Of a stretch of 64,000 nucleotides of DNA, positions 1-64,000 are shown piece after piece. Position numbers and translations under genes: made by a program. Location: contig CAZXCU010000001.1 of the NCBI GenBank assembly GCA_964639245.1, positions 876,521 through 940,520 on the forward strand. The letters run 5' to 3'. Under the pieces are notes generated by a model that was given only the letters and a program-made list of their open reading frames with translations, did not search any database and was not told the DNA's origin. This stretch comes from an uncultured Anaerolineae bacterium. Its GTDB lineage: Bacteria; Chloroflexota; Anaerolineae; Aggregatilineales; J027. Numbering within the stretch: position 1 is the stretch's first letter; each line of letters starts with the position of its first letter.

Positions 1-591
1 CAGGAATTAAACGATCAAGGCAATCGGTATATCGAACGGATTCGCCATTCCGTCAAAAGTATGCACCACCTCATCGACGCGCTGCTTGACCTCGCCAAAA
101 TTGACGCGGGCTTGCAATTAAAATGTGCGCCTGTGTCGGTGACGGAATTGGTGCGTCATACTTTTGAGGAACAAAGCATCACTGCTCAGAAGAAAAATAT
201 TGAACTTGTCACCCATGTGTCGCCGGAACTGCCATGGATGAACGCGGAAGATTGGCGGATTCAGCAGGTGATTAACAATCTAGTCAACAATGGCATCAAG
301 TACACCCCCAATGATGGGCGTGTCGAGGTTCATGCCCTGCAAGACGGCGACTTTATCCGTATAGAAGTCCGTGATACCGGCTACGGCATCCCCGACGACC
401 AGTTGAAAAAGGTCTGGGAACGCTTTGAGCGCATTCGTGACGAGCGCACAAAGCATATTTCCGGTACGGGTTTGGGGCTGGCGATTGTCAAAACAGTGGT
501 CGAAGCACACGGCGGTACAGTCGGCGTGACCAGCAAAGAAGGGGTCGGTTCCACCTTCTGGTTCACTGTTCCTATTTATCAGGATGAGTAG
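1..591 (+). CDS. Sensor histidine kinase, C-terminal HisKA/HATPase_c portion (5' partial; the ORF runs in from upstream of the window)
   Basis: Frame is open from base 1. Contains the H-box-like LIDALLDLAKID, the N-box NLVNNGIKYT, DTGYGIP and GTGLGLAIVK G-boxes typical of HATPase_c. Confidence 0.8.
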   Translation, partial: QELNDQGNRYIERIRHSVKSMHHLIDALLDLAKIDAGLQLKCAPVSVTELVRHTFEEQSITAQKKNIELVTHVSPELPWMNAEDWRIQQVINNLVNNGIKYTPNDGRVEVHALQDGDFIRIEVRDTGYGIPDDQLKKVWERFERIRDERTKHISGTGLGLAIVKTVVEAHGGTVGVTSKEGVGSTFWFTVPIYQDE

Positions 592-620
592 GGGCGGGGA
601 TTGTCCCTGCCCTCAAGTTG

Positions 621-1577
621 TTAGCTGTTCTGTAAAATTTGTGCCATCGTTGGGCCATCTACGTTCCCGCCGCTTAAAATCACCCCCACGCGCCCCTGAA
701 GATTTTGCCCCTCTAGCAGCGCCGCCACCCCCAACGCACCGCTCGGCTCAACGACCAATTTCAGTCGATAAAACAAAAAGCGCACCGCGTCTTTAATCGC
801 CTTTTCGCTGACTGTTCGCATATCATCCACATATTCTAAAACAAGCGGAAAAGTAATTTTGCCGAGCGAGGGGGTGCGTGTGCCGTCCGCAATCGTGGGG
901 GGATTATGAACCGTGTGCAGGGTACGGCTGTGAAAAGACAGCGTTGCATCGTTTGCCACTTCTGGCTCAATCCCCATCACTTGAATCTGTGGATTCATCC
1001 CCTTGGCCGCAATTGCGCTGCCACTCAGCAACCCACCCCCGCCGCATGGTACCAGCAAGCAATCTAAATCCGGTACATCTTCCAGCAGTTCTAAAGCCGC
1101 TGTTCCTTGTCCCGCCACGATTTCTTCATGGTCATAGGGGGGAATCAGGCCATAGCCGTGTTCCGCCGCGAGTTCTTTGGCTAACACTTCGCGGTTGGTT
1201 TTTTCCACATCATACACCACCACTTCCGCCCCGTAGCTTCTGGTCGCGGCAAGTTTGGTGGCGGGTGCATTATTCGGCATCACAATGACTGTTTTGACCC
1301 CCAGCAGTTTGCCCACCATCGCCACCGCCTGCGCGTGATTGCCGGAAGAATAGGCAATGACTCCGCGTGTTTTTTCTGCGTCCGAAAGTTGGCTGATGGC
1401 ATTGTATGCTCCGCGAAATTTAAACGCCCCCATGCGCTGCAAATTTTCACACTTGAGAAAAACTTCTGCCCCGACCTGCTCATTCAAGGTGTGGGAAGTC
1501 ATCACGGGGGTACGGTGGGCCACTCCCGCTAATCGTCGACTCGCCGCTTTCACATTTTCAAACATGCCAATCCTCAA
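621..1577 (-). CDS. Threonine/serine dehydratase (PLP-dependent, fold type II; threonine ammonia-lyase-like)
   Basis: FKFRGAYNA lysine motif, SSGNHAQAVA, glycine-rich CGGGGLLSG loop; length typical of catabolic threonine dehydratase / serine racemase family. Confidence 0.85.
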   Translation of the reverse strand: MRIGMFENVKAASRRLAGVAHRTPVMTSHTLNEQVGAEVFLKCENLQRMGAFKFRGAYNAISQLSDAEKTRGVIAYSSGNHAQAVAMVGKLLGVKTVIVMPNNAPATKLAATRSYGAEVVVYDVEKTNREVLAKELAAEHGYGLIPPYDHEEIVAGQGTAALELLEDVPDLDCLLVPCGGGGLLSGSAIAAKGMNPQIQVMGIEPEVANDATLSFHSRTLHTVHNPPTIADGTRTPSLGKITFPLVLEYVDDMRTVSEKAIKDAVRFLFYRLKLVVEPSGALGVAALLEGQNLQGRVGVILSGGNVDGPTMAQILQNS

Positions 1578-1683
1578 TCCGATCGGTTATCCAAACAAGC
1601 ATTCTCATTTTATAGGGGAACTATGAGATAACCAAAGCCAATTTATGCTTCGTCATTTTGAACTTTTTCCGCCCCAAGTAACG

Positions 1684-2625
1684 TTAATATCCCAGTTCAA
1701 TGTTGACGCGATTGGACATGGGTTCGCCGTGTGCTGCCGCATTGAGCAACTCGGCAAGGTGTTCCATGCGCCACTGCTCTAAGGAGGGGTCATTCAAAAA
1801 GCCGGCCCGGTGGGGTGTCATGACCACATTCTCCAGTTCGTGAAAGGCATAACTGGAAGGCGGGGTATGTGAACGAAGGGTCTCATCCGGCGGATAGTTA
1901 TACCACACATCCAACCCTGCGCTGTGTAAGTGACCTTTGTGCAGCGCTTCGTACAGGGCGGCTTCCTCAATCACCTCAGCGCGGGCAATATTAACGAGGA
2001 TTGCACCTGCTGGTAGCAATTGCAATTCATTTTTTCCGATCATGCCGCGTGTCTCCGGTGTAAGGGGAACACACACCATTAAAATATCGGTGTGGGGCAG
2101 TAGGTCTGGTAATTGAGCGGGAGAAAATTCGTCGGCGGTTTGCGGGGTGCGGCGAACTTTTAAAATCTTCATCCCGAACGCAGCGCAAAGTGTGGCTAAA
2201 TATGCGCCAATCGCGCCATATCCCAGAATTAACACCGTTTTTTCATGCAGCAGCTTGACCGCGCCGGGTTCAAAACGGGGAGTCCAGTCGTGGGTACGAA
2301 AAACGCGGTCATGGGGAATCAAGCGTTTGGAAGCAGCCAGCAGGAGCATCAGCGCATGTTCAGCCGCCGTGATGGTGTTATGATGCAAATTGTGGACGCG
2401 AATATGCGGGAAATTGAGCATCAAATTACGGGTGACATCCGGCAAGCCAGCAAAGGGAATAATCAGCGTTTTTAAATGAGGGCTGGCGGTGATCTGGGCA
2501 TGGGTAGGACGCGCAGCCACCAGAATTTCACAATCGGGTGGAACAACTTCGCCCACACTTACTTCAATGGGTGCGGCAAGATTTCGCGCTAAGTTGTCTA
2601 TTTCATATAAAAGGTGAACTTTCAA
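1684..2625 (-). CDS. D-isomer-specific 2-hydroxyacid dehydrogenase (glyoxylate/hydroxypyruvate reductase-like); apparent TTG start
   Basis: NAD-binding GYGAIGAYLA Rossmann motif, catalytic R/E/H context (MTPHRAGF), ~313 aa. The first codon in the DNA is TTG, preceded by GAAGG. Confidence 0.8.
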   Translation of the reverse strand: MKVHLLYEIDNLARNLAAPIEVSVGEVVPPDCEILVAARPTHAQITASPHLKTLIIPFAGLPDVTRNLMLNFPHIRVHNLHHNTITAAEHALMLLLAASKRLIPHDRVFRTHDWTPRFEPGAVKLLHEKTVLILGYGAIGAYLATLCAAFGMKILKVRRTPQTADEFSPAQLPDLLPHTDILMVCVPLTPETRGMIGKNELQLLPAGAILVNIARAEVIEEAALYEALHKGHLHSAGLDVWYNYPPDETLRSHTPPSSYAFHELENVVMTPHRAGFLNDPSLEQWRMEHLAELLNAAAHGEPMSNRVNIELGY

Positions 2626-2660
2626 AAAAATGCCTTCTGTGCTACCTTAAGAATCAAAAA

Positions 2661-2694
2661 CCCACCGGGATATATTTTAGCAGGGTCCGGTGGG
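2661..2694 (-). terminator. Minus-strand hairpin plus U-run lying in the 5' leader about 30 nt upstream of the dehydrogenase start (attenuator or terminator of an upstream small transcript)
   Basis: cccaccgg-N18-ccggtggg; on the minus strand it is followed by UUUUUGAUU (plus 2656-2660 aaaaa). Confidence 0.45.
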
Positions 2695-2962
2695 TGTCGG
2701 TCTAAATCTATTTCAATAAATTTTTATGTCCTTGTGACCCCGGGCGGGGTCGAAAAAGTAAAAGTGGGGCGAATTGTACTAAGTATGGGCTGTGTCTTTT
2801 GTTCAAATGTCACAACCTTGAGCAGAGTATATCCCCCGATTTTAAAATTGCAATAGAAAAATGAAATTTTAGTGAAACTTGAAAACGATTACATTTAAAT
2901 TTGCAGCTTTTCTCCCCAACACGTGTAAAATCTATTTGAAAAAAAATTAACATGGATGAGCC

Positions 2963-3367
2963 TTGATGCGCCAATTCTTTGTCTTCATCTTGCTTTTATG
3001 CTTACTTTCAGCCTGTTCTAGCGGGGTCTATGACCGTGCTTATACTGCCTCCGGGGATGGTAACCAGGAATCCGAACTGCGCGAAGATGAGCAGTTCACC
3101 ACCACTGACGATTTGAATGTTGTTGTCAAGCTCGGTAATCATGAAGAAAATGTGAAGGTCGTAGCACGCTTTATTGACCCGAACGGCGATTTGCTGCAAG
3201 AAGTCAGTGCGGAGGCCGAAGGGGATGTTGGGACGGTGGTGCTGGGGGTGGATTACGAAGCATGGGAAGCCTCCCAAGCGGGCAACCAATGGATTGTGGG
3301 GCGCTACGGCGTAGAAATTGTTGTAGACGGGGAAAAAGTGGATACGGTGTATTTCCGCGTAGATTAA
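2963..3367 (+). CDS. Small secreted/lipoprotein of unknown function
   Basis: N-terminal hydrophobic signal with LLSACSS lipobox-like cysteine; no recognisable catalytic motif. Confidence 0.4.
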   Translation: MMRQFFVFILLLCLLSACSSGVYDRAYTASGDGNQESELREDEQFTTTDDLNVVVKLGNHEENVKVVARFIDPNGDLLQEVSAEAEGDVGTVVLGVDYEAWEASQAGNQWIVGRYGVEIVVDGEKVDTVYFRVD

Positions 3368-3439
3368 ATGTCCCCTAAATTTTTCGGCAATTGAGGCTGC
3401 ATCCGCGTATGATTCATAAAAATAAGGTAGGGATGGCTG

Positions 3440-4621
3440 ATGAAACTACGCCGATGGATTTTTTTGCCGCTGGGATTTGGTCTGATGCTCACTGTTGCTA
3501 TCGTGATTTATTCTGTGGCACGCCAAGAAACCCCGCGTAACGATGCGTATGAATTTGTGCTGGTGTCCGATGATCTCAGCGACCCCACCTACTTGACCCA
3601 CGCCAACGATGAACGGTTGTTTGTGGTGGAGAAACCGGGCCGGATTCAAATTTTGAGTCGGGATGGCAAAAAAGAATCTACCCCGTTTCTGGATATTACC
3701 GAACTGGTTGAAAGCGGCGGGAGTGAACAGGGTTTGCTCAGTATGGTTTTTTCCCCCGACTACACCGACTCCGGCGAATTTTATGTCTATTATAATGACA
3801 GCAATGGTGATACGGCGGTTGCACGATATCGGGTTGCGGCGGACAACCCCAATCTTGCCGACCCTGAGAGCGCTGAAATCATTTTACAGGTGGCAGACCC
3901 CTATCCCAACCACAACGGCGGTTTAATGAAATTTGGCCCGGATGGGTATTTGTATATTGGGATTGGGGATGGGGGTTCCGCCAATGACCCGCAAAAAAAC
4001 GGGCAAAATTTAGCGACCCTGCTCGGAAAACTGCTGCGAATAGAGGTTGTTGGTCAGGAAACCTATGCCATTCCACCTGATAACCCCTTCCTTGAAACAG
4101 AAGCGGTACGGCCTGAAATCTGGGCATCCGGCTTGCGGAATCCATGGCGGTTTGCGTTTGATGCCGTGACGGGCGATTTGTATATTGCCGATGTGGGGCA
4201 AAACTTGTATGAGGAAGTCAATTTTCAACCCGCCAGCAGCAGAGGGGGTGAGAATTACGGCTGGAATTTTTACGAAGGCAACCACGCCTTTGAAAACGCG
4301 GAGGCCGCCAACAAAGACAGTCTGACTTTTCCGGTGGTGGAATTGGAGCATGTGGTTGAGGTCGAGGTCTGGAACTCAATTTGTTCGATTACCGGTGGGG
4401 AGGTCTATCGCGGGCAAAAGTTACCCACCCTGCAAGGCAAATATTTATATGGCGATTGGTGCGCGGGAACCATATGGACATTAGAACAGCAGGGCGACTC
4501 GTGGCAAAACGAAAAATTCATGGATACAGACTTCAACATTAGCTCCTTTGGGGTCGATTCGGACGGCGAACTCTATCTGCTGAGTTTTGGCAGCGAAGTC
4601 TGGCGGTTGGAAGCACGGTAA
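3440..4621 (+). CDS. PQQ-dependent sugar (glucose/sorbosone) dehydrogenase family beta-propeller protein
   Basis: N-terminal TM/signal; HNGGLMKFGPDGYLYIGIGDGG, GLRNPWRFAFD and YGWN motifs characteristic of the soluble quinoprotein GSDH family. Confidence 0.75.
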   Translation: MKLRRWIFLPLGFGLMLTVAIVIYSVARQETPRNDAYEFVLVSDDLSDPTYLTHANDERLFVVEKPGRIQILSRDGKKESTPFLDITELVESGGSEQGLLSMVFSPDYTDSGEFYVYYNDSNGDTAVARYRVAADNPNLADPESAEIILQVADPYPNHNGGLMKFGPDGYLYIGIGDGGSANDPQKNGQNLATLLGKLLRIEVVGQETYAIPPDNPFLETEAVRPEIWASGLRNPWRFAFDAVTGDLYIADVGQNLYEEVNFQPASSRGGENYGWNFYEGNHAFENAEAANKDSLTFPVVELEHVVEVEVWNSICSITGGEVYRGQKLPTLQGKYLYGDWCAGTIWTLEQQGDSWQNEKFMDTDFNISSFGVDSDGELYLLSFGSEVWRLEAR

Positions 4622-4641
4622 AATACTGACAAGGAGGGTGT

Positions 4642-5199
4642 ATGGAAGCTATAAAACAAATCACCGATGTCGAACTGATTCAACTTCCAACGGGCAGGGG
4701 CGAACGCTATGAATTGATTGAAGGGGAGTTAAGAGTCATGTCGCCTGCGGGTAATCGTCATGGGCAGGTTGCCGCGTTATTTTCCGCATTGTTTTTCAAC
4801 TATCTCGAAGAACATCCGATTGGCGCGGTGGTTGGCGCAGAAACCGGCTTTTATACACGCGGGAACAAACGGACGGTTCGCGCTCCTGATGCAGCTTTTA
4901 TCCATCAAGACTCCATTCCCGAAGAAGGTCTGCCAGAGGGCTATTCTTTTATTGTGCCGCGCATTGTGGTTGAGGTAGTGTCCCCCTATGATACGGCTGC
5001 CGAAGTGGAGGACAAAACTCAAGAATGGCTGCGGTTTGGTGTCCTGTTGGTATGGAATGTTTACCCCAAAAATGAACGGGTTTACATTTATAAGCAAGGC
5101 GAACAAAGCCCAACCGTTTTATCTGAGGAAGATATTCTCACCGCAGGGGATATTTTGCCCGATTTTCAAGCGGCGCTTGGGAGGATTTTTAAACGCTAG
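4642..5199 (+). CDS. Uma2-family (DUF820) putative restriction-endonuclease-like protein
   Basis: ERYELIEGEL...MSPAGNRHG and the D...E.V core typical of the Uma2 PD-(D/E)xK-like family, which is abundant in Cyanobacteria and Chloroflexota. Confidence 0.8.
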   Translation: MEAIKQITDVELIQLPTGRGERYELIEGELRVMSPAGNRHGQVAALFSALFFNYLEEHPIGAVVGAETGFYTRGNKRTVRAPDAAFIHQDSIPEEGLPEGYSFIVPRIVVEVVSPYDTAAEVEDKTQEWLRFGVLLVWNVYPKNERVYIYKQGEQSPTVLSEEDILTAGDILPDFQAALGRIFKR

Positions 5200-5285
5200 G
5201 CGCAACACCAGACCAGCAAAATTGTTTTTCTGTGCGTGCGGCGAGTATAATCCCCGCTATATTGTATTTGAGGAGAGATATTTTT

Positions 5286-6908
5286 ATGAAACGGCTACTC
5301 CTGCTGGTTATTTTGATAGTCAGCCTAGCAGCAATTCCGACGATTAACGCACAGGAAGAAGCGTTTGCCTGCCCCAACACTGGTGGGACACTCATCACCG
5401 CCATTACCGGGGATCCGGTGAGCTTAAACGGGATTTATGCGAATGACGGTGCTTCGATTGCGGTGCTGTCGTTTGTGTTTAATCCCTTGACACTCGGTGG
5501 TGAAAACTGGGGAACCGAAATTAAGGGCGACTTGGCGGAAAGCTGGGAAGTTTCCGAAGATGGCCTGACATGGACGTTCAAACTGCATGAAGGCGTGACA
5601 TGGCACGACGGCGAACCGCTGACCGCCGAAGATGTGGTCTACACCTTCAACACCATTCAAACCTCGGAAGAAGATATTGCCCCCTTCCGTCCGCGCTTTT
5701 TGCAAAATGGCGAACCGATTCTGTTTGAAGCGGTGGACGATTTGACCGTAAAAGCCACCTTGACCGAGCCGAATGCGTCGTTTTTCACCGATATTAGCGT
5801 GCCGATTGTGCCAAAACACGTTCTGGAAGGGCAGGATTTGCGCGAAGGCCCGTTCAACCGTGAACCGGTTGGTTCGGGGCCGTTCCGTGTGACCGAATGG
5901 CGGACGGGTGAAAGCATTACGCTGGAAGCCAATGAAAATTACTTCAAAGGTCGCCCCTGCTTGGAACGGATTATTTTCCGTATTATTCCTGACGAACAGG
6001 CGCAGGTTGCCGCGTTGCAAACCGGCGAAGTGGACTTTTTGCCAAACATTCCTGGCGCATCGGTATCGATTTTTGAAGCTGACCCCAATTTCCAAGTTGC
6101 CATTGCGGAATCGGACAGCTTGTATCAGATGTTCTTTAATCTGTCGTTAGAACAGTTCCAAGACCCCAAAGTGCGCCAAGCGCTGATGATTGCGATTGAT
6201 CGTCAAGCAGTGGTGGATATTGTGCGGCAGGGCTATGGCGTGGTGCATAATTCACACTTTGACCATGTTGTGCCGTTCTATCAGCAGGACAAATTGGGCG
6301 GGTACGATTATAACCCCGAACTTGCCGGACAAATGCTCGATGAACTGGGCATTACCGATGCTGATGGCGATGGCTACCGCGATTTGGACGGCGAAACATG
6401 GGAAGTCAACATTGTGACCTTCTCCGGCAATTTCCGTGATTACGAAGATTATGCGATTGTCGTGCAGCAGTATTGGGAAGATATTGGCATCAAAACCAAC
6501 CTTGAACTGCGCGATTTGTCCACGCTGGTTGAGCAGTTGTATCAGGAACGGGTGGAAGAAAAAGAATATGAAGTCCATACCTCCGGTTGGGGCGTGATTG
6601 GCCCAGAACCGAACAGCTATGCCAACTTCTATATGTGGACAGATGAACTCGGCCCGAATCTGTCAAATTATCGCAACGAAGAAGTCAACGCGCTGTTTGA
6701 ACAGGCCCGTACCGAAACCGACTTCGAGGCCCGGATGGCAATTTACGAACAAATTGAAGCGCTTTTGTGGGCTGAACTGCCAACTATTCCGTTGTATCGC
6801 AATACCGAACCAGCAGTGATTAGCAATCGGTTCAATATCGAGAACGCAGTGCTGGACAATTCTATCGGGACGAATTTCCGTAATCCCGAACGCATTTACG
6901 AGAACTAG
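5286..6908 (+). CDS. ABC transporter substrate-binding protein, family 5 (peptide/nickel, DppA/OppA-like)
   Basis: Signal peptide MKRLLLLVILIVSLAA; SBP_bac_5 length and motifs. AGGAGAG SD 9 nt upstream of ATG 5286 and TATAAT at ~5245. The track ORF begins further upstream at 5232. Confidence 0.85.
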   Translation: MKRLLLLVILIVSLAAIPTINAQEEAFACPNTGGTLITAITGDPVSLNGIYANDGASIAVLSFVFNPLTLGGENWGTEIKGDLAESWEVSEDGLTWTFKLHEGVTWHDGEPLTAEDVVYTFNTIQTSEEDIAPFRPRFLQNGEPILFEAVDDLTVKATLTEPNASFFTDISVPIVPKHVLEGQDLREGPFNREPVGSGPFRVTEWRTGESITLEANENYFKGRPCLERIIFRIIPDEQAQVAALQTGEVDFLPNIPGASVSIFEADPNFQVAIAESDSLYQMFFNLSLEQFQDPKVRQALMIAIDRQAVVDIVRQGYGVVHNSHFDHVVPFYQQDKLGGYDYNPELAGQMLDELGITDADGDGYRDLDGETWEVNIVTFSGNFRDYEDYAIVVQQYWEDIGIKTNLELRDLSTLVEQLYQERVEEKEYEVHTSGWGVIGPEPNSYANFYMWTDELGPNLSNYRNEEVNALFEQARTETDFEARMAIYEQIEALLWAELPTIPLYRNTEPAVISNRFNIENAVLDNSIGTNFRNPERIYEN

Positions 6909-6924
6909 CCGTTCCTCACCCTCA

Positions 6925-6956
6925 CCCCCTCTCCACGCAGAGAGGGGGCTTTTTTA
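6925..6956 (+). terminator. Rho-independent terminator after the binding-protein gene
   Basis: cccctctc-cacgcag-agaggggg followed by cttttttaa. Confidence 0.7.
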
Positions 6957-6975
6957 AGTGTGATAAGATTTCGCC

Positions 6976-7947
6976 ATGACCAACTATCTCATCCGACGTG
7001 TTTTGCAGATGATTCCCCTGCTCATCGGGATTTCGATACTGTCTTTTGCAGTGATTCGGTCTGCGCCGGGCGACCCTACCGTGGTCTATATTGACCCGAA
7101 CAAGCCGCCGCCTAGCAAAGAAGATATGGCACGCCTGCGGGCGGACTTGGGTTTGGACAAACCGCTTCCCATTCAATATCTGAACTGGTTGGAAGATGCC
7201 GTGCAGGGCGATCTCGGATTTTCGCTGTCGGCGCGCCGTCCCGTGACCGATGAAATTGTGGATCGCCTGCCGAATACCTTGATTCTGGGCTTGTCGTCGC
7301 TGGTGATGACGGTGCTGCTTTCCATTCCCATCGGGATTATTTCGGCGGTGTATCGCTACACGCTGCTGGATTATCTCATCACCTTTTTGTCCTTTGTGGG
7401 GTTGAGCATCCCCGGATTCATTGTGGCGTTGTTCATTATTCAGATTTTCGGGGTGGAAATGATGTGGCTGCCCACCACCGGAATGCGAAATGTGCGTGAG
7501 GAATATACCGGTTGGCGTGAAGTGCAAGACGTGGGCGAACATCTCATTTTGCCGACGCTGGCGTTGAGCGCGGCATCGCTAGGGCGGTGGGTACGTTACC
7601 AGCGTTCGAGTATGCTGGACGCGATGGGACAGGATTATATTCGTACTGCACGGGCAAAGGGCGCACGCGAACGGCGCGTCATGTTCCGCCATGCGCTGCG
7701 AAATGCGATTTTGCCGATGATTACCCTAATTGGCCTATCGATTCCCAATCTGGTATCCGGCGCGTTCATCATCGAATTTGTGTTTGGCTGGCCCGGCATG
7801 GGGTTACTAGCGGTCAATGCAGCGCTGCGACGGGATTATCCGGTCATCATGGGCGTGACGATGCTCGGGGCGATTTTTATTGTGCTGGGTAATTTTATTG
7901 CTGACCTTGCTTATCATTGGGCTGACCCGCGAATCCGCTATGACTAA
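6976..7947 (+). CDS. ABC transporter permease (DppB/OppB-like)
   Basis: BPD_transp_1 EAA-like loop (RTARAKGARERRVMFRHALRNA), 6 TM helices, follows the SBP gene. Confidence 0.85.
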   Translation: MTNYLIRRVLQMIPLLIGISILSFAVIRSAPGDPTVVYIDPNKPPPSKEDMARLRADLGLDKPLPIQYLNWLEDAVQGDLGFSLSARRPVTDEIVDRLPNTLILGLSSLVMTVLLSIPIGIISAVYRYTLLDYLITFLSFVGLSIPGFIVALFIIQIFGVEMMWLPTTGMRNVREEYTGWREVQDVGEHLILPTLALSAASLGRWVRYQRSSMLDAMGQDYIRTARAKGARERRVMFRHALRNAILPMITLIGLSIPNLVSGAFIIEFVFGWPGMGLLAVNAALRRDYPVIMGVTMLGAIFIVLGNFIADLAYHWADPRIRYD

Positions 7948-8842
7948 TCCACCGATTGAACTGACTCAAGTCCACACCGCCGATAGTCTGGGGCGGGTCG
8001 CGTGGCGCAATTTTCGGCGGCACAAACTCGCCATGTTGAGTTTGGTGCTGCTGGTGGTGCTGTCGCTGCTGGCAATTTTTGCCCCGCAAATTTCACCGCA
8101 TGACCCGAATGATATTGATACCCGCAATCCGCGTGTGGCACGGGGGGTGCCGGAAGCCCCTACCCTTGACCACCCCTTTGGCACGGACAACTTCAACCGC
8201 GATATTCTGTCCCGTTCATTGTATGGGATGCGGATTTCGTTGGGGGTGGGTTTTCTGGCGATGCTGATTAGCATTGGATTCGGCTTGTTTATCGGGGCGA
8301 TTTCGGGCTATACAGGCGGGATTCTGGATAATGTCCTGATGCGAATTGTGGATGTATTCCTCTCCGTGCCAAGTTTTACGCTGTTTCTGGCGCTCAACGC
8401 GATTTTGAAGCCGAGCATCTGGAATATCATTTTGATTCTGGGGGCGTTTAGCTGGATGGATATTTCGCGGCTGGTGCGGGCGGACTTTATTTCCTTGAAG
8501 GAACGCGAATTTGTCACGGCAGCGCGTTCAATTGGCGCATCTCCGCAACGGATTATGCTGGCGCATTTGCTGCCCAATTCGCTCGGCTCGATTGTGGTCT
8601 CGGCAACACTGGCTGTCCCCGCCGCCATTTTGAGCGAATCTGCCTTGAGTTTTATCGGGCTGGGGGTGCCGCCGCCGGATGCCAGTTTGGGGAGTATGCT
8701 GCAAAATGCGAAGGCGTGGCTGCTGGTGGCATGGTGGATGTGGGTTGCACCGGGCGCATTGATTAGCTTAATTGTGCTGGCGTTTAATTTCGTGGGAGAT
8801 GGCCTGCGGGATGCACTTGACCCCACCTTGATTCGGCGGTGA
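7940..8842 (+). CDS. ABC transporter permease (DppC/OppC-like)
   Basis: EAA loop (TAARSIGASPQRIMLAHLLPNS). ATG at 7940 overlaps the stop of the preceding permease (ATGACTAA), typical translational coupling; the track ORF starts earlier at 7880. Confidence 0.85.
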   Translation: MTNPPIELTQVHTADSLGRVAWRNFRRHKLAMLSLVLLVVLSLLAIFAPQISPHDPNDIDTRNPRVARGVPEAPTLDHPFGTDNFNRDILSRSLYGMRISLGVGFLAMLISIGFGLFIGAISGYTGGILDNVLMRIVDVFLSVPSFTLFLALNAILKPSIWNIILILGAFSWMDISRLVRADFISLKEREFVTAARSIGASPQRIMLAHLLPNSLGSIVVSATLAVPAAILSESALSFIGLGVPPPDASLGSMLQNAKAWLLVAWWMWVAPGALISLIVLAFNFVGDGLRDALDPTLIRR

Positions 8843-8843
8843 T

Positions 8844-9626
8844 TTAAGATGTGTGGATCAAATCATGCCAGAGCAAAAGCTGCCCCTGTGTGATCCGCAG
8901 GTTCATAAGTTCGGCGGGAAGGGCGGTTTGCAAGGTGGCAAAAATAAACTGGTGTGCGCCGATTTCTTCTGCTAATTGGACTCCCTGCAAAAGCTGATTT
9001 TGTAATCGGTTATTATCTTTGAAATTATCTTTGCATTCAGCCAAGTAAAGGTTGCCATCGCACAGCGCGATAAAATCCAGTTCAAAGTGTTCGCCCTTTT
9101 TCTTGAGGATAAGGTTGGCATCCCAGACCATTGCGGCGAACCGCCCATGTAAATGCAAGGCGGTTAAAAGCACCGACAATGCCCCCTGATTAACCCCCAT
9201 CACAAAAAGCTGATTCAGGCGGTAGGCGAATTCTAAAACAAGCGGCAGTTGGAATTGGGAACGGCAGCCCTGACAGCGCATATATTCGTCAATATCAGAG
9301 AGGGAATACCACAGGGCAAGGTCGCACACGGGGCATTTGAGCTGGTAACCGCGTAAAAATATTTGCTTGCCCGCGAGTTCTTGAAAGGTACGGGCGAAGG
9401 ATTCCGCCTGTTCACGTGGGAGAGCAATCGCTTTGAGTTCGGCGAAGGTATAAGCGCTGCCTTTGCGAATCTGGGCATTGAGCAGCAAACGCAAAATCGC
9501 CTCCTGGCGTAAAAATTGCAGCCCGTCCAATCCTCCTGTCAGGCGCAGCATCCCCTGATAATAATTGGCTTTGGCATCCCGGCTAACTTGATAGCCTGCG
9601 GTTTGCAAGTGGTTGATAAAATCCAT
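8844..9626 (-). CDS. Hypothetical protein with central CxxC...CxxC zinc-ribbon and C-terminal PD-(D/E)xK-like motif
   Basis: CPVCDLALWYSLSDIDEYMRCQGCRSQF zinc ribbon; ELDFIAL ... LYLAECKDN resembles the D / ExK nuclease core. No confident family assignment. Confidence 0.35.
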   Translation of the reverse strand: MDFINHLQTAGYQVSRDAKANYYQGMLRLTGGLDGLQFLRQEAILRLLLNAQIRKGSAYTFAELKAIALPREQAESFARTFQELAGKQIFLRGYQLKCPVCDLALWYSLSDIDEYMRCQGCRSQFQLPLVLEFAYRLNQLFVMGVNQGALSVLLTALHLHGRFAAMVWDANLILKKKGEHFELDFIALCDGNLYLAECKDNFKDNNRLQNQLLQGVQLAEEIGAHQFIFATLQTALPAELMNLRITQGQLLLWHDLIHTS

Positions 9627-9666
9627 TTTTATAGATTCACTGATGTTGCGTTGAAACGTTGACTTG

Positions 9667-10509
9667 CTAGTCCGTCTTTGTATCCTTCATGCGAACATAA
9701 ATTGTAGATGGGCCTGTCTTTTTTGCACCCTTTACCTCGATTTGGTTGGGCATGGACTTCACTAAGAGAGATAAGCTCTTAAAATTATAGGTGCGGCTGT
9801 CAAAACTTGGCTCAATACGCTGGAGAGCATTTCCGAGTGCGCCCAGATGTACCCACCGATCATCGTCTTGCACCGCAATATCAAATGCCCGCCGAAGGAG
9901 ACTCAGCAACGCCTTCTGGGAAGCCTCTGGATTAGTCTTCGCAGGGGCTTTGACAGTAGAATTCGTTTTAGCTGTTGCCGGTGCTTTGGCTACCGTTTTA
10001 ACATCGTCTGCTTTTTTAACTGTAGGGGGTTTGATGTTCTCAGCGTCTTTAATCTCGTCCCCCTTGATAAGGTTTTCTACATAAACAAACACGTTGCAAG
10101 CCTTGATGAAGGCTTCGGGAGTTTTTTCTCGCCCTATGCCCATCACGAATAAGCCATCTTCACGAATCCGTGTACAAAGACGGGTGTAATCACTATCACT
10201 GGAAACGATGCAAAACCCTTGGACTGTGCCAGCATAGAGAATATCCATGGCATCGATAATTAATGCGCTATCTGTCGCATTTTTGCCAGCTGTATAACGC
10301 CATTGTTGGATGGGTTGAATAGCATTGGATAACATCACAGGCCGCCAATTGGCTAAATTGGCTTCTGTCCAGTCGCCGTAAGCGCGTCGGATGGTTACGT
10401 CTCCATATCGGCTCGCTTCCTCAAACATTTGCTTGAGCAAACTATGCTGGGCGTTGTCACCATCAATCAGCATCGCAATACGGCGTTGCGAATCGGCAGC
10501 AAAGCTCAT
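9667..10509 (-). CDS. NYN (LabA-like PIN-fold) domain protein with C-terminal OST-HTH/LOTUS domain
   Basis: MLIDGDN...SDSDYT NYN acidic core, Lys/Ala-rich linker, C-terminal LLSLLRRAF...WVHLGALGNAL LOTUS-like helix-turn-helix. Confidence 0.75.
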   Translation of the reverse strand: MSFAADSQRRIAMLIDGDNAQHSLLKQMFEEASRYGDVTIRRAYGDWTEANLANWRPVMLSNAIQPIQQWRYTAGKNATDSALIIDAMDILYAGTVQGFCIVSSDSDYTRLCTRIREDGLFVMGIGREKTPEAFIKACNVFVYVENLIKGDEIKDAENIKPPTVKKADDVKTVAKAPATAKTNSTVKAPAKTNPEASQKALLSLLRRAFDIAVQDDDRWVHLGALGNALQRIEPSFDSRTYNFKSLSLLVKSMPNQIEVKGAKKTGPSTIYVRMKDTKTD

Positions 10510-10633
10510 ATCGAAGCCCTCTTCCTGTTTATTGAATATTTACTAATTTCACTGTGCATCTTTACCTAACATTTGTCAATCTTTTTCTCTGAATCTTTGG
10601 GGATTACAATAGGAAGTGTATGAGAAAGCTGTG

Positions 10634-12361
10634 ATGGAGAAATTGGCATTGAAACCCCTGCCCCAACAAATTCAAAGTCTTATCCGAACTGCGCTGATGG
10701 CTGCCCAGGAAAACGGGACACTGCCCGCGTTTGAGCTGCCTACGGAGATTTCGGTCACACCACCGAAAAAAGCCGAACAGGGCGATTATGCGTCTCCGGT
10801 GGCGCTGGCATTGGCGAAACCAACGGGCAAAAAACCATTGGAAATTGCCGAAGCGATTCAAAAACACTTCCCACAAAGCGATTTTATTCAAAGTGTGGAC
10901 GTTGCCCCACCGGGATTCGTCAATCTGCGTTTGTCAGAAGATTGGGTGCGGCAGCAGGTGGAAGTGATTATCGCGGCGGGTAAAAATTTCGGCAAACAGG
11001 ACATCGGGCAGGGCAAACGGGCGCAGGTTGAATTTGTGAGCGCCAACCCCACCGGCCCCTTGCATATCGGACGGACGCGGGGCGCGATTCTGGGGGATAC
11101 ATTGGCGAATTTGCTGACAGAGTGTGGCTGGCAGGTCGAGCGCGAATATTATTTTAATAACGCGGGCGCTCAAATGATGATGTTGGGGAATAGTCTCAAG
11201 GTGCGGTATTTGCAGGCGTTGGGGCAAGATGAACCCCTACCCGAAAATGGTTATCAAGGCGATTATCTTGTCACAATTGCGGAAGAACTCAAAGCCGAAG
11301 TCGGGGAAAATTGGGCAAATGAGGATTGGAAACCGTTTAAGGAATATGCCGAAAAACGAATTTTCAAGATGATTGAGCTTACCTTAGCACGGGTGGGGAT
11401 TCAATTTGACCACTTTTTCAACGAACAGTCGGTTTATGATGACGGCAGTGTGTGGAATGTCTTAAATCAACTGCGCGAAAAGGACTTTGTTTATGAGGCC
11501 ATCACTCGTGAGAATGCCTCCGAAGAAGAACTTGAAAAAGCGAAAAAAGAAAATTGGACAAAAACCGCCACATGGTTTCGTAGCACCCAGTTAGGTGATA
11601 AAGAAGATCGCGTGGTGGTGAAATCGAATGGTGAACCAACCTATGCACTGCCGGATATTGCTTATCACATCAATAAATTGAATCGGGGCTTTGAACGGGC
11701 GTTTAATATTTTGGGGACAGATCATATTATTGAGGCGCAAACGGTATCACGGGGGTTGCAAGCATTAGGGTATGATGCGTCTAAAGTACGGGTGGTGCTG
11801 CATCAATTTGTGACGTTTGGTGATAACAAAATGAGTACCCGTGCTGGTAATTACGTCACGTTAGATGATTTGATTGATGAAGTGGGGTCAGATGTTGTGC
11901 GCTATTTTATGCTGGCGCGTTCGGCGGAAAGTCATCTGGATTTTGATTTTGACAAAGCCAAAGAACAATCAAATGAAAATCCGGTGTACTACATTCAAAA
12001 CGCACATGTGCGCTGCTGTGGGATTTTCCGACAGGTGATTGAGCAAGGCAAACCGCACAATTGGGATGAAGGGGCGGATTTGTCGCTGCTAGGGAAAAGC
12101 GAGCTGACATTTATCCGTAAAGCGCTGGAACTGCCCGAACAAATCGTTTTTGCCTATGACAATCTTGCCCCGCATCAAATCGCGTTCTGGGCGCTGGATT
12201 TGGCGCGGACGTTTCATCCCTTGTATGACGAGGTGCGGGTGCTACATAGCGATGTTTCGGAGGATGTAGCACGGGCGCGTCTGCGGTTTTATCACATGGC
12301 GCGGGTGGTGTTTGCGCGGGTGCTAACGCTGATGGGCATGACCACGCCCGAACGGATGTAA
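10634..12361 (+). CDS. argS: Arginine--tRNA ligase
   Basis: N-terminal Arg_tRNA_synt_N, class I catalytic core (ANPTGPLHIGRTRGAILGD), C-terminal DALR anticodon-binding domain. The track ORF starts at GTG 10616; the in-frame ATG is at 10634. Confidence 0.9.
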   Translation: MEKLALKPLPQQIQSLIRTALMAAQENGTLPAFELPTEISVTPPKKAEQGDYASPVALALAKPTGKKPLEIAEAIQKHFPQSDFIQSVDVAPPGFVNLRLSEDWVRQQVEVIIAAGKNFGKQDIGQGKRAQVEFVSANPTGPLHIGRTRGAILGDTLANLLTECGWQVEREYYFNNAGAQMMMLGNSLKVRYLQALGQDEPLPENGYQGDYLVTIAEELKAEVGENWANEDWKPFKEYAEKRIFKMIELTLARVGIQFDHFFNEQSVYDDGSVWNVLNQLREKDFVYEAITRENASEEELEKAKKENWTKTATWFRSTQLGDKEDRVVVKSNGEPTYALPDIAYHINKLNRGFERAFNILGTDHIIEAQTVSRGLQALGYDASKVRVVLHQFVTFGDNKMSTRAGNYVTLDDLIDEVGSDVVRYFMLARSAESHLDFDFDKAKEQSNENPVYYIQNAHVRCCGIFRQVIEQGKPHNWDEGADLSLLGKSELTFIRKALELPEQIVFAYDNLAPHQIAFWALDLARTFHPLYDEVRVLHSDVSEDVARARLRFYHMARVVFARVLTLMGMTTPERM

Positions 12362-12431
12362 AAAAGCTGTCCGCGTTCAGCCATCCTCTATCAGGGTTAT
12401 AATAGGTATAAATGGCAAAGGATGGGTTGAG

Positions 12432-12644
12432 ATGACGGTAGAAGTGATTGGTCAAATGACAAAGGCAGAATTAAGGACATTTGTGGAAGATATTGTTCAG
12501 GAAGTAAAAGGTAAGGGGCCATATAAGCAAATCCCCCAACGCCCAATTGGTGAAATCCTTGATGAAATGTGGGCAGATATGATTGAACTACAACCGGGGC
12601 AACCTTCCACATTGGAGATGATTCGTGAGGATAGAGATAGATGA
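12432..12644 (+). CDS. Putative type II antitoxin (VapB-like partner of the downstream PIN toxin)
   Basis: 70 aa; 4-bp overlap with the PIN gene; TATAAT-like boxes in the 70-bp upstream gap. Confidence 0.5.
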   Translation: MTVEVIGQMTKAELRTFVEDIVQEVKGKGPYKQIPQRPIGEILDEMWADMIELQPGQPSTLEMIREDRDR

Positions 12645-13087
12645 GTGACAATTGGGTCATTGATACCAGCGTCCTCATCAAAAGTTTCATCAAAGAGCAA
12701 GATAGTCGCCGGGTTAGAACTTTGATTAACCAACTCCGAAGTTCTAATCCACCGACATTGCATGTGCCGGAAACTTGTTTGCCAGAATGTGGGAATGTTC
12801 TTTGGAAACAAGTACGTTTTCATGGTCTGCCTTCGCAACGGGCAAAGGTCGCCATGAAACGTTTAGTCAACTTGCCTTTGACTATTTATCCAGCGAATGA
12901 ATTGCTGCCACGCACTCTTGAAATTGCCTTAGACCACACATTAGCCGTCTATGATGCCCTGTATCTGGCGCTGGCGGAAAAAGTGAAACATCCGTTTATT
13001 ACCGTCGATGCAAGACAAATGGGGATTGCTCAAACGCTGGGGCTGGTCTTGAAACCTATCACTGATTTTGCAGAATATACACCTTAA
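12641..13087 (+). CDS. vapC: PIN-domain ribonuclease toxin (VapC family)
   Basis: MSDNWVIDTSVLIK N-terminal acidic PIN motif, later D/E residues (YDALYLALAE, ITVDAR). Confidence 0.8.
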   Translation: MSDNWVIDTSVLIKSFIKEQDSRRVRTLINQLRSSNPPTLHVPETCLPECGNVLWKQVRFHGLPSQRAKVAMKRLVNLPLTIYPANELLPRTLEIALDHTLAVYDALYLALAEKVKHPFITVDARQMGIAQTLGLVLKPITDFAEYTP

Positions 13088-13098
13088 GGATAAAAAAC

Positions 13099-13536
13099 AT
13101 GGCTGAATTAAAATCGCCCGTAAGCGATGCACTGTTGGTAGAAGTGACGGTGAACAATGTCACCCTGCATAAAGATCCACAAACAGGCGGCTATTGGCTG
13201 CGTCAGGGCGAACTGGAATCGCTAACAGAGGCACAAGAAACACCTGTTTTGGAAGTGCATACGGGTGAGACAATGCGCGAACATAAAGGCCGTTTTTGCC
13301 CGGAAGATGGCACGCCCCTGATGGAATTTGAATTTGAGGAACATTCGGGCGTGAGAATGGATATTTGCCCGACCTGTCAGGGTCTCTGGTTGGATGAAGG
13401 CGAAATCACCCGCCTGATGGAATATTTAAATGATTATGAATATGGCAGCCATGACCCGCATGACGAGCATCTGGGCATTACAGACCGTGTGATGCTGTTT
13501 TTGTATCAATTGACCGCCCGCCCACCGTTATATTAG
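13099..13536 (+). CDS. zf-TFIIB-type zinc-ribbon domain protein
   Basis: CPEDGTPL...MDICPTCQGLWLDEGEI matches the CPxC...CPxCxGxWLDxGE zinc-ribbon signature. Confidence 0.55.
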   Translation: MAELKSPVSDALLVEVTVNNVTLHKDPQTGGYWLRQGELESLTEAQETPVLEVHTGETMREHKGRFCPEDGTPLMEFEFEEHSGVRMDICPTCQGLWLDEGEITRLMEYLNDYEYGSHDPHDEHLGITDRVMLFLYQLTARPPLY

Positions 13537-13579
13537 GGGAGTAGCCGGCAGTCGTTCGCTTGGCTGGCGGCTAAAATTT

Positions 13580-13942
13580 TTAATTGCCTGTTTTAGACGG
13601 AATTTCTTTGGTGTCTTTATCCCCGAAAAGAGCGTACAGGCCGTTCCATCCGAGGGCGCTGGTTCCAATAATGGGGCCAACCACCGGATAAGGCACGCCC
13701 GCAATGATCCCGGCGAAAAAGCCTTTGGCAACGGCTTCTCCCCATTCGGCGGAGTTGGTAAATTTTTCAAGCAAGGTCACGCCTGCGCCACAAAAAATAA
13801 AATTACCCGCCATCATCAAAGCGATGAGGGGAATGCCAGCGACAGTGGTGGTGGCAGCAACTTCGGCTGTTCCCCATGACGCATCCATCACAACAATTAA
13901 TAGGCTACTCAAGTAACCAATGGGAGGTTTAGAAATACTCAT
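13580..13942 (-). CDS. Small integral membrane protein of unknown function
   Basis: Three predicted hydrophobic helices, Gly-rich. Confidence 0.4.
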   Translation of the reverse strand: MSISKPPIGYLSSLLIVVMDASWGTAEVAATTTVAGIPLIALMMAGNFIFCGAGVTLLEKFTNSAEWGEAVAKGFFAGIIAGVPYPVVGPIIGTSALGWNGLYALFGDKDTKEIPSKTGN

Positions 13943-14132
13943 TTTGAAATTTTTCCCGCTTCTAGTGGATATTCACATTGTAGTGGTTGCTTATTGGCTG
14001 TCAATGTGGCAAGCACCTCTATTTTTAAGGTTCAACTAGCAACTTCTGGGGTGGATTGTGCGTAATATCACTATCAAAGGGCATTTCAAATCAGTATACT
14101 AACCGCCGCCCTAAAAATAGAAGAAATAGCCT

Positions 14133-15713
14133 GTGATTCAATCCAAAAAACTTCCCATCTCACGTTCAACACTGGCGCTGGTGGTCGTGCTGCTGCTGAT
14201 TCATCTGTTGATTCGGGCGCATAATATTACAGCGCTGCCCCTGTTTGTGGACGAAGGCAACCATATCCGCCGTGCGGCAACCGTGTACGATTTAGAAAAC
14301 CATCCGGCGGTGGAAAGTCATGGCAAATTTTTGTTTTATTTTGTGCCGGGTGTGTTTGACCTTAAACAGCAGGATACCGCGTTGTTCCTGTCGCGTACCA
14401 GCGTGGCGCTGAGTTCATTGCTCACGGGCGCAGTGGTGTTTTTGATTGCGCGGCGTTTGTTCGGGCAACGGGCAGCGCTGGCAGCCATCGCGTTTTATGC
14501 GTTTTTACCCTATGCCTTTTTCTTTGAACGTACCGCCCTTTCCGACCCGTGGGCAGGATTCATTGCAACTTGTTTGGTGTGGATGACGATTCGATTCGCA
14601 GCCAAACCCACTTACGAGCGGGCAATGTGGGTGGGGGTGTTCATGGCGCTGACCCCCGCCGCAAAATTGACGATGGCCTTTGTCAACTTTTTACCCCTGT
14701 TTGCGCTGCTGCTGTTTGCGCCGTATGCCTCCCTCAAAGACTTGTTCATCCGCTATTTTCCACATGGACTCCGGGCAATCGCGGTGGTCATCGGATTGTG
14801 GATGCTGGTGTTTATTCCCGCCGTAATTCAATATTATGACGGGGTAGATTATGCGCTGTACGATACATGGTTGGTGAATGCGACCACCAAAGCGGATACC
14901 TTCTGGGGTAAGGTGAGCGATAACTGGGAAAAAATGACTCTGCTCATTTCGCTGCCTGCCACGCTGTTGCTGCTGATTGCTTCACCGCTTGGGTTGTATC
15001 TCAAACACTACCGTAAGCAAATGGCGCTGGTGTTACTCTGGCTGGCGCTGGCGTGGCTGACGACCTTTTTTCTTGTCGGGCGGAATTCCTTCCAGAGCCG
15101 CTATCTAACCGCCGGCACACCCGCGATTGCCGTCTTGTTTGGCGCGGGGATCATCATTCTGGCGGATTCGCTCATTAAAAATGTGCGCTATGCAAGCTAT
15201 GCCGCAGCCACCGGGATTGTGTTATGGGCGGTGACGTTTTCCGTTCCGTTTGCCCAGAAAGCGGCAACGGATCCCACCCAATTAGACATGCCGTGGTTGG
15301 ACAGCCAGAATTATTTTGAGGGTAATTTCAACGGCTACGCGCTGCTCGATGCGATGGCCTATGTTGAAGAAAATGGCGAAAAGCACAATGGCAAGGTGCA
15401 TCTGGTGTTAGGGACGCGCTTTTGTATGCCACATTTATACGAATTTCCTGAATTGTACTATCGCTGCGATAAACGGGTCGATTTGGCGAATCCGGCGCGG
15501 CGCAGCACCATTCCCTACTTTTTGAATCCCCTGCTGAATAACATCCCCCTCTATCTGATTGCGGAGGATACCATGCTAGAACCGCAGGCCAATTGGTTTG
15601 CAGTGCCAGAATTTCTTACCCGCTTTGACAAACCGCACGGCGAAGGGTATATCACTGTATGGCGGATGCGCTTGCCGGATGAGTCTACGGTATCGCGTGG
15701 AGTGCTGCCTTAA
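14133..15713 (+). CDS. GT-C fold glycosyltransferase (ArnT / PMT / GT39-GT83-like, polyprenyl-phosphate-sugar dependent)
   Basis: ~12 TM helices with first-loop LFVDEGNH acidic motif and long periplasmic C-terminal domain. Confidence 0.65.
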   Translation: MIQSKKLPISRSTLALVVVLLLIHLLIRAHNITALPLFVDEGNHIRRAATVYDLENHPAVESHGKFLFYFVPGVFDLKQQDTALFLSRTSVALSSLLTGAVVFLIARRLFGQRAALAAIAFYAFLPYAFFFERTALSDPWAGFIATCLVWMTIRFAAKPTYERAMWVGVFMALTPAAKLTMAFVNFLPLFALLLFAPYASLKDLFIRYFPHGLRAIAVVIGLWMLVFIPAVIQYYDGVDYALYDTWLVNATTKADTFWGKVSDNWEKMTLLISLPATLLLLIASPLGLYLKHYRKQMALVLLWLALAWLTTFFLVGRNSFQSRYLTAGTPAIAVLFGAGIIILADSLIKNVRYASYAAATGIVLWAVTFSVPFAQKAATDPTQLDMPWLDSQNYFEGNFNGYALLDAMAYVEENGEKHNGKVHLVLGTRFCMPHLYEFPELYYRCDKRVDLANPARRSTIPYFLNPLLNNIPLYLIAEDTMLEPQANWFAVPEFLTRFDKPHGEGYITVWRMRLPDESTVSRGVLP

Positions 15714-16218
15714 AGGTTTCGTAAGCCTCCTGTCCGAACAGCACAAAACGGACTAATTCCAGCGAGTCATTTTGATGGGCAAAGTCGGCGATGGTTTGTA
15801 GTGCAATCATGGCGGCTTTGTCCATCGGATACCCATAGATTCCGGTGCTAATGGCGGGAAAAGCGATGGTTTTAACCCCATTTTCGACAGCGACTTCCAG
15901 ACTGCGGCGGTACGCGCTGGCAAGTAAACCCGGGCAGGCTTCATTATTAGGGTAATAAATTGGCCCGACAGCATGAATAATGTAGCGGGCTTTGAGCTTA
16001 AAACCGAGCGTGATTTTCGCATCGCCCGTATCGCACCCGCCTAAGTTGCGACAAGCGGCTTGGAGTTCGTCTGCACCCGCTGCCCGATGAATAGCCCCAT
16101 CCACCCCGCCACCACCCGCTAAGGCAGAATTGGCAGCGTTGACAATCGCTTCGGTGTCTTGCTGGGTGATGTCCCCCTGCACAAGTTCGAGGATAGTTTG
16201 GTTAACCTGTTTCTGCAT
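15685..16218 (-). CDS. Macro domain protein (O-acetyl-ADP-ribose deacetylase, YmdB/MacroD-like)
   Basis: VQGDITQ...AIVNAAN...GGGGVDGAIHRAAG macro-domain signatures. AAGGAG SD 9 nt before the second ATG (16218). The 3' end overlaps the convergent glycosyltransferase gene by ~29 bp. Confidence 0.85.
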   Translation of the reverse strand: MQKQVNQTILELVQGDITQQDTEAIVNAANSALAGGGGVDGAIHRAAGADELQAACRNLGGCDTGDAKITLGFKLKARYIIHAVGPIYYPNNEACPGLLASAYRRSLEVAVENGVKTIAFPAISTGIYGYPMDKAAMIALQTIADFAHQNDSLELVRFVLFGQEAYETFKAALHAIP

Positions 16219-16325
16219 CACAGAGCGCTCCTTGATATTCATTTTAACGGTTTTTTGTAATCTCCGCGTAATTTTGCTGTAACTTTTGCTCCTTATGCTG
16301 AGACGAAATAAAAAAGGAGCGTGAG

Positions 16326-16892
16326 ATGCGAAAATTAATCTTTGCCGGGATTGCCATTGTGATTTTGATACCTGTGTTGGGGGTAGGGTACTGGTTGATT
16401 AGCCCGTTGTTCCGGGATGAGGAAGTGAATGAAGAATTTCCCTATGCACAGGTAGCCATTGTGCCAACTGAGATGAGCAACACCGAAGCGAATGCGACAA
16501 TGGAAACTGCCGCCGGACAAACCGAGAGTGTTGCCGAGCAAATGCCCGAAGTGACTGCGACAGAAATCGGGCGGGGAAATTTCACCGAGATTGATGCGGT
16601 GCATAAGGGGAGTGGCGACGCGATTTTATATCAATTGTCGGATGAAACATCGGTACTGCGATTTGAAAATTTTGAAGTGACCAACGGGCCAGATTTGCAT
16701 GTGTTTCTCGTCACCAGCGCCAATCCCACCCGGGCTGATTTACACAATGGAACGGAGTTGGATTTAGGCGAACTAAAAGGCAATCTTGGCAATCAGAATT
16801 ATGAAATTCCATCAGGAACAGATTTAAGCCAATATCAAGCAGTGGTAATTTACTGCGTGCCGTTTCAGGTGGTTTTAGTACGGCGCGTTTGA
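16326..16892 (+). CDS. DM13-domain protein (membrane-anchored)
   Basis: N-terminal TM helix; HKGSGDAILYQL...LRFENFEVTNGPDLHVFL matches the DM13 signature. Confidence 0.55.
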   Translation: MRKLIFAGIAIVILIPVLGVGYWLISPLFRDEEVNEEFPYAQVAIVPTEMSNTEANATMETAAGQTESVAEQMPEVTATEIGRGNFTEIDAVHKGSGDAILYQLSDETSVLRFENFEVTNGPDLHVFLVTSANPTRADLHNGTELDLGELKGNLGNQNYEIPSGTDLSQYQAVVIYCVPFQVVLVRRV

Positions 16893-16901
16893 ATTAGGCA
16901 C

Positions 16902-17813
16902 TCAGGTCAAGCTAATCATAACTCCCTGCCCATCCAGCACCACCGTCCAGAAGCGGCAGTGTTCCACCCCCACATCCTGAAAAGCCTCAATCATTGCGTT
17001 GGCAATCAAGGTATGGTTATAGGGGGCAAACACCAGCAGGGCAGGGGCTTTGGGCATGAGGGTGACGGCGGCTGCGCCCTGTGCTTTTGCCACACTCACC
17101 ACCGTATCATAACCGGGAATGTAATCCATGAACGCGGGTTGATAGAGACGGTCTTCCAGCGTTTTGGCAAGCAAATCGTAATCCCCATCCAGCAGGGCAT
17201 CCATCAAAAACGACAGGCGACTCATATTGAACACGGCATCGCGGATGTCTACCGCTTGTGGCATGACCCCGCGAGTTTGGTCTTTATAATCTGGCAGAGT
17301 CGGGGCAAGCAGCACCACCCGCAAAGGTGGCGGCTCAAGGCTGTTATACCGGATTCTGCCATCCGGTTCGCGCATACAGATATTTAACCCGCCTAACAGG
17401 GTGGTAATGACTGATTCAGGGAGCAGTCCCGCTTCCAACGCAAGGTCAATCAAACCCTCACGGTCAAGATTGTTGCCCGTCAAATTGTTGGCGGCAACCA
17501 TGCCCCCCAACCACAAAGCGGCGGTTGCATCCAACCCCACATCCATCGGAATCTGATTTTCGATGCTGACATTTAAGCCAAACGGGGCGGTTTCTTTTTT
17601 CTGGAAAACACGCATCGCCGCCCGCATGACCGGATTCCGCAAACCAGCGGGCAGCGACTCACTGCCTTCACCTGTGACAGTGATTTCGAGTTTGTCATCC
17701 TGACGGGGCGACATTTCAATGTGGGTGTGAAGCGACAGCCCCAACCCTAGTGTATTTAAACCCGGCCCAAAACTGGGTAGTGGCGCAGGAACAGTCACAT
17801 AAACTTTGCTCAT
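16902..17813 (-). CDS. GHMP-kinase family protein (homoserine-kinase-like, with degenerate phosphate-binding motif)
   Basis: N-terminal PSFGPGLNTLGLGL and central DVGLDATAALWLGGMVAANNL resemble GHMP motifs I/II but the GLGSSAA consensus is altered. Likely start is MSKVYV; the track ORF starts 13 codons upstream. Confidence 0.5.
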   Translation of the reverse strand: MSKVYVTVPAPLPSFGPGLNTLGLGLSLHTHIEMSPRQDDKLEITVTGEGSESLPAGLRNPVMRAAMRVFQKKETAPFGLNVSIENQIPMDVGLDATAALWLGGMVAANNLTGNNLDREGLIDLALEAGLLPESVITTLLGGLNICMREPDGRIRYNSLEPPPLRVVLLAPTLPDYKDQTRGVMPQAVDIRDAVFNMSRLSFLMDALLDGDYDLLAKTLEDRLYQPAFMDYIPGYDTVVSVAKAQGAAAVTLMPKAPALLVFAPYNHTLIANAMIEAFQDVGVEHCRFWTVVLDGQGVMISLT

Positions 17814-17870
17814 AATACAGTCTATTTTGCTTTCGATTGCACTTTCAGGCAAGTAACATGCTTTATCTCG

Positions 17871-17937
17871 GTGGGCGGGAATCGCTCGCGGAGGCTCACT
17901 TGTCCCCGCCCTTACGAAATTTTAATGAATTTTGCGG
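17871..17937 (-). repeat. REP-like GC-rich hairpin element, copy 1 of a ~65-bp repeat (second copy at 53776-53841)
   Basis: gggcgggaa-N21-tccccgccc stem followed by ttacgaaat; lies just 3' of the minus-strand DUF554 gene. Confidence 0.6.
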
Positions 17938-17944
17938 TGTCCCT

Positions 17945-18691
17945 TTAAATATTCGGGTACAAATCAATCCCTAGCACGTCTGCCCCTGCCACAATCAATG
18001 GGGCAATCAACAGGGCAGGCAAATAATTGGCAATGCGGGGATGTTTAAGATCCAACAAAATCAGCGAAAGTCCCATCAAAATCATCCCGCCTGTCGCAGT
18101 GAGTTCATTCGTCATGGCTTCGGTCATAACTTCACCTGCCGCAAGACCTAGAATAGTTAATCCGCCTTGCACCACAAACACCGTAATAATCGAGAAAAAT
18201 ACCCCTATCCCCAATGAAGATGCAAAAGCAGTGGCAGCAAAAAAATCTAAAGCGGATTTAATTGCTAACTGCTGATAATCGCCTGACATGCCATCTTTTA
18301 GTGAACCTAACACCGTCAACGGCCCCACACAAAAAATCAAGCTGGCGGTCACAAAACCTTTGATAAATCGTTCACGTGGAGTTAAACCATCGCTGCCTTT
18401 TTCAGCATCATTGTTCCCCGATGAAAATTTCTTTTGTAACCATCCGCCAAAATCGTTTAATTTACCTTGAATATCCAGCATTTCTCCGACAATTACACCA
18501 ATCGCAATGCTAAAAAGCGGAATGATGATATTGCCTGTTGCAAAACTATCGCTCATACCTTGCGAGAGGGTGACAAAGCCTAGCCCGGTAACAATCGCGC
18601 TCTGGGTTTGTTTGGAGAGCCGTTCGCCCATGAACAAGCCAATCAAGCTGCCCACCGCTACCGCTACCACATTAATAATCGTGCCAATCAT
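17945..18691 (-). CDS. DUF554-family membrane protein (YqgA-like)
   Basis: MIGTIINVVAVAVGSLIGLFMGERL N-terminus and 6-7 TM helices typical of DUF554. Confidence 0.55.
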   Translation of the reverse strand: MIGTIINVVAVAVGSLIGLFMGERLSKQTQSAIVTGLGFVTLSQGMSDSFATGNIIIPLFSIAIGVIVGEMLDIQGKLNDFGGWLQKKFSSGNNDAEKGSDGLTPRERFIKGFVTASLIFCVGPLTVLGSLKDGMSGDYQQLAIKSALDFFAATAFASSLGIGVFFSIITVFVVQGGLTILGLAAGEVMTEAMTNELTATGGMILMGLSLILLDLKHPRIANYLPALLIAPLIVAGADVLGIDLYPNI

Positions 18692-18700
18692 AGAGAGTCC

Positions 18701-19165
18701 TTAGTTTTTAGTGATTAGTTTCTCAAATTTCGCCATTGTTAGTACATCCGCAATCGTAAATGTTTCTATCTGAATATAGCCATGCCGCAAATATAAATTA
18801 CACGCGGGGGTATTTCTTGCGCCGGTGGTGACGATGATACGGCTGGCAGTCGGTTCAACTTGTTCAATGTGATTTAACAACGCTGACGCAATCCCGCGCC
18901 GAAAATAATCGGGATGCACCACCAACCGACCAATATCGAGTGTTTGACCCTCCAGCGCATACGATACCACACCCGCCAAGTTGTTTTCGACAAAATAGCC
19001 ATCAAATATTTCCTGAGCGGCACGGAGGTTATCGGCGGTTTCCGTTAGGGCGGGAATTCCATCAAATTCAATCAGCGCCGCTTCAATCCGATAGGCCTTC
19101 TGTTGAATTTCTATCAACCGCGCAACCAGAAAATCATCCTGTAAATTGAGTCTTTTTATCATCAA
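18701..19165 (-). CDS. GNAT-family N-acetyltransferase
   Basis: RRGIASALL...acetyl-CoA binding motif A (R-x-x-G-x-A) in a 154-aa protein; 10-bp gap to the downstream DUF554 gene. Confidence 0.7.
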   Translation of the reverse strand: MMIKRLNLQDDFLVARLIEIQQKAYRIEAALIEFDGIPALTETADNLRAAQEIFDGYFVENNLAGVVSYALEGQTLDIGRLVVHPDYFRRGIASALLNHIEQVEPTASRIIVTTGARNTPACNLYLRHGYIQIETFTIADVLTMAKFEKLITKN

Positions 19166-19338
19166 AACCTATCCGGGTGAACGGGCGGATGATGGGTATG
19201 TCCGCCTGCATAGAAAATAGCGCCTCATCTGTAACGTCCCTACCAGTGACCATGAATCCTAACGCCGAAAACCTGCGGGAACAAATACAGGCGTACAATC
19301 GTTGTAGGGGTAGAACAAATCTTACAAGGAGATTCGTC

Positions 19339-22300
19339 GTGCGAAAACTACTTTTTGTGACCTTCTTGTGCTTGCTGATGCTTGGCAGCAGCGCGGTGTT
19401 GGTCTGGGCGCAGCAGGAAGGGGAGGTTGAGCCGCAAATCGTGGCGGTGACTCCCTATCCGGGCGAGGAAATGCCCCTCGATGCGCCCCTGACCATCACC
19501 TTCAATCAAGCCATGGACAAAGAATCGGTTATGGCGCTCTGGTCAACTGAACCGTTCATTGGTGGAACGTTTGAGTGGCCTACAGAAGATACACTCGTTT
19601 TTAAACCCGATGAAGGTTGGGAACGCGGCGCAAGCTACGAATTCACGATCGGGCAGGGTTCAGCCGCTGCTAATGGGCTAGCACTCCCTGAAGATTACGA
19701 TTTTACGGTGCGGGCAGTGGGCGAACTGCTGGTGAATACGATTATCCCCTCCGGTAACGCCGAGGGAGTCGCCGCCGATGCGACGATTACCGTATCGTTT
19801 AACCGTCCGGTAGTGCCGTTGGGATCAACTGAAATTTTAGATGAACTGCCCGACCCGCTGACCATTGAACCCGCTGTGATAGGCAAGGGCGAATGGCTCA
19901 ACACCGCCATTTATCAATTTACGCCGGATGTGCCATTAGAAGGCGGGACAACCTATACGGTGACTGTTGGAGCGGGTTTAACCGATGTGACAGGTGCGGT
20001 GCTGGCGGAAGATTTTGTCTCCACCTTTCAGACGCTTGTTCCTGAAATCCTCTCGACTTATCCCTCTGAAGGGCAAACCGTTCCCCTTGAGCAAGCGATT
20101 CAAATTACTTTCTCTCAGCCGATGAATAAAGCGTCTGTGGAAGAAAGTTTTGTGCTTTCCAAAGGTGCAACTCCGTTTGATGATGAACGGGTAGCGGGGG
20201 CATTTAGCTGGTCAGAAGATGGGGCAACCCTTACTTTTACCCCCACTGAAAAATTGCAAATTGGTACTGCCTATCGTCTGGTGGTGGATGCGGCGATTGC
20301 CAAAGGTCTGGGCGGGGCAGGCTTGCGACAGGGACGTGATTTTATTTTTTCCACTGTCCCGCTGCCTTATGTGTCGTATACCTATCCTTATAATGGGGAA
20401 GTCGGGGTGTATCCCGGATACAATTCGGTGACGATTGGCTTTGCTTCCCCGATGAAGACCGAAACCTATGAAGGGCGGTACAGTGTTTCACCCGAACCAG
20501 CCGAAATTACCCCCTTCGCCTACAGCACGGAACTCACGTTGCAATTTGAAATGCTGCCGAATACGCAGTATACGGTGACACTCAAAGCAGGGGTGGAAGA
20601 TGTTTACGGCAACGCAATTGCATCGGATTACACCTTCAGTTTTACGACGGGGGAAGTCGCGCCTTACGCCTATCTGATTGATTCCAATCGGATGGTCGTC
20701 ACCGGGGGCTATCGGGAAAACACGGCCCTCTCCGTCAATGTGCAGGGAACACCGACCCTCCGTTTTCAGCTGTATCAAATTCCGGTGCAAGCACTATCAC
20801 AGTCGTTTTATTACCTGTATGAAGATGACATCGATAATATCGTCAATCAAAGTACCTTGATACGCGAATGGGATGAAACCTTTGATATTGGGATAGTGCG
20901 TGGCATCGCCAAAGTCAATCTCAAAGAAGGGGGTGGGGCGCTGCCATTGGGCAATTACCTTGTCATCGGGTATTTCAATCAGGACAGCTATGAAAATAGG
21001 ATGCCTGTCTCCATGGCGGTGGTCAACAATAGCATTGTCGTCAAACGCATGGAAGGCGAACTCATGGTCTGGGTGACGGACATGCAAACGGGCGAACCCG
21101 CCGTTGAACAGCAGGTCACTATTGCCAGTGGCAGTACAGAAGTGGGGCGCGGGGTCACGGATTCGGATGGCGTGCTGCGTCTGCCGCTTGAATATTACAC
21201 GGACTTGATCGTGACCGCCGAAGGTGCAGACCGCTACGGAATCTGGCGTTCCAGCCGTGCGCCTTCCGAACCAACAGAATCGCTGTATGTGTATACAGAC
21301 CGTCCAATTTATCGCCCCGGTGAAATGCTGTATTTCAAAGGCACCTACCGCAATCGGGATGATTTTAATTACACCCTCAGCGACCTTGACACGCTCAAAG
21401 TCCTCATTACGGATTACAATGGTATCACACTGCTGGATACACAGGTCGAATTAACCGAATTTGGCACGTTTAGCGGCGAAGTGCTGCTGCCCGATGACAC
21501 AGCGATTGGTCAAGTTTATATCAATATCATGCGGGCGGATGTTTCGATTGGCTATGCCTACGCGCAGGTTGCCGAATTCCGTGTGCCGGAATTTAGCGTC
21601 AGTGTCACCACCGACCAGACCGAAATTATTGGCGGCGACCCCTTGCGGGCGATTATCAACGGGAAATTTTTCTCCGGCGGGGCATTGAGCAATGCCAGCG
21701 TGAACTGGACAGCCACCGCCAGCCAGACCTTTTTCAATTACACCGGGCCGGGCAATTACAGCTTTTCCGACAGCACCTACTGGTGGGATTTTTATGCCTA
21801 CGATTACGGCTACTACGGCGGGTATTCTCGCACTTTAGCCAGCGGTACAGGCACCACCGATGCGAGTGGTAATTTGCTCATCGACATTCCGAACACTGCT
21901 CCTGAAGGTGCATACCCTGAGCAAGTGACCATTGAAGCCACGATTAACGATGAAAGTGGGCAGTACATTTCAGGTCGTACCAGCATCACCGTTCATCCCG
22001 GTGAAGTTTATGTGGGGGTCAAAACCGATGTGTATTTCGGGGAGGCCAACGAACCCTTTACCGCCGATGTCATCACCGTGAATCCCCAGAGTGAAGTTGT
22101 CCCGGCTCAAAAAGTGACCCTGCAACTGATTGAACGTCGCTGGGAACGCGAAGAAATTGAAGGCCAATTCGGGCGGTACAACTGGACTCAGCGTGAAATT
22201 GAGGTTGAAACCATCGAGGTTGTGACCGATGAAAACGGCATGGCGAGTTACGCTTTTACTCCGCCGAATGCGGGTATTTTCATCGTTAAAGCCAGCACCC

Positions 22301-25300
22301 GCGATTTGCGCGAACGTCTGCACCAGAGCAGTCGCCAATTGTGGGTCACGGGCAGTCAATATGTCTGGTGGGGTCAACCAAGCAACACTATTGATTTGAT
22401 TGCTGACAAAGACTCATATGTAGCAGGTGAAACCGCCCAAGTCCTCATTCCGATTTCACTGGAAGGGGTGTCCTATGTGCTAGTCACGCTCGAACGCGCT
22501 GGTGTCATCAGCCATGAAGTTGTGCGTGTCGAAGGCTCAACCCTTGTGTACGAAGTGCCGCTGACCGCCGAACATGAACCGGGTGTTTTCCTCTCTGCGA
22601 TGGTCATGCACGGCATTGATGAAGCCAATGCGGTTCCAACTTACCGCACAGGCACGATTCAACTGCCCGTTGAACCTGCCTCCAAAGCCTTGCAAATTAC
22701 GGTCACACCCTCCACGACGAACGCCCAACCCGGCGAAACAGTCATGTTGGATGTAGAAGCCAGCGATGCCAACGGCAACCCTGTACAGGCCGAATTTGGC
22801 CTTGCGCTGGTGGATGCGGCGATTCTTTCGCTCTCCTCCGACAACAGCCTCTCGCCCACCGTGCATTTTTACGGTTCGGTCAGCAATTACACCTACACCG
22901 ATACAATGCTGGTGGCGCTGATTGACGGGCGAATCGAGGAAGTCGAAAAAGATGAAGCTGACCGCGCAGCCAGCGAAGAATTGGCGGTGGCGGATGGTGT
23001 GGTTGCCAATGAAGCGCAGTTTGCCGCCAGTCCTGCCCCAACACAAACGGCCTTAGCTGCAACCGGTGGTGGCGGCGGGCCGGGCTTTGAACAGGTCGAA
23101 GTCCGCGAAGATTTCCAGCAAACTCCGCTTTGGGCTGCCCATGTTGTGACCGATGCCAATGGCAAAGCGCAAGTTTCCGTCACCATGCCGGACAATCTGA
23201 CCATCTGGAATCTGACCGCCCGTGCTGTCACCACCGATACGCATGTTGGCGAAGTTGAAGTGGATATTGCCAGCACCCTGCCTCTTCTGGTACGTCCGGC
23301 CACCCCGCGCTTTTTCGTGGTGGGGGATGAAGTTGCGCTGGCAATGGTCATCAACAACAACAGCGACGACGTGCAAAATGTTCAGGCCACGATGCAAGGC
23401 ACGGGTTTTGAATTGATGGACGGCGAATCGCTGGAAAAATCCGTTGAGATTCAACCCAACAGCCGCGCCCGCCTCGAATGGCTGGTCAAAATTCAGGATG
23501 TACCGGGGGTGGATTTAACCTTCATCGCGGTTGGGAATGACGGCTATCAGGATGCCAGCAAACCGCCTTTAGCGACAGGTGAAAATGGCACGATCCCTGT
23601 TTATCGTTACACCGCCCCGGATACGGTTGGCACGGGCGGAGTCTTGCGCGAGGCAGGCTCACGCACCGAAGGTATTACCATCCCGCCGATTGCGGACACC
23701 GACCAAGGTACGCTGACCATTCAGCTTGATCCTTCGCTGGCGGTCACGACGATTGACGCGCTGGACTATTTAGAAAATTTCCCGCACCAATGTATCGAGC
23801 AAACCGTCAGTCGCTTTTTGCCGAATGTGGCAACCTACCGCGCTCTGAAATCCTTAGGCGTGGAAGATGCCGAACTGGAAGTCAATTTGCGGACAGAACT
23901 CGATTTCGGTCTTGAAAAATTGAAAGCCGGACAAAATTTCGATGGCGGGTGGGGCTGGTTCAACGGTATGGAAAGCAACCCGATTGTCACCGCCTATGCG
24001 TTGCTGGGTCTGATTGAAGCGCGGGAAGCGGGTTACGACATTGACGTGAACATGATCGACGCGGCAGTGTCCTACATCCGTACCGATTTCATACAGCCCA
24101 CCGAAGATACCGATTTCTGGCGATTGAATCGGCAAGCATTTTATTTCTATGTGCTTTCGCGGGCGAGCGATGGACGCTACATGCCCTCCGCCGGTGAATT
24201 GGATGCGCTGTTCCGTGTACGCCTTGAAATGAGCAACTATGGCAAAGCCTTCCTGTTAATGGCCTATGTTGCGCATAGTGGCGACCATGCCAGCCAGCGC
24301 GATTCCCTGAGCAGCGATTTAATCACTGCCGCGCATTTATCCGCCACAGGCGCACATTGGGAAGAAGAACGGCGCGATTGGTGGAACTGGGGCAGCGACA
24401 CCCGCACCACCGCCATTGTCCTCTCTGCTCTGATTGACGCGGATACGCAAGCTATGGTTGACAATGGGCAAGGCCCCAGCGATTTGCTGCCGAATGTGGT
24501 GCGCTGGTTGATGGTGGCACGGATGGGCGACCATTGGGAAACGACACAGGAAACCACTTGGGCGGTGATTGGCTTGACCGATTGGATGGTGGCAACCAAC
24601 GAATTAAAAGGCAACTACGATTATTCGCTCATCCTCAATAGCCAAGAACAAGCCAGTGGCACGGTCACACCCGAAACCGTTCGTGAAGGGCAGGATCTGG
24701 TCATTGAAGTCGGTAATTTACTCTTGGATGAAATCAACAAAGTCACCGTTGTGCGGGGTGAAGGCGAAGGCGCACTCTACTACACCGCCCATCTGACACT
24801 TGAATTGGATGCTAGCGAAGTGACCGCCCTCAATCGCGGGGTGGGGATTGTCCGCGAATACTTCCGCGCTGGTGAAACCGAACCCGTCACAGATGCCAAA
24901 GTCGGCGAAATATTGACCGTCCGCTTGACGGTTAATATCCCCGAAACGATTTACTATTTCGTGCTGGAAGACCCGCTTCCGGCAGGGGTAGAAGCGCTGG
25001 ATACCTCCTTGCTGACCACGACTCAACTTGTGGACGGGCCGCAGCTATCCCCGCAGTACGACCCCTACTATTACTGGTGGTGGTGGTATTGGGATCATAC
25101 CGAAATCCGCGATGAGTCGGTGAATTTGTACGCCGATGTGTTGCCGCCGGGAACGTATGTCTATTCATATCAGGTACGGGCAACCGTGCCGGGTAAATTC
25201 CAGACGATGCCCTCTCACGGCTATGCGTTCTACTTCCCCGAAGTCTTTGGGCGCACCGACGGCGCATTGTTCACCGTCAGCCCTTCTGAAGATACTATCG

Positions 25301-25311
25301 CTGCACAGTAA
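19339..25311 (+). CDS. Bacterial alpha-2-macroglobulin family protein with intact thioester (CIEQ), N-terminal signal peptide and Ig-like (SbsA-type) domain array
   Basis: CIEQ thioester codons at 23791-23802 (FPHQCIEQTVSRF); MG-domain repeats; A2M receptor-binding-like C-terminus; AAGGAG SD 7 nt before GTG 19339. The track ORF extends further upstream to 19177. Confidence 0.85.
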   Translation: MRKLLFVTFLCLLMLGSSAVLVWAQQEGEVEPQIVAVTPYPGEEMPLDAPLTITFNQAMDKESVMALWSTEPFIGGTFEWPTEDTLVFKPDEGWERGASYEFTIGQGSAAANGLALPEDYDFTVRAVGELLVNTIIPSGNAEGVAADATITVSFNRPVVPLGSTEILDELPDPLTIEPAVIGKGEWLNTAIYQFTPDVPLEGGTTYTVTVGAGLTDVTGAVLAEDFVSTFQTLVPEILSTYPSEGQTVPLEQAIQITFSQPMNKASVEESFVLSKGATPFDDERVAGAFSWSEDGATLTFTPTEKLQIGTAYRLVVDAAIAKGLGGAGLRQGRDFIFSTVPLPYVSYTYPYNGEVGVYPGYNSVTIGFASPMKTETYEGRYSVSPEPAEITPFAYSTELTLQFEMLPNTQYTVTLKAGVEDVYGNAIASDYTFSFTTGEVAPYAYLIDSNRMVVTGGYRENTALSVNVQGTPTLRFQLYQIPVQALSQSFYYLYEDDIDNIVNQSTLIREWDETFDIGIVRGIAKVNLKEGGGALPLGNYLVIGYFNQDSYENRMPVSMAVVNNSIVVKRMEGELMVWVTDMQTGEPAVEQQVTIASGSTEVGRGVTDSDGVLRLPLEYYTDLIVTAEGADRYGIWRSSRAPSEPTESLYVYTDRPIYRPGEMLYFKGTYRNRDDFNYTLSDLDTLKVLITDYNGITLLDTQVELTEFGTFSGEVLLPDDTAIGQVYINIMRADVSIGYAYAQVAEFRVPEFSVSVTTDQTEIIGGDPLRAIINGKFFSGGALSNASVNWTATASQTFFNYTGPGNYSFSDSTYWWDFYAYDYGYYGGYSRTLASGTGTTDASGNLLIDIPNTAPEGAYPEQVTIEATINDESGQYISGRTSITVHPGEVYVGVKTDVYFGEANEPFTADVITVNPQSEVVPAQKVTLQLIERRWEREEIEGQFGRYNWTQREIEVETIEVVTDENGMASYAFTPPNAGIFIVKASTRDLRERLHQSSRQLWVTGSQYVWWGQPSNTIDLIADKDSYVAGETAQVLIPISLEGVSYVLVTLERAGVISHEVVRVEGSTLVYEVPLTAEHEPGVFLSAMVMHGIDEANAVPTYRTGTIQLPVEPASKALQITVTPSTTNAQPGETVMLDVEASDANGNPVQAEFGLALVDAAILSLSSDNSLSPTVHFYGSVSNYTYTDTMLVALIDGRIEEVEKDEADRAASEELAVADGVVANEAQFAASPAPTQTALAATGGGGGPGFEQVEVREDFQQTPLWAAHVVTDANGKAQVSVTMPDNLTIWNLTARAVTTDTHVGEVEVDIASTLPLLVRPATPRFFVVGDEVALAMVINNNSDDVQNVQATMQGTGFELMDGESLEKSVEIQPNSRARLEWLVKIQDVPGVDLTFIAVGNDGYQDASKPPLATGENGTIPVYRYTAPDTVGTGGVLREAGSRTEGITIPPIADTDQGTLTIQLDPSLAVTTIDALDYLENFPHQCIEQTVSRFLPNVATYRALKSLGVEDAELEVNLRTELDFGLEKLKAGQNFDGGWGWFNGMESNPIVTAYALLGLIEAREAGYDIDVNMIDAAVSYIRTDFIQPTEDTDFWRLNRQAFYFYVLSRASDGRYMPSAGELDALFRVRLEMSNYGKAFLLMAYVAHSGDHASQRDSLSSDLITAAHLSATGAHWEEERRDWWNWGSDTRTTAIVLSALIDADTQAMVDNGQGPSDLLPNVVRWLMVARMGDHWETTQETTWAVIGLTDWMVATNELKGNYDYSLILNSQEQASGTVTPETVREGQDLVIEVGNLLLDEINKVTVVRGEGEGALYYTAHLTLELDASEVTALNRGVGIVREYFRAGETEPVTDAKVGEILTVRLTVNIPETIYYFVLEDPLPAGVEALDTSLLTTTQLVDGPQLSPQYDPYYYWWWWYWDHTEIRDESVNLYADVLPPGTYVYSYQVRATVPGKFQTMPSHGYAFYFPEVFGRTDGALFTVSPSEDTIAAQ

Positions 25312-25321
25312 ATTATCAAAA

Positions 25322-25347
25322 GGGGATTCTTTTCAAAAAGAATCCCC
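25322..25347. terminator. Perfect hairpin between the A2M gene and the methyltransferase gene (possibly bidirectional terminator)
   Basis: ggggattctttt-caaaaagaatcccc; U-rich on the minus-sense side, AT-rich flanks. Confidence 0.45.
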
Positions 25348-25413
25348 AATCAATTTGAGTAAAACGCGCCTTAATGTGCTAAAATTGCACAAATGGTCTA
25401 ATTTGAGAGCGCG

Positions 25414-27054
25414 ATGAATTTTAAAGTCAACGAAACAGCAACCAAATTGCGGGGAGGCTACTATACCCCGCCCGATATTGCTCAATTTTTATTAAAGTGG
25501 GTTTTGGTTAGTGCACCAGAAAATTTGCTTGAGCCTAGCTGCGGGGATGGCGCATTTTTCCGTACTTTAACCCATATAGACCATCCATCCCTAAAATCTA
25601 TCACTGCCTTTGAGATTGAACCGCATGAAGCGGCTAAAGCTCAAGAGTCTGCCAACCAACTGAGCAATCTTGAAACTAAACTTCATGCTAGCGACTTTCT
25701 GACTTGGGCATTAACTAACTTGCTTATGCCTCCCTTATTTGACGCAGTTATTGGTAATCCGCCCTTTATTCGCTATCAATATCTTGATAAGCACATCCAA
25801 ATGATTTCACAAGAAATTTTTAGATGCTCACAGCTTAATTTTACAAAACATACCAATCTATGGGTTGCCTTTGTTATTGCTTCCTTGCGTTTACTCAAAC
25901 CACGTGGTCGTTTGGCAATGATTGTCCCCTCCGAACTGCTTCATATCTTGTACGCCCAGTCGCTTAGGGGCTATTTAGCCCAAACCTGTTCAAAAATTAT
26001 GCTGTTCGACCCCCAAGAAATATGGTTTGAAAATACCTTGCAGGGGGCGGTGCTGCTGCTGGCAGAGAAAAAAGCTCTCCCCACCGACAAATCTTTTGGG
26101 GTCAGCATTGTTCAAACGCATGATAAAACCTTTTTAGACCAACATCCCGAAGATTATTTCCAAACTGCGCACTATGCCAACGGAGAAACCGTCGAAGGGA
26201 AATGGATGACCGCCTTTTTAAACGAGTCAGAACGCACGCTTTTAAAGGCCGCTAGACAACACATTCCTCAATTTAGCGAAGTAGCGGATGTCGCTGTTGG
26301 GATTGTCACAGGCGCAAATAAATATTTTCTTGTCCCAGACTATGTGGTTGAAAAATATGAGCTTACGAAGTGGGCGCACCCCATGTTTGGGCGCAGTGAG
26401 CATGTTCCCGGCATCATTTACGACCAAGCCGTCGCACAACAAAACAAGCAGGCGGGGCTGCCTACGAATTTTCTCTGGTTTCAAAATGAAGCCGAACTAT
26501 CCGAGTCTGCCCAAAATTATATCAAAGTTGGCGAGGCCGAAAGCCTCCACACACGCTATAAGTGTAGAGTCCGCGAGCCTTGGTACACTGTCCCCTCTGT
26601 CTATGCAACCCCAGTTGGAATGCTTAAACGCAGCCACGACTTTCCTCGCCTTATTTTTAACAAACTAGAGGCTTTCACGACGGATACCGCCTATCGTATC
26701 AAAATTAAAAAGTTCGATGCTCATAGTCTAGTCTATTCATTTTTAAATAGCCTCACGGCTTTGACGGCTGAATTAGAAGGAAGGCACTATGGCGGAGGAG
26801 TCTTGGAACTTGTGCCTTCCGAAATCCGCCAACTCCTTATCCCTGTTTCGCCCGCAACCGAACAACAAGTTTATGAGCTGGATGCACTCATTCGCAGCCG
26901 CACTTCGGCGGAAACTGTCTTGGCAAAACAAGATGAAATTTTGCTGGCAAAATTTGATAAACCAAGTATTTTAGCTTTGCAAGCCGCATGGTTACGGTTG
27001 AAATGCCGCAGACAGCGGCAACCACAAGCAGCTGAACCCGAAGAAGTTATGTGA
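25414..27054 (+). CDS. Type II restriction-modification N6-adenine DNA methyltransferase (gamma class, TaqI/Eco57I-like) with C-terminal target-recognition domain
   Basis: Motif I EPSCGDGAFF and motif IV VIGNPPFIRY (NPPF); GC content is visibly lower than in neighbouring genes. Confidence 0.8.
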   Translation: MNFKVNETATKLRGGYYTPPDIAQFLLKWVLVSAPENLLEPSCGDGAFFRTLTHIDHPSLKSITAFEIEPHEAAKAQESANQLSNLETKLHASDFLTWALTNLLMPPLFDAVIGNPPFIRYQYLDKHIQMISQEIFRCSQLNFTKHTNLWVAFVIASLRLLKPRGRLAMIVPSELLHILYAQSLRGYLAQTCSKIMLFDPQEIWFENTLQGAVLLLAEKKALPTDKSFGVSIVQTHDKTFLDQHPEDYFQTAHYANGETVEGKWMTAFLNESERTLLKAARQHIPQFSEVADVAVGIVTGANKYFLVPDYVVEKYELTKWAHPMFGRSEHVPGIIYDQAVAQQNKQAGLPTNFLWFQNEAELSESAQNYIKVGEAESLHTRYKCRVREPWYTVPSVYATPVGMLKRSHDFPRLIFNKLEAFTTDTAYRIKIKKFDAHSLVYSFLNSLTALTAELEGRHYGGGVLELVPSEIRQLLIPVSPATEQQVYELDALIRSRTSAETVLAKQDEILLAKFDKPSILALQAAWLRLKCRRQRQPQAAEPEEVM

Positions 27055-28204
27055 TTTCTAAGGTGAAAATATCATTTTCTAATGGGGCATATAGCCGAAA
27101 AGTTCTACCACCAAGTTGCAAATCACGGATAGTATTCGCCAGCGCTCCCCAATGAAGCATCGTTGTATAATTCCTTTGTCCTGCTTCACCGCTTGGCTTA
27201 TGGCTAATCGTTAGCTCATGAACTCCATAATTTCTTCCAAGAATATAAACCTCAAACACTATCACAGTCGTTTCACGGTTTGAAGGCCTGCGTTTCCCAA
27301 CCGACCATTCAAAGCTCCCAAATAGATCGTAACGAAAATAGCTTGTTTGGTCTATAGGTAGGTCATTCACTGTCCACTCTGCTTGTGTCAAACGTAAACC
27401 GCCTGTTGGATGCCCCGCCTGACTTTGAACATCAGATAAAGGCAACCCTTCTTTTTCCCACACAAGCTTTCCACGCTGGCTTGAGATAGAAAGCGTGATT
27501 TTAGGGCTTTTAATGGGTTTATATGGGGCTTTTGGAATAGGCTCATTCCCAAAAAGAGAATTAGGGATTGTTTCATTAGCAGTATCTTTTTTAGGTGCTG
27601 AACTTTGCCTTGTGGTTTCCCGCCGTTGTGCCTCTGAAATTATCTCTCCTCTTGCAATTATATTATCAATAAGGTTAGAGGTAAGAGATTGCATAATGGC
27701 ATCAGGCGGGTTCAAAAAACGCCCTAAAGCCTGTTTATACTGCTCATATTCATGGTATTCGGTAGTCAAATCAAAGCTAAGCTGTGTAGAAGCCTCATAA
27801 TTGCTAAATAAACCACCTTCAGTAAGGTTATGAGAGCCGATGAAAAGTTCTGCTCTCAATCCAGTTGCCTCAAAAAGATAAATTTTAGGGTGAAAAGTGT
27901 GTCCTGGTTGGTTGTTATGCGCGACTTTTGTTTCTATTCCCGATTCCAAAAGTATTTGAAGCGCCTCTATTGAAGTACCTTGATGATCAATTCCCACCAT
28001 GATTTGAATAGTTGCGCCGGCATTACGGGAGACTTCCAAATAAGGAATTAAAAATTTTATTGCTTGTTGGTTCGCAAAAGCTGCAATAACCCATATCTGG
28101 TCAAAGATAGGCTCAGTGGAGTTTAATAACTCGACCAGTTTATCTCCTAATCGAGAGAGGCTATTCTCAGAGTCGAAGGGTTGGGTCAAAAGCGTAATTT
28201 TCAT
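27047..28204 (-). CDS. PLD-family (HKD) restriction endonuclease, BfiI/NgoFVII-like, with C-terminal B3-like DNA-binding domain
   Basis: HPKIYLFEATGLRAELFIGSHNLTEGG = HxK(x)4D(x)6GSxN phospholipase-D nuclease motif; convergent and 8-bp overlapping with the methyltransferase; AT-rich. Confidence 0.7.
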   Translation of the reverse strand: MKITLLTQPFDSENSLSRLGDKLVELLNSTEPIFDQIWVIAAFANQQAIKFLIPYLEVSRNAGATIQIMVGIDHQGTSIEALQILLESGIETKVAHNNQPGHTFHPKIYLFEATGLRAELFIGSHNLTEGGLFSNYEASTQLSFDLTTEYHEYEQYKQALGRFLNPPDAIMQSLTSNLIDNIIARGEIISEAQRRETTRQSSAPKKDTANETIPNSLFGNEPIPKAPYKPIKSPKITLSISSQRGKLVWEKEGLPLSDVQSQAGHPTGGLRLTQAEWTVNDLPIDQTSYFRYDLFGSFEWSVGKRRPSNRETTVIVFEVYILGRNYGVHELTISHKPSGEAGQRNYTTMLHWGALANTIRDLQLGGRTFRLYAPLENDIFTLEIT

Positions 28205-28293
28205 AGTAGGTAAAGTATAATAGGTATTGACGAATCAAAAAAGCCTTTCCATATTTTGGAGAGGCTTTTCGCAGTTTTATGGTTTGGAGAAGG

Positions 28294-30735
28294 CTATTTC
28301 AAGATTGCCACCACCTGACGGGAGGTAGCCTGTTCATCCAGAGGCACGAGATTGCCTGAAATCGCTTCACCGTCCACGATGAGCGAAACAGTGTTTCCTT
28401 CGCCTTCCCGTTTGACGGTGATTTGATAGCTGACACCGCGATAAATGCGGGTTGCCTCATATCCTGACCAGCTTTGAGGAATAACAGGGGCTATTCTGAG
28501 GCCATCGTAGTCCGGGCGAATCCCCAGAATCCACTGCGTAATAGCCACATAATTCCAAGCGGCAGTTCCGGTCAGCCATGAATTTTTGGCCTCCCCATGG
28601 TTGACAGCATCCCGTCCGGCAATCATTTGAGCATAGACGTAAGGTTCGCAACGGTGAACATCGCTCAGGGCTTCACGGTTAGATGGATTGATCCGGGTAT
28701 AATAATCATGTGCCTCATCCCCATGTCCGACAATTGCTTCTGCAATCATCATCCAAGGGTTGGTGTGGCAGAAGATCCCCGCGTTTTCTTTATAACCGGG
28801 TGGATACGATGAGATTTCGCCCAGATTCAGATAATAGCGGGAATAAGCAGGCTGTTGCAGCACAATGCCGTGCGGGGTTGCCAGTCGTTCTCGAACGCTC
28901 TCCAAGGTTTTCAGCGCTCGCCCGTCCTCCAAACCCATGCCTGCCATGATGCAAAGCCCCTGCGGTTCAATGAAGATTTGGCCTTCGGTGCAAGACGATG
29001 CTCCAACCTTATCGCCAAAATGGTCATACGCACGCAAAAACCAATTGCCATCCCAGCCATGCGCTTGCACTACAGCATCCATGTCATCTGCATATTTACA
29101 ATACTGTGCCGCTTCCTCATGCAAACCAAGGCTTTCGGCAAGCACCGCCATTTCTTTGGAGGCCATTACGAATAAAGCAGCAATGACAACCGATTCAGCC
29201 ACCGTCCCATCTTTGTTGGTGGTAATCTGGAACGACTCGCCGGGTTCATCGGAAAAGGTGTTCAGGTTCAAACAATCATTCCAGTCAGCCCGTCCAATCA
29301 GAGGTAAACCGTGCGGCCCAATATGCTCAAGGGTATATTGAATGCTGCGCCGCAGATGTTCATAGAGGGGGTGTTCGCTGCCCGGTTGGTTATCAAACGG
29401 TACAGGCACATCCAAAATCGCAAGGTCACCGGACTCCTTCATATATGCTGCAACACCGAGTACCAACCACAACGGGTCGTCATTAAAATTGCTGCCGACT
29501 GCATTATTGCCACGCTTGGTCAAAGGCTGATACTGGTGATACGCCCCGCCATTTTCAAATTGGGTGGCGGCAATATCCAAAATGCGTTCGCGGGCGCGGG
29601 CAGGAATCATGTGGACAAAGCCCAGCAAATCCTGATTAGAATCCCGGAAGCCCATGCCCCGTCCAATGCCCGATTCATAACCGGATGCCGAACGTGACAT
29701 ATTGAACGTGACCATACACTGATAGGCATTCCAGATATTCACCATCCGGTTGGTGTGTTCATCCGGTGAGCTAACCTGATACACATTCAGCATCTTATCC
29801 CAGTAATTTCGTAGCGCGGCAAAAGCATGATCAATCGTTTCGCTTTTCAAAAAACGGGCAATGATGGGTTTGACAGTTTGCTTGTTGATGATTTGCGAAT
29901 CTGCCGGGTCGAATTTTTCATTTTTCGGGTTTTCGTGATACCCCAGCACAAAATTAATGACCTTTGTTTCCCCCGCCCCCAGTTGAATCTGAAGATGGTG
30001 CGAGCCAACCGGGGCCCAGCCATGCGCTACGGAATTAGAAGAGTCACCTTTCTCAACGACCTGTGGATTGTCTGCACCCCGATACGCCCCTAGAAAGGCA
30101 TCCCGCGAAGTGTCATAACCCGCTAAGGGTTCTGAGCAGGCAAAATATGCAAAATGGTCACGACGCTCACGGTATTCGGTTTTATGATAAATAACCCCAT
30201 CTTCAATCTCAACTTCGCCAATGCTGAAGTTGCGCTGGAAGTTAGTCATATCATCATAAGCATCCCAGAGGTTAAATTCGATGAAGGAGAATACCGCGAG
30301 GTCAGCGGCTTCATCCCGGTGGTTGGTGAGGGTCAACTGCCAGATTTCGAGATTTTCGCCCTGTGGCACAAAATAACAGGTGCTTGCTTCAATGCCCTGA
30401 TACGTTGAACTGATCAGGGTATAGCCAAGTCCATGACGGCAGGTGTAATCTTCAAGAGATCTGCGGGTTGGCTGCCATGTTGGAGACCAGAATTCGCCAC
30501 TTTTTGCATCCCTCAAATACAAATAACGTCCCCCGCTATCCCAAGGTGCATTGTTATAGCGGTAGCGGGTTAGACGGCGTAGGCGGGCATCTCGATAAAA
30601 GGAGTAGCCGCCGCCTGTATTCGAAATGATGCCAAAGTATTGTTCGCTGCCCAGATAGTTGAGCCAAGGCAGAGGGGTATCCGGCTGAGTAACCACATAC
30701 TCACGTCGGTGATCATCAAAATATCCATATCGCAT
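28294..30735 (-). CDS. GH94 glycoside phosphorylase (cellobiose/cellodextrin/chitobiose phosphorylase family)
   Basis: MRYGYFDDHRREYVVTQPDTPLPWLNYLG...GGYSFYRDARLRRLTRYRYNN N-terminus is near-canonical for cellobiose phosphorylases; ~813 aa. Confidence 0.8.
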   Translation of the reverse strand: MRYGYFDDHRREYVVTQPDTPLPWLNYLGSEQYFGIISNTGGGYSFYRDARLRRLTRYRYNNAPWDSGGRYLYLRDAKSGEFWSPTWQPTRRSLEDYTCRHGLGYTLISSTYQGIEASTCYFVPQGENLEIWQLTLTNHRDEAADLAVFSFIEFNLWDAYDDMTNFQRNFSIGEVEIEDGVIYHKTEYRERRDHFAYFACSEPLAGYDTSRDAFLGAYRGADNPQVVEKGDSSNSVAHGWAPVGSHHLQIQLGAGETKVINFVLGYHENPKNEKFDPADSQIINKQTVKPIIARFLKSETIDHAFAALRNYWDKMLNVYQVSSPDEHTNRMVNIWNAYQCMVTFNMSRSASGYESGIGRGMGFRDSNQDLLGFVHMIPARARERILDIAATQFENGGAYHQYQPLTKRGNNAVGSNFNDDPLWLVLGVAAYMKESGDLAILDVPVPFDNQPGSEHPLYEHLRRSIQYTLEHIGPHGLPLIGRADWNDCLNLNTFSDEPGESFQITTNKDGTVAESVVIAALFVMASKEMAVLAESLGLHEEAAQYCKYADDMDAVVQAHGWDGNWFLRAYDHFGDKVGASSCTEGQIFIEPQGLCIMAGMGLEDGRALKTLESVRERLATPHGIVLQQPAYSRYYLNLGEISSYPPGYKENAGIFCHTNPWMMIAEAIVGHGDEAHDYYTRINPSNREALSDVHRCEPYVYAQMIAGRDAVNHGEAKNSWLTGTAAWNYVAITQWILGIRPDYDGLRIAPVIPQSWSGYEATRIYRGVSYQITVKREGEGNTVSLIVDGEAISGNLVPLDEQATSRQVVAILK

Positions 30736-31097
30736 AGTTTTAGTAGCTTCTTTCTGTGAAAAGTTATCCCTACCGTGTTCTGTCGGCGAACACAGTATGT
30801 ATACATAAAAATAATCTCGTTTTCTCCAAGATTATATCGGATACTATCAGTATTAGCAGTCTGGCAAAAGTCGTGTATGTCAACTAGGAACCTATCGCAT
30901 TATTTTCTTACGTAGACTTTTTCCATAAAAAATGGGAGCGCTCCCAATCTATGTAAATAAAAATAATCCATCACAAGGTGTTCACTATAATAAAAATCGT
31001 CATTTTGCACAAAAGGTTTCATCTGTATTCCTGCTGTAAAGAGGGAGGGAAAAGCCTGTTCCAAGGTGAGGAAGTGCTTTTCCCTCGTTAGTATATA

Positions 31098-32903
31098 TTA
31101 TTCTTCCACTTTGGGACGGTTGCCGTTTTGGGCATTGGCATACTGCTGCTGGATGAACATGCCTAACAGCGCGTCCGCCATGCCGTTTCCACCGCCACCA
31201 CCGTTGACCGCTACATCCGGCACAATCCGAATGTGACCATTGGCGATGAGCTGCATGAGTTGAATGGAAGTAAAGCCCTGAGGCCCAATCGCCTCCACCC
31301 CGGCGCGGTAGGCTTGCCCTTGTGCCTCACCTTTGCTGCGAATGGCTTCGGCATCACTCACAGCGTGCAAGCGCACCGTTTCGGCCTCGCCTTCAGCCTT
31401 TTTAATCTGGGAACGGGCTTCCAGTTCCGCAATGCTTACGCCCTGCTCCGCTTTGACCATCTGCTGTTGAATATCCGCCATCGCCGTTTCGCGGACAAGC
31501 TGCTGGCGCTGGGTTTGCGCTTCCATTTGCACTTCATAAGTCTTGCGCTGTTCCTCCGCGATCTTACGGTCAGTCAGCGTTTGCATGAGTTCATTCGGCG
31601 GCGTAATATCGCCAATCAGCGTATCAATGGCCTGCACATCATAGGTATTGAGCGCTTCACGGATATGATGCGCGGCCTCATGCTGGCGTTCGCTGCGGGC
31701 AATCAAAAAGTCCAGCACGGTATAGGCTTGGGCAGCATTACGGAAATAGTTCCCGACAATCGGTTGCAGCACATGGTCAACCAGATTTTGCACCGACCCC
31801 ACCCGCGAAATGACTTTTGGCGCGTCCAAGGCCCCAATGTGGATAATTTGTGAGACATCCAATTGGAAGGCAAAGCCATCTTTGGAGCGCACGGTAATCG
31901 AGGACAAGCGCTGATCATACGCATGGGCTTCTGTCCGCGATGCCCAATTCAACACGGTATCCGTGGTGGGAACAAGTTCAACTTTCATCACCCGGGTGTT
32001 AATCGGATGTTTGCCGGGATAAAGGGGTTTGACCCACACACCTTTATGCCCCTGATTTACCAGATCGCCATGTTTAAAGGCTGCACCCGTCACATCTTCG
32101 GCAGGTTTACCCACATAGGACATCACCACACCGACATAGCCAATCGGAATCTGGGTCATGGGAACCTGTTCAACTTTGACAAACCAGGGATTGAGATTCC
32201 ACGAACCTGCCAGCAGCACCTGTTCCTGTAACCCGCGTTTCCCGCCTTTTTCAATGAAAGCCTGCGCGTTCTGGAAGTTGTCATGCCCTTCAATCAGCGG
32301 GCCAGCAATTTCGCCTTCATCATGGGGCGCACCATCCAAAGTAGTGACAATCCCGACCTCATCCTGCTGCACTTGGTAGACGCGCAAATCTGTGGCTTCC
32401 ATGCCGTGTTGATGGGCATTGGCAGCCGTGATAATCTGGAACAACTTGGTATTAATTCGATATGTCCCGCCGGTGAGAATCCCGAGCTGACGGCCTTTTT
32501 CACCTTTATTGGTCAAAAACGCCCGCGCATCCTGAAAGTTATCACACGGCACCAACCGCCCCATGATACGTTCCGGGGGAATAGACGACCCATCCGCCGC
32601 CACCACCAGCGCGATTTCACCGGGTTGAATCACGGTGACAGGCACGCGCAGTACCTCATACTGCCAGCGCCAATACCACAAATGCCAACCGGGAGCGAGG
32701 GTATCGGCTTGATAACCTGCTTCGCCTTCCAGCGCGATGAGCTGACCTGCCGGAAGTTGTTTACCTGCAATCGAAAATTTCTTAATGACGACACCGACCT
32801 GTGCTTCTCCGATGACCACCAAACCAAAAATACTGGTAGCTGTCAGCAAAAGTAGCAGCACAACCGCAAAAAAAACGAGAACGACCAATGCAAAAATTTC
32901 CAT
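31098..32903 (-). CDS. Flotillin-like SPFH/band-7 domain protein (YqiK-like)
   Basis: N-terminal TM anchor, two SPFH segments, long Ala/Glu/Gln-rich coiled-coil C-terminus. Confidence 0.8.
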   Translation of the reverse strand: MEIFALVVLVFFAVVLLLLLTATSIFGLVVIGEAQVGVVIKKFSIAGKQLPAGQLIALEGEAGYQADTLAPGWHLWYWRWQYEVLRVPVTVIQPGEIALVVAADGSSIPPERIMGRLVPCDNFQDARAFLTNKGEKGRQLGILTGGTYRINTKLFQIITAANAHQHGMEATDLRVYQVQQDEVGIVTTLDGAPHDEGEIAGPLIEGHDNFQNAQAFIEKGGKRGLQEQVLLAGSWNLNPWFVKVEQVPMTQIPIGYVGVVMSYVGKPAEDVTGAAFKHGDLVNQGHKGVWVKPLYPGKHPINTRVMKVELVPTTDTVLNWASRTEAHAYDQRLSSITVRSKDGFAFQLDVSQIIHIGALDAPKVISRVGSVQNLVDHVLQPIVGNYFRNAAQAYTVLDFLIARSERQHEAAHHIREALNTYDVQAIDTLIGDITPPNELMQTLTDRKIAEEQRKTYEVQMEAQTQRQQLVRETAMADIQQQMVKAEQGVSIAELEARSQIKKAEGEAETVRLHAVSDAEAIRSKGEAQGQAYRAGVEAIGPQGFTSIQLMQLIANGHIRIVPDVAVNGGGGGNGMADALLGMFIQQQYANAQNGNRPKVEE

Positions 32904-33057
32904 CAGCCTAACCCCTATCTATTGTGTTTTCCCGAATTTGGCAGAGGCCTGTGTTCGTCGGAGAACGGCGACACGCAGGAAAAATCACTACGCCCCGCCG
33001 CCAAAAGGGGAACAATTACTAGCACAATTTCGATTATCTGCCTAATTTTATCACAAA

Positions 33058-33105
33058 AGAACTCCCAAAAATTGGGAGTTGACAAAAGGGCGGATTTTTC
33101 ACCGC
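33058..33105 (-). terminator. Tandem hairpin terminators downstream of the minus-strand secreted-protein gene
   Basis: On the minus strand gggcggtgaaaaatccgccc+UUUU followed by ctcccaatttttgggag+UUCUUUU. Confidence 0.6.
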
Positions 33106-33115
33106 CCTCATCGTT

Positions 33116-34357
33116 TTAACTGCCGGATTCTTCGGTGGCTTCCGGTGTCACTTCTGCGGAGGGAAATTCGGTGTTTTTGAGCAATTCGACCATATCAAAC
33201 ACGACCTGCACACTGTCTCCGGTGATTTCATGCCCAGCGCCGCTAATCGTCGCCAGACGCAGGGCATAGCCCATCGAGCGAATTTCATCCACTGCCACAA
33301 GGTTAATCGAGTTGAGGTTGGGGTCAGTTTCGCCATAAATCACGCCATAGGGGATGTCCTGCCGATTTTCGGGCGGCAACAACAGCATCCGCGCTCCTTC
33401 TGCAATCACCCCTGCTACCCCGACAGTATCTTCATCCAGATAATCGGTGACAAAAACACCCCCTTCGCCAAAACCATACAGCACCACGCCCGGCGCAAGG
33501 ACATCAAGCTGTTCATTGACTACGCCCAACAATTCATCCAGTTTGGCGCGATTTTGTTCTGCATCGGCATAATCACCAAAACCGGACACCACAAACACAT
33601 AGCCCCGCCGATTGGCGGCATCGGCAAAAATCGGGAGGAGTTCCGCCGGGTCTTGGTCAATATCCGAGAGGGCTACAATGACAGGCCACCCTTCGGCAGG
33701 CGCTTCTCCCTCTGGCGCAACCAGATAATAGGGCGTTTCATCGGAGAGATTGCCCGCACCGCTGTTCCAACGATCTGCCAGTGCTTGATTATCGGCTTCG
33801 ATTTCTTCCTCTGTGCGGTAATTGAAAGTTGCTGCCATTGCCACAAAAACAGGTTCGACTTTTTCAAGTTCGCCGGGGGCTGCCACCACAATCGCCACAA
33901 TATAGGTTTGCTCAAAGACTTCGACGGCTAGGAGCGCGACTTCGCTGTCACCCGTTGCCCACGAGACCCGTGCGGTATCTCCGGCTGTAATCGCTAGGGG
34001 GGCAGGGGCGCTTATTTCTTTCTCTTCGGAAAATTGCTCCGCCAGCACCAGCGCGATATTGGTGGCATTGACCTCACCTTCAAAGCCCTCAATCTGGTCA
34101 GGTGTATAGGATAGTAGGATGGCACGCCCTTCCCCATCGGTTAAACCTTCGGGCGGCGTGTCCAGCGCAAATTCACTGCTGCCCACAATCACATAATTTT
34201 GCCCGACTTCTAACCACCAATCCTGTGGAAAACTGAATTGAAATGAGCCATCCGCCGACGTGTACAATTCCGGCAAGGGCGGAACAGTTTCCTGTGCAGA
34301 CAGGAGACTTGGCACAATCAGCAGAAAGAGCATCACAAGGGATATTTTTCTCAGCAT
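33116..34357 (-). CDS. Secreted hypothetical protein (alpha/beta-hydrolase-like C-terminal region without a clear Ser nucleophile)
   Basis: Signal peptide MLRKISLVMLFLLIVPSLLSAQE; C-terminal VLYGFGEGG resembles a nucleophile elbow lacking serine. Confidence 0.35.
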   Translation of the reverse strand: MLRKISLVMLFLLIVPSLLSAQETVPPLPELYTSADGSFQFSFPQDWWLEVGQNYVIVGSSEFALDTPPEGLTDGEGRAILLSYTPDQIEGFEGEVNATNIALVLAEQFSEEKEISAPAPLAITAGDTARVSWATGDSEVALLAVEVFEQTYIVAIVVAAPGELEKVEPVFVAMAATFNYRTEEEIEADNQALADRWNSGAGNLSDETPYYLVAPEGEAPAEGWPVIVALSDIDQDPAELLPIFADAANRRGYVFVVSGFGDYADAEQNRAKLDELLGVVNEQLDVLAPGVVLYGFGEGGVFVTDYLDEDTVGVAGVIAEGARMLLLPPENRQDIPYGVIYGETDPNLNSINLVAVDEIRSMGYALRLATISGAGHEITGDSVQVVFDMVELLKNTEFPSAEVTPEATEESGS

Positions 34358-34446
34358 GAGATTTCCTTATCGACTCAAAAAAAAGGATGTTATCACTAAC
34401 ATCCTCGAAATTATACACATCCATATGAAGAAACCATGAACAAATT

Positions 34447-35565
34447 TTAGGCGATGGGACGACTCAAACGCTCGGCAAAATGGAGGAGTTCCAGCCGACC
34501 TAAAATGGCAATGGGTTCTTTTTCGTCCGTAATCACCAGATAATCCGCTTCTTGCTGTTCCATGCGGCGGAGCGCTTCAAACAGTTCTTCATCCTGAGAG
34601 GCACGCGGGAAATTCATTAAAGGTTGCATCACCTGACCGACACGGATGCTGCCCCAGTTCAGGCGCGGAATCCCACGCAGTGATTCCATAGCAAACAGCC
34701 CGATAATTTTATCTTCGTACATGACCGGGGCGGTGCGGTAGTAGCCTTCCAGCGCCATTTTGTCCATCGCATAAATGAGAGGCCAGTCAAATTCCAATGG
34801 GCGATGCTGGCGCACTACCTGTCCGACATGAATCCCGCGCAGGGCATGGCGTTTGGTGGCGGCGAGACGATGATAACGCGCTGCACTCCACAAAAACCAG
34901 CCAATGAACAGCGTCCATGCGCTGCCAAAAAAACTGCCCGTTCGCATCAATTCATAGCCCGCGCCCAGCACAAACAGCGCCGCGAACCCCTGTCCGATAT
35001 AGGAGGAAACGCGCACTGCCAACAATTGGCTGCGGCTAAAAAACCAGACCGCTGCTTCAAACACCCGTCCGCCATCTAAGGGAAAGGCCGGAATCATATT
35101 AAACGCTGCCAGCAGGAGATTAATTTGCCCCAACCATTGCAGCGCCGCACCTGTGAGGGTTGCTGTCCCGATGGCTTGCGCCGCAAACCAGCATCCTGCC
35201 CCCAAGACCGCGCTGCTCAACGGGCCAATGAAGGCAATCCAGAATTCCTGTGTGGGGGTGCGGGCTTCCTGCTCCATAACCGCCAACCCGCCAATCAGAT
35301 TCAGCACGATTTGTTTGACCGGAATGAGAAAAAAGCGTGCCATCAGCGCATGGGCCATCTCATGCCACAACACCGATGCAAAAAACAACACCGACACCAC
35401 CCCACCCATCAAATAGTAGACGGTTTCGCTGTAGCCCGGCACACTGCGTGGGAAAATCTGGGTAGAGAGCGACAACGCCAACAACCCCGCCACCAGCAGC
35501 AAACTGATATTGATGCCGATTTCGACACCCGCCAACCGCCCCAGTTTGAACGATGAATTGAGCAT
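34447..35565 (-). CDS. Site-2 protease (M50 family) with tandem CBS domains
   Basis: HEMAHALMARFF HExxH motif in a TM helix, LDGG motif, C-terminal CBS pair. Likely start is MLNSSFKL; the track ORF starts 13 codons earlier at 35604. Confidence 0.8.
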   Translation of the reverse strand: MLNSSFKLGRLAGVEIGINISLLLVAGLLALSLSTQIFPRSVPGYSETVYYLMGGVVSVLFFASVLWHEMAHALMARFFLIPVKQIVLNLIGGLAVMEQEARTPTQEFWIAFIGPLSSAVLGAGCWFAAQAIGTATLTGAALQWLGQINLLLAAFNMIPAFPLDGGRVFEAAVWFFSRSQLLAVRVSSYIGQGFAALFVLGAGYELMRTGSFFGSAWTLFIGWFLWSAARYHRLAATKRHALRGIHVGQVVRQHRPLEFDWPLIYAMDKMALEGYYRTAPVMYEDKIIGLFAMESLRGIPRLNWGSIRVGQVMQPLMNFPRASQDEELFEALRRMEQQEADYLVITDEKEPIAILGRLELLHFAERLSRPIA

Positions 35566-35771
35566 GAGAAGTCCTAGCGATTCATTTTTCGATGGTAGTA
35601 TCACTTTAGCATAATTCGGGGTGGGCAGTGGGAATATTAATGCGGATTTTACATTTGATACAATTATTGAATTTAGTCATAAATAAATTTCAGACATAAT
35701 TCACAAGCGGAAGTTTACTTTTTGCCGATGAAGGCGCTATAATCGGTAGTAAAATATAGGGGTATTACCAG

Positions 35772-37172
35772 ATGTTTCAACGTTGGTTTAAGTTACTGGT
35801 TGTCTTTCTGGTTTTCTGGCAAATCATTATCCCTGCTCATGCCCAAGAGGAAAGTGAAACTTACTATCAGCAGGGGTTAGAACACTTTGCTAACCAAGCA
35901 TTTGACCAAGCACTCACCGCATTTACTGAAGCCATCGAACTACAACCGACGGTTTCTAAATATTATGTGGCACGCGGACAAGTTTACTTAGAAACCGGGG
36001 TCTTAGCCCCCGCTATCCGCGATTTTGATACGGCAATTGCCCAAGATGAAACCAATGCCCTTGCTTTCTGGTATCGTTCGGATGCGTATTACCAACTTGG
36101 CGATTTAGAAAAAGCTGCTGAAGACTACACCCATGCAACAGAAATTGACCCATCGTATCATGATTTTTATGAGCAGTTGGCCTTTAATTATGCGCGTATA
36201 GGCGATACCGCCCAATACCTTGCTAACCGAACCCATGCGATTGATTTAAAGTATCGCCATGTTTCTGTTCAAAATATGCAATACCGCCTTGAGATTAAAC
36301 GAATTTTGGAGGTGACCTCCGCCACAGGTTTTAATCCGGGCAACGGAGTATTCCTCATTTTAGAGATCAATTTATACAACTACACCAGCGAACCTGTTTG
36401 TTTTGGAAAACAAGCCATTAAAGCAACCTATGACGAAATCACAGTTGAACCAACCAAAATGTCTCAAGTACAACAGCAATATTATCCAAACAAAGGCTAT
36501 CTGCCGGGTGAGAAACCTCACTGTATAGACAGGTATCAGATGTTTGATACCTTCCTTGTTTATGATGTGCCAAGCGGTTTACCCGCCCTGACCCTAGATT
36601 TTCGACCTACAGAAACCACGCAGTTGAAATTCTCCCTCTGGATGAATAAAGAACCAGAACAGGCTGATTATGTTTTTGCATTGGCGCAATTGGATGGGCA
36701 AGATTATATCGAAATCGTCAATGTTGAAGCCGTTGAAACTATAGGTAAAGTTATAGAGAGCTATCCGCTTTCGATTGAAAACTGTTTTGGGACTGCGGAT
36801 AGAATTTCGCAGGTTGCATATACCCAACAAGAAGAAAATCTCACCGGACAAGAGACCGTGAATACTTATCATGCAGGATTAGGTTTGCCGATTCCTGTCC
36901 CGTATCTGCGGAATTTGCTTCAGGCGGAACTTAGTTTGGGAAGACAAATGAGTTCGATAGACGGTGAAATTTATAGCCTGACAGTGACAATGGTTGAACA
37001 GGTCGGTGCTGCACCGGGAACACATTCCAATTATCAAATTACATGGGTTTCCGTCAATGCGAATGGCACAGTCGAGGTAAAAATTGGGGATAATACCTTT
37101 TTTGTGCCTTTTTCCGTCGAAAACAGAATACGGGGCAAGGTTGAAACTTTGCCGCCCACACCTTGTAACTAA
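35772..37172 (+). CDS. Secreted tetratricopeptide-repeat protein with C-terminal domain of unknown function
   Basis: Signal peptide; at least 4 TPR units (AFDQALTAFTEAIEL.., YYVARGQVYLETG.., AFWYRSDAYYQLGDLEKAAEDY..). TATAAT at ~35738 upstream. Confidence 0.7.
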   Translation: MFQRWFKLLVVFLVFWQIIIPAHAQEESETYYQQGLEHFANQAFDQALTAFTEAIELQPTVSKYYVARGQVYLETGVLAPAIRDFDTAIAQDETNALAFWYRSDAYYQLGDLEKAAEDYTHATEIDPSYHDFYEQLAFNYARIGDTAQYLANRTHAIDLKYRHVSVQNMQYRLEIKRILEVTSATGFNPGNGVFLILEINLYNYTSEPVCFGKQAIKATYDEITVEPTKMSQVQQQYYPNKGYLPGEKPHCIDRYQMFDTFLVYDVPSGLPALTLDFRPTETTQLKFSLWMNKEPEQADYVFALAQLDGQDYIEIVNVEAVETIGKVIESYPLSIENCFGTADRISQVAYTQQEENLTGQETVNTYHAGLGLPIPVPYLRNLLQAELSLGRQMSSIDGEIYSLTVTMVEQVGAAPGTHSNYQITWVSVNANGTVEVKIGDNTFFVPFSVENRIRGKVETLPPTPCN

Positions 37173-37174
37173 CA

Positions 37175-37200
37175 TGGCAGGGGAGGAAATTCCCCTGCCC
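37175..37200. terminator. GC-rich hairpin between convergent TPR and amidase genes
   Basis: ggcaggggagg-aaat-tcccctgcc. Confidence 0.45.
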
Positions 37201-37212
37201 ACAAATTGACAA

Positions 37213-38445
37213 TTACGCAGTCAACCATTTCATTGTTTTGGTCGCCAAGCGGTCAAGCGCTTCCACGCACATCAACAGATGTTCCTCTTTGGTGTCTTCC
37301 TCTTTGGCATGGGAGAGGCCGCGTAAACTCTGCACGAACAGCATAATCGTTGGTACACCTGCACGGGCAACTTCTGCCGCGTCGTGTAAGGGGCCGCTGG
37401 GCAAACGATGCGAACTTCCGCCGGTGGATTCTTTAATCGCTTCGTCACACATTTCAATGAGTTCGGGATGGAAGGGAATCGGCGCGATTTCCCAGAGTTT
37501 GCTCCATTCCAAGCCGACATTTTCTTCGGCAGCAAATTTTTCGCTGGCATCTTTGGCTTCTTGCAACATTTTCGCCAGTGACTCCGCGTTGAGATGACGC
37601 TGGTCAAGCGTGATGTCACACTGTCCCACCACCGCCGTCACAATACCCGGTTTGGTAACAACACTCCCCACCGTACAGACTCCGCCATTGCGTTTGCCAA
37701 TTTCACGGATTTCTAAGGCAAGTTTGGCGGCTGCACCCAACGCATCACGCCGTTTGTCCATCGGGGTTGACCCTGCATGAGCCGATTGTCCGGTAAAACG
37801 AATCGCGTGCCGTTCCACACCAAACGTGCCAAGTACCACCCCTAAAGGCAAATCCATGCTTTCCAGCACCGGCCCCTGCTCGATATGCAGTTCAAGATAG
37901 GCCGCCGCGTTTTTAAGTTGTTTGCCGGATTCTTTGACCGTATCCAGATTCAAGCCAAATTGCGCCAGTGCATCGGTCAGCAAAACCCCGTCCCTATCCT
38001 TGAGATGACGCAGCGCATCAGGATTCATCGTCCCAGAAGCCGCACTCGACCCGAACAAACTCCGTCCAAAACGCGCCCCTTCTTCATCGGCCCAATCCAC
38101 TAGACGGATGGTCACAGGCGGCGTGCCTTCGCTGGCAATGCGGCGCAACACTTCCACCCCCGCCACCACATTCAAACAGCCATCCAGCCAACCGCCATTG
38201 GGAACCGAATCAATATGCCCGCCGATGAGCATGGCTTTTTCGGATTGCCCGCGCAGGGTATACCACATATTGCCCGCTTCATCGGTTTCAATTTCCACAG
38301 GCAGTTGTTCCATTTTTGCCCGCAACCATTCACGGGCTTTGACCCATGTATCGGTAAACGCGACCCGTTGTGCGCCATCCGCATTTCCCGTGAGGGCGCG
38401 AAGTTCTTTAAGTTCCTCTACGGTGCGTTGGGGTTGTAAAGCCAT
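37213..38445 (-). CDS. M20-family Zn-dependent amidohydrolase (hydantoinase/carbamoylase / allantoate amidohydrolase family)
   Basis: GGHIDSVPNGGWLDG metal-binding motif, dimerisation insert, ~410 aa. Confidence 0.8.
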   Translation of the reverse strand: MALQPQRTVEELKELRALTGNADGAQRVAFTDTWVKAREWLRAKMEQLPVEIETDEAGNMWYTLRGQSEKAMLIGGHIDSVPNGGWLDGCLNVVAGVEVLRRIASEGTPPVTIRLVDWADEEGARFGRSLFGSSAASGTMNPDALRHLKDRDGVLLTDALAQFGLNLDTVKESGKQLKNAAAYLELHIEQGPVLESMDLPLGVVLGTFGVERHAIRFTGQSAHAGSTPMDKRRDALGAAAKLALEIREIGKRNGGVCTVGSVVTKPGIVTAVVGQCDITLDQRHLNAESLAKMLQEAKDASEKFAAEENVGLEWSKLWEIAPIPFHPELIEMCDEAIKESTGGSSHRLPSGPLHDAAEVARAGVPTIMLFVQSLRGLSHAKEEDTKEEHLLMCVEALDRLATKTMKWLTA

Positions 38446-38623
38446 TTTAAATTTCTCCGTTTTTCATCAAAATTCCTATAACTTTAGCGCTATCATGACC
38501 ACATCTCAAAAAAATAGATTGGAATAGACCACCCTATGCCAATTTGAGGTGAAAAGATGGTTTGAAAAGCCAACATTCTTTATAATGGTCACGGATACAA
38601 AGATTTTTTGAGGAGCTATATTT

Positions 38624-40525
38624 ATGGATGCGTTTGCCCCCCCGACGACGGAATGGTACTACCCTGCGGATGACATCGTAAAAAATGCCCATGTCCCCGA
38701 TTATGAGGCTGAATACAAAGAGGCCATGCAGGATATTGAAGCGTTCTGGGCGAAACGGGCTGCCAAATTAGACTGGTTCAAGCCATTTGAAAAGGTTTTG
38801 GATGCCAGCCAAGCCCCTTTTTATAAATGGTTTGTGGGTGGAAAAATTAATATTGCCCACAACGCCGTAGACCGTCATGTCAAAACATGGCGTAAAAATA
38901 AAGTCGCGCTCATCTGGGAAGGCGAACCCGGTGACAAGCGGACGTTTTCGTACTGGCGGTTGTATCAAGAAGTCAATCGGTTTGCGAATGTGCTGAAAAG
39001 CATGGGGGTTCGCAAAGGGGATCGGGTCACGATTTATATGGGGCGTATCCCGGAATTGCCGATTGCAATGTTGGCTTGTGCGAAATTGGGCGCGGTGCAT
39101 AGTGTGGTTTACGGTGGTTTTTCTGAACAAGCGCTGGCAGACCGCATTGAAGACGCGCAAAGCCGTGTTGTGATTACCTGCGACGGGGCATGGCTGCGCG
39201 GAAAAATTGTCAATTTAAAGGCCGTTGTCAATGAAGCCATTCACCGTTCGCCCATTGTTGAGCATGTGATTGTGGTCAAACGCACGGGTCAGGATGTGCA
39301 TATGGAACAGGGGCGCGATTATTGGTATCACGACCTTGCCGCTCTGCCCATCGCCAGCACCAAATGTGAAACCGAAGTGATGGATGCCGAAGACCCCTTA
39401 TTCATCCTGTATACCAGTGGCACCACCGGCAAACCCAAAGGCATTTTACACACCCACGGCGGGTATCAGGTCTATACCTCTACTACGCTGGAATGGACAT
39501 TTGATATTAAGGATGATGACCGTTGGTGGTGTGCGGCGGATCCGGGGTGGATTACCGGACACAGTTATATTGTGTATGCGCCGTTAATTCTAGGCGCAAC
39601 CAGCTTCATGTACGAAGGCGCACCGGATTTCCCCTATCCCAGTCGCTGGTGGAAATTGGTCGAAGAATATGGCATTTCGATTTTGTATACCGCCCCGACA
39701 GCCATTCGTGGGCTGATGCGTTTCGGAGAAGCATGGCCTAATCGTTATGATTTGAGTAGTTTACGCCTATTGGGGTCGGTGGGTGAACCCATTAATCCCG
39801 AAGCATGGCGCTGGTATCACCAGCATATTGGTAAAGGTCGCTGCCCCATCATGGATACATGGTGGCAAACCGAAACCGGCGGATTCATGATTACGCCGTT
39901 GCCATCCGTTGGACTCAAACCCGGCAGCGCAACCCGCCCCTTCCCCGGCATTGAAGTGGATGTGGTAGATGAGGATGGCAAGACCTGTGCGCCCGGTGTG
40001 GATGGCAAATTGGTGGTGAAAAAGCCATGGCCCGGCATGTTGCGGACGGTGTACGGCGACCCTGACCGCTATGTGAAACAATATTGGACAGAATACGAAA
40101 AACAGGGCTGGTACTTGGCAGGCGACTCGGCGCGTAAAGATGAAGATGGTTATATCTGGGTCATCGGGCGCATTGATGATGTTATCAAGGTCAGCGGTTA
40201 TCGTCTGGGAACTGCCGAAATTGAATCTGGCTTGGTGAGCCATCCGGCGGTTGCCGAATCGGCTGTGATTGGTGTTCCCGATGAAGTCAAAGGCCATGCC
40301 ATTTACGCTTACTGCATTTTGCGGGCGGGTTTTACGGGCAATATGGAATTGGAGGACAAACTCAAAGACCATATCCGCCACGAAGTTGGCCCGATTGCGG
40401 TTCCTTCCCACATTCATTTTGTGGACAAACTCCCCAAAACCCGTTCGGGCAAAATTATGCGGCGTGTCCTCAAGGCACGGGCGCAGGGCTTGCCTGAAGG
40501 GGATTTGAGTACCTTAGAAGAATAA
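38624..40525 (+). CDS. acs: Acetyl-CoA synthetase (AMP-forming acetate--CoA ligase)
   Basis: [14 protein letters not shown]-binding motif, YWQTETGG, C-terminal GKIMRR; N-terminal ACAS_N domain; GAGGAG SD. Confidence 0.9.
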
Positions 40526-40614
40526 AACCTGCTTTTCCGGGGCAGTATTGTGTGATGCTGCCCCCACCTTCATCAGAAATTTATACGTCTCCCCCATAAT
40601 ACAAATAAATACTG

Positions 40615-41730
40615 GTGGAGTCTGCCATGCGAATCTTGGTATTTTTTCTCTCGCTTGGTTTTCTTTTGGTCGTATTTTCGGCAAGTGACGCGGCGCAAGA
40701 TTGTGCAGACGGGTTGTGGCATGTAAATGGGGTTTGTGTTCCTGCCACTGAATTGCAATTGGAGGACGGCTGGAATTCGATTTTGCCAGCAGGTGAAACC
40801 TCCTGCGCTCACGGCACATCGTTTGAATTCTGGATACGTCCCGGTAGCAGTGACGATTTGTTGGTGTATTTTGAGGGCGGCGGCGGGTGCTGGAACGCCG
40901 AAACCTGTCAAGTGGGCAGCAGTTGGTACAACCAGTCGGTGCAGGAAAATCAGGCGAACCGCAACCGCAGTGGTATTTTTGACATGAATAATCCCGAAAA
41001 TCCCTTTCAAGACTATACCTATGTGTATGTCCCTTCCTGCACAGGCGATGTGTATATGGGCGCAAAATACAAAGATTATGGGGAGGGTGTCGAAATCTAT
41101 CATCATGGCTTTTACAATTTGCAAGCAGCGTTGAATTTTGTCTTTGAGGCCATCAAGCAACCTGAGTCGGTTTTTGTGACCGGATGCAGCGCAGGGAGTG
41201 TCGGGTCAGCCATTGCCGCCCCCTACTTGATTCAACATTATCCCGATATACCCGTCTATCAATTGGGCGATTCATTGGGCGCGATTTTTGATACACCGGA
41301 CGATATGGATGTTTTGTGGGGGGTACAGGCGAGTTTGCCCGCGTGGATTCCTGAAATGCCGCCTGCCACCGCGTTCACTATGAGCGCTTATTATCGTGCG
41401 CTGGCAAATTTTTATCCTGGCTATGTGTTCGGGCAGGTCAACTCATTATATGACCGGGTGCAGCAGCGCTATTTCAGTATCGGACAATATGACCCTGCCG
41501 CCTTTTTAGCCGAATCGCTGGACAATACGCTCACAAGCATTGCTAACAACGCACCGAATTTCCGCGCCTACACCGCCGAAGGCGATGTTCACTGCCTGAC
41601 TCCCCGTGCTGAATTTTATGAATATGAAGTCAATGGGGTGCGCCTGGTGGACTGGGTAGCCGCTTATGCTCAAGGGGAGGATGTAGAGACGATCCACTGC
41701 GAAAATTGCGAACGGGTTTATCAGGAGTAA
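40615..41730 (+). CDS. Secreted pectin-acetylesterase (PAE/Notum) family esterase
   Basis: Signal peptide; LLVYFEGGGGCWNAETC matches the PAE-family signature; GCSAGS nucleophile elbow. Confidence 0.7.
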   Translation: MESAMRILVFFLSLGFLLVVFSASDAAQDCADGLWHVNGVCVPATELQLEDGWNSILPAGETSCAHGTSFEFWIRPGSSDDLLVYFEGGGGCWNAETCQVGSSWYNQSVQENQANRNRSGIFDMNNPENPFQDYTYVYVPSCTGDVYMGAKYKDYGEGVEIYHHGFYNLQAALNFVFEAIKQPESVFVTGCSAGSVGSAIAAPYLIQHYPDIPVYQLGDSLGAIFDTPDDMDVLWGVQASLPAWIPEMPPATAFTMSAYYRALANFYPGYVFGQVNSLYDRVQQRYFSIGQYDPAAFLAESLDNTLTSIANNAPNFRAYTAEGDVHCLTPRAEFYEYEVNGVRLVDWVAAYAQGEDVETIHCENCERVYQE

Positions 41731-41753
41731 AGGCAAAACGGTTTGTGATATTT

Positions 41754-42836
41754 TCACTTTACCTTCGGCGTTTCAAAACTTTCGGCAAAGTCATTGATAA
41801 ATTCTGGTTGCAGATAAGTCAGGACATCGTGTACCTGTGCGACCTTTGTTTTGAGCGCCCGATAGGGAATAAATTTACAGATCTTATTCAGGGGTGGCTT
41901 GAGATGGGTAAAGGCCGGGCGGTTGATTTCGCTGAAAACTTTGGTGCGGCGTTCATCCGGTGCGACGATATACAGGCGAATGTGAATATTCGGGTGCATC
42001 GAAACCAGATCCGCCATCCGAAGCAACCCCGAATAAACTGCACTGGTATGCTCAATTTCAAACGCGGCGATGATGGCATTTTCGCGCAGCCACAGCACAT
42101 CAATCAATTCAATCGTGCGGTTGGTGGCAGCATCAAATTGGCGGGGCAGGCTGTCCAGCAATCGCGGGATGCTTTGAAAATATTGCCCCTCAAATTCGCG
42201 GTGACGGTCATTGCGGGCGACCCACACATCCAGACCCATTTTGCTGCCCGTTTCGAGCAGCAGCCATTGAATTTCATCATGCGTGGCGGATTCAACCGTT
42301 TCTTCGGGCAGTTCCTCGACATCTTCCGGCACGGTCACTGCTCCGGTGACGGATTCATACAAAGCCAGCGCCAATTTATCGGGGTCAAGTTCGCGGAAAA
42401 TGGGGTCTTCGCTGGCGTTTTCCAGTGCGGCAATGATCACCGCCGCATCTTCAGGGGTTTCCTGCACGGGGGCGCTGCGAAAATGGATTGTCCAGCCTCG
42501 CGGGTCAGTGAGATTTTGAAAATAGGCCAATTCGCTGCGTAAATCGGTCACGGGGATGCCATATTCCGGCAGCAGCGCCAGCATCACCCGCACAGGCACA
42601 CGCGCCGAAAAAACACGCTCCGACCAGATGGGTTTATAGCCTTTGTAGGGTGCGCCCGTGACTTCCATCAGGGCAACATAGCGCGAAAGTCCGGTCAGGT
42701 AGACTAGCACAATGTCGCCGGCTTGCATCTGCTGGACGGTTGCCCATCGCCGTTCGGGGAACCCCGCCACCGTTCCACCCGCGTTAAGGAATTCCTGCCA
42801 TGTCTGCCATGAATAGAGCTGCGTCCAGTAATTCAT
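41754..42836 (-). CDS. EVE (PUA-like) domain protein fused to a C-terminal nuclease-like domain; candidate modification-dependent (type IV) restriction enzyme
   Basis: N-terminal MNYW...RRW..V.QM.AGDIVLVY...FRSAPV fits the EVE fold signature. C-terminal ELIDVLWL...AAFEIEH has a D / E-x-E(K) restriction-endonuclease-like pattern. Confidence 0.5.
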   Translation of the reverse strand: MNYWTQLYSWQTWQEFLNAGGTVAGFPERRWATVQQMQAGDIVLVYLTGLSRYVALMEVTGAPYKGYKPIWSERVFSARVPVRVMLALLPEYGIPVTDLRSELAYFQNLTDPRGWTIHFRSAPVQETPEDAAVIIAALENASEDPIFRELDPDKLALALYESVTGAVTVPEDVEELPEETVESATHDEIQWLLLETGSKMGLDVWVARNDRHREFEGQYFQSIPRLLDSLPRQFDAATNRTIELIDVLWLRENAIIAAFEIEHTSAVYSGLLRMADLVSMHPNIHIRLYIVAPDERRTKVFSEINRPAFTHLKPPLNKICKFIPYRALKTKVAQVHDVLTYLQPEFINDFAESFETPKVK

Positions 42837-42859
42837 GCCCTTATTTTAACACGGGCGTT

Positions 42860-44095
42860 CTATCCTACTCCAACCGTTTTTTGCCAGATTATTAAATTGC
42901 CAGCATAGTCCGCGCTGGCGAGATAATTGCCATCGGGACTCCATTGAAGAAAAGTTACTATCTCTTCATGTTGATGCAGCGTAGCCACCTGCTGTTCTAA
43001 CTCGATATCCCAAATGTGAACTTCGTGATATCTATTTTCGCTAAAAGGATCAACAGGCGTTTCAGCAAAATACTTCCCATCATGGGTAAGTGATGTGAGG
43101 ATTGTGGTATCATCAAAATCAATTTGAAATAATAATTTTTGTCCAAATTTATCCCAAAAGTATATATGGCGTAACTCAGCGATAAGGCAATAATTTCCTT
43201 CTTTATCCCACCCATAAGCATAATGAGTTCTAATATCTGGCATATCAAAAACGCTGATGGCTTGTTCGCTCTCAAAATCCCATAAAGTGAGATAGCCTGT
43301 AAAGCGCTGTGTATCTGCATGACGAGTAGTGATTAAAGTGCCGTTAGGATTCCATTTAGCTTCCCATAAAGTCATTTTGGTGATAGAGGTCATTTTTTTA
43401 ATCAATTTATTGGATGAAACTTCCCAGATTTGAAGCTCTAAACCATTAGCGATAGCGAGATATTCCCCATTTGGACTCCATGTTGTGTCATAGGCATTGG
43501 ATGAATAAATCGAGGCAGTATTTGACTCAAGAAATTTCCATACTTTTCCATCATAAGCAATTGAATCGCTCATTGGACTCCATACAAAAACATCAATATT
43601 TGTATTGGTTAAGACTGCGCGTAAATTACCTGTACTATCCCATATTTTCAGTGTTTTATCTTGACTGTAGGTTGCCAGATATACCCCATTTGGACTCCAA
43701 TCCGCCTGTAGTATGAGATCTGTATAACCTTGCAGGATTGCAACAGGTTGTTGTGCTGCTAATGACCAGATTTCTATTGTCGGTGCATTGCTATACCAGA
43801 TTGCAATCAGTTCACTATTGGGATGCCATTGCCAGTTCACCTCACTTGCTGCTGTATCTAACAGGACATTACCAGTGGCTACCTCGTAGACTCTCATTCT
43901 GCTTGAATTTCTTTCGATTGTTCCGTCCAGCATATACGCGATAATTTTTTGGCTGTCAGGACTCCATTGCATCGGTTGGTTAGTATTCGCATCAATAGGG
44001 AGGTTGAGTTGGAGAATGTCTATCCATGTGACGTTATTTTGGACGGGTAAAAAGGAACTTATTAAAAAGATAGCCAAGCTGATTCTTATTAGCAT
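42860..44095 (-). CDS. Secreted WD40/beta-propeller repeat protein
   Basis: Signal peptide and >=7 repeats with W-S-P-D/N-G signatures (WSPNGEYLA, WSPDGNYLA, WSPNGVYLA). Confidence 0.7.
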   Translation of the reverse strand: MLIRISLAIFLISSFLPVQNNVTWIDILQLNLPIDANTNQPMQWSPDSQKIIAYMLDGTIERNSSRMRVYEVATGNVLLDTAASEVNWQWHPNSELIAIWYSNAPTIEIWSLAAQQPVAILQGYTDLILQADWSPNGVYLATYSQDKTLKIWDSTGNLRAVLTNTNIDVFVWSPMSDSIAYDGKVWKFLESNTASIYSSNAYDTTWSPNGEYLAIANGLELQIWEVSSNKLIKKMTSITKMTLWEAKWNPNGTLITTRHADTQRFTGYLTLWDFESEQAISVFDMPDIRTHYAYGWDKEGNYCLIAELRHIYFWDKFGQKLLFQIDFDDTTILTSLTHDGKYFAETPVDPFSENRYHEVHIWDIELEQQVATLHQHEEIVTFLQWSPDGNYLASADYAGNLIIWQKTVGVG

Positions 44096-44103
44096 AAAAA
44101 TCC

Positions 44104-44559
44104 TTATGGGGTAGCCAGAGGTGAAATGAGAGAAATTCTGTCCCCGAAACGCTTCATGTCATCAATGTTAATGGTCAATAGGGTGTCAATGCCGTGTACC
44201 AGCATCGTGGCAACGATATTGGCATCATGAATTTGCTTGCCAATTGTCGGATATTCTTTCAAAAGTTGCAGCAGTTGCTCGGTGGTTTGTTGAGTTTCGT
44301 CTGCGGCACGGAACAATGTCTGGATGTTTTGTACATACTTAATGCGTTGTTCTATAGACATTTGAATTTGGAGCGTGTTGGGATGCGTCGCTTGAACCAG
44401 ATATTCTCGAATGATTTGGCGACTAATCCATAATTCAATATTATCATTCCACATTTTATCCACAATAGCGAGACATTCTTTATGATGTGGTAATGTGCTG
44501 TATATCGCTCGTAACAGCACATTCGTATCAACAAACGCTTTAGCGCCCCTCATCGTCAT
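44104..44559 (-). CDS. vapC: PIN-domain toxin (VapC family)
   Basis: FVDTNVLLRA N-terminal PIN acidic motif; 20-bp overlap with the upstream small antitoxin gene. Confidence 0.75.
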   Translation of the reverse strand: MTMRGAKAFVDTNVLLRAIYSTLPHHKECLAIVDKMWNDNIELWISRQIIREYLVQATHPNTLQIQMSIEQRIKYVQNIQTLFRAADETQQTTEQLLQLLKEYPTIGKQIHDANIVATMLVHGIDTLLTINIDDMKRFGDRISLISPLATP

Positions 44560-44767
44560 ACCAATCCTCGCGCCTCACGGATGGTTCATTTTTCATCGGA
44601 ATATCGCTCACTATTGCGTTGAGTAACGCCTTGCGTTCTTGGTTTGTTAATTCGCGCTGTTGAGAGACCCCCTGCAAATGGGCAATTAAGTCGGCTTTTT
44701 TATCGGGTGGAAGCTGCTTGGCTAATTCGACCAGTGTTTCAAATGGAATTTGCAATGTCACCGTCAT
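44540..44767 (-). CDS. Putative antitoxin of the VapC module
   Basis: 75-aa protein immediately upstream of and overlapping the PIN gene. Confidence 0.5.
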   Translation of the reverse strand: MTVTLQIPFETLVELAKQLPPDKKADLIAHLQGVSQQRELTNQERKALLNAIVSDIPMKNEPSVRREDWYDDEGR

Positions 44768-44883
44768 GGCTTATTTCCTCCTAATTACAAGCATAACCCA
44801 TCCTGTTATTTTACAGCACTTTCATTGGTTTAACCGCCGTTCAATGGTATATTTACCCGCAACAAAATGTTGCTATAAGGATT

Positions 44884-46953
44884 GTGTTTATGCTGACGGT
44901 TGGGGAAAAAATTCTCTTTTTCATTTTCGCGTTGGCGGCGTTGGGCGTGGCTGCCGATGGATTCTGGAAATTGTGGCTCATCATCAACCGGGGGGAAGGC
45001 AAACTCCACTGGGATGAACTGCCCGCCCGTGTGTTCAAAGCGCTGCGGGTCTATCTCTCGCAGGAAACCACCCTCAAAACCCGCCCAACCACCAGTTTAT
45101 TTCATCTCGGGGTGGTGTGGGGGTTTACCTTCTATTTTCTGGTCAACGCGGGCGACCTGCTCGAAGGCTACATCGTGGATTTCAAATTTTTAGGCGACAC
45201 CCTGCTAGCCGATGCTTACCATTTTGTCGGTGATATTTTGAGCGTGGTCGTGCTGGTCGGTGTGTCCTATTTTATTCTGCGGCGGTTTGTGCTGCCGAAT
45301 AAAAAAGAATTGCAGTACCACGAAAATGTGCTGCTGCATCCGAAAGTCGCTGCTGGTGCTGTCACACGCGATTCGCTGATTGTGGCGAGTTTTATTCTGT
45401 TGCATGTAGGTTCGCGTTTTCTCGGTGAATCGACCAAAGTAGAGCTTGGTTTGCGTGATGCCGAATTCATGCCGTTTGCGACAGTCGTGGGCGCGGCGAT
45501 GGGCGAAATTTTCAGCGAAGGCACACTCGAAATTTTTGAACACCTTTTCTGGTGGTTGGCATTGGGTGGAATCGTTGCGTTTTTGCCGTATTTTCCCCAG
45601 ACCAAACACGCCCATTTGTTCATGGCTCCGTTTAACTTCCTGACCCGTCCACACCGCACCTCATTAGGCGAAATGGACTTTTTAAATCTGGAAGATGACA
45701 CCAGAGAACAATTCGGTGCGGGCAAAATTGAACACCTTTCCAAAACCGCCATTGTGGACGGATTCGCCTGTATCATGTGCAATCGATGTCAGGATGTGTG
45801 TCCGGCGTATACCACCGGCAAGGAATTGTCGCCCTCCGCTTATGAAATTAATAAGCGCTTCATGATAAAAGACGATTTTAACCTGCTGGCGATGTTCGAT
45901 ACCGAGTCTACCCATAAATTGATGGGAACTGCCATCAGCGAGTCGGCGGTGTGGGCGTGTACGGCGTGCGGGGCCTGTATCGAAATTTGTCCGGTGGGCA
46001 ACGAACCCATGATTGATATTTTGAACATCCGTCGGGATGCCGTTTTGATGGAAGGCGCATTACCGGGCGAACTCCAAACCGCAATTAACGGCATGGAACG
46101 GCAGGGCAATCCGTGGGGCATTTCCGAACCGCGTTTTGTCTGGGCAAAAGATATGCACGTTCCCACTGTCGAAGAAAATCCCAACTTTGAGATTTTGTAC
46201 TGGGTAGGCTGTGCGGCCAATTATGACCCCCGCGCTCAGATTACCGCCCGTTCGTTTGTTAAGATTCTGGAAAAAGCCGGGGTCAATTTCGCGGTGTTGG
46301 GCGAACGTGAGAATTGCACAGGGGACGTAGCGCGGCGAGCAGGCAAAGAAGATACCTATTTTGAACTCGCCACTGGCAACGTCGAAACCCTGAACGAAGT
46401 CAATCCACCGCGTATTGTTGTGACTTGCCCCCACTGCCTGCATAATCTGGGCAAGGAATATCATCAATTTGGCGGGAATTATGAGGTCATTCACCACACC
46501 CAACTGATTGATGAACTGATGGTAGCAGGCAAAATCCCCGAAAATGCGTGGCCTAAAAAACTGCCGAATGTCACCTTCCATGACCCATGTTATCTCGGAC
46601 GGCACAACGAAGTCTTTAACGCGCCGCGTACCATCCTCAACAAATCCAACGCCGAACTGATTGAAATGCCGCGCACCCGCGAAAATTCTTTCTGCTGCGG
46701 GGCAGGTGGGGCGCAGTTCTGGAAAGAAGAAGAACATGGCACGGAAGCCGTCAGCGTGAATCGGCTCAAAGAAGCAACGGCAACCGGGGCGGAAGTGCTG
46801 GCGGTGGGCTGCCCCTTCTGTATGCAGATGTTCAATTCTGCCAAGGGAGAAGTGGAAGGCGCACCCGAAATTAAGGACGTGGCAGAACTCATCGCCGATA
46901 ACTTGTCCGATTTTGTGCCTGTGACAGCGGCAGCACCCGCACACCACCACTAG
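44884..46953 (+). CDS. Membrane-anchored (Fe-S)-binding oxidoreductase with two 4Fe-4S motifs and two CCG domains (HdrD/GlpC/DsrK-like)
   Basis: N-terminal ~5 TM helices; CIMCNRCQDVCP and CTACGACIEICP ferredoxin motifs; CPHCLHNL and FCCGAGG CCG-domain cysteines. Confidence 0.75.
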   Translation: MFMLTVGEKILFFIFALAALGVAADGFWKLWLIINRGEGKLHWDELPARVFKALRVYLSQETTLKTRPTTSLFHLGVVWGFTFYFLVNAGDLLEGYIVDFKFLGDTLLADAYHFVGDILSVVVLVGVSYFILRRFVLPNKKELQYHENVLLHPKVAAGAVTRDSLIVASFILLHVGSRFLGESTKVELGLRDAEFMPFATVVGAAMGEIFSEGTLEIFEHLFWWLALGGIVAFLPYFPQTKHAHLFMAPFNFLTRPHRTSLGEMDFLNLEDDTREQFGAGKIEHLSKTAIVDGFACIMCNRCQDVCPAYTTGKELSPSAYEINKRFMIKDDFNLLAMFDTESTHKLMGTAISESAVWACTACGACIEICPVGNEPMIDILNIRRDAVLMEGALPGELQTAINGMERQGNPWGISEPRFVWAKDMHVPTVEENPNFEILYWVGCAANYDPRAQITARSFVKILEKAGVNFAVLGERENCTGDVARRAGKEDTYFELATGNVETLNEVNPPRIVVTCPHCLHNLGKEYHQFGGNYEVIHHTQLIDELMVAGKIPENAWPKKLPNVTFHDPCYLGRHNEVFNAPRTILNKSNAELIEMPRTRENSFCCGAGGAQFWKEEEHGTEAVSVNRLKEATATGAEVLAVGCPFCMQMFNSAKGEVEGAPEIKDVAELIADNLSDFVPVTAAAPAHHH

Positions 46954-47129
46954 ATTAAGATTTTTAACTGAAGGCGGCGCTGGTCGCCTTCATTGTAATA
47001 CCCCATTTTTAAAAGTTGTCATCGAGAATCGCGTGTTTCCCACACTTTCCCACACTTCTGGCATTTTCCCCTATAATTTATCGTTTATGTTGCAAAAAAT
47101 GTGGGAAAAAGTATGGGAAACTGTGGTAA

Positions 47130-47157
47130 TTGACAAACTTTATTGCCTCCGTATTAA
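47130..47157 (+). promoter_or_regulatory. Sigma-70-like promoter (TTGACA-16 nt-TATTAA) in the AT-rich spacer upstream of the vapBC/hicB cluster; a second TATAAT at 47240-47245
   Basis: TTGACA 47130-47135, TATTAA 47152-47157. Confidence 0.4.
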
Positions 47158-47268
47158 GGTACAACTTCACTATCGCGTAAAACGAGTCATCGATCTTGCA
47201 AATCTAGCCGATTGCCAAACTGGGGAAGGGTTTATTGGTATAATGCAGCATAGAAAGGTAGGTGAAGC

Positions 47269-47502
47269 ATGTCAGATATGATGGTCAAAGTGGATGTACT
47301 TCAATTGGTGTCGCAACTATCGCGGGAGGAAAAAGAACACCTGCTGCGTTATCTGGAAAATGAGTTTGGGATTTTCCCGCGTCCCATCATGGAAATTACA
47401 CCGCCTATGACCGAAGAAGAAGCGCGTGCATTCGCTGATGAATTAGGAAAGGCTGGGCCAATTTCTCATTACATTATTGAAGAAAGGCAAGAAGGATATT
47501 AA
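47269..47502 (+). CDS. Putative antitoxin of the VapC module
   Basis: 77 aa, AGGTAGG SD, stop overlaps the start of the PIN gene (TAATGG). Confidence 0.5.
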   Translation: MSDMMVKVDVLQLVSQLSREEKEHLLRYLENEFGIFPRPIMEITPPMTEEEARAFADELGKAGPISHYIIEERQEGY

Positions 47503-47963
47503 TGGCAATCTATTATATGGATTCTAGTGCCTTAATAAAACACTATCTCACAGAAAAAGGTTCAAATTGGATCAATAACCTCTTTGACCCTATGCAAGGA
47601 AATTTGCTTTATATTTCACGAGTCACCGATGCTGAATTTGCTAGTTCGCTTTCTCGAAGAGTGCGAGAAGGGGCAATTTCACAAGCTGACCATGCAAATT
47701 CGTTAAATCGGTATTTTTACCAGCAATTGGTATTTCTGAGAATAGTTGAGATGGATACTGCTTTAACCGCAAAAGCAGCTCAACTAACTTTGACACGGGC
47801 GTTACGTTCTAACGACAGTATACAACTTGCCAGTGCCATAAAAATCAATGCGCTTTTTGTAACCTATAAAGCAAGTCTGATTTTCTTATCTGCCGATGTT
47901 CGTCTATTAGCGGCTGCACAGGCGGAAGGGCTGCTTGTAGATAATCCTGAGAATTATCCGTAA
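47502..47963 (+). CDS. vapC: PIN-domain toxin (VapC family)
   Basis: MAIYYMDSSALIKHYL PIN N-terminal motif; ~40% GC by eye. Confidence 0.8.
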   Translation: MAIYYMDSSALIKHYLTEKGSNWINNLFDPMQGNLLYISRVTDAEFASSLSRRVREGAISQADHANSLNRYFYQQLVFLRIVEMDTALTAKAAQLTLTRALRSNDSIQLASAIKINALFVTYKASLIFLSADVRLLAAAQAEGLLVDNPENYP

Positions 47964-47982
47964 TTTTTAGCAGGAGTTTTTC

Positions 47983-48183
47983 ATGTCCACACGACACATT
48001 TTGATTTATCCCGGTGAAGATGGGTATTTTGTGGTGGAATGTCCGAGTTTGCCGGGCTGTGTGAGTCAAGGCAAAACCCGTGAGGAAGCCATCGAAAATA
48101 TCAAAGAAGCAATTGAACTTTATATTGAAGATTTGATTGAAACTGGGGATGAAGTATCTAAGAATTGGAATTTATGTCTTTAA
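47983..48183 (+). CDS. hicB: HicB-family antitoxin (UPF0150), orphan with no adjacent HicA
   Basis: ILIYPGEDGYFVVECPSLPGCVSQGKTREEAIENIKEAIELYIEDL is a near-consensus HicB N-terminal RNase-H-like fold sequence. Confidence 0.8.
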   Translation: MSTRHILIYPGEDGYFVVECPSLPGCVSQGKTREEAIENIKEAIELYIEDLIETGDEVSKNWNLCL

Positions 48184-48310
48184 TTTTTATCTACATGAAA
48201 ACTACATTTTGTTTGAAATTTATTACAAAATGAACATTAGTTCTTTACTATCATCCAAAATATGATACGCTTGCATAAACTTCATGGGAAAATTAAGAGG
48301 TGGTGTTTGT

Positions 48311-48916
48311 ATGTCGAAGAAAAAGGACAAAAGTAAAAATTTAAATGGTTATTACATTCAAATATTTAGCCCTAATGGGAGCTATGAAAGCGAAATAAAC
48401 AAAGGACAACACGATAAGGTAATGTTGTTTCTGCTGACCAACTCAAATCTCCCGTCGTCTATTAATTTAACTTCGCCCATCGAAGAATCTAAAATTGACA
48501 ATCAAGTTGCAAACAAAACTAATGAAAATCCACAAACTCGGCCTCTGCGTAGAAAAACCCGTCAGGATACATACACTGTTGTAAAAGACTTAGATCTTGT
48601 AAAAGGAAAAGATGGTGTAAGCCTACAAACCTTTTACAATCAATATAAAGCAGATACGATATATGAAAAAAATGTATTGTTTGTTTACTACCTTAAAAAT
48701 TATTTAGGAATAGAACAGGTCAATGTAAATCACATATTCAGCTGTTATAAAAAACTTGGTGTTAGATTACCCAGTTTACTAAAACAGAGCATTTTAGACA
48801 CTGCAAGTCGTCAAGGTTGGCTTGATACTTCTACAACCGATAATATTCGGTTGACTGTTTCAGGAGAAAATGCTGTTGAGCATGACATTAAGAAAGCGGA
48901 TGTAAAATCTGAATGA
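48311..48916 (+). CDS. Hypothetical protein A of the AT-rich cassette: Lys-rich disordered N-terminus and C-terminal wHTH-like domain paralogous to the N-terminus of protein B
   Basis: AAGAGGTGG SD 6 nt before ATG 48311 (the track ORF begins at 48284). C-terminal VLFVYYLKNYLG...NHIFSCYKKLG...DNIRLTVSGENA aligns with DLVKYFLYFITV...DIRNCFQELH...SGYRLERSEEQ of the next protein. Confidence 0.5.
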   Translation: MSKKKDKSKNLNGYYIQIFSPNGSYESEINKGQHDKVMLFLLTNSNLPSSINLTSPIEESKIDNQVANKTNENPQTRPLRRKTRQDTYTVVKDLDLVKGKDGVSLQTFYNQYKADTIYEKNVLFVYYLKNYLGIEQVNVNHIFSCYKKLGVRLPSLLKQSILDTASRQGWLDTSTTDNIRLTVSGENAVEHDIKKADVKSE

Positions 48917-49680
48917 AAGATAGTTTGAACCGCCTTATATCACTTCTCCCTCATATAGATACTGATAATGGACGAGATTTAGTAAAGTATTTTTTGTACT
49001 TTATAACTGTCGAAAATAATCAATCTAGCGCTACTGCCTCAGATATTAGAAACTGCTTTCAAGAGTTACATATGACTCCTTACACTCGAATTAGTCAATT
49101 CCTAAGCGAAGGTAGTAGCCGTAAGTATATGAAGAAACCTATATTTGTAAGAGTTGGAAAATCAGGTTATCGGTTAGAAAGAAGTGAAGAGCAACGTATA
49201 AAAGAGTTGGTAAAAACCGAACCAATTAAGGTACATACTAGCAAAACATTGCGAGAACTTTTAGATAATTTAACTTTAGAAAGAGAAAGGCAGTTCCTAG
49301 AAGAAACCATTAGATGTTATGAAGTAGATGCTTATCGAGCAGCTATTGTTATGGGTTGGATTCTAACGCTTGACCATTTATACGAATATATTATCAACCA
49401 TAAATTAACGGACTTCAATTATGCAATGAGTAAAAATCAGGGAATAAAATTATCTAAAGTAAATAATAAAGATGACTTTAGCAGTCTTAAGGAGAGCGTG
49501 TTCATAGATGTTTGTAGATCAGCAAATATTATTTCAAACGATGTGAGAAAAATCTTAGACCAAAAACTTGATATTCGTAATTCTGCGGCTCATCCATCCA
49601 ATATTGCTATAGCAAAATTAAAGGCTACTGAATTTTTAGAAGACCTCGTTACAAATGTAATAGTAAAGTACCCTATCTAG
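48913..49680 (+). CDS. Hypothetical protein B of the AT-rich cassette: N-terminal wHTH-like domain and C-terminal HEPN-like domain with Rx4H motif (Abi-like putative RNase)
   Basis: 4-bp ATGA overlap with protein A; C-terminal KLDIRNSAAHPSNIAIAKL matches the HEPN / Abi_2 R-x4-6-H motif; strongly AT-rich. Confidence 0.5.
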   Translation: MKDSLNRLISLLPHIDTDNGRDLVKYFLYFITVENNQSSATASDIRNCFQELHMTPYTRISQFLSEGSSRKYMKKPIFVRVGKSGYRLERSEEQRIKELVKTEPIKVHTSKTLRELLDNLTLERERQFLEETIRCYEVDAYRAAIVMGWILTLDHLYEYIINHKLTDFNYAMSKNQGIKLSKVNNKDDFSSLKESVFIDVCRSANIISNDVRKILDQKLDIRNSAAHPSNIAIAKLKATEFLEDLVTNVIVKYPI

Positions 49681-49746
49681 CCTCTATCAAACGTCCCGCA
49701 AAAGTTGTAAATTAGAGACACAAAATTTCTCCCCGAAAGGCTTTGT

Positions 49747-51351
49747 ATGTGGTACAAAACCGCGATTTTTTACGAACTGTATCCCCGCGCCTATATGGAT
49801 GGGAATGGCGACGGCAAAGGGGATTTTATCGGTCTGTTGGATAAAGTTGACCATCTTGTTGAACTGGGAGTAGATTGTGTCTGGCTGACCCCGTATTACC
49901 CTTCCCCCCTGCGCGATGATGGGTATGATATTTCCGATTTTTACAGCGTTGCACCCGCCTTTGGCACGGTAGACGACCTCAAAAAAGTGATAGACCGCCT
50001 GCACGACTACGGCATTAAAGTCATTGCCGACTTGGTGATGAATCACACCTCCGACCAGCACCCGTGGTTTATCGAATCGCGCTCCTCACGGGATAATCCC
50101 AAACGCGATTGGTACGTGTGGAGCGACACCGACCAGCGTTATAACGAAACCCGTATCATTTTTCTGGATACCCACACATCCAACTGGACATATGATGAAA
50201 TAACAGGACAGTATTACTGGCATCGCTTTTTTGACCACCAGCCGGATTTAAATTTTGACAATGCTGAAGTCCGCGCCGAAATGCTCAAGGTGATTGATTT
50301 CTGGCTGGCACTGGGTTTGGATGGTTTCCGTGCTGATGCGATTCCCTATCTATTTGAGCGTGAGGGGACAAACTGCGAAAATCTCAAAGAAACGCATGAT
50401 TACCTCAAAGCGGTGCGCGCCCATATCGATAAAAATTGGCCGGGAAAAATTTTGCTGGCGGAAGCGAATCAGTGGCCGCATGAAACCCGTGAATATTTTG
50501 GCGATAACGATGAATTTCATATGGGGTTTCATTTCCCGGTCATGCCGCGTTTGTATATGGCGCTCAAGCAAAAAAGCCGCCAAAGCATTGTGGATATTTT
50601 GAACCTGACTCCGCCGATTCCAGAGTCGGCGCAGTGGTGTATTTTCCTGCGGAATCATGACGAGTTGACGCTGGAAATGGTCACGCCGGAGGAACGCGAT
50701 TTTATGTGGCGCGAATATGCCCCCGACCCGCGTATGAAATTGAATCTGGGGATTCGCCGCCGTTTTGCGCCCCTGCTGGAGAATGACCGCCGCCGGATGG
50801 AACTGATGAACGCCGAATTGTTCACCCTGCCCGGTTCGCCCATCATTTATTATGGGGATGAAATCGGCATGGGGGACAATATCTGGTTGGAGGACAGGAA
50901 CGGGGTACGGACTCCGATGCAGTGGGATAGCAGCCCCAATGGAGGATTTTCTGCCGCATCTGAAACCTATGCTCCGGTGATTGAGGATGACATTTTTGGG
51001 TATCAAAAAGTCAATGTGCATGACCAGCGCAGCGACCCGACGTCCTTTTTCAACACCATCAAACATATGATTCAGGTGCGTAAAAAATATCAGGCATTCG
51101 GATTAGGAACATTTACCTTTTGCCTGCCAAACAATGAGGCTGTCTTGGCCTACTGGCGCGAATATGAGACGGAAAAAATCCTGTGTGTGTTTAACCTCTC
51201 GGATGAGACACAATCCGCTGTTTTCGATTTGCCATCCGAAATGGGCAAAACGCCCCTCAATGTGCTGACGGGCGACTCGTTGCCCAAGATTGCCCATAGT
51301 GAATTGAGTCTGACGCTTGCCCCTTACGGGTACACTTGGTTGAAATTTTAA
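49747..51351 (+). CDS. GH13 alpha-amylase-family enzyme (trehalose synthase / maltose alpha-D-glucosyltransferase / sucrose-isomerase-like)
   Basis: WYKTAIFYELYPRAYMDGNGDGKGDFIGL, VIADLVMNHTSDQHPWF, GFRADAIPYL, FLRNHDEL catalytic regions I-IV of GH13. Confidence 0.8.
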   Translation: MWYKTAIFYELYPRAYMDGNGDGKGDFIGLLDKVDHLVELGVDCVWLTPYYPSPLRDDGYDISDFYSVAPAFGTVDDLKKVIDRLHDYGIKVIADLVMNHTSDQHPWFIESRSSRDNPKRDWYVWSDTDQRYNETRIIFLDTHTSNWTYDEITGQYYWHRFFDHQPDLNFDNAEVRAEMLKVIDFWLALGLDGFRADAIPYLFEREGTNCENLKETHDYLKAVRAHIDKNWPGKILLAEANQWPHETREYFGDNDEFHMGFHFPVMPRLYMALKQKSRQSIVDILNLTPPIPESAQWCIFLRNHDELTLEMVTPEERDFMWREYAPDPRMKLNLGIRRRFAPLLENDRRRMELMNAELFTLPGSPIIYYGDEIGMGDNIWLEDRNGVRTPMQWDSSPNGGFSAASETYAPVIEDDIFGYQKVNVHDQRSDPTSFFNTIKHMIQVRKKYQAFGLGTFTFCLPNNEAVLAYWREYETEKILCVFNLSDETQSAVFDLPSEMGKTPLNVLTGDSLPKIAHSELSLTLAPYGYTWLKF

Positions 51352-51401
51352 TATTTTCCTCACCCTCAATCCCTCTCTAATGAACAATGGAGAGGGACTT
51401 C

Positions 51402-53345
51402 ATGGAGAAATTTATGCAGCGCGAACACGCCAAAACCTATCAACGGCTGATTGACCGCCTGAACTTTGCGAAATTGTCGGCAACCCGCCGCAAAATTTTT
51501 ATCCGCCGCCTAGCGCAGATTTTCCCCGAAATCTATGAATTGCTGGCGGGAATCTACGGCACACGGCGCGACTTTTTTTATCATCTGGAAGCAGTGCTAC
51601 AAACAGCAGTGGACTATACCGCTGCCCGTCCCGATGATTTACACGCGCTGGATGCCGAACGGGAAAAAGATCCCCTGTGGTTTCAGTCAGAAAAAATGCT
51701 GGCAGCCATGCTGTATGTGGATTTGTTCGCGGGAAATTTACAAGGCGTGCGCGGGAAAATTCCCTACCTCAAGGAATTGGGCATCACCTATCTGCATTTG
51801 ATGCCGTTGTTCCGCAGTCCCGAAGAAAATAGCGATGGGGGCTATGCCGTCAGCAGTTTTCGAGAAGTCAATCCCGCGCTGGGGACAATCGATGAACTTC
51901 GTGCTTTAGCCCAAGAATTTCGGCTGAATGGCATCAGTTTGACGCTCGATTTTGTGTTTAACCATACCAGCGACGAACACGACTGGGCCTTAAAAGCGCT
52001 GGCAGGGGATGAAGATTTTCAGGACTACTATTTGATTTTTCCTGACCGCACACTGCCCGACCAGTATCAGCCGATGCTACGCGATATTTTTCCTGACCAA
52101 GCACCGGGCAGTTTTACCTATCGGCCTGAAATTGAAAAATGGGTCTGGACGACCTTTAACACCTTCCAATGGGATTTAAATTACCGTAACCCCGAAGTGT
52201 TTAACGCGATGCTAGGGGAAATGCTCTTTTTAGCCAACGTCGGGGTAGAAATTTTGCGGTTGGATGCGGTGGCCTTCATCTGGAAAGAGATGGGGACGGT
52301 TTGCGAGAATCTGCCGCAAGCCCACCAGATTATTCAGGCATTTAACGCGCTGGTGCGTCTGGTTGCGCCTGCCATGGCGTTAAAATCCGAAGCGATTGTG
52401 CATCCTGATGAGGTCGAAAAATACTTCGGACAGGGCGAAAAAGCGGGATATGAATGTCCGATTTCCTACAATCCGACGTTGATGGCGCTTCTCTGGGAAA
52501 CCCTAGCCACGCGGGAAGTGCGTCTGCTGCACCACTCGATGCAAAAACGCTTTGCCCATCCCCCAAACTGCGCGTGGGTGAACTATGTACGCAGCCATGA
52601 TGACATTGGATGGAGTTTTGCTGATGAAGATGCCCGCGAAATCCATATCAACGGTTTTAACCACCGCCTGTTTTTGAATAATTTTTACACCGGGCAATTC
52701 CCCGATAGTTTTGCGCGGGGTTTGATTTTTAATTACAACCCCGTTACTCAGGACGGACGCATCACGGGGACATGTGCCTCGCTTGCCGGACTGGAATTTG
52801 CCCTCAAAAGCGGCGAAAAACATGCAATTGATCTGGCGATTCAGCGCATTTTATTGATTCACAGCATCATTTTGAGTATCGGCGGGATTCCTCTTCTTTA
52901 CATCGGGGATGAAATTGCCACCCGCAACGATTACAGCTATGAGCAGGACACAGGCAAAGCCGCCGATAATCGCTGGGTGCATCGTCCGAAAATGGATTGG
53001 GAACGCGCCGAAAATCGCCATGACCCGAACACGATTGAAGGGCGAGTGTATCAAAATCTGCTTAAATTGATTCATCTGCGGCAGCACAACCCGATTTTTG
53101 CGGGGGGAGAAACGCGCATTGTGGAGACAGGCAACCCGCATGTGTTTGGTTATCAGCGTTGGCGGGAGGGGCAGGGCTTCTTGGCGCTGTGCAATTTCTC
53201 TGAACGGGAGCAGACGGTGGATGTTGCCAAGTACCGCGTGTTTGGTCTGAAATTGCATATGCGCGAGATGGCGACGGGGGAAGACGTGGTTTTAAATGGC
53301 AAATACACCCTGCAACCCTATCAATTTTTATGGCTAAATTGTTAA
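51402..53345 (+). CDS. Amylosucrase (GH13_4 sucrose glucosyltransferase)
   Basis: YVDLFAGNLQGVRGKIPYLKELGITYLHLMPLFRSPEENSDGGYAVSSFREVNPALGTIDELRAL and LDFVFNHTSDEHDWALKALAGDEDFQDYYLIFPDR closely follow the Neisseria polysaccharea amylosucrase sequence as I recall it. GGAGAGGGA SD before ATG 51402; the track ORF starts at 51387. Confidence 0.8.
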   Translation: MEKFMQREHAKTYQRLIDRLNFAKLSATRRKIFIRRLAQIFPEIYELLAGIYGTRRDFFYHLEAVLQTAVDYTAARPDDLHALDAEREKDPLWFQSEKMLAAMLYVDLFAGNLQGVRGKIPYLKELGITYLHLMPLFRSPEENSDGGYAVSSFREVNPALGTIDELRALAQEFRLNGISLTLDFVFNHTSDEHDWALKALAGDEDFQDYYLIFPDRTLPDQYQPMLRDIFPDQAPGSFTYRPEIEKWVWTTFNTFQWDLNYRNPEVFNAMLGEMLFLANVGVEILRLDAVAFIWKEMGTVCENLPQAHQIIQAFNALVRLVAPAMALKSEAIVHPDEVEKYFGQGEKAGYECPISYNPTLMALLWETLATREVRLLHHSMQKRFAHPPNCAWVNYVRSHDDIGWSFADEDAREIHINGFNHRLFLNNFYTGQFPDSFARGLIFNYNPVTQDGRITGTCASLAGLEFALKSGEKHAIDLAIQRILLIHSIILSIGGIPLLYIGDEIATRNDYSYEQDTGKAADNRWVHRPKMDWERAENRHDPNTIEGRVYQNLLKLIHLRQHNPIFAGGETRIVETGNPHVFGYQRWREGQGFLALCNFSEREQTVDVAKYRVFGLKLHMREMATGEDVVLNGKYTLQPYQFLWLNC

Positions 53346-53395
53346 GTGCTTCATCCGGTAAGTAATTTCACAGGATGGGTGACGGATGGCGCGTC

Positions 53396-53841
53396 CTTAG
53401 CACCTACCCCTACAGAATTTTCACCTAATAAATCGGTTTTTCGGTAGGGGTGGGTCTCCAACGGAGAAAGATGTAAAACATCTGTAACCCACCCACTGAA
53501 CTAATTTATCGGATACAGTATTAAGAACGTATCCGTCAATTAAAACGCTGGCCTGATGCTGTTTAACAATTTAGTACGGATTGCCAAATGTACGGGCGTG
53601 GTCTCTGACCCGCCCTCGTCCGGTAAATGCTTTCGGAGGGCGGGAATCGGCGCGGCGGACTTTTTGACAAACACACATACTCCCATCTAACGCGCCTTGT
53701 CCCCGCCCCTACGGGATTTCATCTGCATTTACTTGTAGGATGCAGCACTTACTACAAACTCAAAAGTTTATCGGTGATGGGGGCAGGAAGCGCTCGCGGA
53801 AGTTTGCTTGTTCCCGCCCTTACGAAATCCGAATGATGAAT
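53396..53841. repeat. Highly structured intergenic region with nested GC-rich palindromes including three REP-like units (53596-53650, 53690-53720, 53776-53841)
   Basis: cccgccctc/gagggcggg, ccccgcccctacgg, ctgcat/atgcag, and a ~65-bp unit near-identical to 17871-17937. Confidence 0.55.
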
Positions 53842-53855
53842 GGAGGTGTACAAGG

Positions 53856-55838
53856 CTATTGGGCAATATCGCCCAGCGCACAGGGGGGAAGATTGGCTTG
53901 GGCGAAATCCTGACCAAAAAAGCTGGCCTGTTGGTCGCTGCCTTCAATCCGCATCTCGACCACAATCACCGTGCCATCATTTTCAGCAATGGCACGGCTG
54001 TCCACCACCGTTGCCAGTTCACCAATCGTGGCACTGCCCGGCCCTTGCAGGGGGTAATCGCTGTTTTCCAGCACCGCCGCTAAATTGGCGGCAAGGGTTT
54101 CGCCGTCCTGCCGCGTTCCAAAAAATCCAAGTGCGTAGAGGAAATGCCAGCCATCAGGTCGCAGCACATTGGCAAAGGCTTCGATGCGGTAAGCTGGCAA
54201 GCCACACACCAGCCCGCCCGAAACGGGATTAACAGAGCGATGGATAATCACATTCGTCGCATCTTCAAGAGCGCGGGTGGTCAGCAGTAAATCCCGTGCA
54301 AACGGCAGGGTCGAACGGACTGCTCCGGTCAAAACATCCATCAACAGATGCAAATTCACCTGGGTATTGGCAATGACCATCACCCCATCCTGCGGCACAG
54401 CCACAATCTTGGCGAGGCTATCCAGCAAAAACCCGCCCGATTCGGGAACATCCCGCAGGATAAAAACGCGCACGCCTAAATACTGCTCAACGGCGACATA
54501 CCCATTGGCTTTGAGCGCGGCTTCCACTTCTTCGACAGTGAAATTACCCCAGACAATGCGCTCATAATCCCCGATGCTAAAGGTCATTTCGATGGTCTGG
54601 TAAATAGCTTCAGGAGAAAAGCCGAACCATTGCTCGAAATTTGGCTCAAAAGCCAGATCGGTACGCCATGTGCTGTTGAGGGCTGCTTCTTGGGCGGGAG
54701 TCAAAATTTGCGCCGCACGGATGACCGGAGTGTTCAACCCTGCGTTATACAATGCCTGCTCCACATTGCCGTAGCGAATAGTGCCATCGGTACGGGCTGC
54801 CCCCAAATCTTGCATCAGTGCCATGCCCATTGAAACGGCGGCGGCATTAGGGGCGGTAAAAAGCTGGCAAAGGTCAGGTTGGGTGGCAAGGTCAAAAGGC
54901 AGCGCTTCAAATTCATTCCGCAAACGCAGGGTCAATTGCAAAATGTTATTTGTGCCGCTTTCATAGAGGCGTTGGTTGGTGATGGTGGTGTGCTGTCCCA
55001 CAACACCATCATACAAAGATGGGCGGGTGGTCGAAAATTCCAACCGTTCGGTCAGGTAACGGGCATCTGCCAGCAAAATTGGATGGTCGTAGCCAATATT
55101 GAGGACATACTGCCATTCGCCAAGCGTAGCATCGTATCGTAACCCGTGCGCCGCGACCTGATTATCCTCCGCCGGGCAATTGGCGCTGGGTTGGTCAAAA
55201 CGTAAAACACTGCTGCTCACATGCGATGTTGATTCACTTAAAAAGTTAAGCAGGCTGTTTTTCCGTACAATCGGCAGCGTATGTCCATCATACAGTTGCA
55301 GCATGGTTTGGAGTTGTAATTCGGAGGAGGCTACCAGAATCATCTGTTGACCCGGCAGCGCGATATAGGGGGCAATTTCGCGCCATGTACTATTCGGGGT
55401 GGCTGCATAGGCTTCAATGGGAAATGTAGACAGACGCTCGTACCCATGTTCAGGGAGCGCCGTGGCAACTGCGAGTGTATTAAATGTGCCTTCCACCCAC
55501 AGCATAAAATCGGTATCGCGGCGGGCTTCGACCACATGGGTCATCTGGTAGGGGCTGAATGGCAGTTCCAATGTCATAAAAAGCGGCTGCCACGCGGTGT
55601 TCCATGCCTGCTGCTGAACTGCATTCGGTTGTTTTTCAGGAGGCCATGTTTCCCCAAGCGATTGCATAAGGTGGGTGTAATCGGTAAAAGCGATGGTCTG
55701 CCAATTTTCATCGGGAATCCGACTCAAGGCAGTATACACCCCCGGTAATTGGGGCTGTGGGGCGGTGGGAGTCATGCCCAAAACCCCTATCGGCGAGAGG
55801 AGCAGAATCAGCAGCAGCACCCCTACCTGTCGCATCAT
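53856..55838 (-). CDS. Secreted hypothetical protein (660 aa)
   Basis: Signal peptide MMRQVGVLLLILLLSPIGVLG; no recognisable motif; 4-bp overlap with the upstream dehydrogenase gene suggests an operon. Confidence 0.4.
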   Translation of the reverse strand: MMRQVGVLLLILLLSPIGVLGMTPTAPQPQLPGVYTALSRIPDENWQTIAFTDYTHLMQSLGETWPPEKQPNAVQQQAWNTAWQPLFMTLELPFSPYQMTHVVEARRDTDFMLWVEGTFNTLAVATALPEHGYERLSTFPIEAYAATPNSTWREIAPYIALPGQQMILVASSELQLQTMLQLYDGHTLPIVRKNSLLNFLSESTSHVSSSVLRFDQPSANCPAEDNQVAAHGLRYDATLGEWQYVLNIGYDHPILLADARYLTERLEFSTTRPSLYDGVVGQHTTITNQRLYESGTNNILQLTLRLRNEFEALPFDLATQPDLCQLFTAPNAAAVSMGMALMQDLGAARTDGTIRYGNVEQALYNAGLNTPVIRAAQILTPAQEAALNSTWRTDLAFEPNFEQWFGFSPEAIYQTIEMTFSIGDYERIVWGNFTVEEVEAALKANGYVAVEQYLGVRVFILRDVPESGGFLLDSLAKIVAVPQDGVMVIANTQVNLHLLMDVLTGAVRSTLPFARDLLLTTRALEDATNVIIHRSVNPVSGGLVCGLPAYRIEAFANVLRPDGWHFLYALGFFGTRQDGETLAANLAAVLENSDYPLQGPGSATIGELATVVDSRAIAENDGTVIVVEMRIEGSDQQASFFGQDFAQANLPPCALGDIAQ

Positions 55839-56935
55839 TCCACCGCCACCAAACGGTAAACGCCACTGGAGGATGCGAAATATAGCGCCCCGTCCAATCC
55901 GGTTAAAACGGCAGTATGGCAGGCTGCACCGCGCAAATCAATGACTTCCTCATAAACAACCTGAGTCCGGTCTGCATTGAGGGTGAGACTCCGCATTTTG
56001 CCGTCTTTCCAAGCACAGAAAAACACGTTGCCTTGAAAAACGGGGAGTTGGTCACCTGTGTAGACCCCGATGCCAACCGGGGCAATGGTGGGGGTGTAGT
56101 GAACAAGCGGATAGGTGTAGTCAGGATTTTCATTAGGGCGTTCATCATCACAGTTAGAAATCTGGGGATAATCGGCCCGCCAGCCGTAATTTTGACCCGC
56201 TTGGATGAGATTAACTTCATCATCACACGAAGGGCCGTTTTCTGTCGCAAAAATCGCGTCACTGTAGGGGTCAAACACAAAATCAATCGGGTTGCGTAAG
56301 CCAATCGCAAAGGCAGAGTTGTCCGACCAAGGATTGTCCTGCGGGATGCGTAATTCATCTCCCACCACTTCAAAACGATGAATTTTGCCGGGGTAGACAC
56401 TTAAATCGGCAGCATTGGCGGCGTTGGCGTTGTCTCCAATGGATACATACAGATACCCCTGCTCATCAAAACGCACCCGCCCGCCGGTATGCCATGAATA
56501 ATCGCGGGATTCGTAGGGAACTTCCAGCATCACACGCGGGTCACTGCCGACCCCATCGGTTTCTTGAAAACGGACAACCTGCTGCCAGACTTTATAAACC
56601 CCATCCCGGACTAAGGGGGTGGTCAGATACACCCACAGGTAATGATTTTCGGCAAAATTGGGGTCAAGCGTAATTCCAATCAGGCCGCGTTCGCCAAGCG
56701 CATCCACTTTAAAAGTGATCACAGGCTGGGGAACGAGTTTACCCGTCGCATCCACGACGCGGACATTCCCCGTTTCTTTTTCCGTATAAAACAGCCTGCC
56801 ATCCGGTGCAAAAATCATTCCAGTTAAAAGGTTGGGGGTTTGGACATATTGTTCCACGTTATACGTCACGCCGGGTTGGGCGTGGGTGGGGGGGACAACG
56901 CAAATAAGACAAACACACAGGAGGAAAAAACGCAT
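55835..56935 (-). CDS. PQQ-dependent sugar dehydrogenase family beta-propeller protein (second paralog)
   Basis: Signal peptide; GERGLIGITLDPNF, GGRVRFDEQGYLYVSIGD, GLRNPIDFVFDP motifs of the GSDH family. Confidence 0.75.
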   Translation of the reverse strand: MRFFLLCVCLICVVPPTHAQPGVTYNVEQYVQTPNLLTGMIFAPDGRLFYTEKETGNVRVVDATGKLVPQPVITFKVDALGERGLIGITLDPNFAENHYLWVYLTTPLVRDGVYKVWQQVVRFQETDGVGSDPRVMLEVPYESRDYSWHTGGRVRFDEQGYLYVSIGDNANAANAADLSVYPGKIHRFEVVGDELRIPQDNPWSDNSAFAIGLRNPIDFVFDPYSDAIFATENGPSCDDEVNLIQAGQNYGWRADYPQISNCDDERPNENPDYTYPLVHYTPTIAPVGIGVYTGDQLPVFQGNVFFCAWKDGKMRSLTLNADRTQVVYEEVIDLRGAACHTAVLTGLDGALYFASSSGVYRLVAVE

Positions 56936-57081
56936 GGTGACTCAAACCCAAATTGAACATGCCAAGTATAGCCTGCTGTCGGGTTCTATCCAGCCAGCGT
57001 AGGGGAGTAGCCATGTTGTAGGCGGAAAACAAAAAACCCCTATCGGTTATAGGGGTCTCCGGTGGATGTCGTTACAGGGGA

Positions 57082-58266
57082 TTAATCTAACAAAACACGG
57101 GCGTTTTCAGTGACCCAGTAAACAAACACCGATTGTCCGGGTTCGTAGTGGGTGTCAAACCGATGCCCGAAATTTTGCATACGGACGACAATTTCCTGTT
57201 TGGTTTCCCCTAATTCAACGATATATCGCATGTCCGTTCCAATATAAATCCGATTCCAGATGATGGCTGGAATAACTTCGGTATTGGGTTCGGCTTGCAT
57301 CGTTTGGAGCATGTCTTCGGCAGAAATTTCGTAATTGTCCCCCCGTTTGACTGTGCCTGTTTTGGGGATTAAGCCCAATTTTTCCGGGCGGATGGCAATG
57401 GTGACTTTTTGCCCGTTGACCATATCGGGGTTGTCTAAAATTGCACTCACGCAGTAACCGTCCGCCAATTCGACCTGTCCACGATTGCCTTCTTTTTCCT
57501 TAAGCGTTCCCGTAATAAAATTCGTTTCTCCAATGAAATCGGCGACAAAGCGGGTGTGAGGAGCTTCGTAAATTTCTTCTGGCGTACCGACCTGCAAAAC
57601 TTTGCCTTTGTCCATGACGGCAATCCGGTCAGCCATGGTCATGGCCTCTTCTTGGTCGTGGGTCACAAAAATAAAGGTGATGCCCAAGCGTTTTTGCATC
57701 TCCTTGAGTTCGTACTGCATGGCTTTCCGCAATTTGAGGTCAAGTGCGCCGAGGGGTTCATCCAGTAGCAGCACCGTAGGATTTTTCACCAGCGCCCGTG
57801 CTAAGGCCACACGCTGCTGTTGCCCGCCAGACAGGGCCGTGGGTTTGCGATTCATCGCTGTTCCCAGTTGTACCTGTTCTAAGGCCTTCATCGCTCGGTC
57901 ACGGGCTTCAGAACGCGGCACCCGTTCCATTTCCAACCCGAACATGACATTTTGCAGCGCGGTCATGTGTGGGAACAGCGCGTAATCCTGAAAAACGGTG
58001 TTGACAGGGCGGTGAAAGGGCGGGACATCTTGCACGGGTTTGCCACGAATCAAAATCTCGCCGGAGGAGGTATTTTCAAACCCGGCAATCATACGGAGGG
58101 TGGTGGTTTTGCCACACCCGCTTGGCCCCAGCAGCGCGAAAAATTCACCATCAGCGATCTGGAGCGATACATCGTCCACCGCCCGCACGGGAACTTCGCC
58201 ACGCCGCGCCGGAAATTCTTTAATCACATGCTTTAATTCAACATCAAGAGTGGGTGTCTCCGCCAT
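57082..58266 (-). CDS. potA: Spermidine/putrescine ABC transporter ATP-binding protein
   Basis: Walker A GPSGCGKTT, signature LSGGQQQRVALARAL, Walker B LLLDEPLGALD, C-terminal TOBE domain. AAGGAG SD before ATGATG (the track ORF starts at 58296). Confidence 0.85.
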   Translation of the reverse strand: MAETPTLDVELKHVIKEFPARRGEVPVRAVDDVSLQIADGEFFALLGPSGCGKTTTLRMIAGFENTSSGEILIRGKPVQDVPPFHRPVNTVFQDYALFPHMTALQNVMFGLEMERVPRSEARDRAMKALEQVQLGTAMNRKPTALSGGQQQRVALARALVKNPTVLLLDEPLGALDLKLRKAMQYELKEMQKRLGITFIFVTHDQEEAMTMADRIAVMDKGKVLQVGTPEEIYEAPHTRFVADFIGETNFITGTLKEKEGNRGQVELADGYCVSAILDNPDMVNGQKVTIAIRPEKLGLIPKTGTVKRGDNYEISAEDMLQTMQAEPNTEVIPAIIWNRIYIGTDMRYIVELGETKQEIVVRMQNFGHRFDTHYEPGQSVFVYWVTENARVLLD

Positions 58267-58299
58267 CATTGCTCCTTTATTGGCGTTTGGCCTCATCGA

Positions 58300-58335
58300 C
58301 GGGGCGAGTTTGCTGACCCGCCCCTACAAAATCCT
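58300..58335 (-). repeat. REP-like hairpin in the potD-potA intercistronic spacer
   Basis: acggggcgag-N8-cccgcccctacaaaat. Confidence 0.5.
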
Positions 58336-59426
58336 TAATTGGTCATGTTTGCCATCAAGCCATTCCATGCTTCGGCATAGAGTTGCTCGACATCGGCAGG
58401 CACTTTGTTGGCAAAGAACAACATGCCCATGGTTTCTTCCGAGGGGTAAATGCCGGGGTTGGTAATGAGTTCTTCGGCAATTAAACCCGCATCAATCGAA
58501 GCCTGATTGGGCGAACCGTAGGCAATGTAGTTGCTCAAATCCGCACCCACCTGCGGGTCAAGAATGTAGTCAATGAACACCATCGCCAGTTCAGGATTGG
58601 GGGCATTGAAAGGAATGACCATGTTATCTGTCCAGACATTCGCGCCTTCATCGGGGATGACATAGACGTAATCATCACATTCGCATTCGGACATGATCTG
58701 GAAAATATCGCCGTTATATTCAATGCTGATGTCCACATTGCCCTGATACAGCAAGTCCTGACCGTTATCGTCCGCTACCACATCAACGTTGTCGCTGCGT
58801 TCCAGCAAAAAGTCCGCCGCTTCTTGGATTTCATCAGGATTGGTGGAGTTGGGGTCGTATCCGAGCAGCAGCAAGGCCAAACCCATCATGGCGCGTTGGT
58901 CGTTCAACCATGCCACCGGCCCATCGTAATTCCAGACCTGTTCCCAACTGGTGATGTCTTCGCCTACAATCGTGCGGTCATACCCCACGCCAATCGTCCC
59001 CCATTGGTAGGCGACAGAATATTCATTCTCTGGATCATAGGGCGGGTTGGCAAAGGTTTCGGACAGATTCGCCAGATTGGGAATCAATTCTTTGTTGAGA
59101 GGCTGCACCAAGCCTTCTTCAATCATGATGGCAACGGTGTTACCGGAAGGCATGGCAATATCATATTGAGCGCTATTGGCACGAACCACCGCCAACATTT
59201 CTTCGTTGCTGCCAAATTCAAAATATTCTACTTTGACATCGCAGGCATCTTCAAAATTGGGGATGGTATCTTCCGCCACATAGGTTGACCAGTTGAACAC
59301 ACGTAGGGTTTGACCTTCAAATCCGGCGGGGCAAGCCCACGCAGCTTCATCTTGGGCGAACACGCCACTTGTGATGCTGAGAGCGAGCAGCACCATGACC
59401 ATTAAAAAGCCCATCACTTTTTTCAT
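58335..59426 (-). CDS. Spermidine/putrescine ABC transporter substrate-binding protein (PotD/PotF-like), copy 2
   Basis: Signal peptide, SBP_bac_8-type sequence, ~68% identical by eye to the adjacent upstream copy. Confidence 0.8.
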   Translation of the reverse strand: MKKVMGFLMVMVLLALSITSGVFAQDEAAWACPAGFEGQTLRVFNWSTYVAEDTIPNFEDACDVKVEYFEFGSNEEMLAVVRANSAQYDIAMPSGNTVAIMIEEGLVQPLNKELIPNLANLSETFANPPYDPENEYSVAYQWGTIGVGYDRTIVGEDITSWEQVWNYDGPVAWLNDQRAMMGLALLLLGYDPNSTNPDEIQEAADFLLERSDNVDVVADDNGQDLLYQGNVDISIEYNGDIFQIMSECECDDYVYVIPDEGANVWTDNMVIPFNAPNPELAMVFIDYILDPQVGADLSNYIAYGSPNQASIDAGLIAEELITNPGIYPSEETMGMLFFANKVPADVEQLYAEAWNGLMANMTN

Positions 59427-59559
59427 ATGTTTCTCCTTAGTAAAAACTATCGTTCCGACTATACCGCAAAAAAACCGTCTTTTTTAGTTTTTTGAGATAA
59501 ATCTTAGGTTTTTTGTATGCGAAAAATAACAAGGTGGGCGGGTAGGTTGCTATTGCTTT

Positions 59560-59604
59560 CCATGTTATAACCCGCCCCTACGAACTCTGAAAGGCTAGCC
59601 TTCG
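59560..59604 (-). repeat. REP-like hairpin in the spacer between the two binding-protein genes
   Basis: On the minus strand gtaggggcggg-N29-cccgccc immediately after the stop codon. Confidence 0.5.
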
Positions 59605-60701
59605 CTTAATTCGGCGAGGATGTCATTCCAAACTTCCGTGTAATACTGGTCAATTTCTGCACCGACATCCAGCAGAAAATACATTTTTTCCTGCACTTCG
59701 GCGGCGGGATAAATGCCCGGATTGCTCAAAGCAGAAGCATCCACGAGTCCTTCGTCAATAGCAACCTGATTGGGTGAGCCATAGGAAGTGTAATTGCTTA
59801 AATCTGCCCCCACTTGCGGGTCAAGAATGTAGTTGATGAACTCCATCGCCAAGGCTGGATTTTCGGCATTGGCGGGAACGACCATGTTATCAACCCAGAT
59901 ATTCGTGCCTTCTTGGGGGATGACATACACATAATCATCACATTCGCATTCTTCCATGATTTGCAGCAAATCCCCACTCCATTCCACCACGATATCCACA
60001 TCGCCACGCAGCAGCATATCCTGCCCATTTTCGGAAGCAACAGCAATGACATTTTCGCTGTTGTCCAGCAGGTACGCTTTGGCTTCTTTGATTTCATCCT
60101 TATCTTGGGTGTTGGGGTCGTAGCCCAACAGCAGCAAGGCCACGCTCAACATCGTGCGCGAGTCATCCACCCATGCCACCAAACCGTCGTAATTGAACAA
60201 ATCTTCCCAACGGGTGATTTCCTCATCCACCACCGTGCTGTCATAGGCGATGCCCGCAGTTCCCCACTGGTACGGCACAGAATAGACATTGCCGGGGTCA
60301 TAGGGGGGATTCAAAAATTTGGGGGTCACATTGCTAACGTTGGTAATGATGTCGTAATCCAAGGGCAGAAGCAAATCTTCTTCCACCAACCGTGCCACAT
60401 TCGCCTCGCTGGGAACGGCTAAATCGTAGCTGGCAACCCCGGCCCGAATCACCGCCATGAGTTCATCGTTGCTGCCAAATTCATAATATTCAATCTTGAC
60501 CCCGCAGGCATCCTCAAAGTTCGGAATGGTGTCTTCCGCCACATAGGTTGACCAGCTAAAAATCCGCAAGATTTGCCCCTCATAGCCGGATGGGCAGACC
60601 CAACTTACGCGGGTATCCTGTGCCTGAGTACGCGGCTGTACCACCCACAAAGACACTGCCATGAGCGCGACTGCACTCAAGAGATTGAGAAATTTACGCA
60701 T
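59595..60701 (-). CDS. Spermidine/putrescine ABC transporter substrate-binding protein (PotD/PotF-like), copy 1
   Basis: Signal peptide MRKFLNLLSAVALMAVSLWVV; paralog of the downstream copy. Confidence 0.8.
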   Translation of the reverse strand: MRKFLNLLSAVALMAVSLWVVQPRTQAQDTRVSWVCPSGYEGQILRIFSWSTYVAEDTIPNFEDACGVKIEYYEFGSNDELMAVIRAGVASYDLAVPSEANVARLVEEDLLLPLDYDIITNVSNVTPKFLNPPYDPGNVYSVPYQWGTAGIAYDSTVVDEEITRWEDLFNYDGLVAWVDDSRTMLSVALLLLGYDPNTQDKDEIKEAKAYLLDNSENVIAVASENGQDMLLRGDVDIVVEWSGDLLQIMEECECDDYVYVIPQEGTNIWVDNMVVPANAENPALAMEFINYILDPQVGADLSNYTSYGSPNQVAIDEGLVDASALSNPGIYPAAEVQEKMYFLLDVGAEIDQYYTEVWNDILAELSEG

Positions 60702-60716
60702 TTTTACTCCAATAAA

Positions 60717-62690
60717 CTAACCTCTCGCCGCGTTGCGTCCCTGCAACAGCATCGAGAACAAAATCAGAACTGTCGAAGTCAGAATCATTAAGGCGGAAAT
60801 AGCATTAATTTCCGGCGGGACGGCGGTGCGGACTAAACCGAACACATAGACAGGCAGGCTGGTGACGCTTCCCCCACTGACAAAAAAGGTGATGACGACA
60901 TCATCCAGCGAGATAGTGAAAGCCAGCAGCGCCCCGGCGATGATTCCCGGCAGCAGCAGGGGATAGGTCACACGCCAGAAGGTGCGCCATTCGTTTGCCC
61001 CTAAGTCGCGGGCGGCCTCTTCAAGTCGCGGATTCATGTCGGTCAAACGGGCGCGAACGACAATCGCCACAAATGAAATCGTAAACGCAATATGCGCGAT
61101 GGTCACCACGGTAATATTGGAAGAATACCGTTCTCCTGTCAGGTTTTCGATAAAATCGAAGGTCATTTTGAAAAACAGGAGTTGGGAAATCCCCATGGCA
61201 ATTTCGGGAATCACAATCGGGAGATACAGCAGGCCATCTACCCATTTTTTACCCCGAAAAACCGAGCGTTCCAGACTCAGTGAAACCAGTGTACCCAGCA
61301 GCGTGGCGATGATGGTCGCAACAATGCCGATGATAATGCTGGTTTCGACGGATTGGAGCATTTCTTCGGTGGAAAAACGCGAACGCCCACCGGACACGCC
61401 TTGAAAAATGCGGTTGTACCAGTTGGTGGTGAAGCCTTCCCAGCGTCCGCTTGCCCGCCGAGAATCGTTAAAGGAATAAATCACCAGCAGCAAAATCGGC
61501 AGCCATAAAAAGATGTAGGACACGATGGGATTAAAAAACAAACCCCATTTGCCAATACGCCGCATCATCATATCGCGCCAGATTTTGCCACGATGAATTT
61601 CAAACGCACGGCTTTCGGATTTATGATGCTCGGTGGAGCGCTGATAAAAATAAATTCCCACCAGAATCACAGCGGTGATGGCAACGGCGATGAGGGTAGT
61701 GGTGTTATTGGTGGTGAACAAATAAACCGCAAATCCTACCATGAAACCCCAGAACACAAGCGCACTCAACAGAGGCGGAATTTTTATACCCCGTTCCTCC
61801 AGCCATTTGTTCAGGTTGTCGAAAATACCCTGCTGGGCATAGGCGTTGTCGCTGGCAAAGCGTTGGTAGACAAAAATTGAAATGGCAACCAAGCCCATCA
61901 TCACAATCGACGCGGCTGACCCCAAAGGCCAACTGCCCCCGTTATTATTAAACAGGCGGTTGATCAGATTGCCGACCATGAAACCTTCTGTCCCGCCGAG
62001 CAAAATGGGGGTAACAAACGCGCCAATCGCCGGAATGAAGACCAGAATCCAGCCCGCCACCACGCCGGGCAGTGTCATGGGAAAAACAATCCGCCAGAAC
62101 ACATACCAATCATTCGCCCCCAAGTCGTGTCCGGCTTCGACCATACGAAAATTGAAGCGTTCCACCGAGGCGTAAATGGGCAGCACCATGAATGGCAAAA
62201 ATCCATAGACCAGACCGAGCAGCACCGCCCCTTCTGTATAAATGAGTTGTTGGCGTTCAAACCCCAAGTTGACAATGAATTCGTTAAAAATCCCCCGGTT
62301 ACCTAAAATGACCTGCCACGCATAGGTACGCACCAGAAAATTTGTCCAGAAGGGTAAAATCACGAGAAATAAATAAAATTGGCGCACGAATGCACTTTTG
62401 CGAGTGCTGATGAAAAACGCCAATGGGTAGCCAATAAAAAAACAGATAATCGTGGTTTGCAGCGCGATTTGAATCGAGCGCGTGAGGGTAGAAACAAGCG
62501 GTTCTGTAAAAATTTCTTCGTAATTTTGAAGGGTGATGGGGGTGTTATAGTCGGATGGGTTGTTCTCACGGGTGAGGAAGCTGACCCCTAGCATAATCAC
62601 AAGGGGAATGGCAAAGAAAATCACCAACCAGAGAATCGTTGGGAGCGCCAATAAAAAACCACGCGAAGCGCGGTTGGTGGGTGCATTCAT
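60717..62690 (-). CDS. Fused PotB-PotC ABC permease (two BPD_transp_1 domains in one polypeptide)
   Basis: Two EAA loops (EAGHDLGANDWYVFWRIVFP and EAARDLGANEWRTFWRVTYP), ~12 TM helices. Likely start is MNAPTNRAS at 62690; the track ORF extends to 62828. Confidence 0.8.
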   Translation of the reverse strand: MNAPTNRASRGFLLALPTILWLVIFFAIPLVIMLGVSFLTRENNPSDYNTPITLQNYEEIFTEPLVSTLTRSIQIALQTTIICFFIGYPLAFFISTRKSAFVRQFYLFLVILPFWTNFLVRTYAWQVILGNRGIFNEFIVNLGFERQQLIYTEGAVLLGLVYGFLPFMVLPIYASVERFNFRMVEAGHDLGANDWYVFWRIVFPMTLPGVVAGWILVFIPAIGAFVTPILLGGTEGFMVGNLINRLFNNNGGSWPLGSAASIVMMGLVAISIFVYQRFASDNAYAQQGIFDNLNKWLEERGIKIPPLLSALVFWGFMVGFAVYLFTTNNTTTLIAVAITAVILVGIYFYQRSTEHHKSESRAFEIHRGKIWRDMMMRRIGKWGLFFNPIVSYIFLWLPILLLVIYSFNDSRRASGRWEGFTTNWYNRIFQGVSGGRSRFSTEEMLQSVETSIIIGIVATIIATLLGTLVSLSLERSVFRGKKWVDGLLYLPIVIPEIAMGISQLLFFKMTFDFIENLTGERYSSNITVVTIAHIAFTISFVAIVVRARLTDMNPRLEEAARDLGANEWRTFWRVTYPLLLPGIIAGALLAFTISLDDVVITFFVSGGSVTSLPVYVFGLVRTAVPPEINAISALMILTSTVLILFSMLLQGRNAARG

Positions 62691-62815
62691 CTCATACTGT
62701 ATCCCTGTCAAAAAATAATGGGTCAAATAATAGTGAATACTGATGCAGATTGCAAGCGATTTAACCCGATTATCACTTTCAAATATAATAAACGAAAAAG
62801 TATCGTCAGGAGATT

Positions 62816-63898
62816 GTGTTGAAACCAAAATTAAGTATTTTGCTAAGTCTGTTGTTCTTTGTTTTTTTGTTCTCGGCGTTTGCCCCCACCCGTGCCGAAA
62901 TTCAGGTGATTCCGGTGCAAAGCCAATTGTATGGGTTTGAGGTTTCCCCGGATGGCACGATGATTGCCACGTATGAAAGCGGCATTATTCATAATGACGA
63001 GGTGCTGCCGGACTTTTTGCCGATCCGCCTCTTGGATGTTGCCACTGGCACAGAAAAATTTGCCCTCGCCGGTCACACCGATTACGCGCTGGATATTGCT
63101 TTTTCCTCGGATAACCAGTGGTTGGTTGCGGTGCAGTTCAACGGCCTGTTAAATGTGTGGAATACATCAGATGGCACACTTAGTAAACAAATTCAGGGGG
63201 TGATTGGGGTTAATCGGATTGCCTTTTTGCCGAATACCACGACTCTCCTGATGGTTTCGAGCAACAATGTCATCAACCATCTGCTGCTGATGGATATAGA
63301 AACAGGTTATATCACACGGGTGATTGCATCGGACTTTGCGACTCGCGCCGAATTTATGGAACAGCTTGACCAGTCGCCTAACGGGGATTTAATCAGCGCA
63401 TTTTCTATTGCGCCAGATGGACAATCGGCAGTACTGGTCAAGGCCAGCGGGCAAATCGAACGCTGGAGTCTGGTGGATGGCCCACAAACTGTGCTGCTGC
63501 CTACTGAAGATTCCCGACCCTATCTTTATATCCGTAATGTGGCTGAAACCTCGACGGGGGTGGCGTACAGTCATAGTGAACAGGAAAAAATCTTCTTGAT
63601 TGATGCGACTACTGGCGAACTCAAATCTGCGCTGGATGCCAAAGTCTCGGCACTGTCGATGGCGGTGGCAGCAGATGGCGATACTGTCGCCTGGGTGGAA
63701 GAGTCAACGCTGAATCTTGCGCGGCTTTCCCAACCCCAAACGCCGCCCACCCAAATTTCCTTAGCTTTAGGAGAAAGTATGTCCGTGCGGGGACAGCCGA
63801 TGGTCGCTTTTTTGCCAGATGGTCGTCATGTTGTCGTGGGTGGTTTTGGCAACCTTGACGATGCTCAAAACGCTATTTATATCGTGAAAGTAAATTGA
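62816..63898 (+). CDS. Secreted beta-propeller (WD40/PD40-like) protein of unknown function
   Basis: Signal peptide [28 protein letters not shown]; repeated strand patterns; GTG/TTG start with AGGAG SD. Confidence 0.5.
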
Positions 63899-64000
63899 TG
63901 GACACCCATTTTATCCGCGTAAATGGTGTCCAACTGCATGTGGTACAGGCGGGGGAGGAAAATGCCCCCCCTGTCCTGCTGTTACACGGTTTTCCCGAAT
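63898..64000 (+). CDS. Alpha/beta-hydrolase fold protein (epoxide hydrolase / haloalkane dehalogenase-like), 3' partial
   Basis: [34 protein letters not shown] is the canonical N-terminus and HGxP oxyanion motif. ATG overlaps the stop of the previous gene (TGATGG). Confidence 0.6.

Follow-up and report, generated by a model that had tools for sequence, protein, structure and literature searches.

The window, a 64-kb stretch of DNA from an uncultured Anaerolineae bacterium, encodes on its minus strand a 360-residue protein (41754..42836, stop codon included) in which an N-terminal EVE domain is fused to a C-terminal NmeDI_C domain. Both the ORF list and the homologs indicate that the gene is complete: it starts with ATG and runs without interruption across 41754-42836, and every peptide string quoted in an earlier, sequence-only reading of this DNA was found in its translation. 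Downstream, a 24-bp gap separates it from a convergent gene resembling pectin acetylesterases; upstream, 23 bp away, lies a WD40 gene. The latter is part of a low-GC insertion of about 2.0 kb (42852-44870; GC 0.39-0.43), recognized by comparison with SB15, an Aggregatilineales/Anaerolineae metagenome-assembled genome that carries an ortholog of the fusion. The insertion ends 15 bp before the ATG of the EVE gene and contains the WD40 beta-propeller gene, a PIN/VapC gene, and a small antitoxin-like gene; the corresponding site in SB15 is a 66-bp divergent intergenic region. Scanning the gap between the WD40 and EVE genes revealed no terminator-like site, so read-through transcription is possible. 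Around the EVE gene itself, the number of predicted promoter and terminator sites was no higher than in shuffled controls, and these scans therefore say nothing firm about transcription signals.

Homologs of the 360-residue protein were abundant: one is 99% identical, the SB15 ortholog is 84% identical, and more than 4,143 others were recovered. The N terminus of the window protein is flush with those of its homologs in the alignment, and its AlphaFold2 model has a mean pLDDT of 90. Essentially all positions conserved in at least 90% of the family are retained, the departures being minor (T9S, C45V, S104A, S326R, and a two-residue deletion in the linker). Judged from this alignment, the gene does not look decayed. 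We confirmed at least 584 stretches encoding the family among 185,579 species genomes. Their distribution is patchy and crosses domains, with members in Chloroflexota, Acidobacteriota, Planctomycetota, Methanothrix, and Methanobacterium at 41-59% identity; such identity between archaea and distant bacterial phyla indicates horizontal transfer. A tblastn search of 50,697 phage records returned zero matches to the protein, and the same type of search against plasmids matched the C-terminal half alone, with no full-length EVE fusion among them.

The N-terminal domain (residues 1-143; 42408..42836, minus strand) is an EVE-type PUA-like beta-barrel of the UPF0310 subgroup, predicted to read a flipped-out base. 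Against the single window sequence, the Pfam EVE model PF01878 remained sub-threshold (15.5 bits, with a cut-off of 23; E 0.017), and the NCBIfam model PRK00809 matched weakly over residues 1-136 (E 1.4e-5, below its cut-off). At the family level, PF01878 matched 35 of 41 aligned members (best 9e-7), and a profile built from the family alignment matched the UPF0310 proteins PH1033 (E 3.8e-7) and MJECL36 (E 4.7e-7) across the whole domain. The domain also has the PUA-like beta-barrel fold. Together, the PF01878 matches, the UPF0310 profile matches, and the fold verified the EVE/PUA-like N terminus that had been proposed from the sequence. Residues W4, T12, W13, W31, D41, Y46, W71, R79, and R120 are invariant in the EVE domain, and E15 and F119 are nearly so, E15 being conserved in at least 90% of the family alignment. 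The structure of VcaM4I places T11, E15, W22, W82, and Y130 in the base-binding pocket (PMC7897488). The conserved residues of the window domain are compatible with such a pocket, and T12-W13-Q14-E15 (42792..42803, minus strand) are candidate pocket residues by conservation and by their similar position in the sequence, which is the sole basis of the proposed equivalence. As for the ligand, the fold of the domain is equally close to YTH readers of m6A and to VcaM4I or THYN1, and on these models the EVE fold alone does not discriminate between a 5mC reader and an m6A reader. The 5mC/5hmC binding that the sequence-only reading had attributed to the domain is accordingly not established, given its UPF0310 subgroup and its nearness to the YTH readers.

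A linker of residues 144-183 (42288..42407, minus strand), with conserved R148, D151, L155, G165, and P170 and an acidic tail, leads to the second domain. It is two residues shorter than in most homologs and is the lower-confidence part of the model (pLDDT 57-72 over residues 151-180).

The C-terminal domain (residues 184-360; 41757..42287, minus strand) corresponds to NmeDI_C (PF27126), a cleavage domain with a PD-(D/E)xK-type alpha-beta-beta-beta-alpha-beta core. The PF27126 assignment is precomputed for the homologs at 99% and 84% identity, through which it reaches the window protein. Directly, residues 184-313 matched the PADLOC REase_II profile PDLC03534 (E 5.9e-17; profile positions 176-311 of 351). 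DSSP applied to the models placed helices at residues 186-199 and 267-280, and strands at 203-206, 247-251 (immediately after D246), 254-261 (containing E260, with E262 just beyond), and 287-292. Read from this predicted secondary structure, the order of elements is that of a PD-(D/E)xK nuclease, with the acidic residues at the expected places. The predicted catalytic hairpin, D246-x13-E260-x-E262-H263 (DVLWLRENAIIAAFEIEH; 42048..42101, minus strand), was delineated from the translation, conservation, and DSSP strand positions: D246 opens beta-2 and the ExE closes beta-3. The nuclease half also matched the folds of the solved enzymes Hna, BspD6I, NgoMIV, FokI, BsaWI, and SdaI. Thus, the nuclease-like C terminus with an E-x-E version of the PD-(D/E)xK core, as first suggested from the sequence, was borne out by the REase_II match, the core topology, and the fold matches to restriction enzymes.

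Plasmid-encoded relatives annotated as "type II restriction endonuclease" share 35-39% identity with the window protein, confined to its C-terminal half. Aligned with these, H186, Q190, W205, N209, D210, D246, W249, E260, E262, S269, G270, R273, P293, D294, R306, P307, and F309 are invariant. D246, E260, and E262, furthermore, do not vary whether the cleavage domain is fused to EVE, Mrr_N, or TPR or belongs to a plasmid NmeDI-type enzyme, and we infer from this conservation that they are the catalytic residues. The lysine of the canonical (D/E)-x-K motif is absent, the motif reading E260-I-E262-H263. Since E-x-E is invariant in every NmeDI_C protein examined, it represents a variant of the whole family rather than decay of the window gene. 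BamHI, with its active site D94/E111/E113, illustrates that E-x-E sites can be active. Comparing the C-terminal alignment by hhalign with the FokI cleavage domain and BamHI, for which approximate sequences were used, gave probabilities of about 1% or less and nothing meaningful, so that the D/E-x-E residues map onto solved active sites by secondary-structure topology only. Similarly, searching all PDB sequences with the family and C-terminal profiles yielded zero nuclease matches, even at E-values up to 10. The domain is linked to NmeDI by the name given to its Pfam family, by the PADLOC profile of 351 positions, and by a matching methyltransferase-nuclease(-Vsr) gene order; among the best 120 matches of the last homology search, none was named NmeDI and none came from Neisseria.

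R.NmeDI is a 351-residue type II enzyme that recognizes RCCGGY and cleaves some way off to either side of it, releasing 25-bp fragments (PMC2095814). Cutting away from the site implies that recognition and cleavage reside in separable parts. Searching 1.84 billion representative sequences with the NmeDI_C profile retrieved 2,278 clusters (at 50% identity) with E <=1e-3, 552 of them with E <=1e-30. The domain is invariably C-terminal, in proteins of about 230-490 residues. Among the best 148 representatives, 40 have an EVE-type N terminus, 61 are short or fragmentary, and 47 carry another N-terminal region of at least 100 residues, which includes Mrr_N in ten proteins and TPR repeats in five. 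Mrr_N is the part of Mrr, a type IV enzyme, that binds DNA. With the N termini of NmeDI, Mrr, and EVE proteins all joined to NmeDI_C, the picture is one of a single cutter served by several readers. Truly different N termini surfaced only in this exhaustive search of representatives. Shorter PF27126 proteins were considered as a separate EVE-less class and rejected, because the majority proved to be truncated copies of the EVE fusion lying on short contigs.

We then examined the genomic neighborhoods of the EVE-fused form at 76 loci with 41-59% identity, including genomes of Chloroflexota, Acidobacteriota, Planctomycetota, Actinomycetota, Bacteroidota, Methanothrix, and Methanobacterium. No conserved neighbor or operon partner emerged across these loci. 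The 110 immediate neighbors fall into 126 Pfam families, and most neighborhoods are metabolic; GyrB, DnaN-like, and ribonucleotide-reductase genes recur in three to four loci each, reflecting lineage-specific synteny. Some members of the family adjoin other restriction systems (XhoI, and an Eco57I/MmeI-like type IIG enzyme). At approximately 72 of the 76 loci, no methyltransferase gene is adjacent. N6_N4_Mtase accounts for 4 of the 110 neighbors, and a candidate methyltransferase, called by a profile match or a DPPY/NPPY-type motif, lies within 4 kb at about 8 of the 76 loci. In the ~970 kb surveyed, no ORF carries the C5-methyltransferase motif IV. Relatives at 60-67% identity likewise lack a methyltransferase, and in the 64-kb window none adjoins the EVE gene. 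Two ORFs at 58-60 kb of the window that contain an NPPY motif were rejected as methyltransferases, being solute-binding proteins.

As a control, we inspected six NmeDI-type enzymes of about 357-363 residues, from Salmonella, E. coli, Roseobacter, Alicyclobacillus, Serratia, and one further genome. In all six, a PF00145 C5-methyltransferase gene overlaps the start of the nuclease gene; one of them (represented by two contigs) also has a C-protein-like HTH gene upstream and Vsr downstream. This is the published organization of NmeDI, an overlapping C5-methyltransferase gene with Vsr in some cases (PMC2095814). Whereas the C5 overlap is found in six of six controls, it occurs at essentially none of the 76 EVE-fused loci, placing the EVE-fused form outside restriction-modification pairing. 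For an active nuclease outside such pairing, the simplest account is dependence on a modification that the host does not have, and the same type IV inference is used in the field for stand-alone reader-nuclease fusions (PMC6765204, PMC7641849, PMC11037411).

The exception is SB15. There, a gene for a 385-residue protein starts 2 bp past the stop codon of the ortholog, and its product, which includes a RAMA domain, matches CcrM (PDB 6pbd) at E 4.9e-142 and is a full-length N6-adenine methyltransferase of the CcrM type. A tblastn search with this methyltransferase gave zero matches in the whole 64-kb window. The earlier description of the gene as isolated, lacking a methyltransferase, therefore stands for the window and for about 72 of the 76 loci, and is sharpened by the six linked controls, but it does not extend to SB15. 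In the DNA alignment, homology between the window and SB15 ends about 19 nt before the stop codon, a position from which gain and loss of the CcrM-type gene look the same. The intact protein, 84% identical between the two genomes, thus occurs both with and without this methyltransferase, which argues for a nuclease that can do without it. Provided that SB15 has an active CcrM, m6A in GANTC is presumably not what the reader targets. An N6-adenine methyltransferase resembling M.Eco57I is also encoded by the window host, beside a PLD-family nuclease and 15 kb from the EVE gene. This enzyme, together with the lack of nearby C5 methyltransferases, mildly favors a cytosine-type or hypermodified target, and we slightly prefer C5-modified or hypermodified cytosine over general m6A as the target base.

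The gene appears to be an established resident of its lineage. Identity between the window and SB15 is 84% for the fusion protein and 85% for the flanking CCG/Fe-S protein, and in a relative at 67% identity the fusion gene is still near the CCG/Fe-S gene. Conservation of this housekeeping-like degree and the kept position point to stable inheritance on the chromosome and not to the fast evolution of an island gene.

Taken together, the product of the gene is most probably a modification-dependent (type IV-like) restriction endonuclease that is self-contained in one polypeptide. A predicted modified-base reader and a nuclease are combined in one ORF that has no cognate methyltransferase, SB15 being the exception. 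The candidate type IV enzyme proposed by the sequence-only reading thus remains the best explanation, now that both domains have been verified and the methyltransferase contrast (linked in six of six controls, solitary at about 72 of 76 loci) has been drawn. In the mechanism we propose, the EVE/UPF0310 barrel would scan DNA and flip a modified base into its conserved aromatic and polar pocket. The linker of ~40 residues would tether an NmeDI-type PD-(D/E)xK domain that itself has no sequence specificity. The nuclease domains would probably dimerize, as in other two-domain modification-dependent enzymes, and a D246/E260/E262 metal site may cut both strands, with a more or less constant spacing between the cuts and the bound base. 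Host DNA would be spared by the absence of the target modification, not through protection by a partner methyltransferase. A more specific version, which we consider fairly unlikely but worth stating, is that the UPF0310/YTH-like EVE domain reads something other than 5mC/5hmC, such as a phage base that is hypermodified or an N6- or N4-methyl group in a particular sequence context, and that together with the fixed-distance NmeDI cutter it represents a new specificity. A weaker, related option arises from the operonic CcrM-type gene of SB15 and the housekeeping-like evolution of the nuclease: the reader might sense host methylation, making the protein a "reader-gated" nuclease for which the modification is a self or cell-cycle signal and not solely a sign of foreign DNA.

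Several other explanations were weighed against a modification-dependent restriction enzyme. The conservation of the gene alongside its CCG/Fe-S neighbor, its stable inheritance, and the mostly metabolic neighborhoods would suit a housekeeping or chromosome-maintenance nuclease whose EVE domain sees an endogenous modified or damaged base during host DNA processing (repair, replication, or recombination). We regard this as unlikely, because the family is patchy (at least 584 stretches in 185,579 species genomes), its archaeal-bacterial identity of 41-59% indicates horizontal transfer, no gene for repair or replication accompanies it consistently at the 76 loci, and the sister architectures use Mrr_N or a restriction-modification context. 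Improbable, too, is an abortive-infection or toxin-like protein directed at modified RNA or single strands, in which a YTH-like reader of m6A or another RNA base would guide an RNase or ssDNase. The cleavage domain is homologous to a genuine dsDNA restriction enzyme, and dsDNA is the substrate of the solved EVE-nuclease fusion; the VapBC/WD40 cassette that might suggest a toxin context is a lineage-specific insertion missing from the SB15 ortholog, and the 76 loci conserve no antitoxin or immunity partner.

More improbable still is a type II or IIE-like enzyme of the conventional sort, which modification would block; its methyltransferase would be encoded at another site, or downstream as it is in SB15, and EVE would serve as an effector or self-recognition domain. 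Such an enzyme would account for the type II origin of the C-terminal domain, for the type II annotation of the plasmid relatives, for the CcrM-type gene 2 bp downstream in SB15, and for the N6_N4 methyltransferases among the flanking genes (4 of 110) or the candidates within 4 kb (about 8 of 76 loci). It sits poorly with the 72 of 76 loci, and the window, that have no adjacent methyltransferase; with the consistent C5 overlap of NmeDI-type enzymes (six of six), by which unlinking is no habit of the family; with the intact 84%-identical pair with and without a methyltransferase; and with the architecture, in which the recognition N terminus of NmeDI is wholly replaced by EVE and the profile match is limited to residues 184-313. 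The least probable account in our assessment, and a very remote one, is that E-x-E in place of E-x-K marks a dead nuclease and that the protein is only a binder or regulator of modified DNA. E-x-E can be active, as in BamHI (D94/E111/E113), and D246, E260, and E262 are invariant over thousands of proteins, including the clade of the active NmeDI; on the other side stand the missing canonical lysine and the little in vitro activity of DUF3427 reader-PD-(D/E)xK fusions (PMC6765204).

A type IV-like reader-nuclease has counterparts among known systems, each of which differs from the window protein in at least one domain. R.NmeDI has a homologous C-terminal cleavage domain with a common signature (H186, N209-D210, D246, E260-x-E262, R273, and D294), but it has a sequence-specific N-terminal half for RCCGGY and an overlapping C5-methyltransferase gene, whereas the window protein has EVE and no methyltransferase. 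As both the methyltransferase linkage and the NmeDI N-terminal half are absent, the window protein is not an NmeDI-type type II restriction-modification endonuclease. VcaM4I/TspA15I (EVE-HNH, PDB 6yex) would, by analogy, work alike, but its nuclease is HNH rather than the PD-(D/E)xK NmeDI_C, and the EVE domain of the window protein belongs to the UPF0310 subgroup, with undetectable sequence similarity to that of VcaM4I. YenY4I (EVE-DUF3427-PD-(D/E)xK), a predicted type IV enzyme, shares the combination of EVE and PD-(D/E)xK; the window protein lacks its DUF3427 middle domain and has an NmeDI_C nuclease instead of a DUF3883-type one. Mrr is likewise a solitary two-domain reader-nuclease, and its Mrr_N is fused to NmeDI_C in sister proteins (10 of 47), but it consists of a winged helix and Mrr_cat in place of the EVE barrel and NmeDI_C. 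PH1033 and MJECL36 (PDB 1wmm and 2p5d), stand-alone archaeal EVE proteins of the UPF0310 subgroup, are single-domain, with no fused nuclease. MspJI and AspBHI work without a methyltransferase: their SRA-like reader, of the PUA superfamily, flips the modified base, and a PD-(D/E)xK-type nuclease tethered to it cuts a fixed distance away. The window protein may share this working model, but its reader subfamily and nuclease family differ.

The 2020 census of Bell, Wolf and Koonin (PMC7641849) lists fusions of EVE with PD-(D/E)xK nucleases and classes them as putative type IV; such fusions are therefore already known as a kind, of which the EVE-NmeDI_C protein is a further member. In the literature we searched, NmeDI and EVE never appeared together in one paper, and no characterized enzyme of the EVE-NmeDI_C architecture was found. 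For annotation, the PF27126 or "type II restriction endonuclease" label is unfit for transfer to the EVE-fused form without a methyltransferase.

Modification-dependent endonucleases such as MspJI, AbaSI/PvuRts1I, and VcaM4I serve in phage defense and as tools for mapping epigenetic marks. Structures of stand-alone archaeal EVE proteins of the UPF0310 subgroup have been available since 2005 with no function assigned, and the EVE-NmeDI_C protein joins this subtype to an NmeDI cutter. The family is large, with more than 4,000 homologs and 2,278 clusters of the cleavage module at 50% identity, in bacteria and methanogenic archaea. The useful questions now are which ligand the UPF0310 EVE subtype binds and what the pairing with CcrM means in SB15. 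Characterizing a single member would provide a ligand for UPF0310-type EVE domains, define the E-x-E active site of NmeDI_C, and possibly yield a new fixed-distance cutter of modified DNA.

Outside its combination with the EVE reader, the NmeDI_C (PF27126) cleavage domain occurs in other fusions. Of the 148 best representatives of the profile search (P0241-P0388, alignment A5), 47 have a non-EVE N-terminus of at least 100 aa; ten of these join the domain to Mrr_N and five to TPR repeats, the latter fusion having no obvious nucleic-acid reader. The domain also forms the C-terminal part of three plasmid proteins of 353-437 aa annotated as type II restriction endonucleases (L001 1412-2674, L002 5461-6522, and L003 5197-6510), whose N-termini have no Pfam match. 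These genes are surrounded by transposases or by copper and heavy-metal resistance genes. The PLSDB tables list no methyltransferase gene directly beside any of the three, and place one two genes away in L001. The plasmid enzymes may be methyltransferase-independent too, or the tables may be incomplete.

In the window, comparison with the orthologous locus of the Anaerolineae genome SB15 revealed an insertion of ~2.0 kb with a GC content of 0.39-0.43 (42852-44870). It occupies the short intergenic region between the divergent CCG/Fe-S and EVE genes, and the EVE start codon lies 15 bp downstream of where it ends. Encoded on the minus strand of the insertion are a WD40 beta-propeller protein whose N-terminus is hydrophobic (42860-44095), a PIN/VapC protein (44104-44559), and, overlapping the PIN/VapC gene, an antitoxin-like ORF of 75 aa (44540-44767). 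The lowest GC of the whole window (0.34-0.41) is found at 47502-49680. On the plus strand, this patch encodes another PIN-domain protein (47502-47963), followed by two ORFs (48284-48916 and 48913-49680) that overlap each other and lack a Pfam match; it may be a further small mobile or defence cassette. Another patch of lower GC (25414-28204) contains an M.Eco57I-like N6-adenine methyltransferase (25414-27054, plus strand; M_Eco57I_C, E 4e-80) convergent with a PLD-family nuclease of 385 aa (27047-28204, minus strand; PLDc_2, E 2.5e-7), a putative type II restriction-modification pair. Directly upstream of the methyltransferase gene is a gene for a bacterial alpha-2-macroglobulin-like protein of 2,044 aa with multiple Big_5, MG, and A2M domains (19177-25311).

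The only recurring housekeeping association of the EVE-NmeDI_C gene was with gyrB, which directly adjoins it in three Planctomycetota genomes (L071, L075, L076, and related Planctomycetota loci), and with a DnaN-like gene, found close by at a few other loci. This proximity probably represents lineage-specific synteny around the replication-origin gene cluster.

At the ortholog locus of SB15, a Chloroflexota MAG (L004; also L005 and L006), two TIR_2 genes (3525-5689) lie 2-4 kb upstream, and the gene for a full-length, RAMA-domain-containing CcrM-type GANTC N6-adenine methyltransferase (9083-10240; E 4.9e-142 to PDB 6pbd) starts 2 bp past the EVE-NmeDI_C stop codon. In this unusual, operon-like arrangement, a predicted modification-dependent nuclease is paired with a methyltransferase.

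Follow-up and report, generated by a model that had tools for sequence, protein, structure and literature searches.

A candidate mobile toxin/immunity module pairing a HEPN protein with a winged-helix partner in an uncultured Anaerolineae bacterium

The DNA analysed here, called the window in what follows, is a stretch of 64,000 nucleotides from an uncultured Anaerolineae bacterium (contig CAZXCU010000001.1), and it contains two short genes, A and B, which together occupy about 1.4 kb (Table 1). They lie in the segment 48184-49690, which has a GC content of 0.327 compared with 0.493 for the whole window. A windowed run confirmed that this segment is the AT-rich outlier that the initial annotation had taken it to be, with the lowest GC content of all windows of 1507 nt (z = -4.36). 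The codon usage agrees, GC3 being 0.28 in gene A and 0.26 in gene B and 0.57-0.59 in the flanking genes, and the two-gene cassette is horizontally acquired. Both open reading frames, and the ATGA in which the stop of one overlaps the start of the other, are as first described. Although the longest start for gene A in the list of open reading frames is an in-frame ATG at 48284, we favour the start at 48311 because AAGAGGTGG sits before it. Both genes are real, with more than 476 database relatives for B and, from a profile search, 288 for A; an identical cassette is also present in a separate, independent sequencing run. Scans for promoters and terminators gave signals at background level only. 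As for marks of insertion, the window contains no tRNA, and the sole flanking direct repeat is a 9-nt identity at two start codons, which could have arisen by chance.

Table 1. Features of the cassette and of its immediate upstream context, in window coordinates
Feature	Position	Strand	Description
vapB-like	47269-47502	+	ORF; context, outside the module
vapC	47502-47963	+	PIN domain (E 3.8e-11); context, outside the module
hicB-like	47983-48183	+	HicB_lk_antitox (E 5.5e-13); context, outside the module
Shine-Dalgarno-like AAGAGGTGG	48295-48303	+	Precedes the ATG of gene A; from sequence
Gene A	48311-48916	+	201 aa, partner/regulator protein; intact ORF
A residues 1-43	48311-48439	+	N-terminal beta-hairpin and helix motif (alignments A2, A3)
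A residues 44-99	48440-48607	+	Disordered linker
A residues 100-190	48608-48880	+	Winged helix with acidic wing, homologous to the N-terminal domain of B
ATGA	48913-48916	+	B start codon and A stop codon, 4-bp overlap; read off the sequence
Gene B	48913-49680	+	255 aa, predicted effector; winged helix, connector helix, HEPN; Pfam PF27235 'AF_1680'
B residues 1-89	48913-49179	+	Winged helix with basic wing (+6 in the window copy)
B residues 90-119	49180-49269	+	Long basic connector helix between the domains; helix in the AlphaFold model
B residues 121-255	49273-49677	+	HEPN domain
R222-N-S-A-A-H227 codons	49576-49593	+	Predicted catalytic Rx4H motif

The cassette is flanked by vapBC, hicB and alpha-amylase-family genes. 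The low-GC islet as a whole (46954-49746) has a GC content of 0.363, and the segment that holds vapB, vapC and hicB (47269-48183) is intermediate at 0.405 and was therefore probably acquired separately from the cassette.

A core helix in proteins of the HEPN superfamily ends with an Rx4-6H motif, usually in the form R-[NHD]-x3-H. The AlphaFold model of protein B (pLDDT 89.6) has an all-alpha helical bundle as its C-terminal domain, and in this model the motif R222-H227 closes the helix formed by residues 209-226. R222, N223 and H227 are invariant in the alignment of the B family (A1, 28 sequences), and of the 80 genome homologues, 79 retain RN[S/T]xxH. The modelled fold and the invariant Rx4H motif together uphold the earlier assignment of B to the HEPN proteins, with one amendment: RNSAAH is present as reported, but it lies 28 residues ahead of the C-terminus rather than at the very end of the protein. 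Scores against curated HEPN models fall below their cut-offs (HEPN_RiboL-PSP, 17.6 bits for a cut-off of 28.4; DUF4145, 17.3 bits for a cut-off of 23.1), and the closest profile is PD-T7-3 (E 5.3e-6), to which the HEPN part only is similar, over profile positions 6-121 of 432. The connector helix that joins this domain to the winged helix has a mean charge of +2.6 across the family. Ribonuclease activity and toxicity of B are predicted.

The B family is not wholly new: Pfam already has it as PF27235, 'AF_1680', an uncharacterised family named for a likewise uncharacterised protein of Archaeoglobus. The assignment is a precomputed annotation, carried by the database entry identical to B (P0001) and by 120 of 120 relatives among those listed. 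A literature search for 'AF_1680' returned irrelevant results only, and the family carries no assigned function. While B is thus a member of a Pfam family, the A family has no entry.

Protein A has no match in Pfam, NCBIfam, PADLOC or the PDB, and none of its relatives from the profile search carries a Pfam domain. These relatives were collected with BLAST and HMM searches derived from the loci themselves, together with the profile search, instead of with a word-indexed search, whose low sensitivity yielded only 2. Sequence identity is low throughout, at 21-37% to the A proteins of other loci and 41-44% to the best database relatives. The initial annotation had described the N-terminus as Lys-rich and probably disordered. 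A disordered, K/S/P-rich linker does exist, but in the family it is preceded by a motif of about 35 aa that forms a beta-hairpin and a helix, with the consensus TKLxIDLxQGxIExEGxxxFVxxIYxDFK. In the window's copy this motif is degenerate and has gained a Lys-rich extension, so regulation by this copy may be impaired; I18, G23 and E28 are kept, and AlphaFold places strands at residues 14-20 and 23-29 and a helix at 31-43, with low confidence. The N-terminal module also differs across the family, some members having a helical motif or a double zinc ribbon in its place. The linker that follows is K/S/P/A-rich across the family with a mean net charge of +4.7, and in the model residues 43-77 have a pLDDT below 50. 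The C-terminal winged helix is the sole folded domain of A, and no enzymatic domain was found.

It is this winged helix that ties the two proteins together. The C-terminal domain of A and the N-terminal domain of B are homologous by hhalign (E 3.3e-6, replicated at 1.9e-5) and both are modelled by AlphaFold as winged helices, in line with the shared domain first proposed, except that in A it spans about 90 aa rather than some 70. Other effectors carry the B-type winged helix as well: variant proteins (P0329, P0341 and P0280) have it joined to a TIR domain, a Ymh HEPN or a type III REase-like nuclease. The TIR domain is of the CAP12/Pycsar type (PDC-S35, E 6e-83), and the gene for this variant also has an A-family gene upstream (E 5e-44). 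A profile of this winged helix (A5) finds 426 cluster representatives. The effectors seen are the AF_1680-type HEPN, a DUF4145-like HEPN, TIR, Ymh HEPN and the REase-like nuclease. The winged helix of B is the constant 'adaptor' domain, and the effector attached to it is swapped.

The pairing of A with B, for which the initial annotation could only propose a search, is conserved far beyond this genome. Of 80 loci, drawn from more than 10 phyla, 73 have an A-family gene immediately upstream of B, 5 have a different adjacent partner and 2 have none. The junction between the genes is -4 in 29 of 52 pairs and -1 in a further 6, thus one or the other in 35, and the two proteins co-diverge, with a Mantel r of 0.86 that none of 2000 permutations reached. 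No third conserved gene was found around the pair in the 80 loci. The region ahead of A showed no excess of inverted repeats: 6 of 61 loci were significant at the 5% level, and 72 of 500 shuffled sequences reached the 8-bp repeat of the window's copy. An operator, which a classical autoregulated type II toxin-antitoxin system should have, is thus not in evidence.

The distribution of the pair over more than 10 phyla is patchy and without synteny. Its immediate neighbours elsewhere are mostly housekeeping genes, with scattered PADLOC matches. Carriage by mobile genomes is rare: none of 50,697 phage records has the pair, IMG/VR yielded 2 contigs with it, and among 72,556 plasmid records there are 8, of which 7 belong to one Ralstonia megaplasmid lineage. 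On plasmid pLM19O1 the pair adjoins IS66 elements, a Phd/VapC pair and an integrase. The initial annotation had placed the cassette in a defence islet; the low GC content and the vapC and hicB matches of that islet stand, but the argument from a defence island is weak because the neighbours are mostly housekeeping genes and copies on phages, viral contigs and plasmids are nearly absent. Two loci, belonging to different phyla, have rtcB immediately upstream of the pair, and in one of these (L013) the pair lies between rtcB and rtcA. We count this linkage to rtcB and rtcA as a link of the pair with RNA damage.

Several known systems resemble parts of the cassette. With classical type II toxin-antitoxin systems it shares the bicistronic layout, the small size of both proteins, the upstream position of A, the -4/-1 junction, the patchy distribution and the foreign composition. 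HEPN toxins are known from HEPN-MNT (HepT/MntA), in which the antitoxin, the nucleotidyltransferase MntA, AMPylates its toxin, and from RnlAB and LsoAB, in which the antitoxins RnlB and LsoB are unrelated small proteins. Protein A has none of these antitoxin domains, and those toxins share no winged helix with their antitoxins. AbiV, a type III system whose antitoxin is an RNA and whose HEPN is a different one, has an unrelated architecture, and 'Dandelion-hepn' (PDB 9wx2) was set aside as a weak match (E 0.25 with a single sequence, 0.067 with a profile) for which no paper was found. In PADLOC-DB v2.0.0, A is unmatched and B has only the partial match to PD-T7-3; no named toxin-antitoxin, Abi or defence family fits the pair in PADLOC-DB, NCBIfam or the literature searched, which agrees with what was first claimed, and the main text of the HEPN census of Anantharaman (2013) mentions neither the family nor the pairing.

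The PD-T7-3 profile corresponds to DARNA, a demonstrated tRNA anticodon nuclease whose HEPN is auto-inhibited until a nucleic-acid cue, ssDNA, activates it (bioRxiv 10.64898/2026.02.22.705581). DARNA is the product of a single gene, about 430-456 aa long, with an N-terminal HEPN followed by a Pds5-like ssDNA-sensing domain of about 300 aa, and it forms dodecamers, whereas B has 255 aa, a C-terminal HEPN, an N-terminal winged helix, no Pds5-like domain and the partner A. The likeness is confined to the HEPN domain, and we reject membership of B in DARNA. Closer in logic is Retron-Kva2 (type IX), in which a winged-helix protein wraps around a HEPN toxin and lowers its toxicity, the outcome being abortive infection through cleavage of rRNA and tRNA (bioRxiv 10.64898/2026.07.14.738597). 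Here too a HEPN toxin is combined with a separately encoded winged-helix protein, but the retron depends on msDNA and a reverse transcriptase, Rx4-6H is absent from its HEPN, whose catalytic His and Arg stand on separate helices, its winged-helix protein has two extra HEPN-binding domains, and its HEPN protein has no winged helix; the A/B pair has a canonical RNxxxH in B and a winged helix common to both proteins. No reverse transcriptase was found in the window, no Rfam match in 46500-50000 and no conserved reverse transcriptase in the 80 loci. We thus rule out a type IX retron, given the lack of a reverse transcriptase and an Rfam ncRNA and the absence of Rx4-6H from the retron HEPN.

A third comparison is with the effector-associated domains (EADs) of NTP-dependent conflict systems, small non-enzymatic domains of which one protein has one copy and the product of the neighbouring gene a second, fused to varied effectors (Kaur et al. 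2020, eLife, PMC7159879). The ten EADs described are joined to large core components of NTPase, vWA or STAND type, and most are all-alpha (PMC7159879). The winged helix is likewise present in both adjacent products, and the copy in B is attached to interchangeable HEPN, TIR or restriction-type nuclease domains, with homotypic coupling predicted. Unlike the EAD systems, the shared domain of our pair is a winged helix, the 'core' is the non-enzymatic A of about 190 aa, and there are two genes with no NTPase, vWA, STAND or GTPase.

Because the pair is conserved across many phyla and no description of it was found, it is a good candidate for a new toxin/immunity module. The reading that we prefer, to which we give a probability of about one half, is that the cassette is a mobile two-gene 'conflict' module in which A inhibits the effector B until a cue arrives. 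In this model B would be a HEPN endoribonuclease, two copies of which would bring their Rx4H motifs together on dimerisation to form a composite active site, while the basic winged helix and the connector helix would probably grip the RNA substrate, for which tRNA or rRNA is the likeliest candidate. A would be the cognate regulator, whose paralogous winged helix might bind B through a contact between the two winged helices or might compete for the same site. In resting cells, B would be held inactive by A; a stress or infection cue, perceived through the variable N-terminal module of A and its basic, probably protease-labile linker, would then free B to cut host RNA and arrest growth. Physical binding through the winged helices is predicted, and the direction of regulation, the nature of the trigger and the RNA target of B are proposed.

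The invariance of R222, N223 and H227 and the proximity of the PD-T7-3 profile suggest that B is an active enzyme. That the two genes work as a unit is supported by the A-family gene ahead of B in most loci, the -4 or -1 junctions, the co-divergence and the lack of a conserved third gene. Protein A is probably antitoxin-like, as the product of the upstream gene, with a disordered linker and with translation probably coupled to that of B, and the retron Kva2, where a winged-helix protein acts on a HEPN toxin, offers by analogy a precedent for an inhibitory A. The swapping of effectors, the variable N-terminal module of A, the patchy spread, the foreign composition and the toxin-antitoxin neighbours are all hallmarks of conflict systems.

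The same two proteins could also work in the opposite sense, and we regard this as unlikely but deserving of weight. A would then be the sensor or scaffold of an abortive-infection system, and B alone would be auto-inhibited or monomeric; a phage cue, either protein or nucleic acid, would act at the N-terminal module or linker of A, causing A to oligomerise and to recruit B through the homotypic winged helices, and B, forced to dimerise or oligomerise, would become active by the logic of the EADs or of the CARD/Death adaptors. HEPN, TIR and REase effectors act only when oligomerised, and TIR and REase domains belong to the standard repertoire of defence effectors, whereas a type II toxin of either kind would be unusual. 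Both points speak for this model, and the TIR and restriction-type effectors and the variable N-terminal modules, which vary as sensor domains do, suit a sensor or activator no less well than they suit an antitoxin. The missing operator-like repeats upstream of A fit it too, as do DARNA, the nearest characterised HEPN, with its activation by nucleic acid, and the architecture itself, which is the one by which EADs are defined (PMC7159879). Against it, A, at about 190 aa and half disordered, lacks an NTPase or any other core that would drive oligomerisation, the gene order and the stop/start overlap look like those of antitoxin-toxin operons, the cassette is seldom found in defence islands or on phages, and in the only solved case of a winged helix with a HEPN that we found, the winged-helix protein is the inhibitor.

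Much less probable is a housekeeping or regulatory role, in which A and B are paralogous winged-helix binders of nucleic acid, A being a co-regulator and the HEPN of B serving in RNA processing or turnover, or binding a ligand without catalysis (cf. Roquin, MtlR-type). The mostly housekeeping neighbours and the copy within an rtcB-rtcA RNA-repair operon in L013 would suit such a role, but the family shows no variation at the catalytic R, N and H, the pair is scattered over phyla without conserved synteny and is of foreign composition here, copies of it are found beside toxin-antitoxin and IS elements, and the same winged helix is found on TIR and restriction-nuclease effectors. Least probable of all, by a small step, is that the family is real and the window's copy an inert remnant decaying after transfer with its function lost, as the degenerate N-terminal motif of A with its odd Lys-rich extension, the low identity of A to its relatives and a GC3 not ameliorated towards the host value might suggest, since both open reading frames are intact, the Shine-Dalgarno sequence and the ATGA junction are preserved, B keeps all invariant residues of its family, A keeps I18, G23 and E28 together with the invariant residues of its winged helix, and the identical cassette was recovered in an independent sequencing run.

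A broader reading, which we put forward tentatively and with somewhat more confidence than the sensor model, is that the cassette is one form of a widespread and undescribed combinatorial two-gene immune or toxin architecture, in which the winged helix is a homotypic adaptor like CARD/Death domains or EADs and the sensor modules and effectors are interchangeable, all without an NTPase core. The sensor modules would be the beta-hairpin motif, the helical motif and the double zinc ribbon, and the effectors two or three kinds of HEPN, TIR and a restriction-type nuclease. The linkage to rtcB and rtcA in a few genomes suggests that the HEPN version of this architecture may inflict RNA damage that can be repaired.

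HEPN ribonucleases are the effectors of Cas13, Csm6, RnlA, HepT, DARNA and several Abi systems, and for every one of these the chief open question is how the ribonuclease is kept silent and then set off. The pair described here is a minimal case, two small proteins in about 1.4 kb, a regulator and an effector with paralogous winged helices. For annotation it brings two families to name, A being without a Pfam, NCBIfam or PADLOC model and B known only as 'AF_1680', and its practical value is modest but real, the cassette being short and easily cloned. If the winged helices do couple homotypically, then the adaptor principle of CARD/Death domains and EADs would reach a two-gene prokaryotic system with no NTPase core.

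The stretch singled out in the initial annotation as AT-rich has a GC content of 0.327, where the window as a whole has 0.493; this is the minimum among all windows of 1507 nt (z = -4.36). It does hold the two proposed genes, both intact and overlapping by ATGA. GC3 is 0.28 in gene A and 0.26 in gene B, whereas the oxidoreductase and alpha-amylase-family genes on either side have 0.57-0.59. The toxin-antitoxin neighbours also bear out: VapC is a PIN protein by profile match (E 3.8e-11), and a 66-aa protein is HicB-like/UPF0150 (E 5.5e-13, with no more than the N-terminal half of HicB_lk_antitox, a profile of 123 positions, being covered) and an orphan, since no hicA-like ORF lies beside it. 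Because these vapB-like, vapC and hicB-like genes directly upstream have an intermediate GC content (0.405), the 2.8-kb islet is probably the record of at least two separate acquisitions.

An identical 9-mer, TTTGTATGT, occurs twice, 1436 bp apart (extended identity 15/18), spanning the start codons of gene A and of the downstream alpha-amylase-family gene; the two copies may be the trace of a recombination or an insertion, or may be accidental, since a stretch of 3 kb is expected to contain repeats of that length. Directly upstream of the vapB-like gene lie nested inverted repeats of TTTCCCACAC / GTGGGAAA units (21-nt arms, 81% complementary), a candidate VapB operator, to which Rfam gives weak and meaningless plant-miRNA hairpin matches. 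Judged from ORF translations alone, there is a second small-protein pair in the window, PIN-toxin-like with an overlapping upstream antitoxin-like gene, adjoined by a 411-aa repeat-protein-like gene with a GC content of 0.36-0.44.

Coordinates of the cassette, of neighbouring features and of related loci elsewhere (L-numbers)
Feature	Location	Strand	Remark
Repeat-protein-like gene	42860-44095	-	
PIN-toxin-like gene	44104-44559	-	
Antitoxin-like gene	44540-44767	-	
TTTCCCACAC / GTGGGAAA repeats	47035-47121		
HicB-like gene	47983-48183		
AT-rich cassette	48184-49690		
AAGAGGTGG	48295-48303	+	Shine-Dalgarno-like, precedes gene A
TTTGTATGT, copy 1	48306-48314		
Gene A	48311-48916	+	201 aa
Gene B	48913-49680	+	255 aa
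TTTGTATGT, copy 2	49742-49750		
A relatives followed by B'	L002:86-1390; L004:180-1478		
A-family gene, then winged helix-TIR fusion	L090:3401-5101		CAP12/Pycsar-type, PDC-S35
196-aa partner, then winged helix-nuclease fusion	L091:167-2443		type III REase-like, Pfam HI_1054
Plasmid pLM19O1 pair	L085:5381-6747		NZ_KM659091.1, Ochrobactrum
rtcB, A-B pair, rtcA	L013:2790-7139	one strand	Methyloglobulus MAG
rtcB-like gene, A with zinc ribbon, B	L083:2233-5714		Mucilaginibacter MAG

We predict that protein B is a HEPN RNase effector, with a probability of about 0.8. The C-terminal Rx4H motif on which this reading was first based stands firmly: R222, N223 and H227 (RNxxxH) are invariant in a 28-sequence alignment, as are E131, C135, R142, W149 and H155, and RN[S/T]xxH is kept in 79 of 80 homologues from genome loci, the exception being a truncated ORF. 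In the AlphaFold model (pLDDT 89.6), a winged helix (helices 20-34, 42-51 and 60-68; strands 78-81 and 85-88) is followed by one long helix, spanning residues 90-119, and then by an all-alpha remainder with RNxxxH at the end of helix 209-226. In a local copy of Pfam, B gave no more than sub-threshold HEPN matches (RiboL-PSP-HEPN, E 0.004; DUF4145, E 0.005); it matched phrog_27609 in PHROGs (E 1e-11) and nothing in NCBIfam, and in PADLOC it matched part of PD-T7-3 (positions 6-121 of the 432 in the profile, E 5.3e-6). PD-T7-3, renamed DARNA, is an ssDNA-activated HEPN tRNA anticodon nuclease with catalytic R117x4H122 (bioRxiv 10.64898/2026.02.22.705581), and its likeness to B is confined to its HEPN domain. 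The sole PDB sequence touched by the B profile, weakly (E 0.067, helices 113-199), is 'Dandelion-hepn' (9wx2, a solved 163-aa chain), for which we found no publication; it may derive from a defence system that is still unpublished and has a related HEPN domain.

Protein A matched nothing in Pfam, PADLOC, NCBIfam, PHROGs or PDB sequences, and a word-indexed search returned two relatives only, the closest in the database to the window's A, both followed by a 243-aa protein, B'. In its N-terminal half B' can be aligned with B (E 5e-13 at 26% identity); a helical domain of another kind, DUF4145-like (E 0.004), makes up its C-terminal half. At the position of RNxxxH this protein reads KKYADLAAH and, with Lys in place of Arg, may be another kind of HEPN or an inactive one. 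The A family alignment has three parts: an N-terminal motif of ~35 aa conserved across the family (TKLxIDLxQGxIExEGxxxFVxxIYxDFK; degenerate in the window's copy, which retains I18, G23 and E28), a K/S/P-rich linker (mean charge +4.7) and a C-terminal domain. The disorder once ascribed to the N-terminus fits the linker and not the motif before it, and the C-terminal domain, shared with B, is there, at ~90 aa instead of ~70. The wing is basic in B (family mean +3.8, +6 in the window's copy) and acidic in A (-1.6).

Across genomes the two genes travel together, as had been expected. Scanning one genome per species yielded 80 loci, in Alpha- and Gammaproteobacteria, Bacteroidota, Chloroflexota, Nitrospirota, Nitrospinota, Patescibacteria, Planctomycetota, Verrucomicrobiota, Acidobacteriota-related lineages, Thermodesulfobacteriota and Latescibacterota; directly upstream of B stands an A-family gene in 73, a different same-strand partner in five and nothing detectable in two. 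The two genes meet at -4 bp in 29 and at -1 bp in six of 52 pairs, and the A and B distance matrices are correlated (Mantel r = 0.86, a value reached by 0 of 2000 permutations). Clustering of all neighbouring ORFs at the 80 loci revealed no third conserved gene; most of the genes next to the pair are housekeeping genes, and only a handful match defence models. None of 50,697 phage records contains the pair; it was found on two IMG/VR contigs and, among 72,556 plasmid records, in eight. On pLM19O1, a divergent pair (B 32% identical, both genes annotated 'hypothetical protein') is flanked by IS66 elements, a DUF4238 gene, a Phd/VapC pair and an integrase.

Taken by sequence, the cassette is most likely a mobile toxin/immunity pair, in which A would be the cognate regulator of B, acting via the shared winged helix; that the two proteins touch physically is a somewhat better than even prospect. 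Should they do so, a little over half of the weight goes to A inhibiting B until a cue releases it. This reading is favoured by a gene order like that of antitoxin operons, by the overlap at the junction, by the disorder of the linker and by a precedent, retron Kva2, in which a winged-helix protein restrains a HEPN toxin (bioRxiv 10.64898/2026.07.14.738597).

In the main rival reading, A would be a sensor which recruits B and switches it on, as is the case with effector-associated domains (EADs). The A/B module shares the architectural pattern of EADs (Kaur et al. 2020, PMC7159879), although EAD systems have an NTPase core and this module does not. A profile of the B winged helix alone reached 426 cluster representatives (1.84 billion proteins), nearly always N-terminal in proteins of ~250 aa. 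Three longer ones carry other effectors, of which the TIR and the nuclease speak for this rival: a CAP12/Pycsar-type TIR domain (P0329; Pfam E 1e-38, PADLOC candidate PDC-S35 E 5.6e-83), a Ymh-family HEPN (P0341; E 1.9e-10) and the C-terminal part of a type III restriction enzyme (P0280; E 2e-35). Upstream of the TIR variant stands a clear member of the A family (E 5e-44); the nuclease variant has a different partner, with an N-terminal motif that by eye resembles the motifs of divergent partners at some B loci. The variable N-terminal modules of A (alternatively a beta-hairpin motif, a helical motif or a double zinc ribbon) and the absence of any enrichment of operator-like repeats upstream of A point the same way.

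A modest independent hint comes from rtcB (RNA ligase), which immediately precedes the pair at two of the 80 loci, in different phyla, two cases among 147 immediate neighbours against a rough, post hoc chance expectation of ~0.04; in one of them rtcA (RNA 3'-phosphate cyclase) flanks the other side. This adjacency suggests that the effector, predicted from sequence, may damage RNA, and in a repairable way.

The claim that the pairing is undescribed holds insofar as we found no paper describing it and no model for the A family in Pfam, NCBIfam, PADLOC v2 or PHROGs, but the B family, with more than 476 relatives of ~250 aa in a 5.8-billion-protein collection, is already catalogued yet uncharacterised: the newer Pfam family PF27235 'AF_1680', for which we found no literature, is on 120 of 120 relatives among the matches listed. 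By its predicted domains the pair belongs among the HEPN-based two-gene toxin/defence modules, and what sets it apart is an adaptor, a paralogous winged helix, that is common to A and B and is reused with other effectors.
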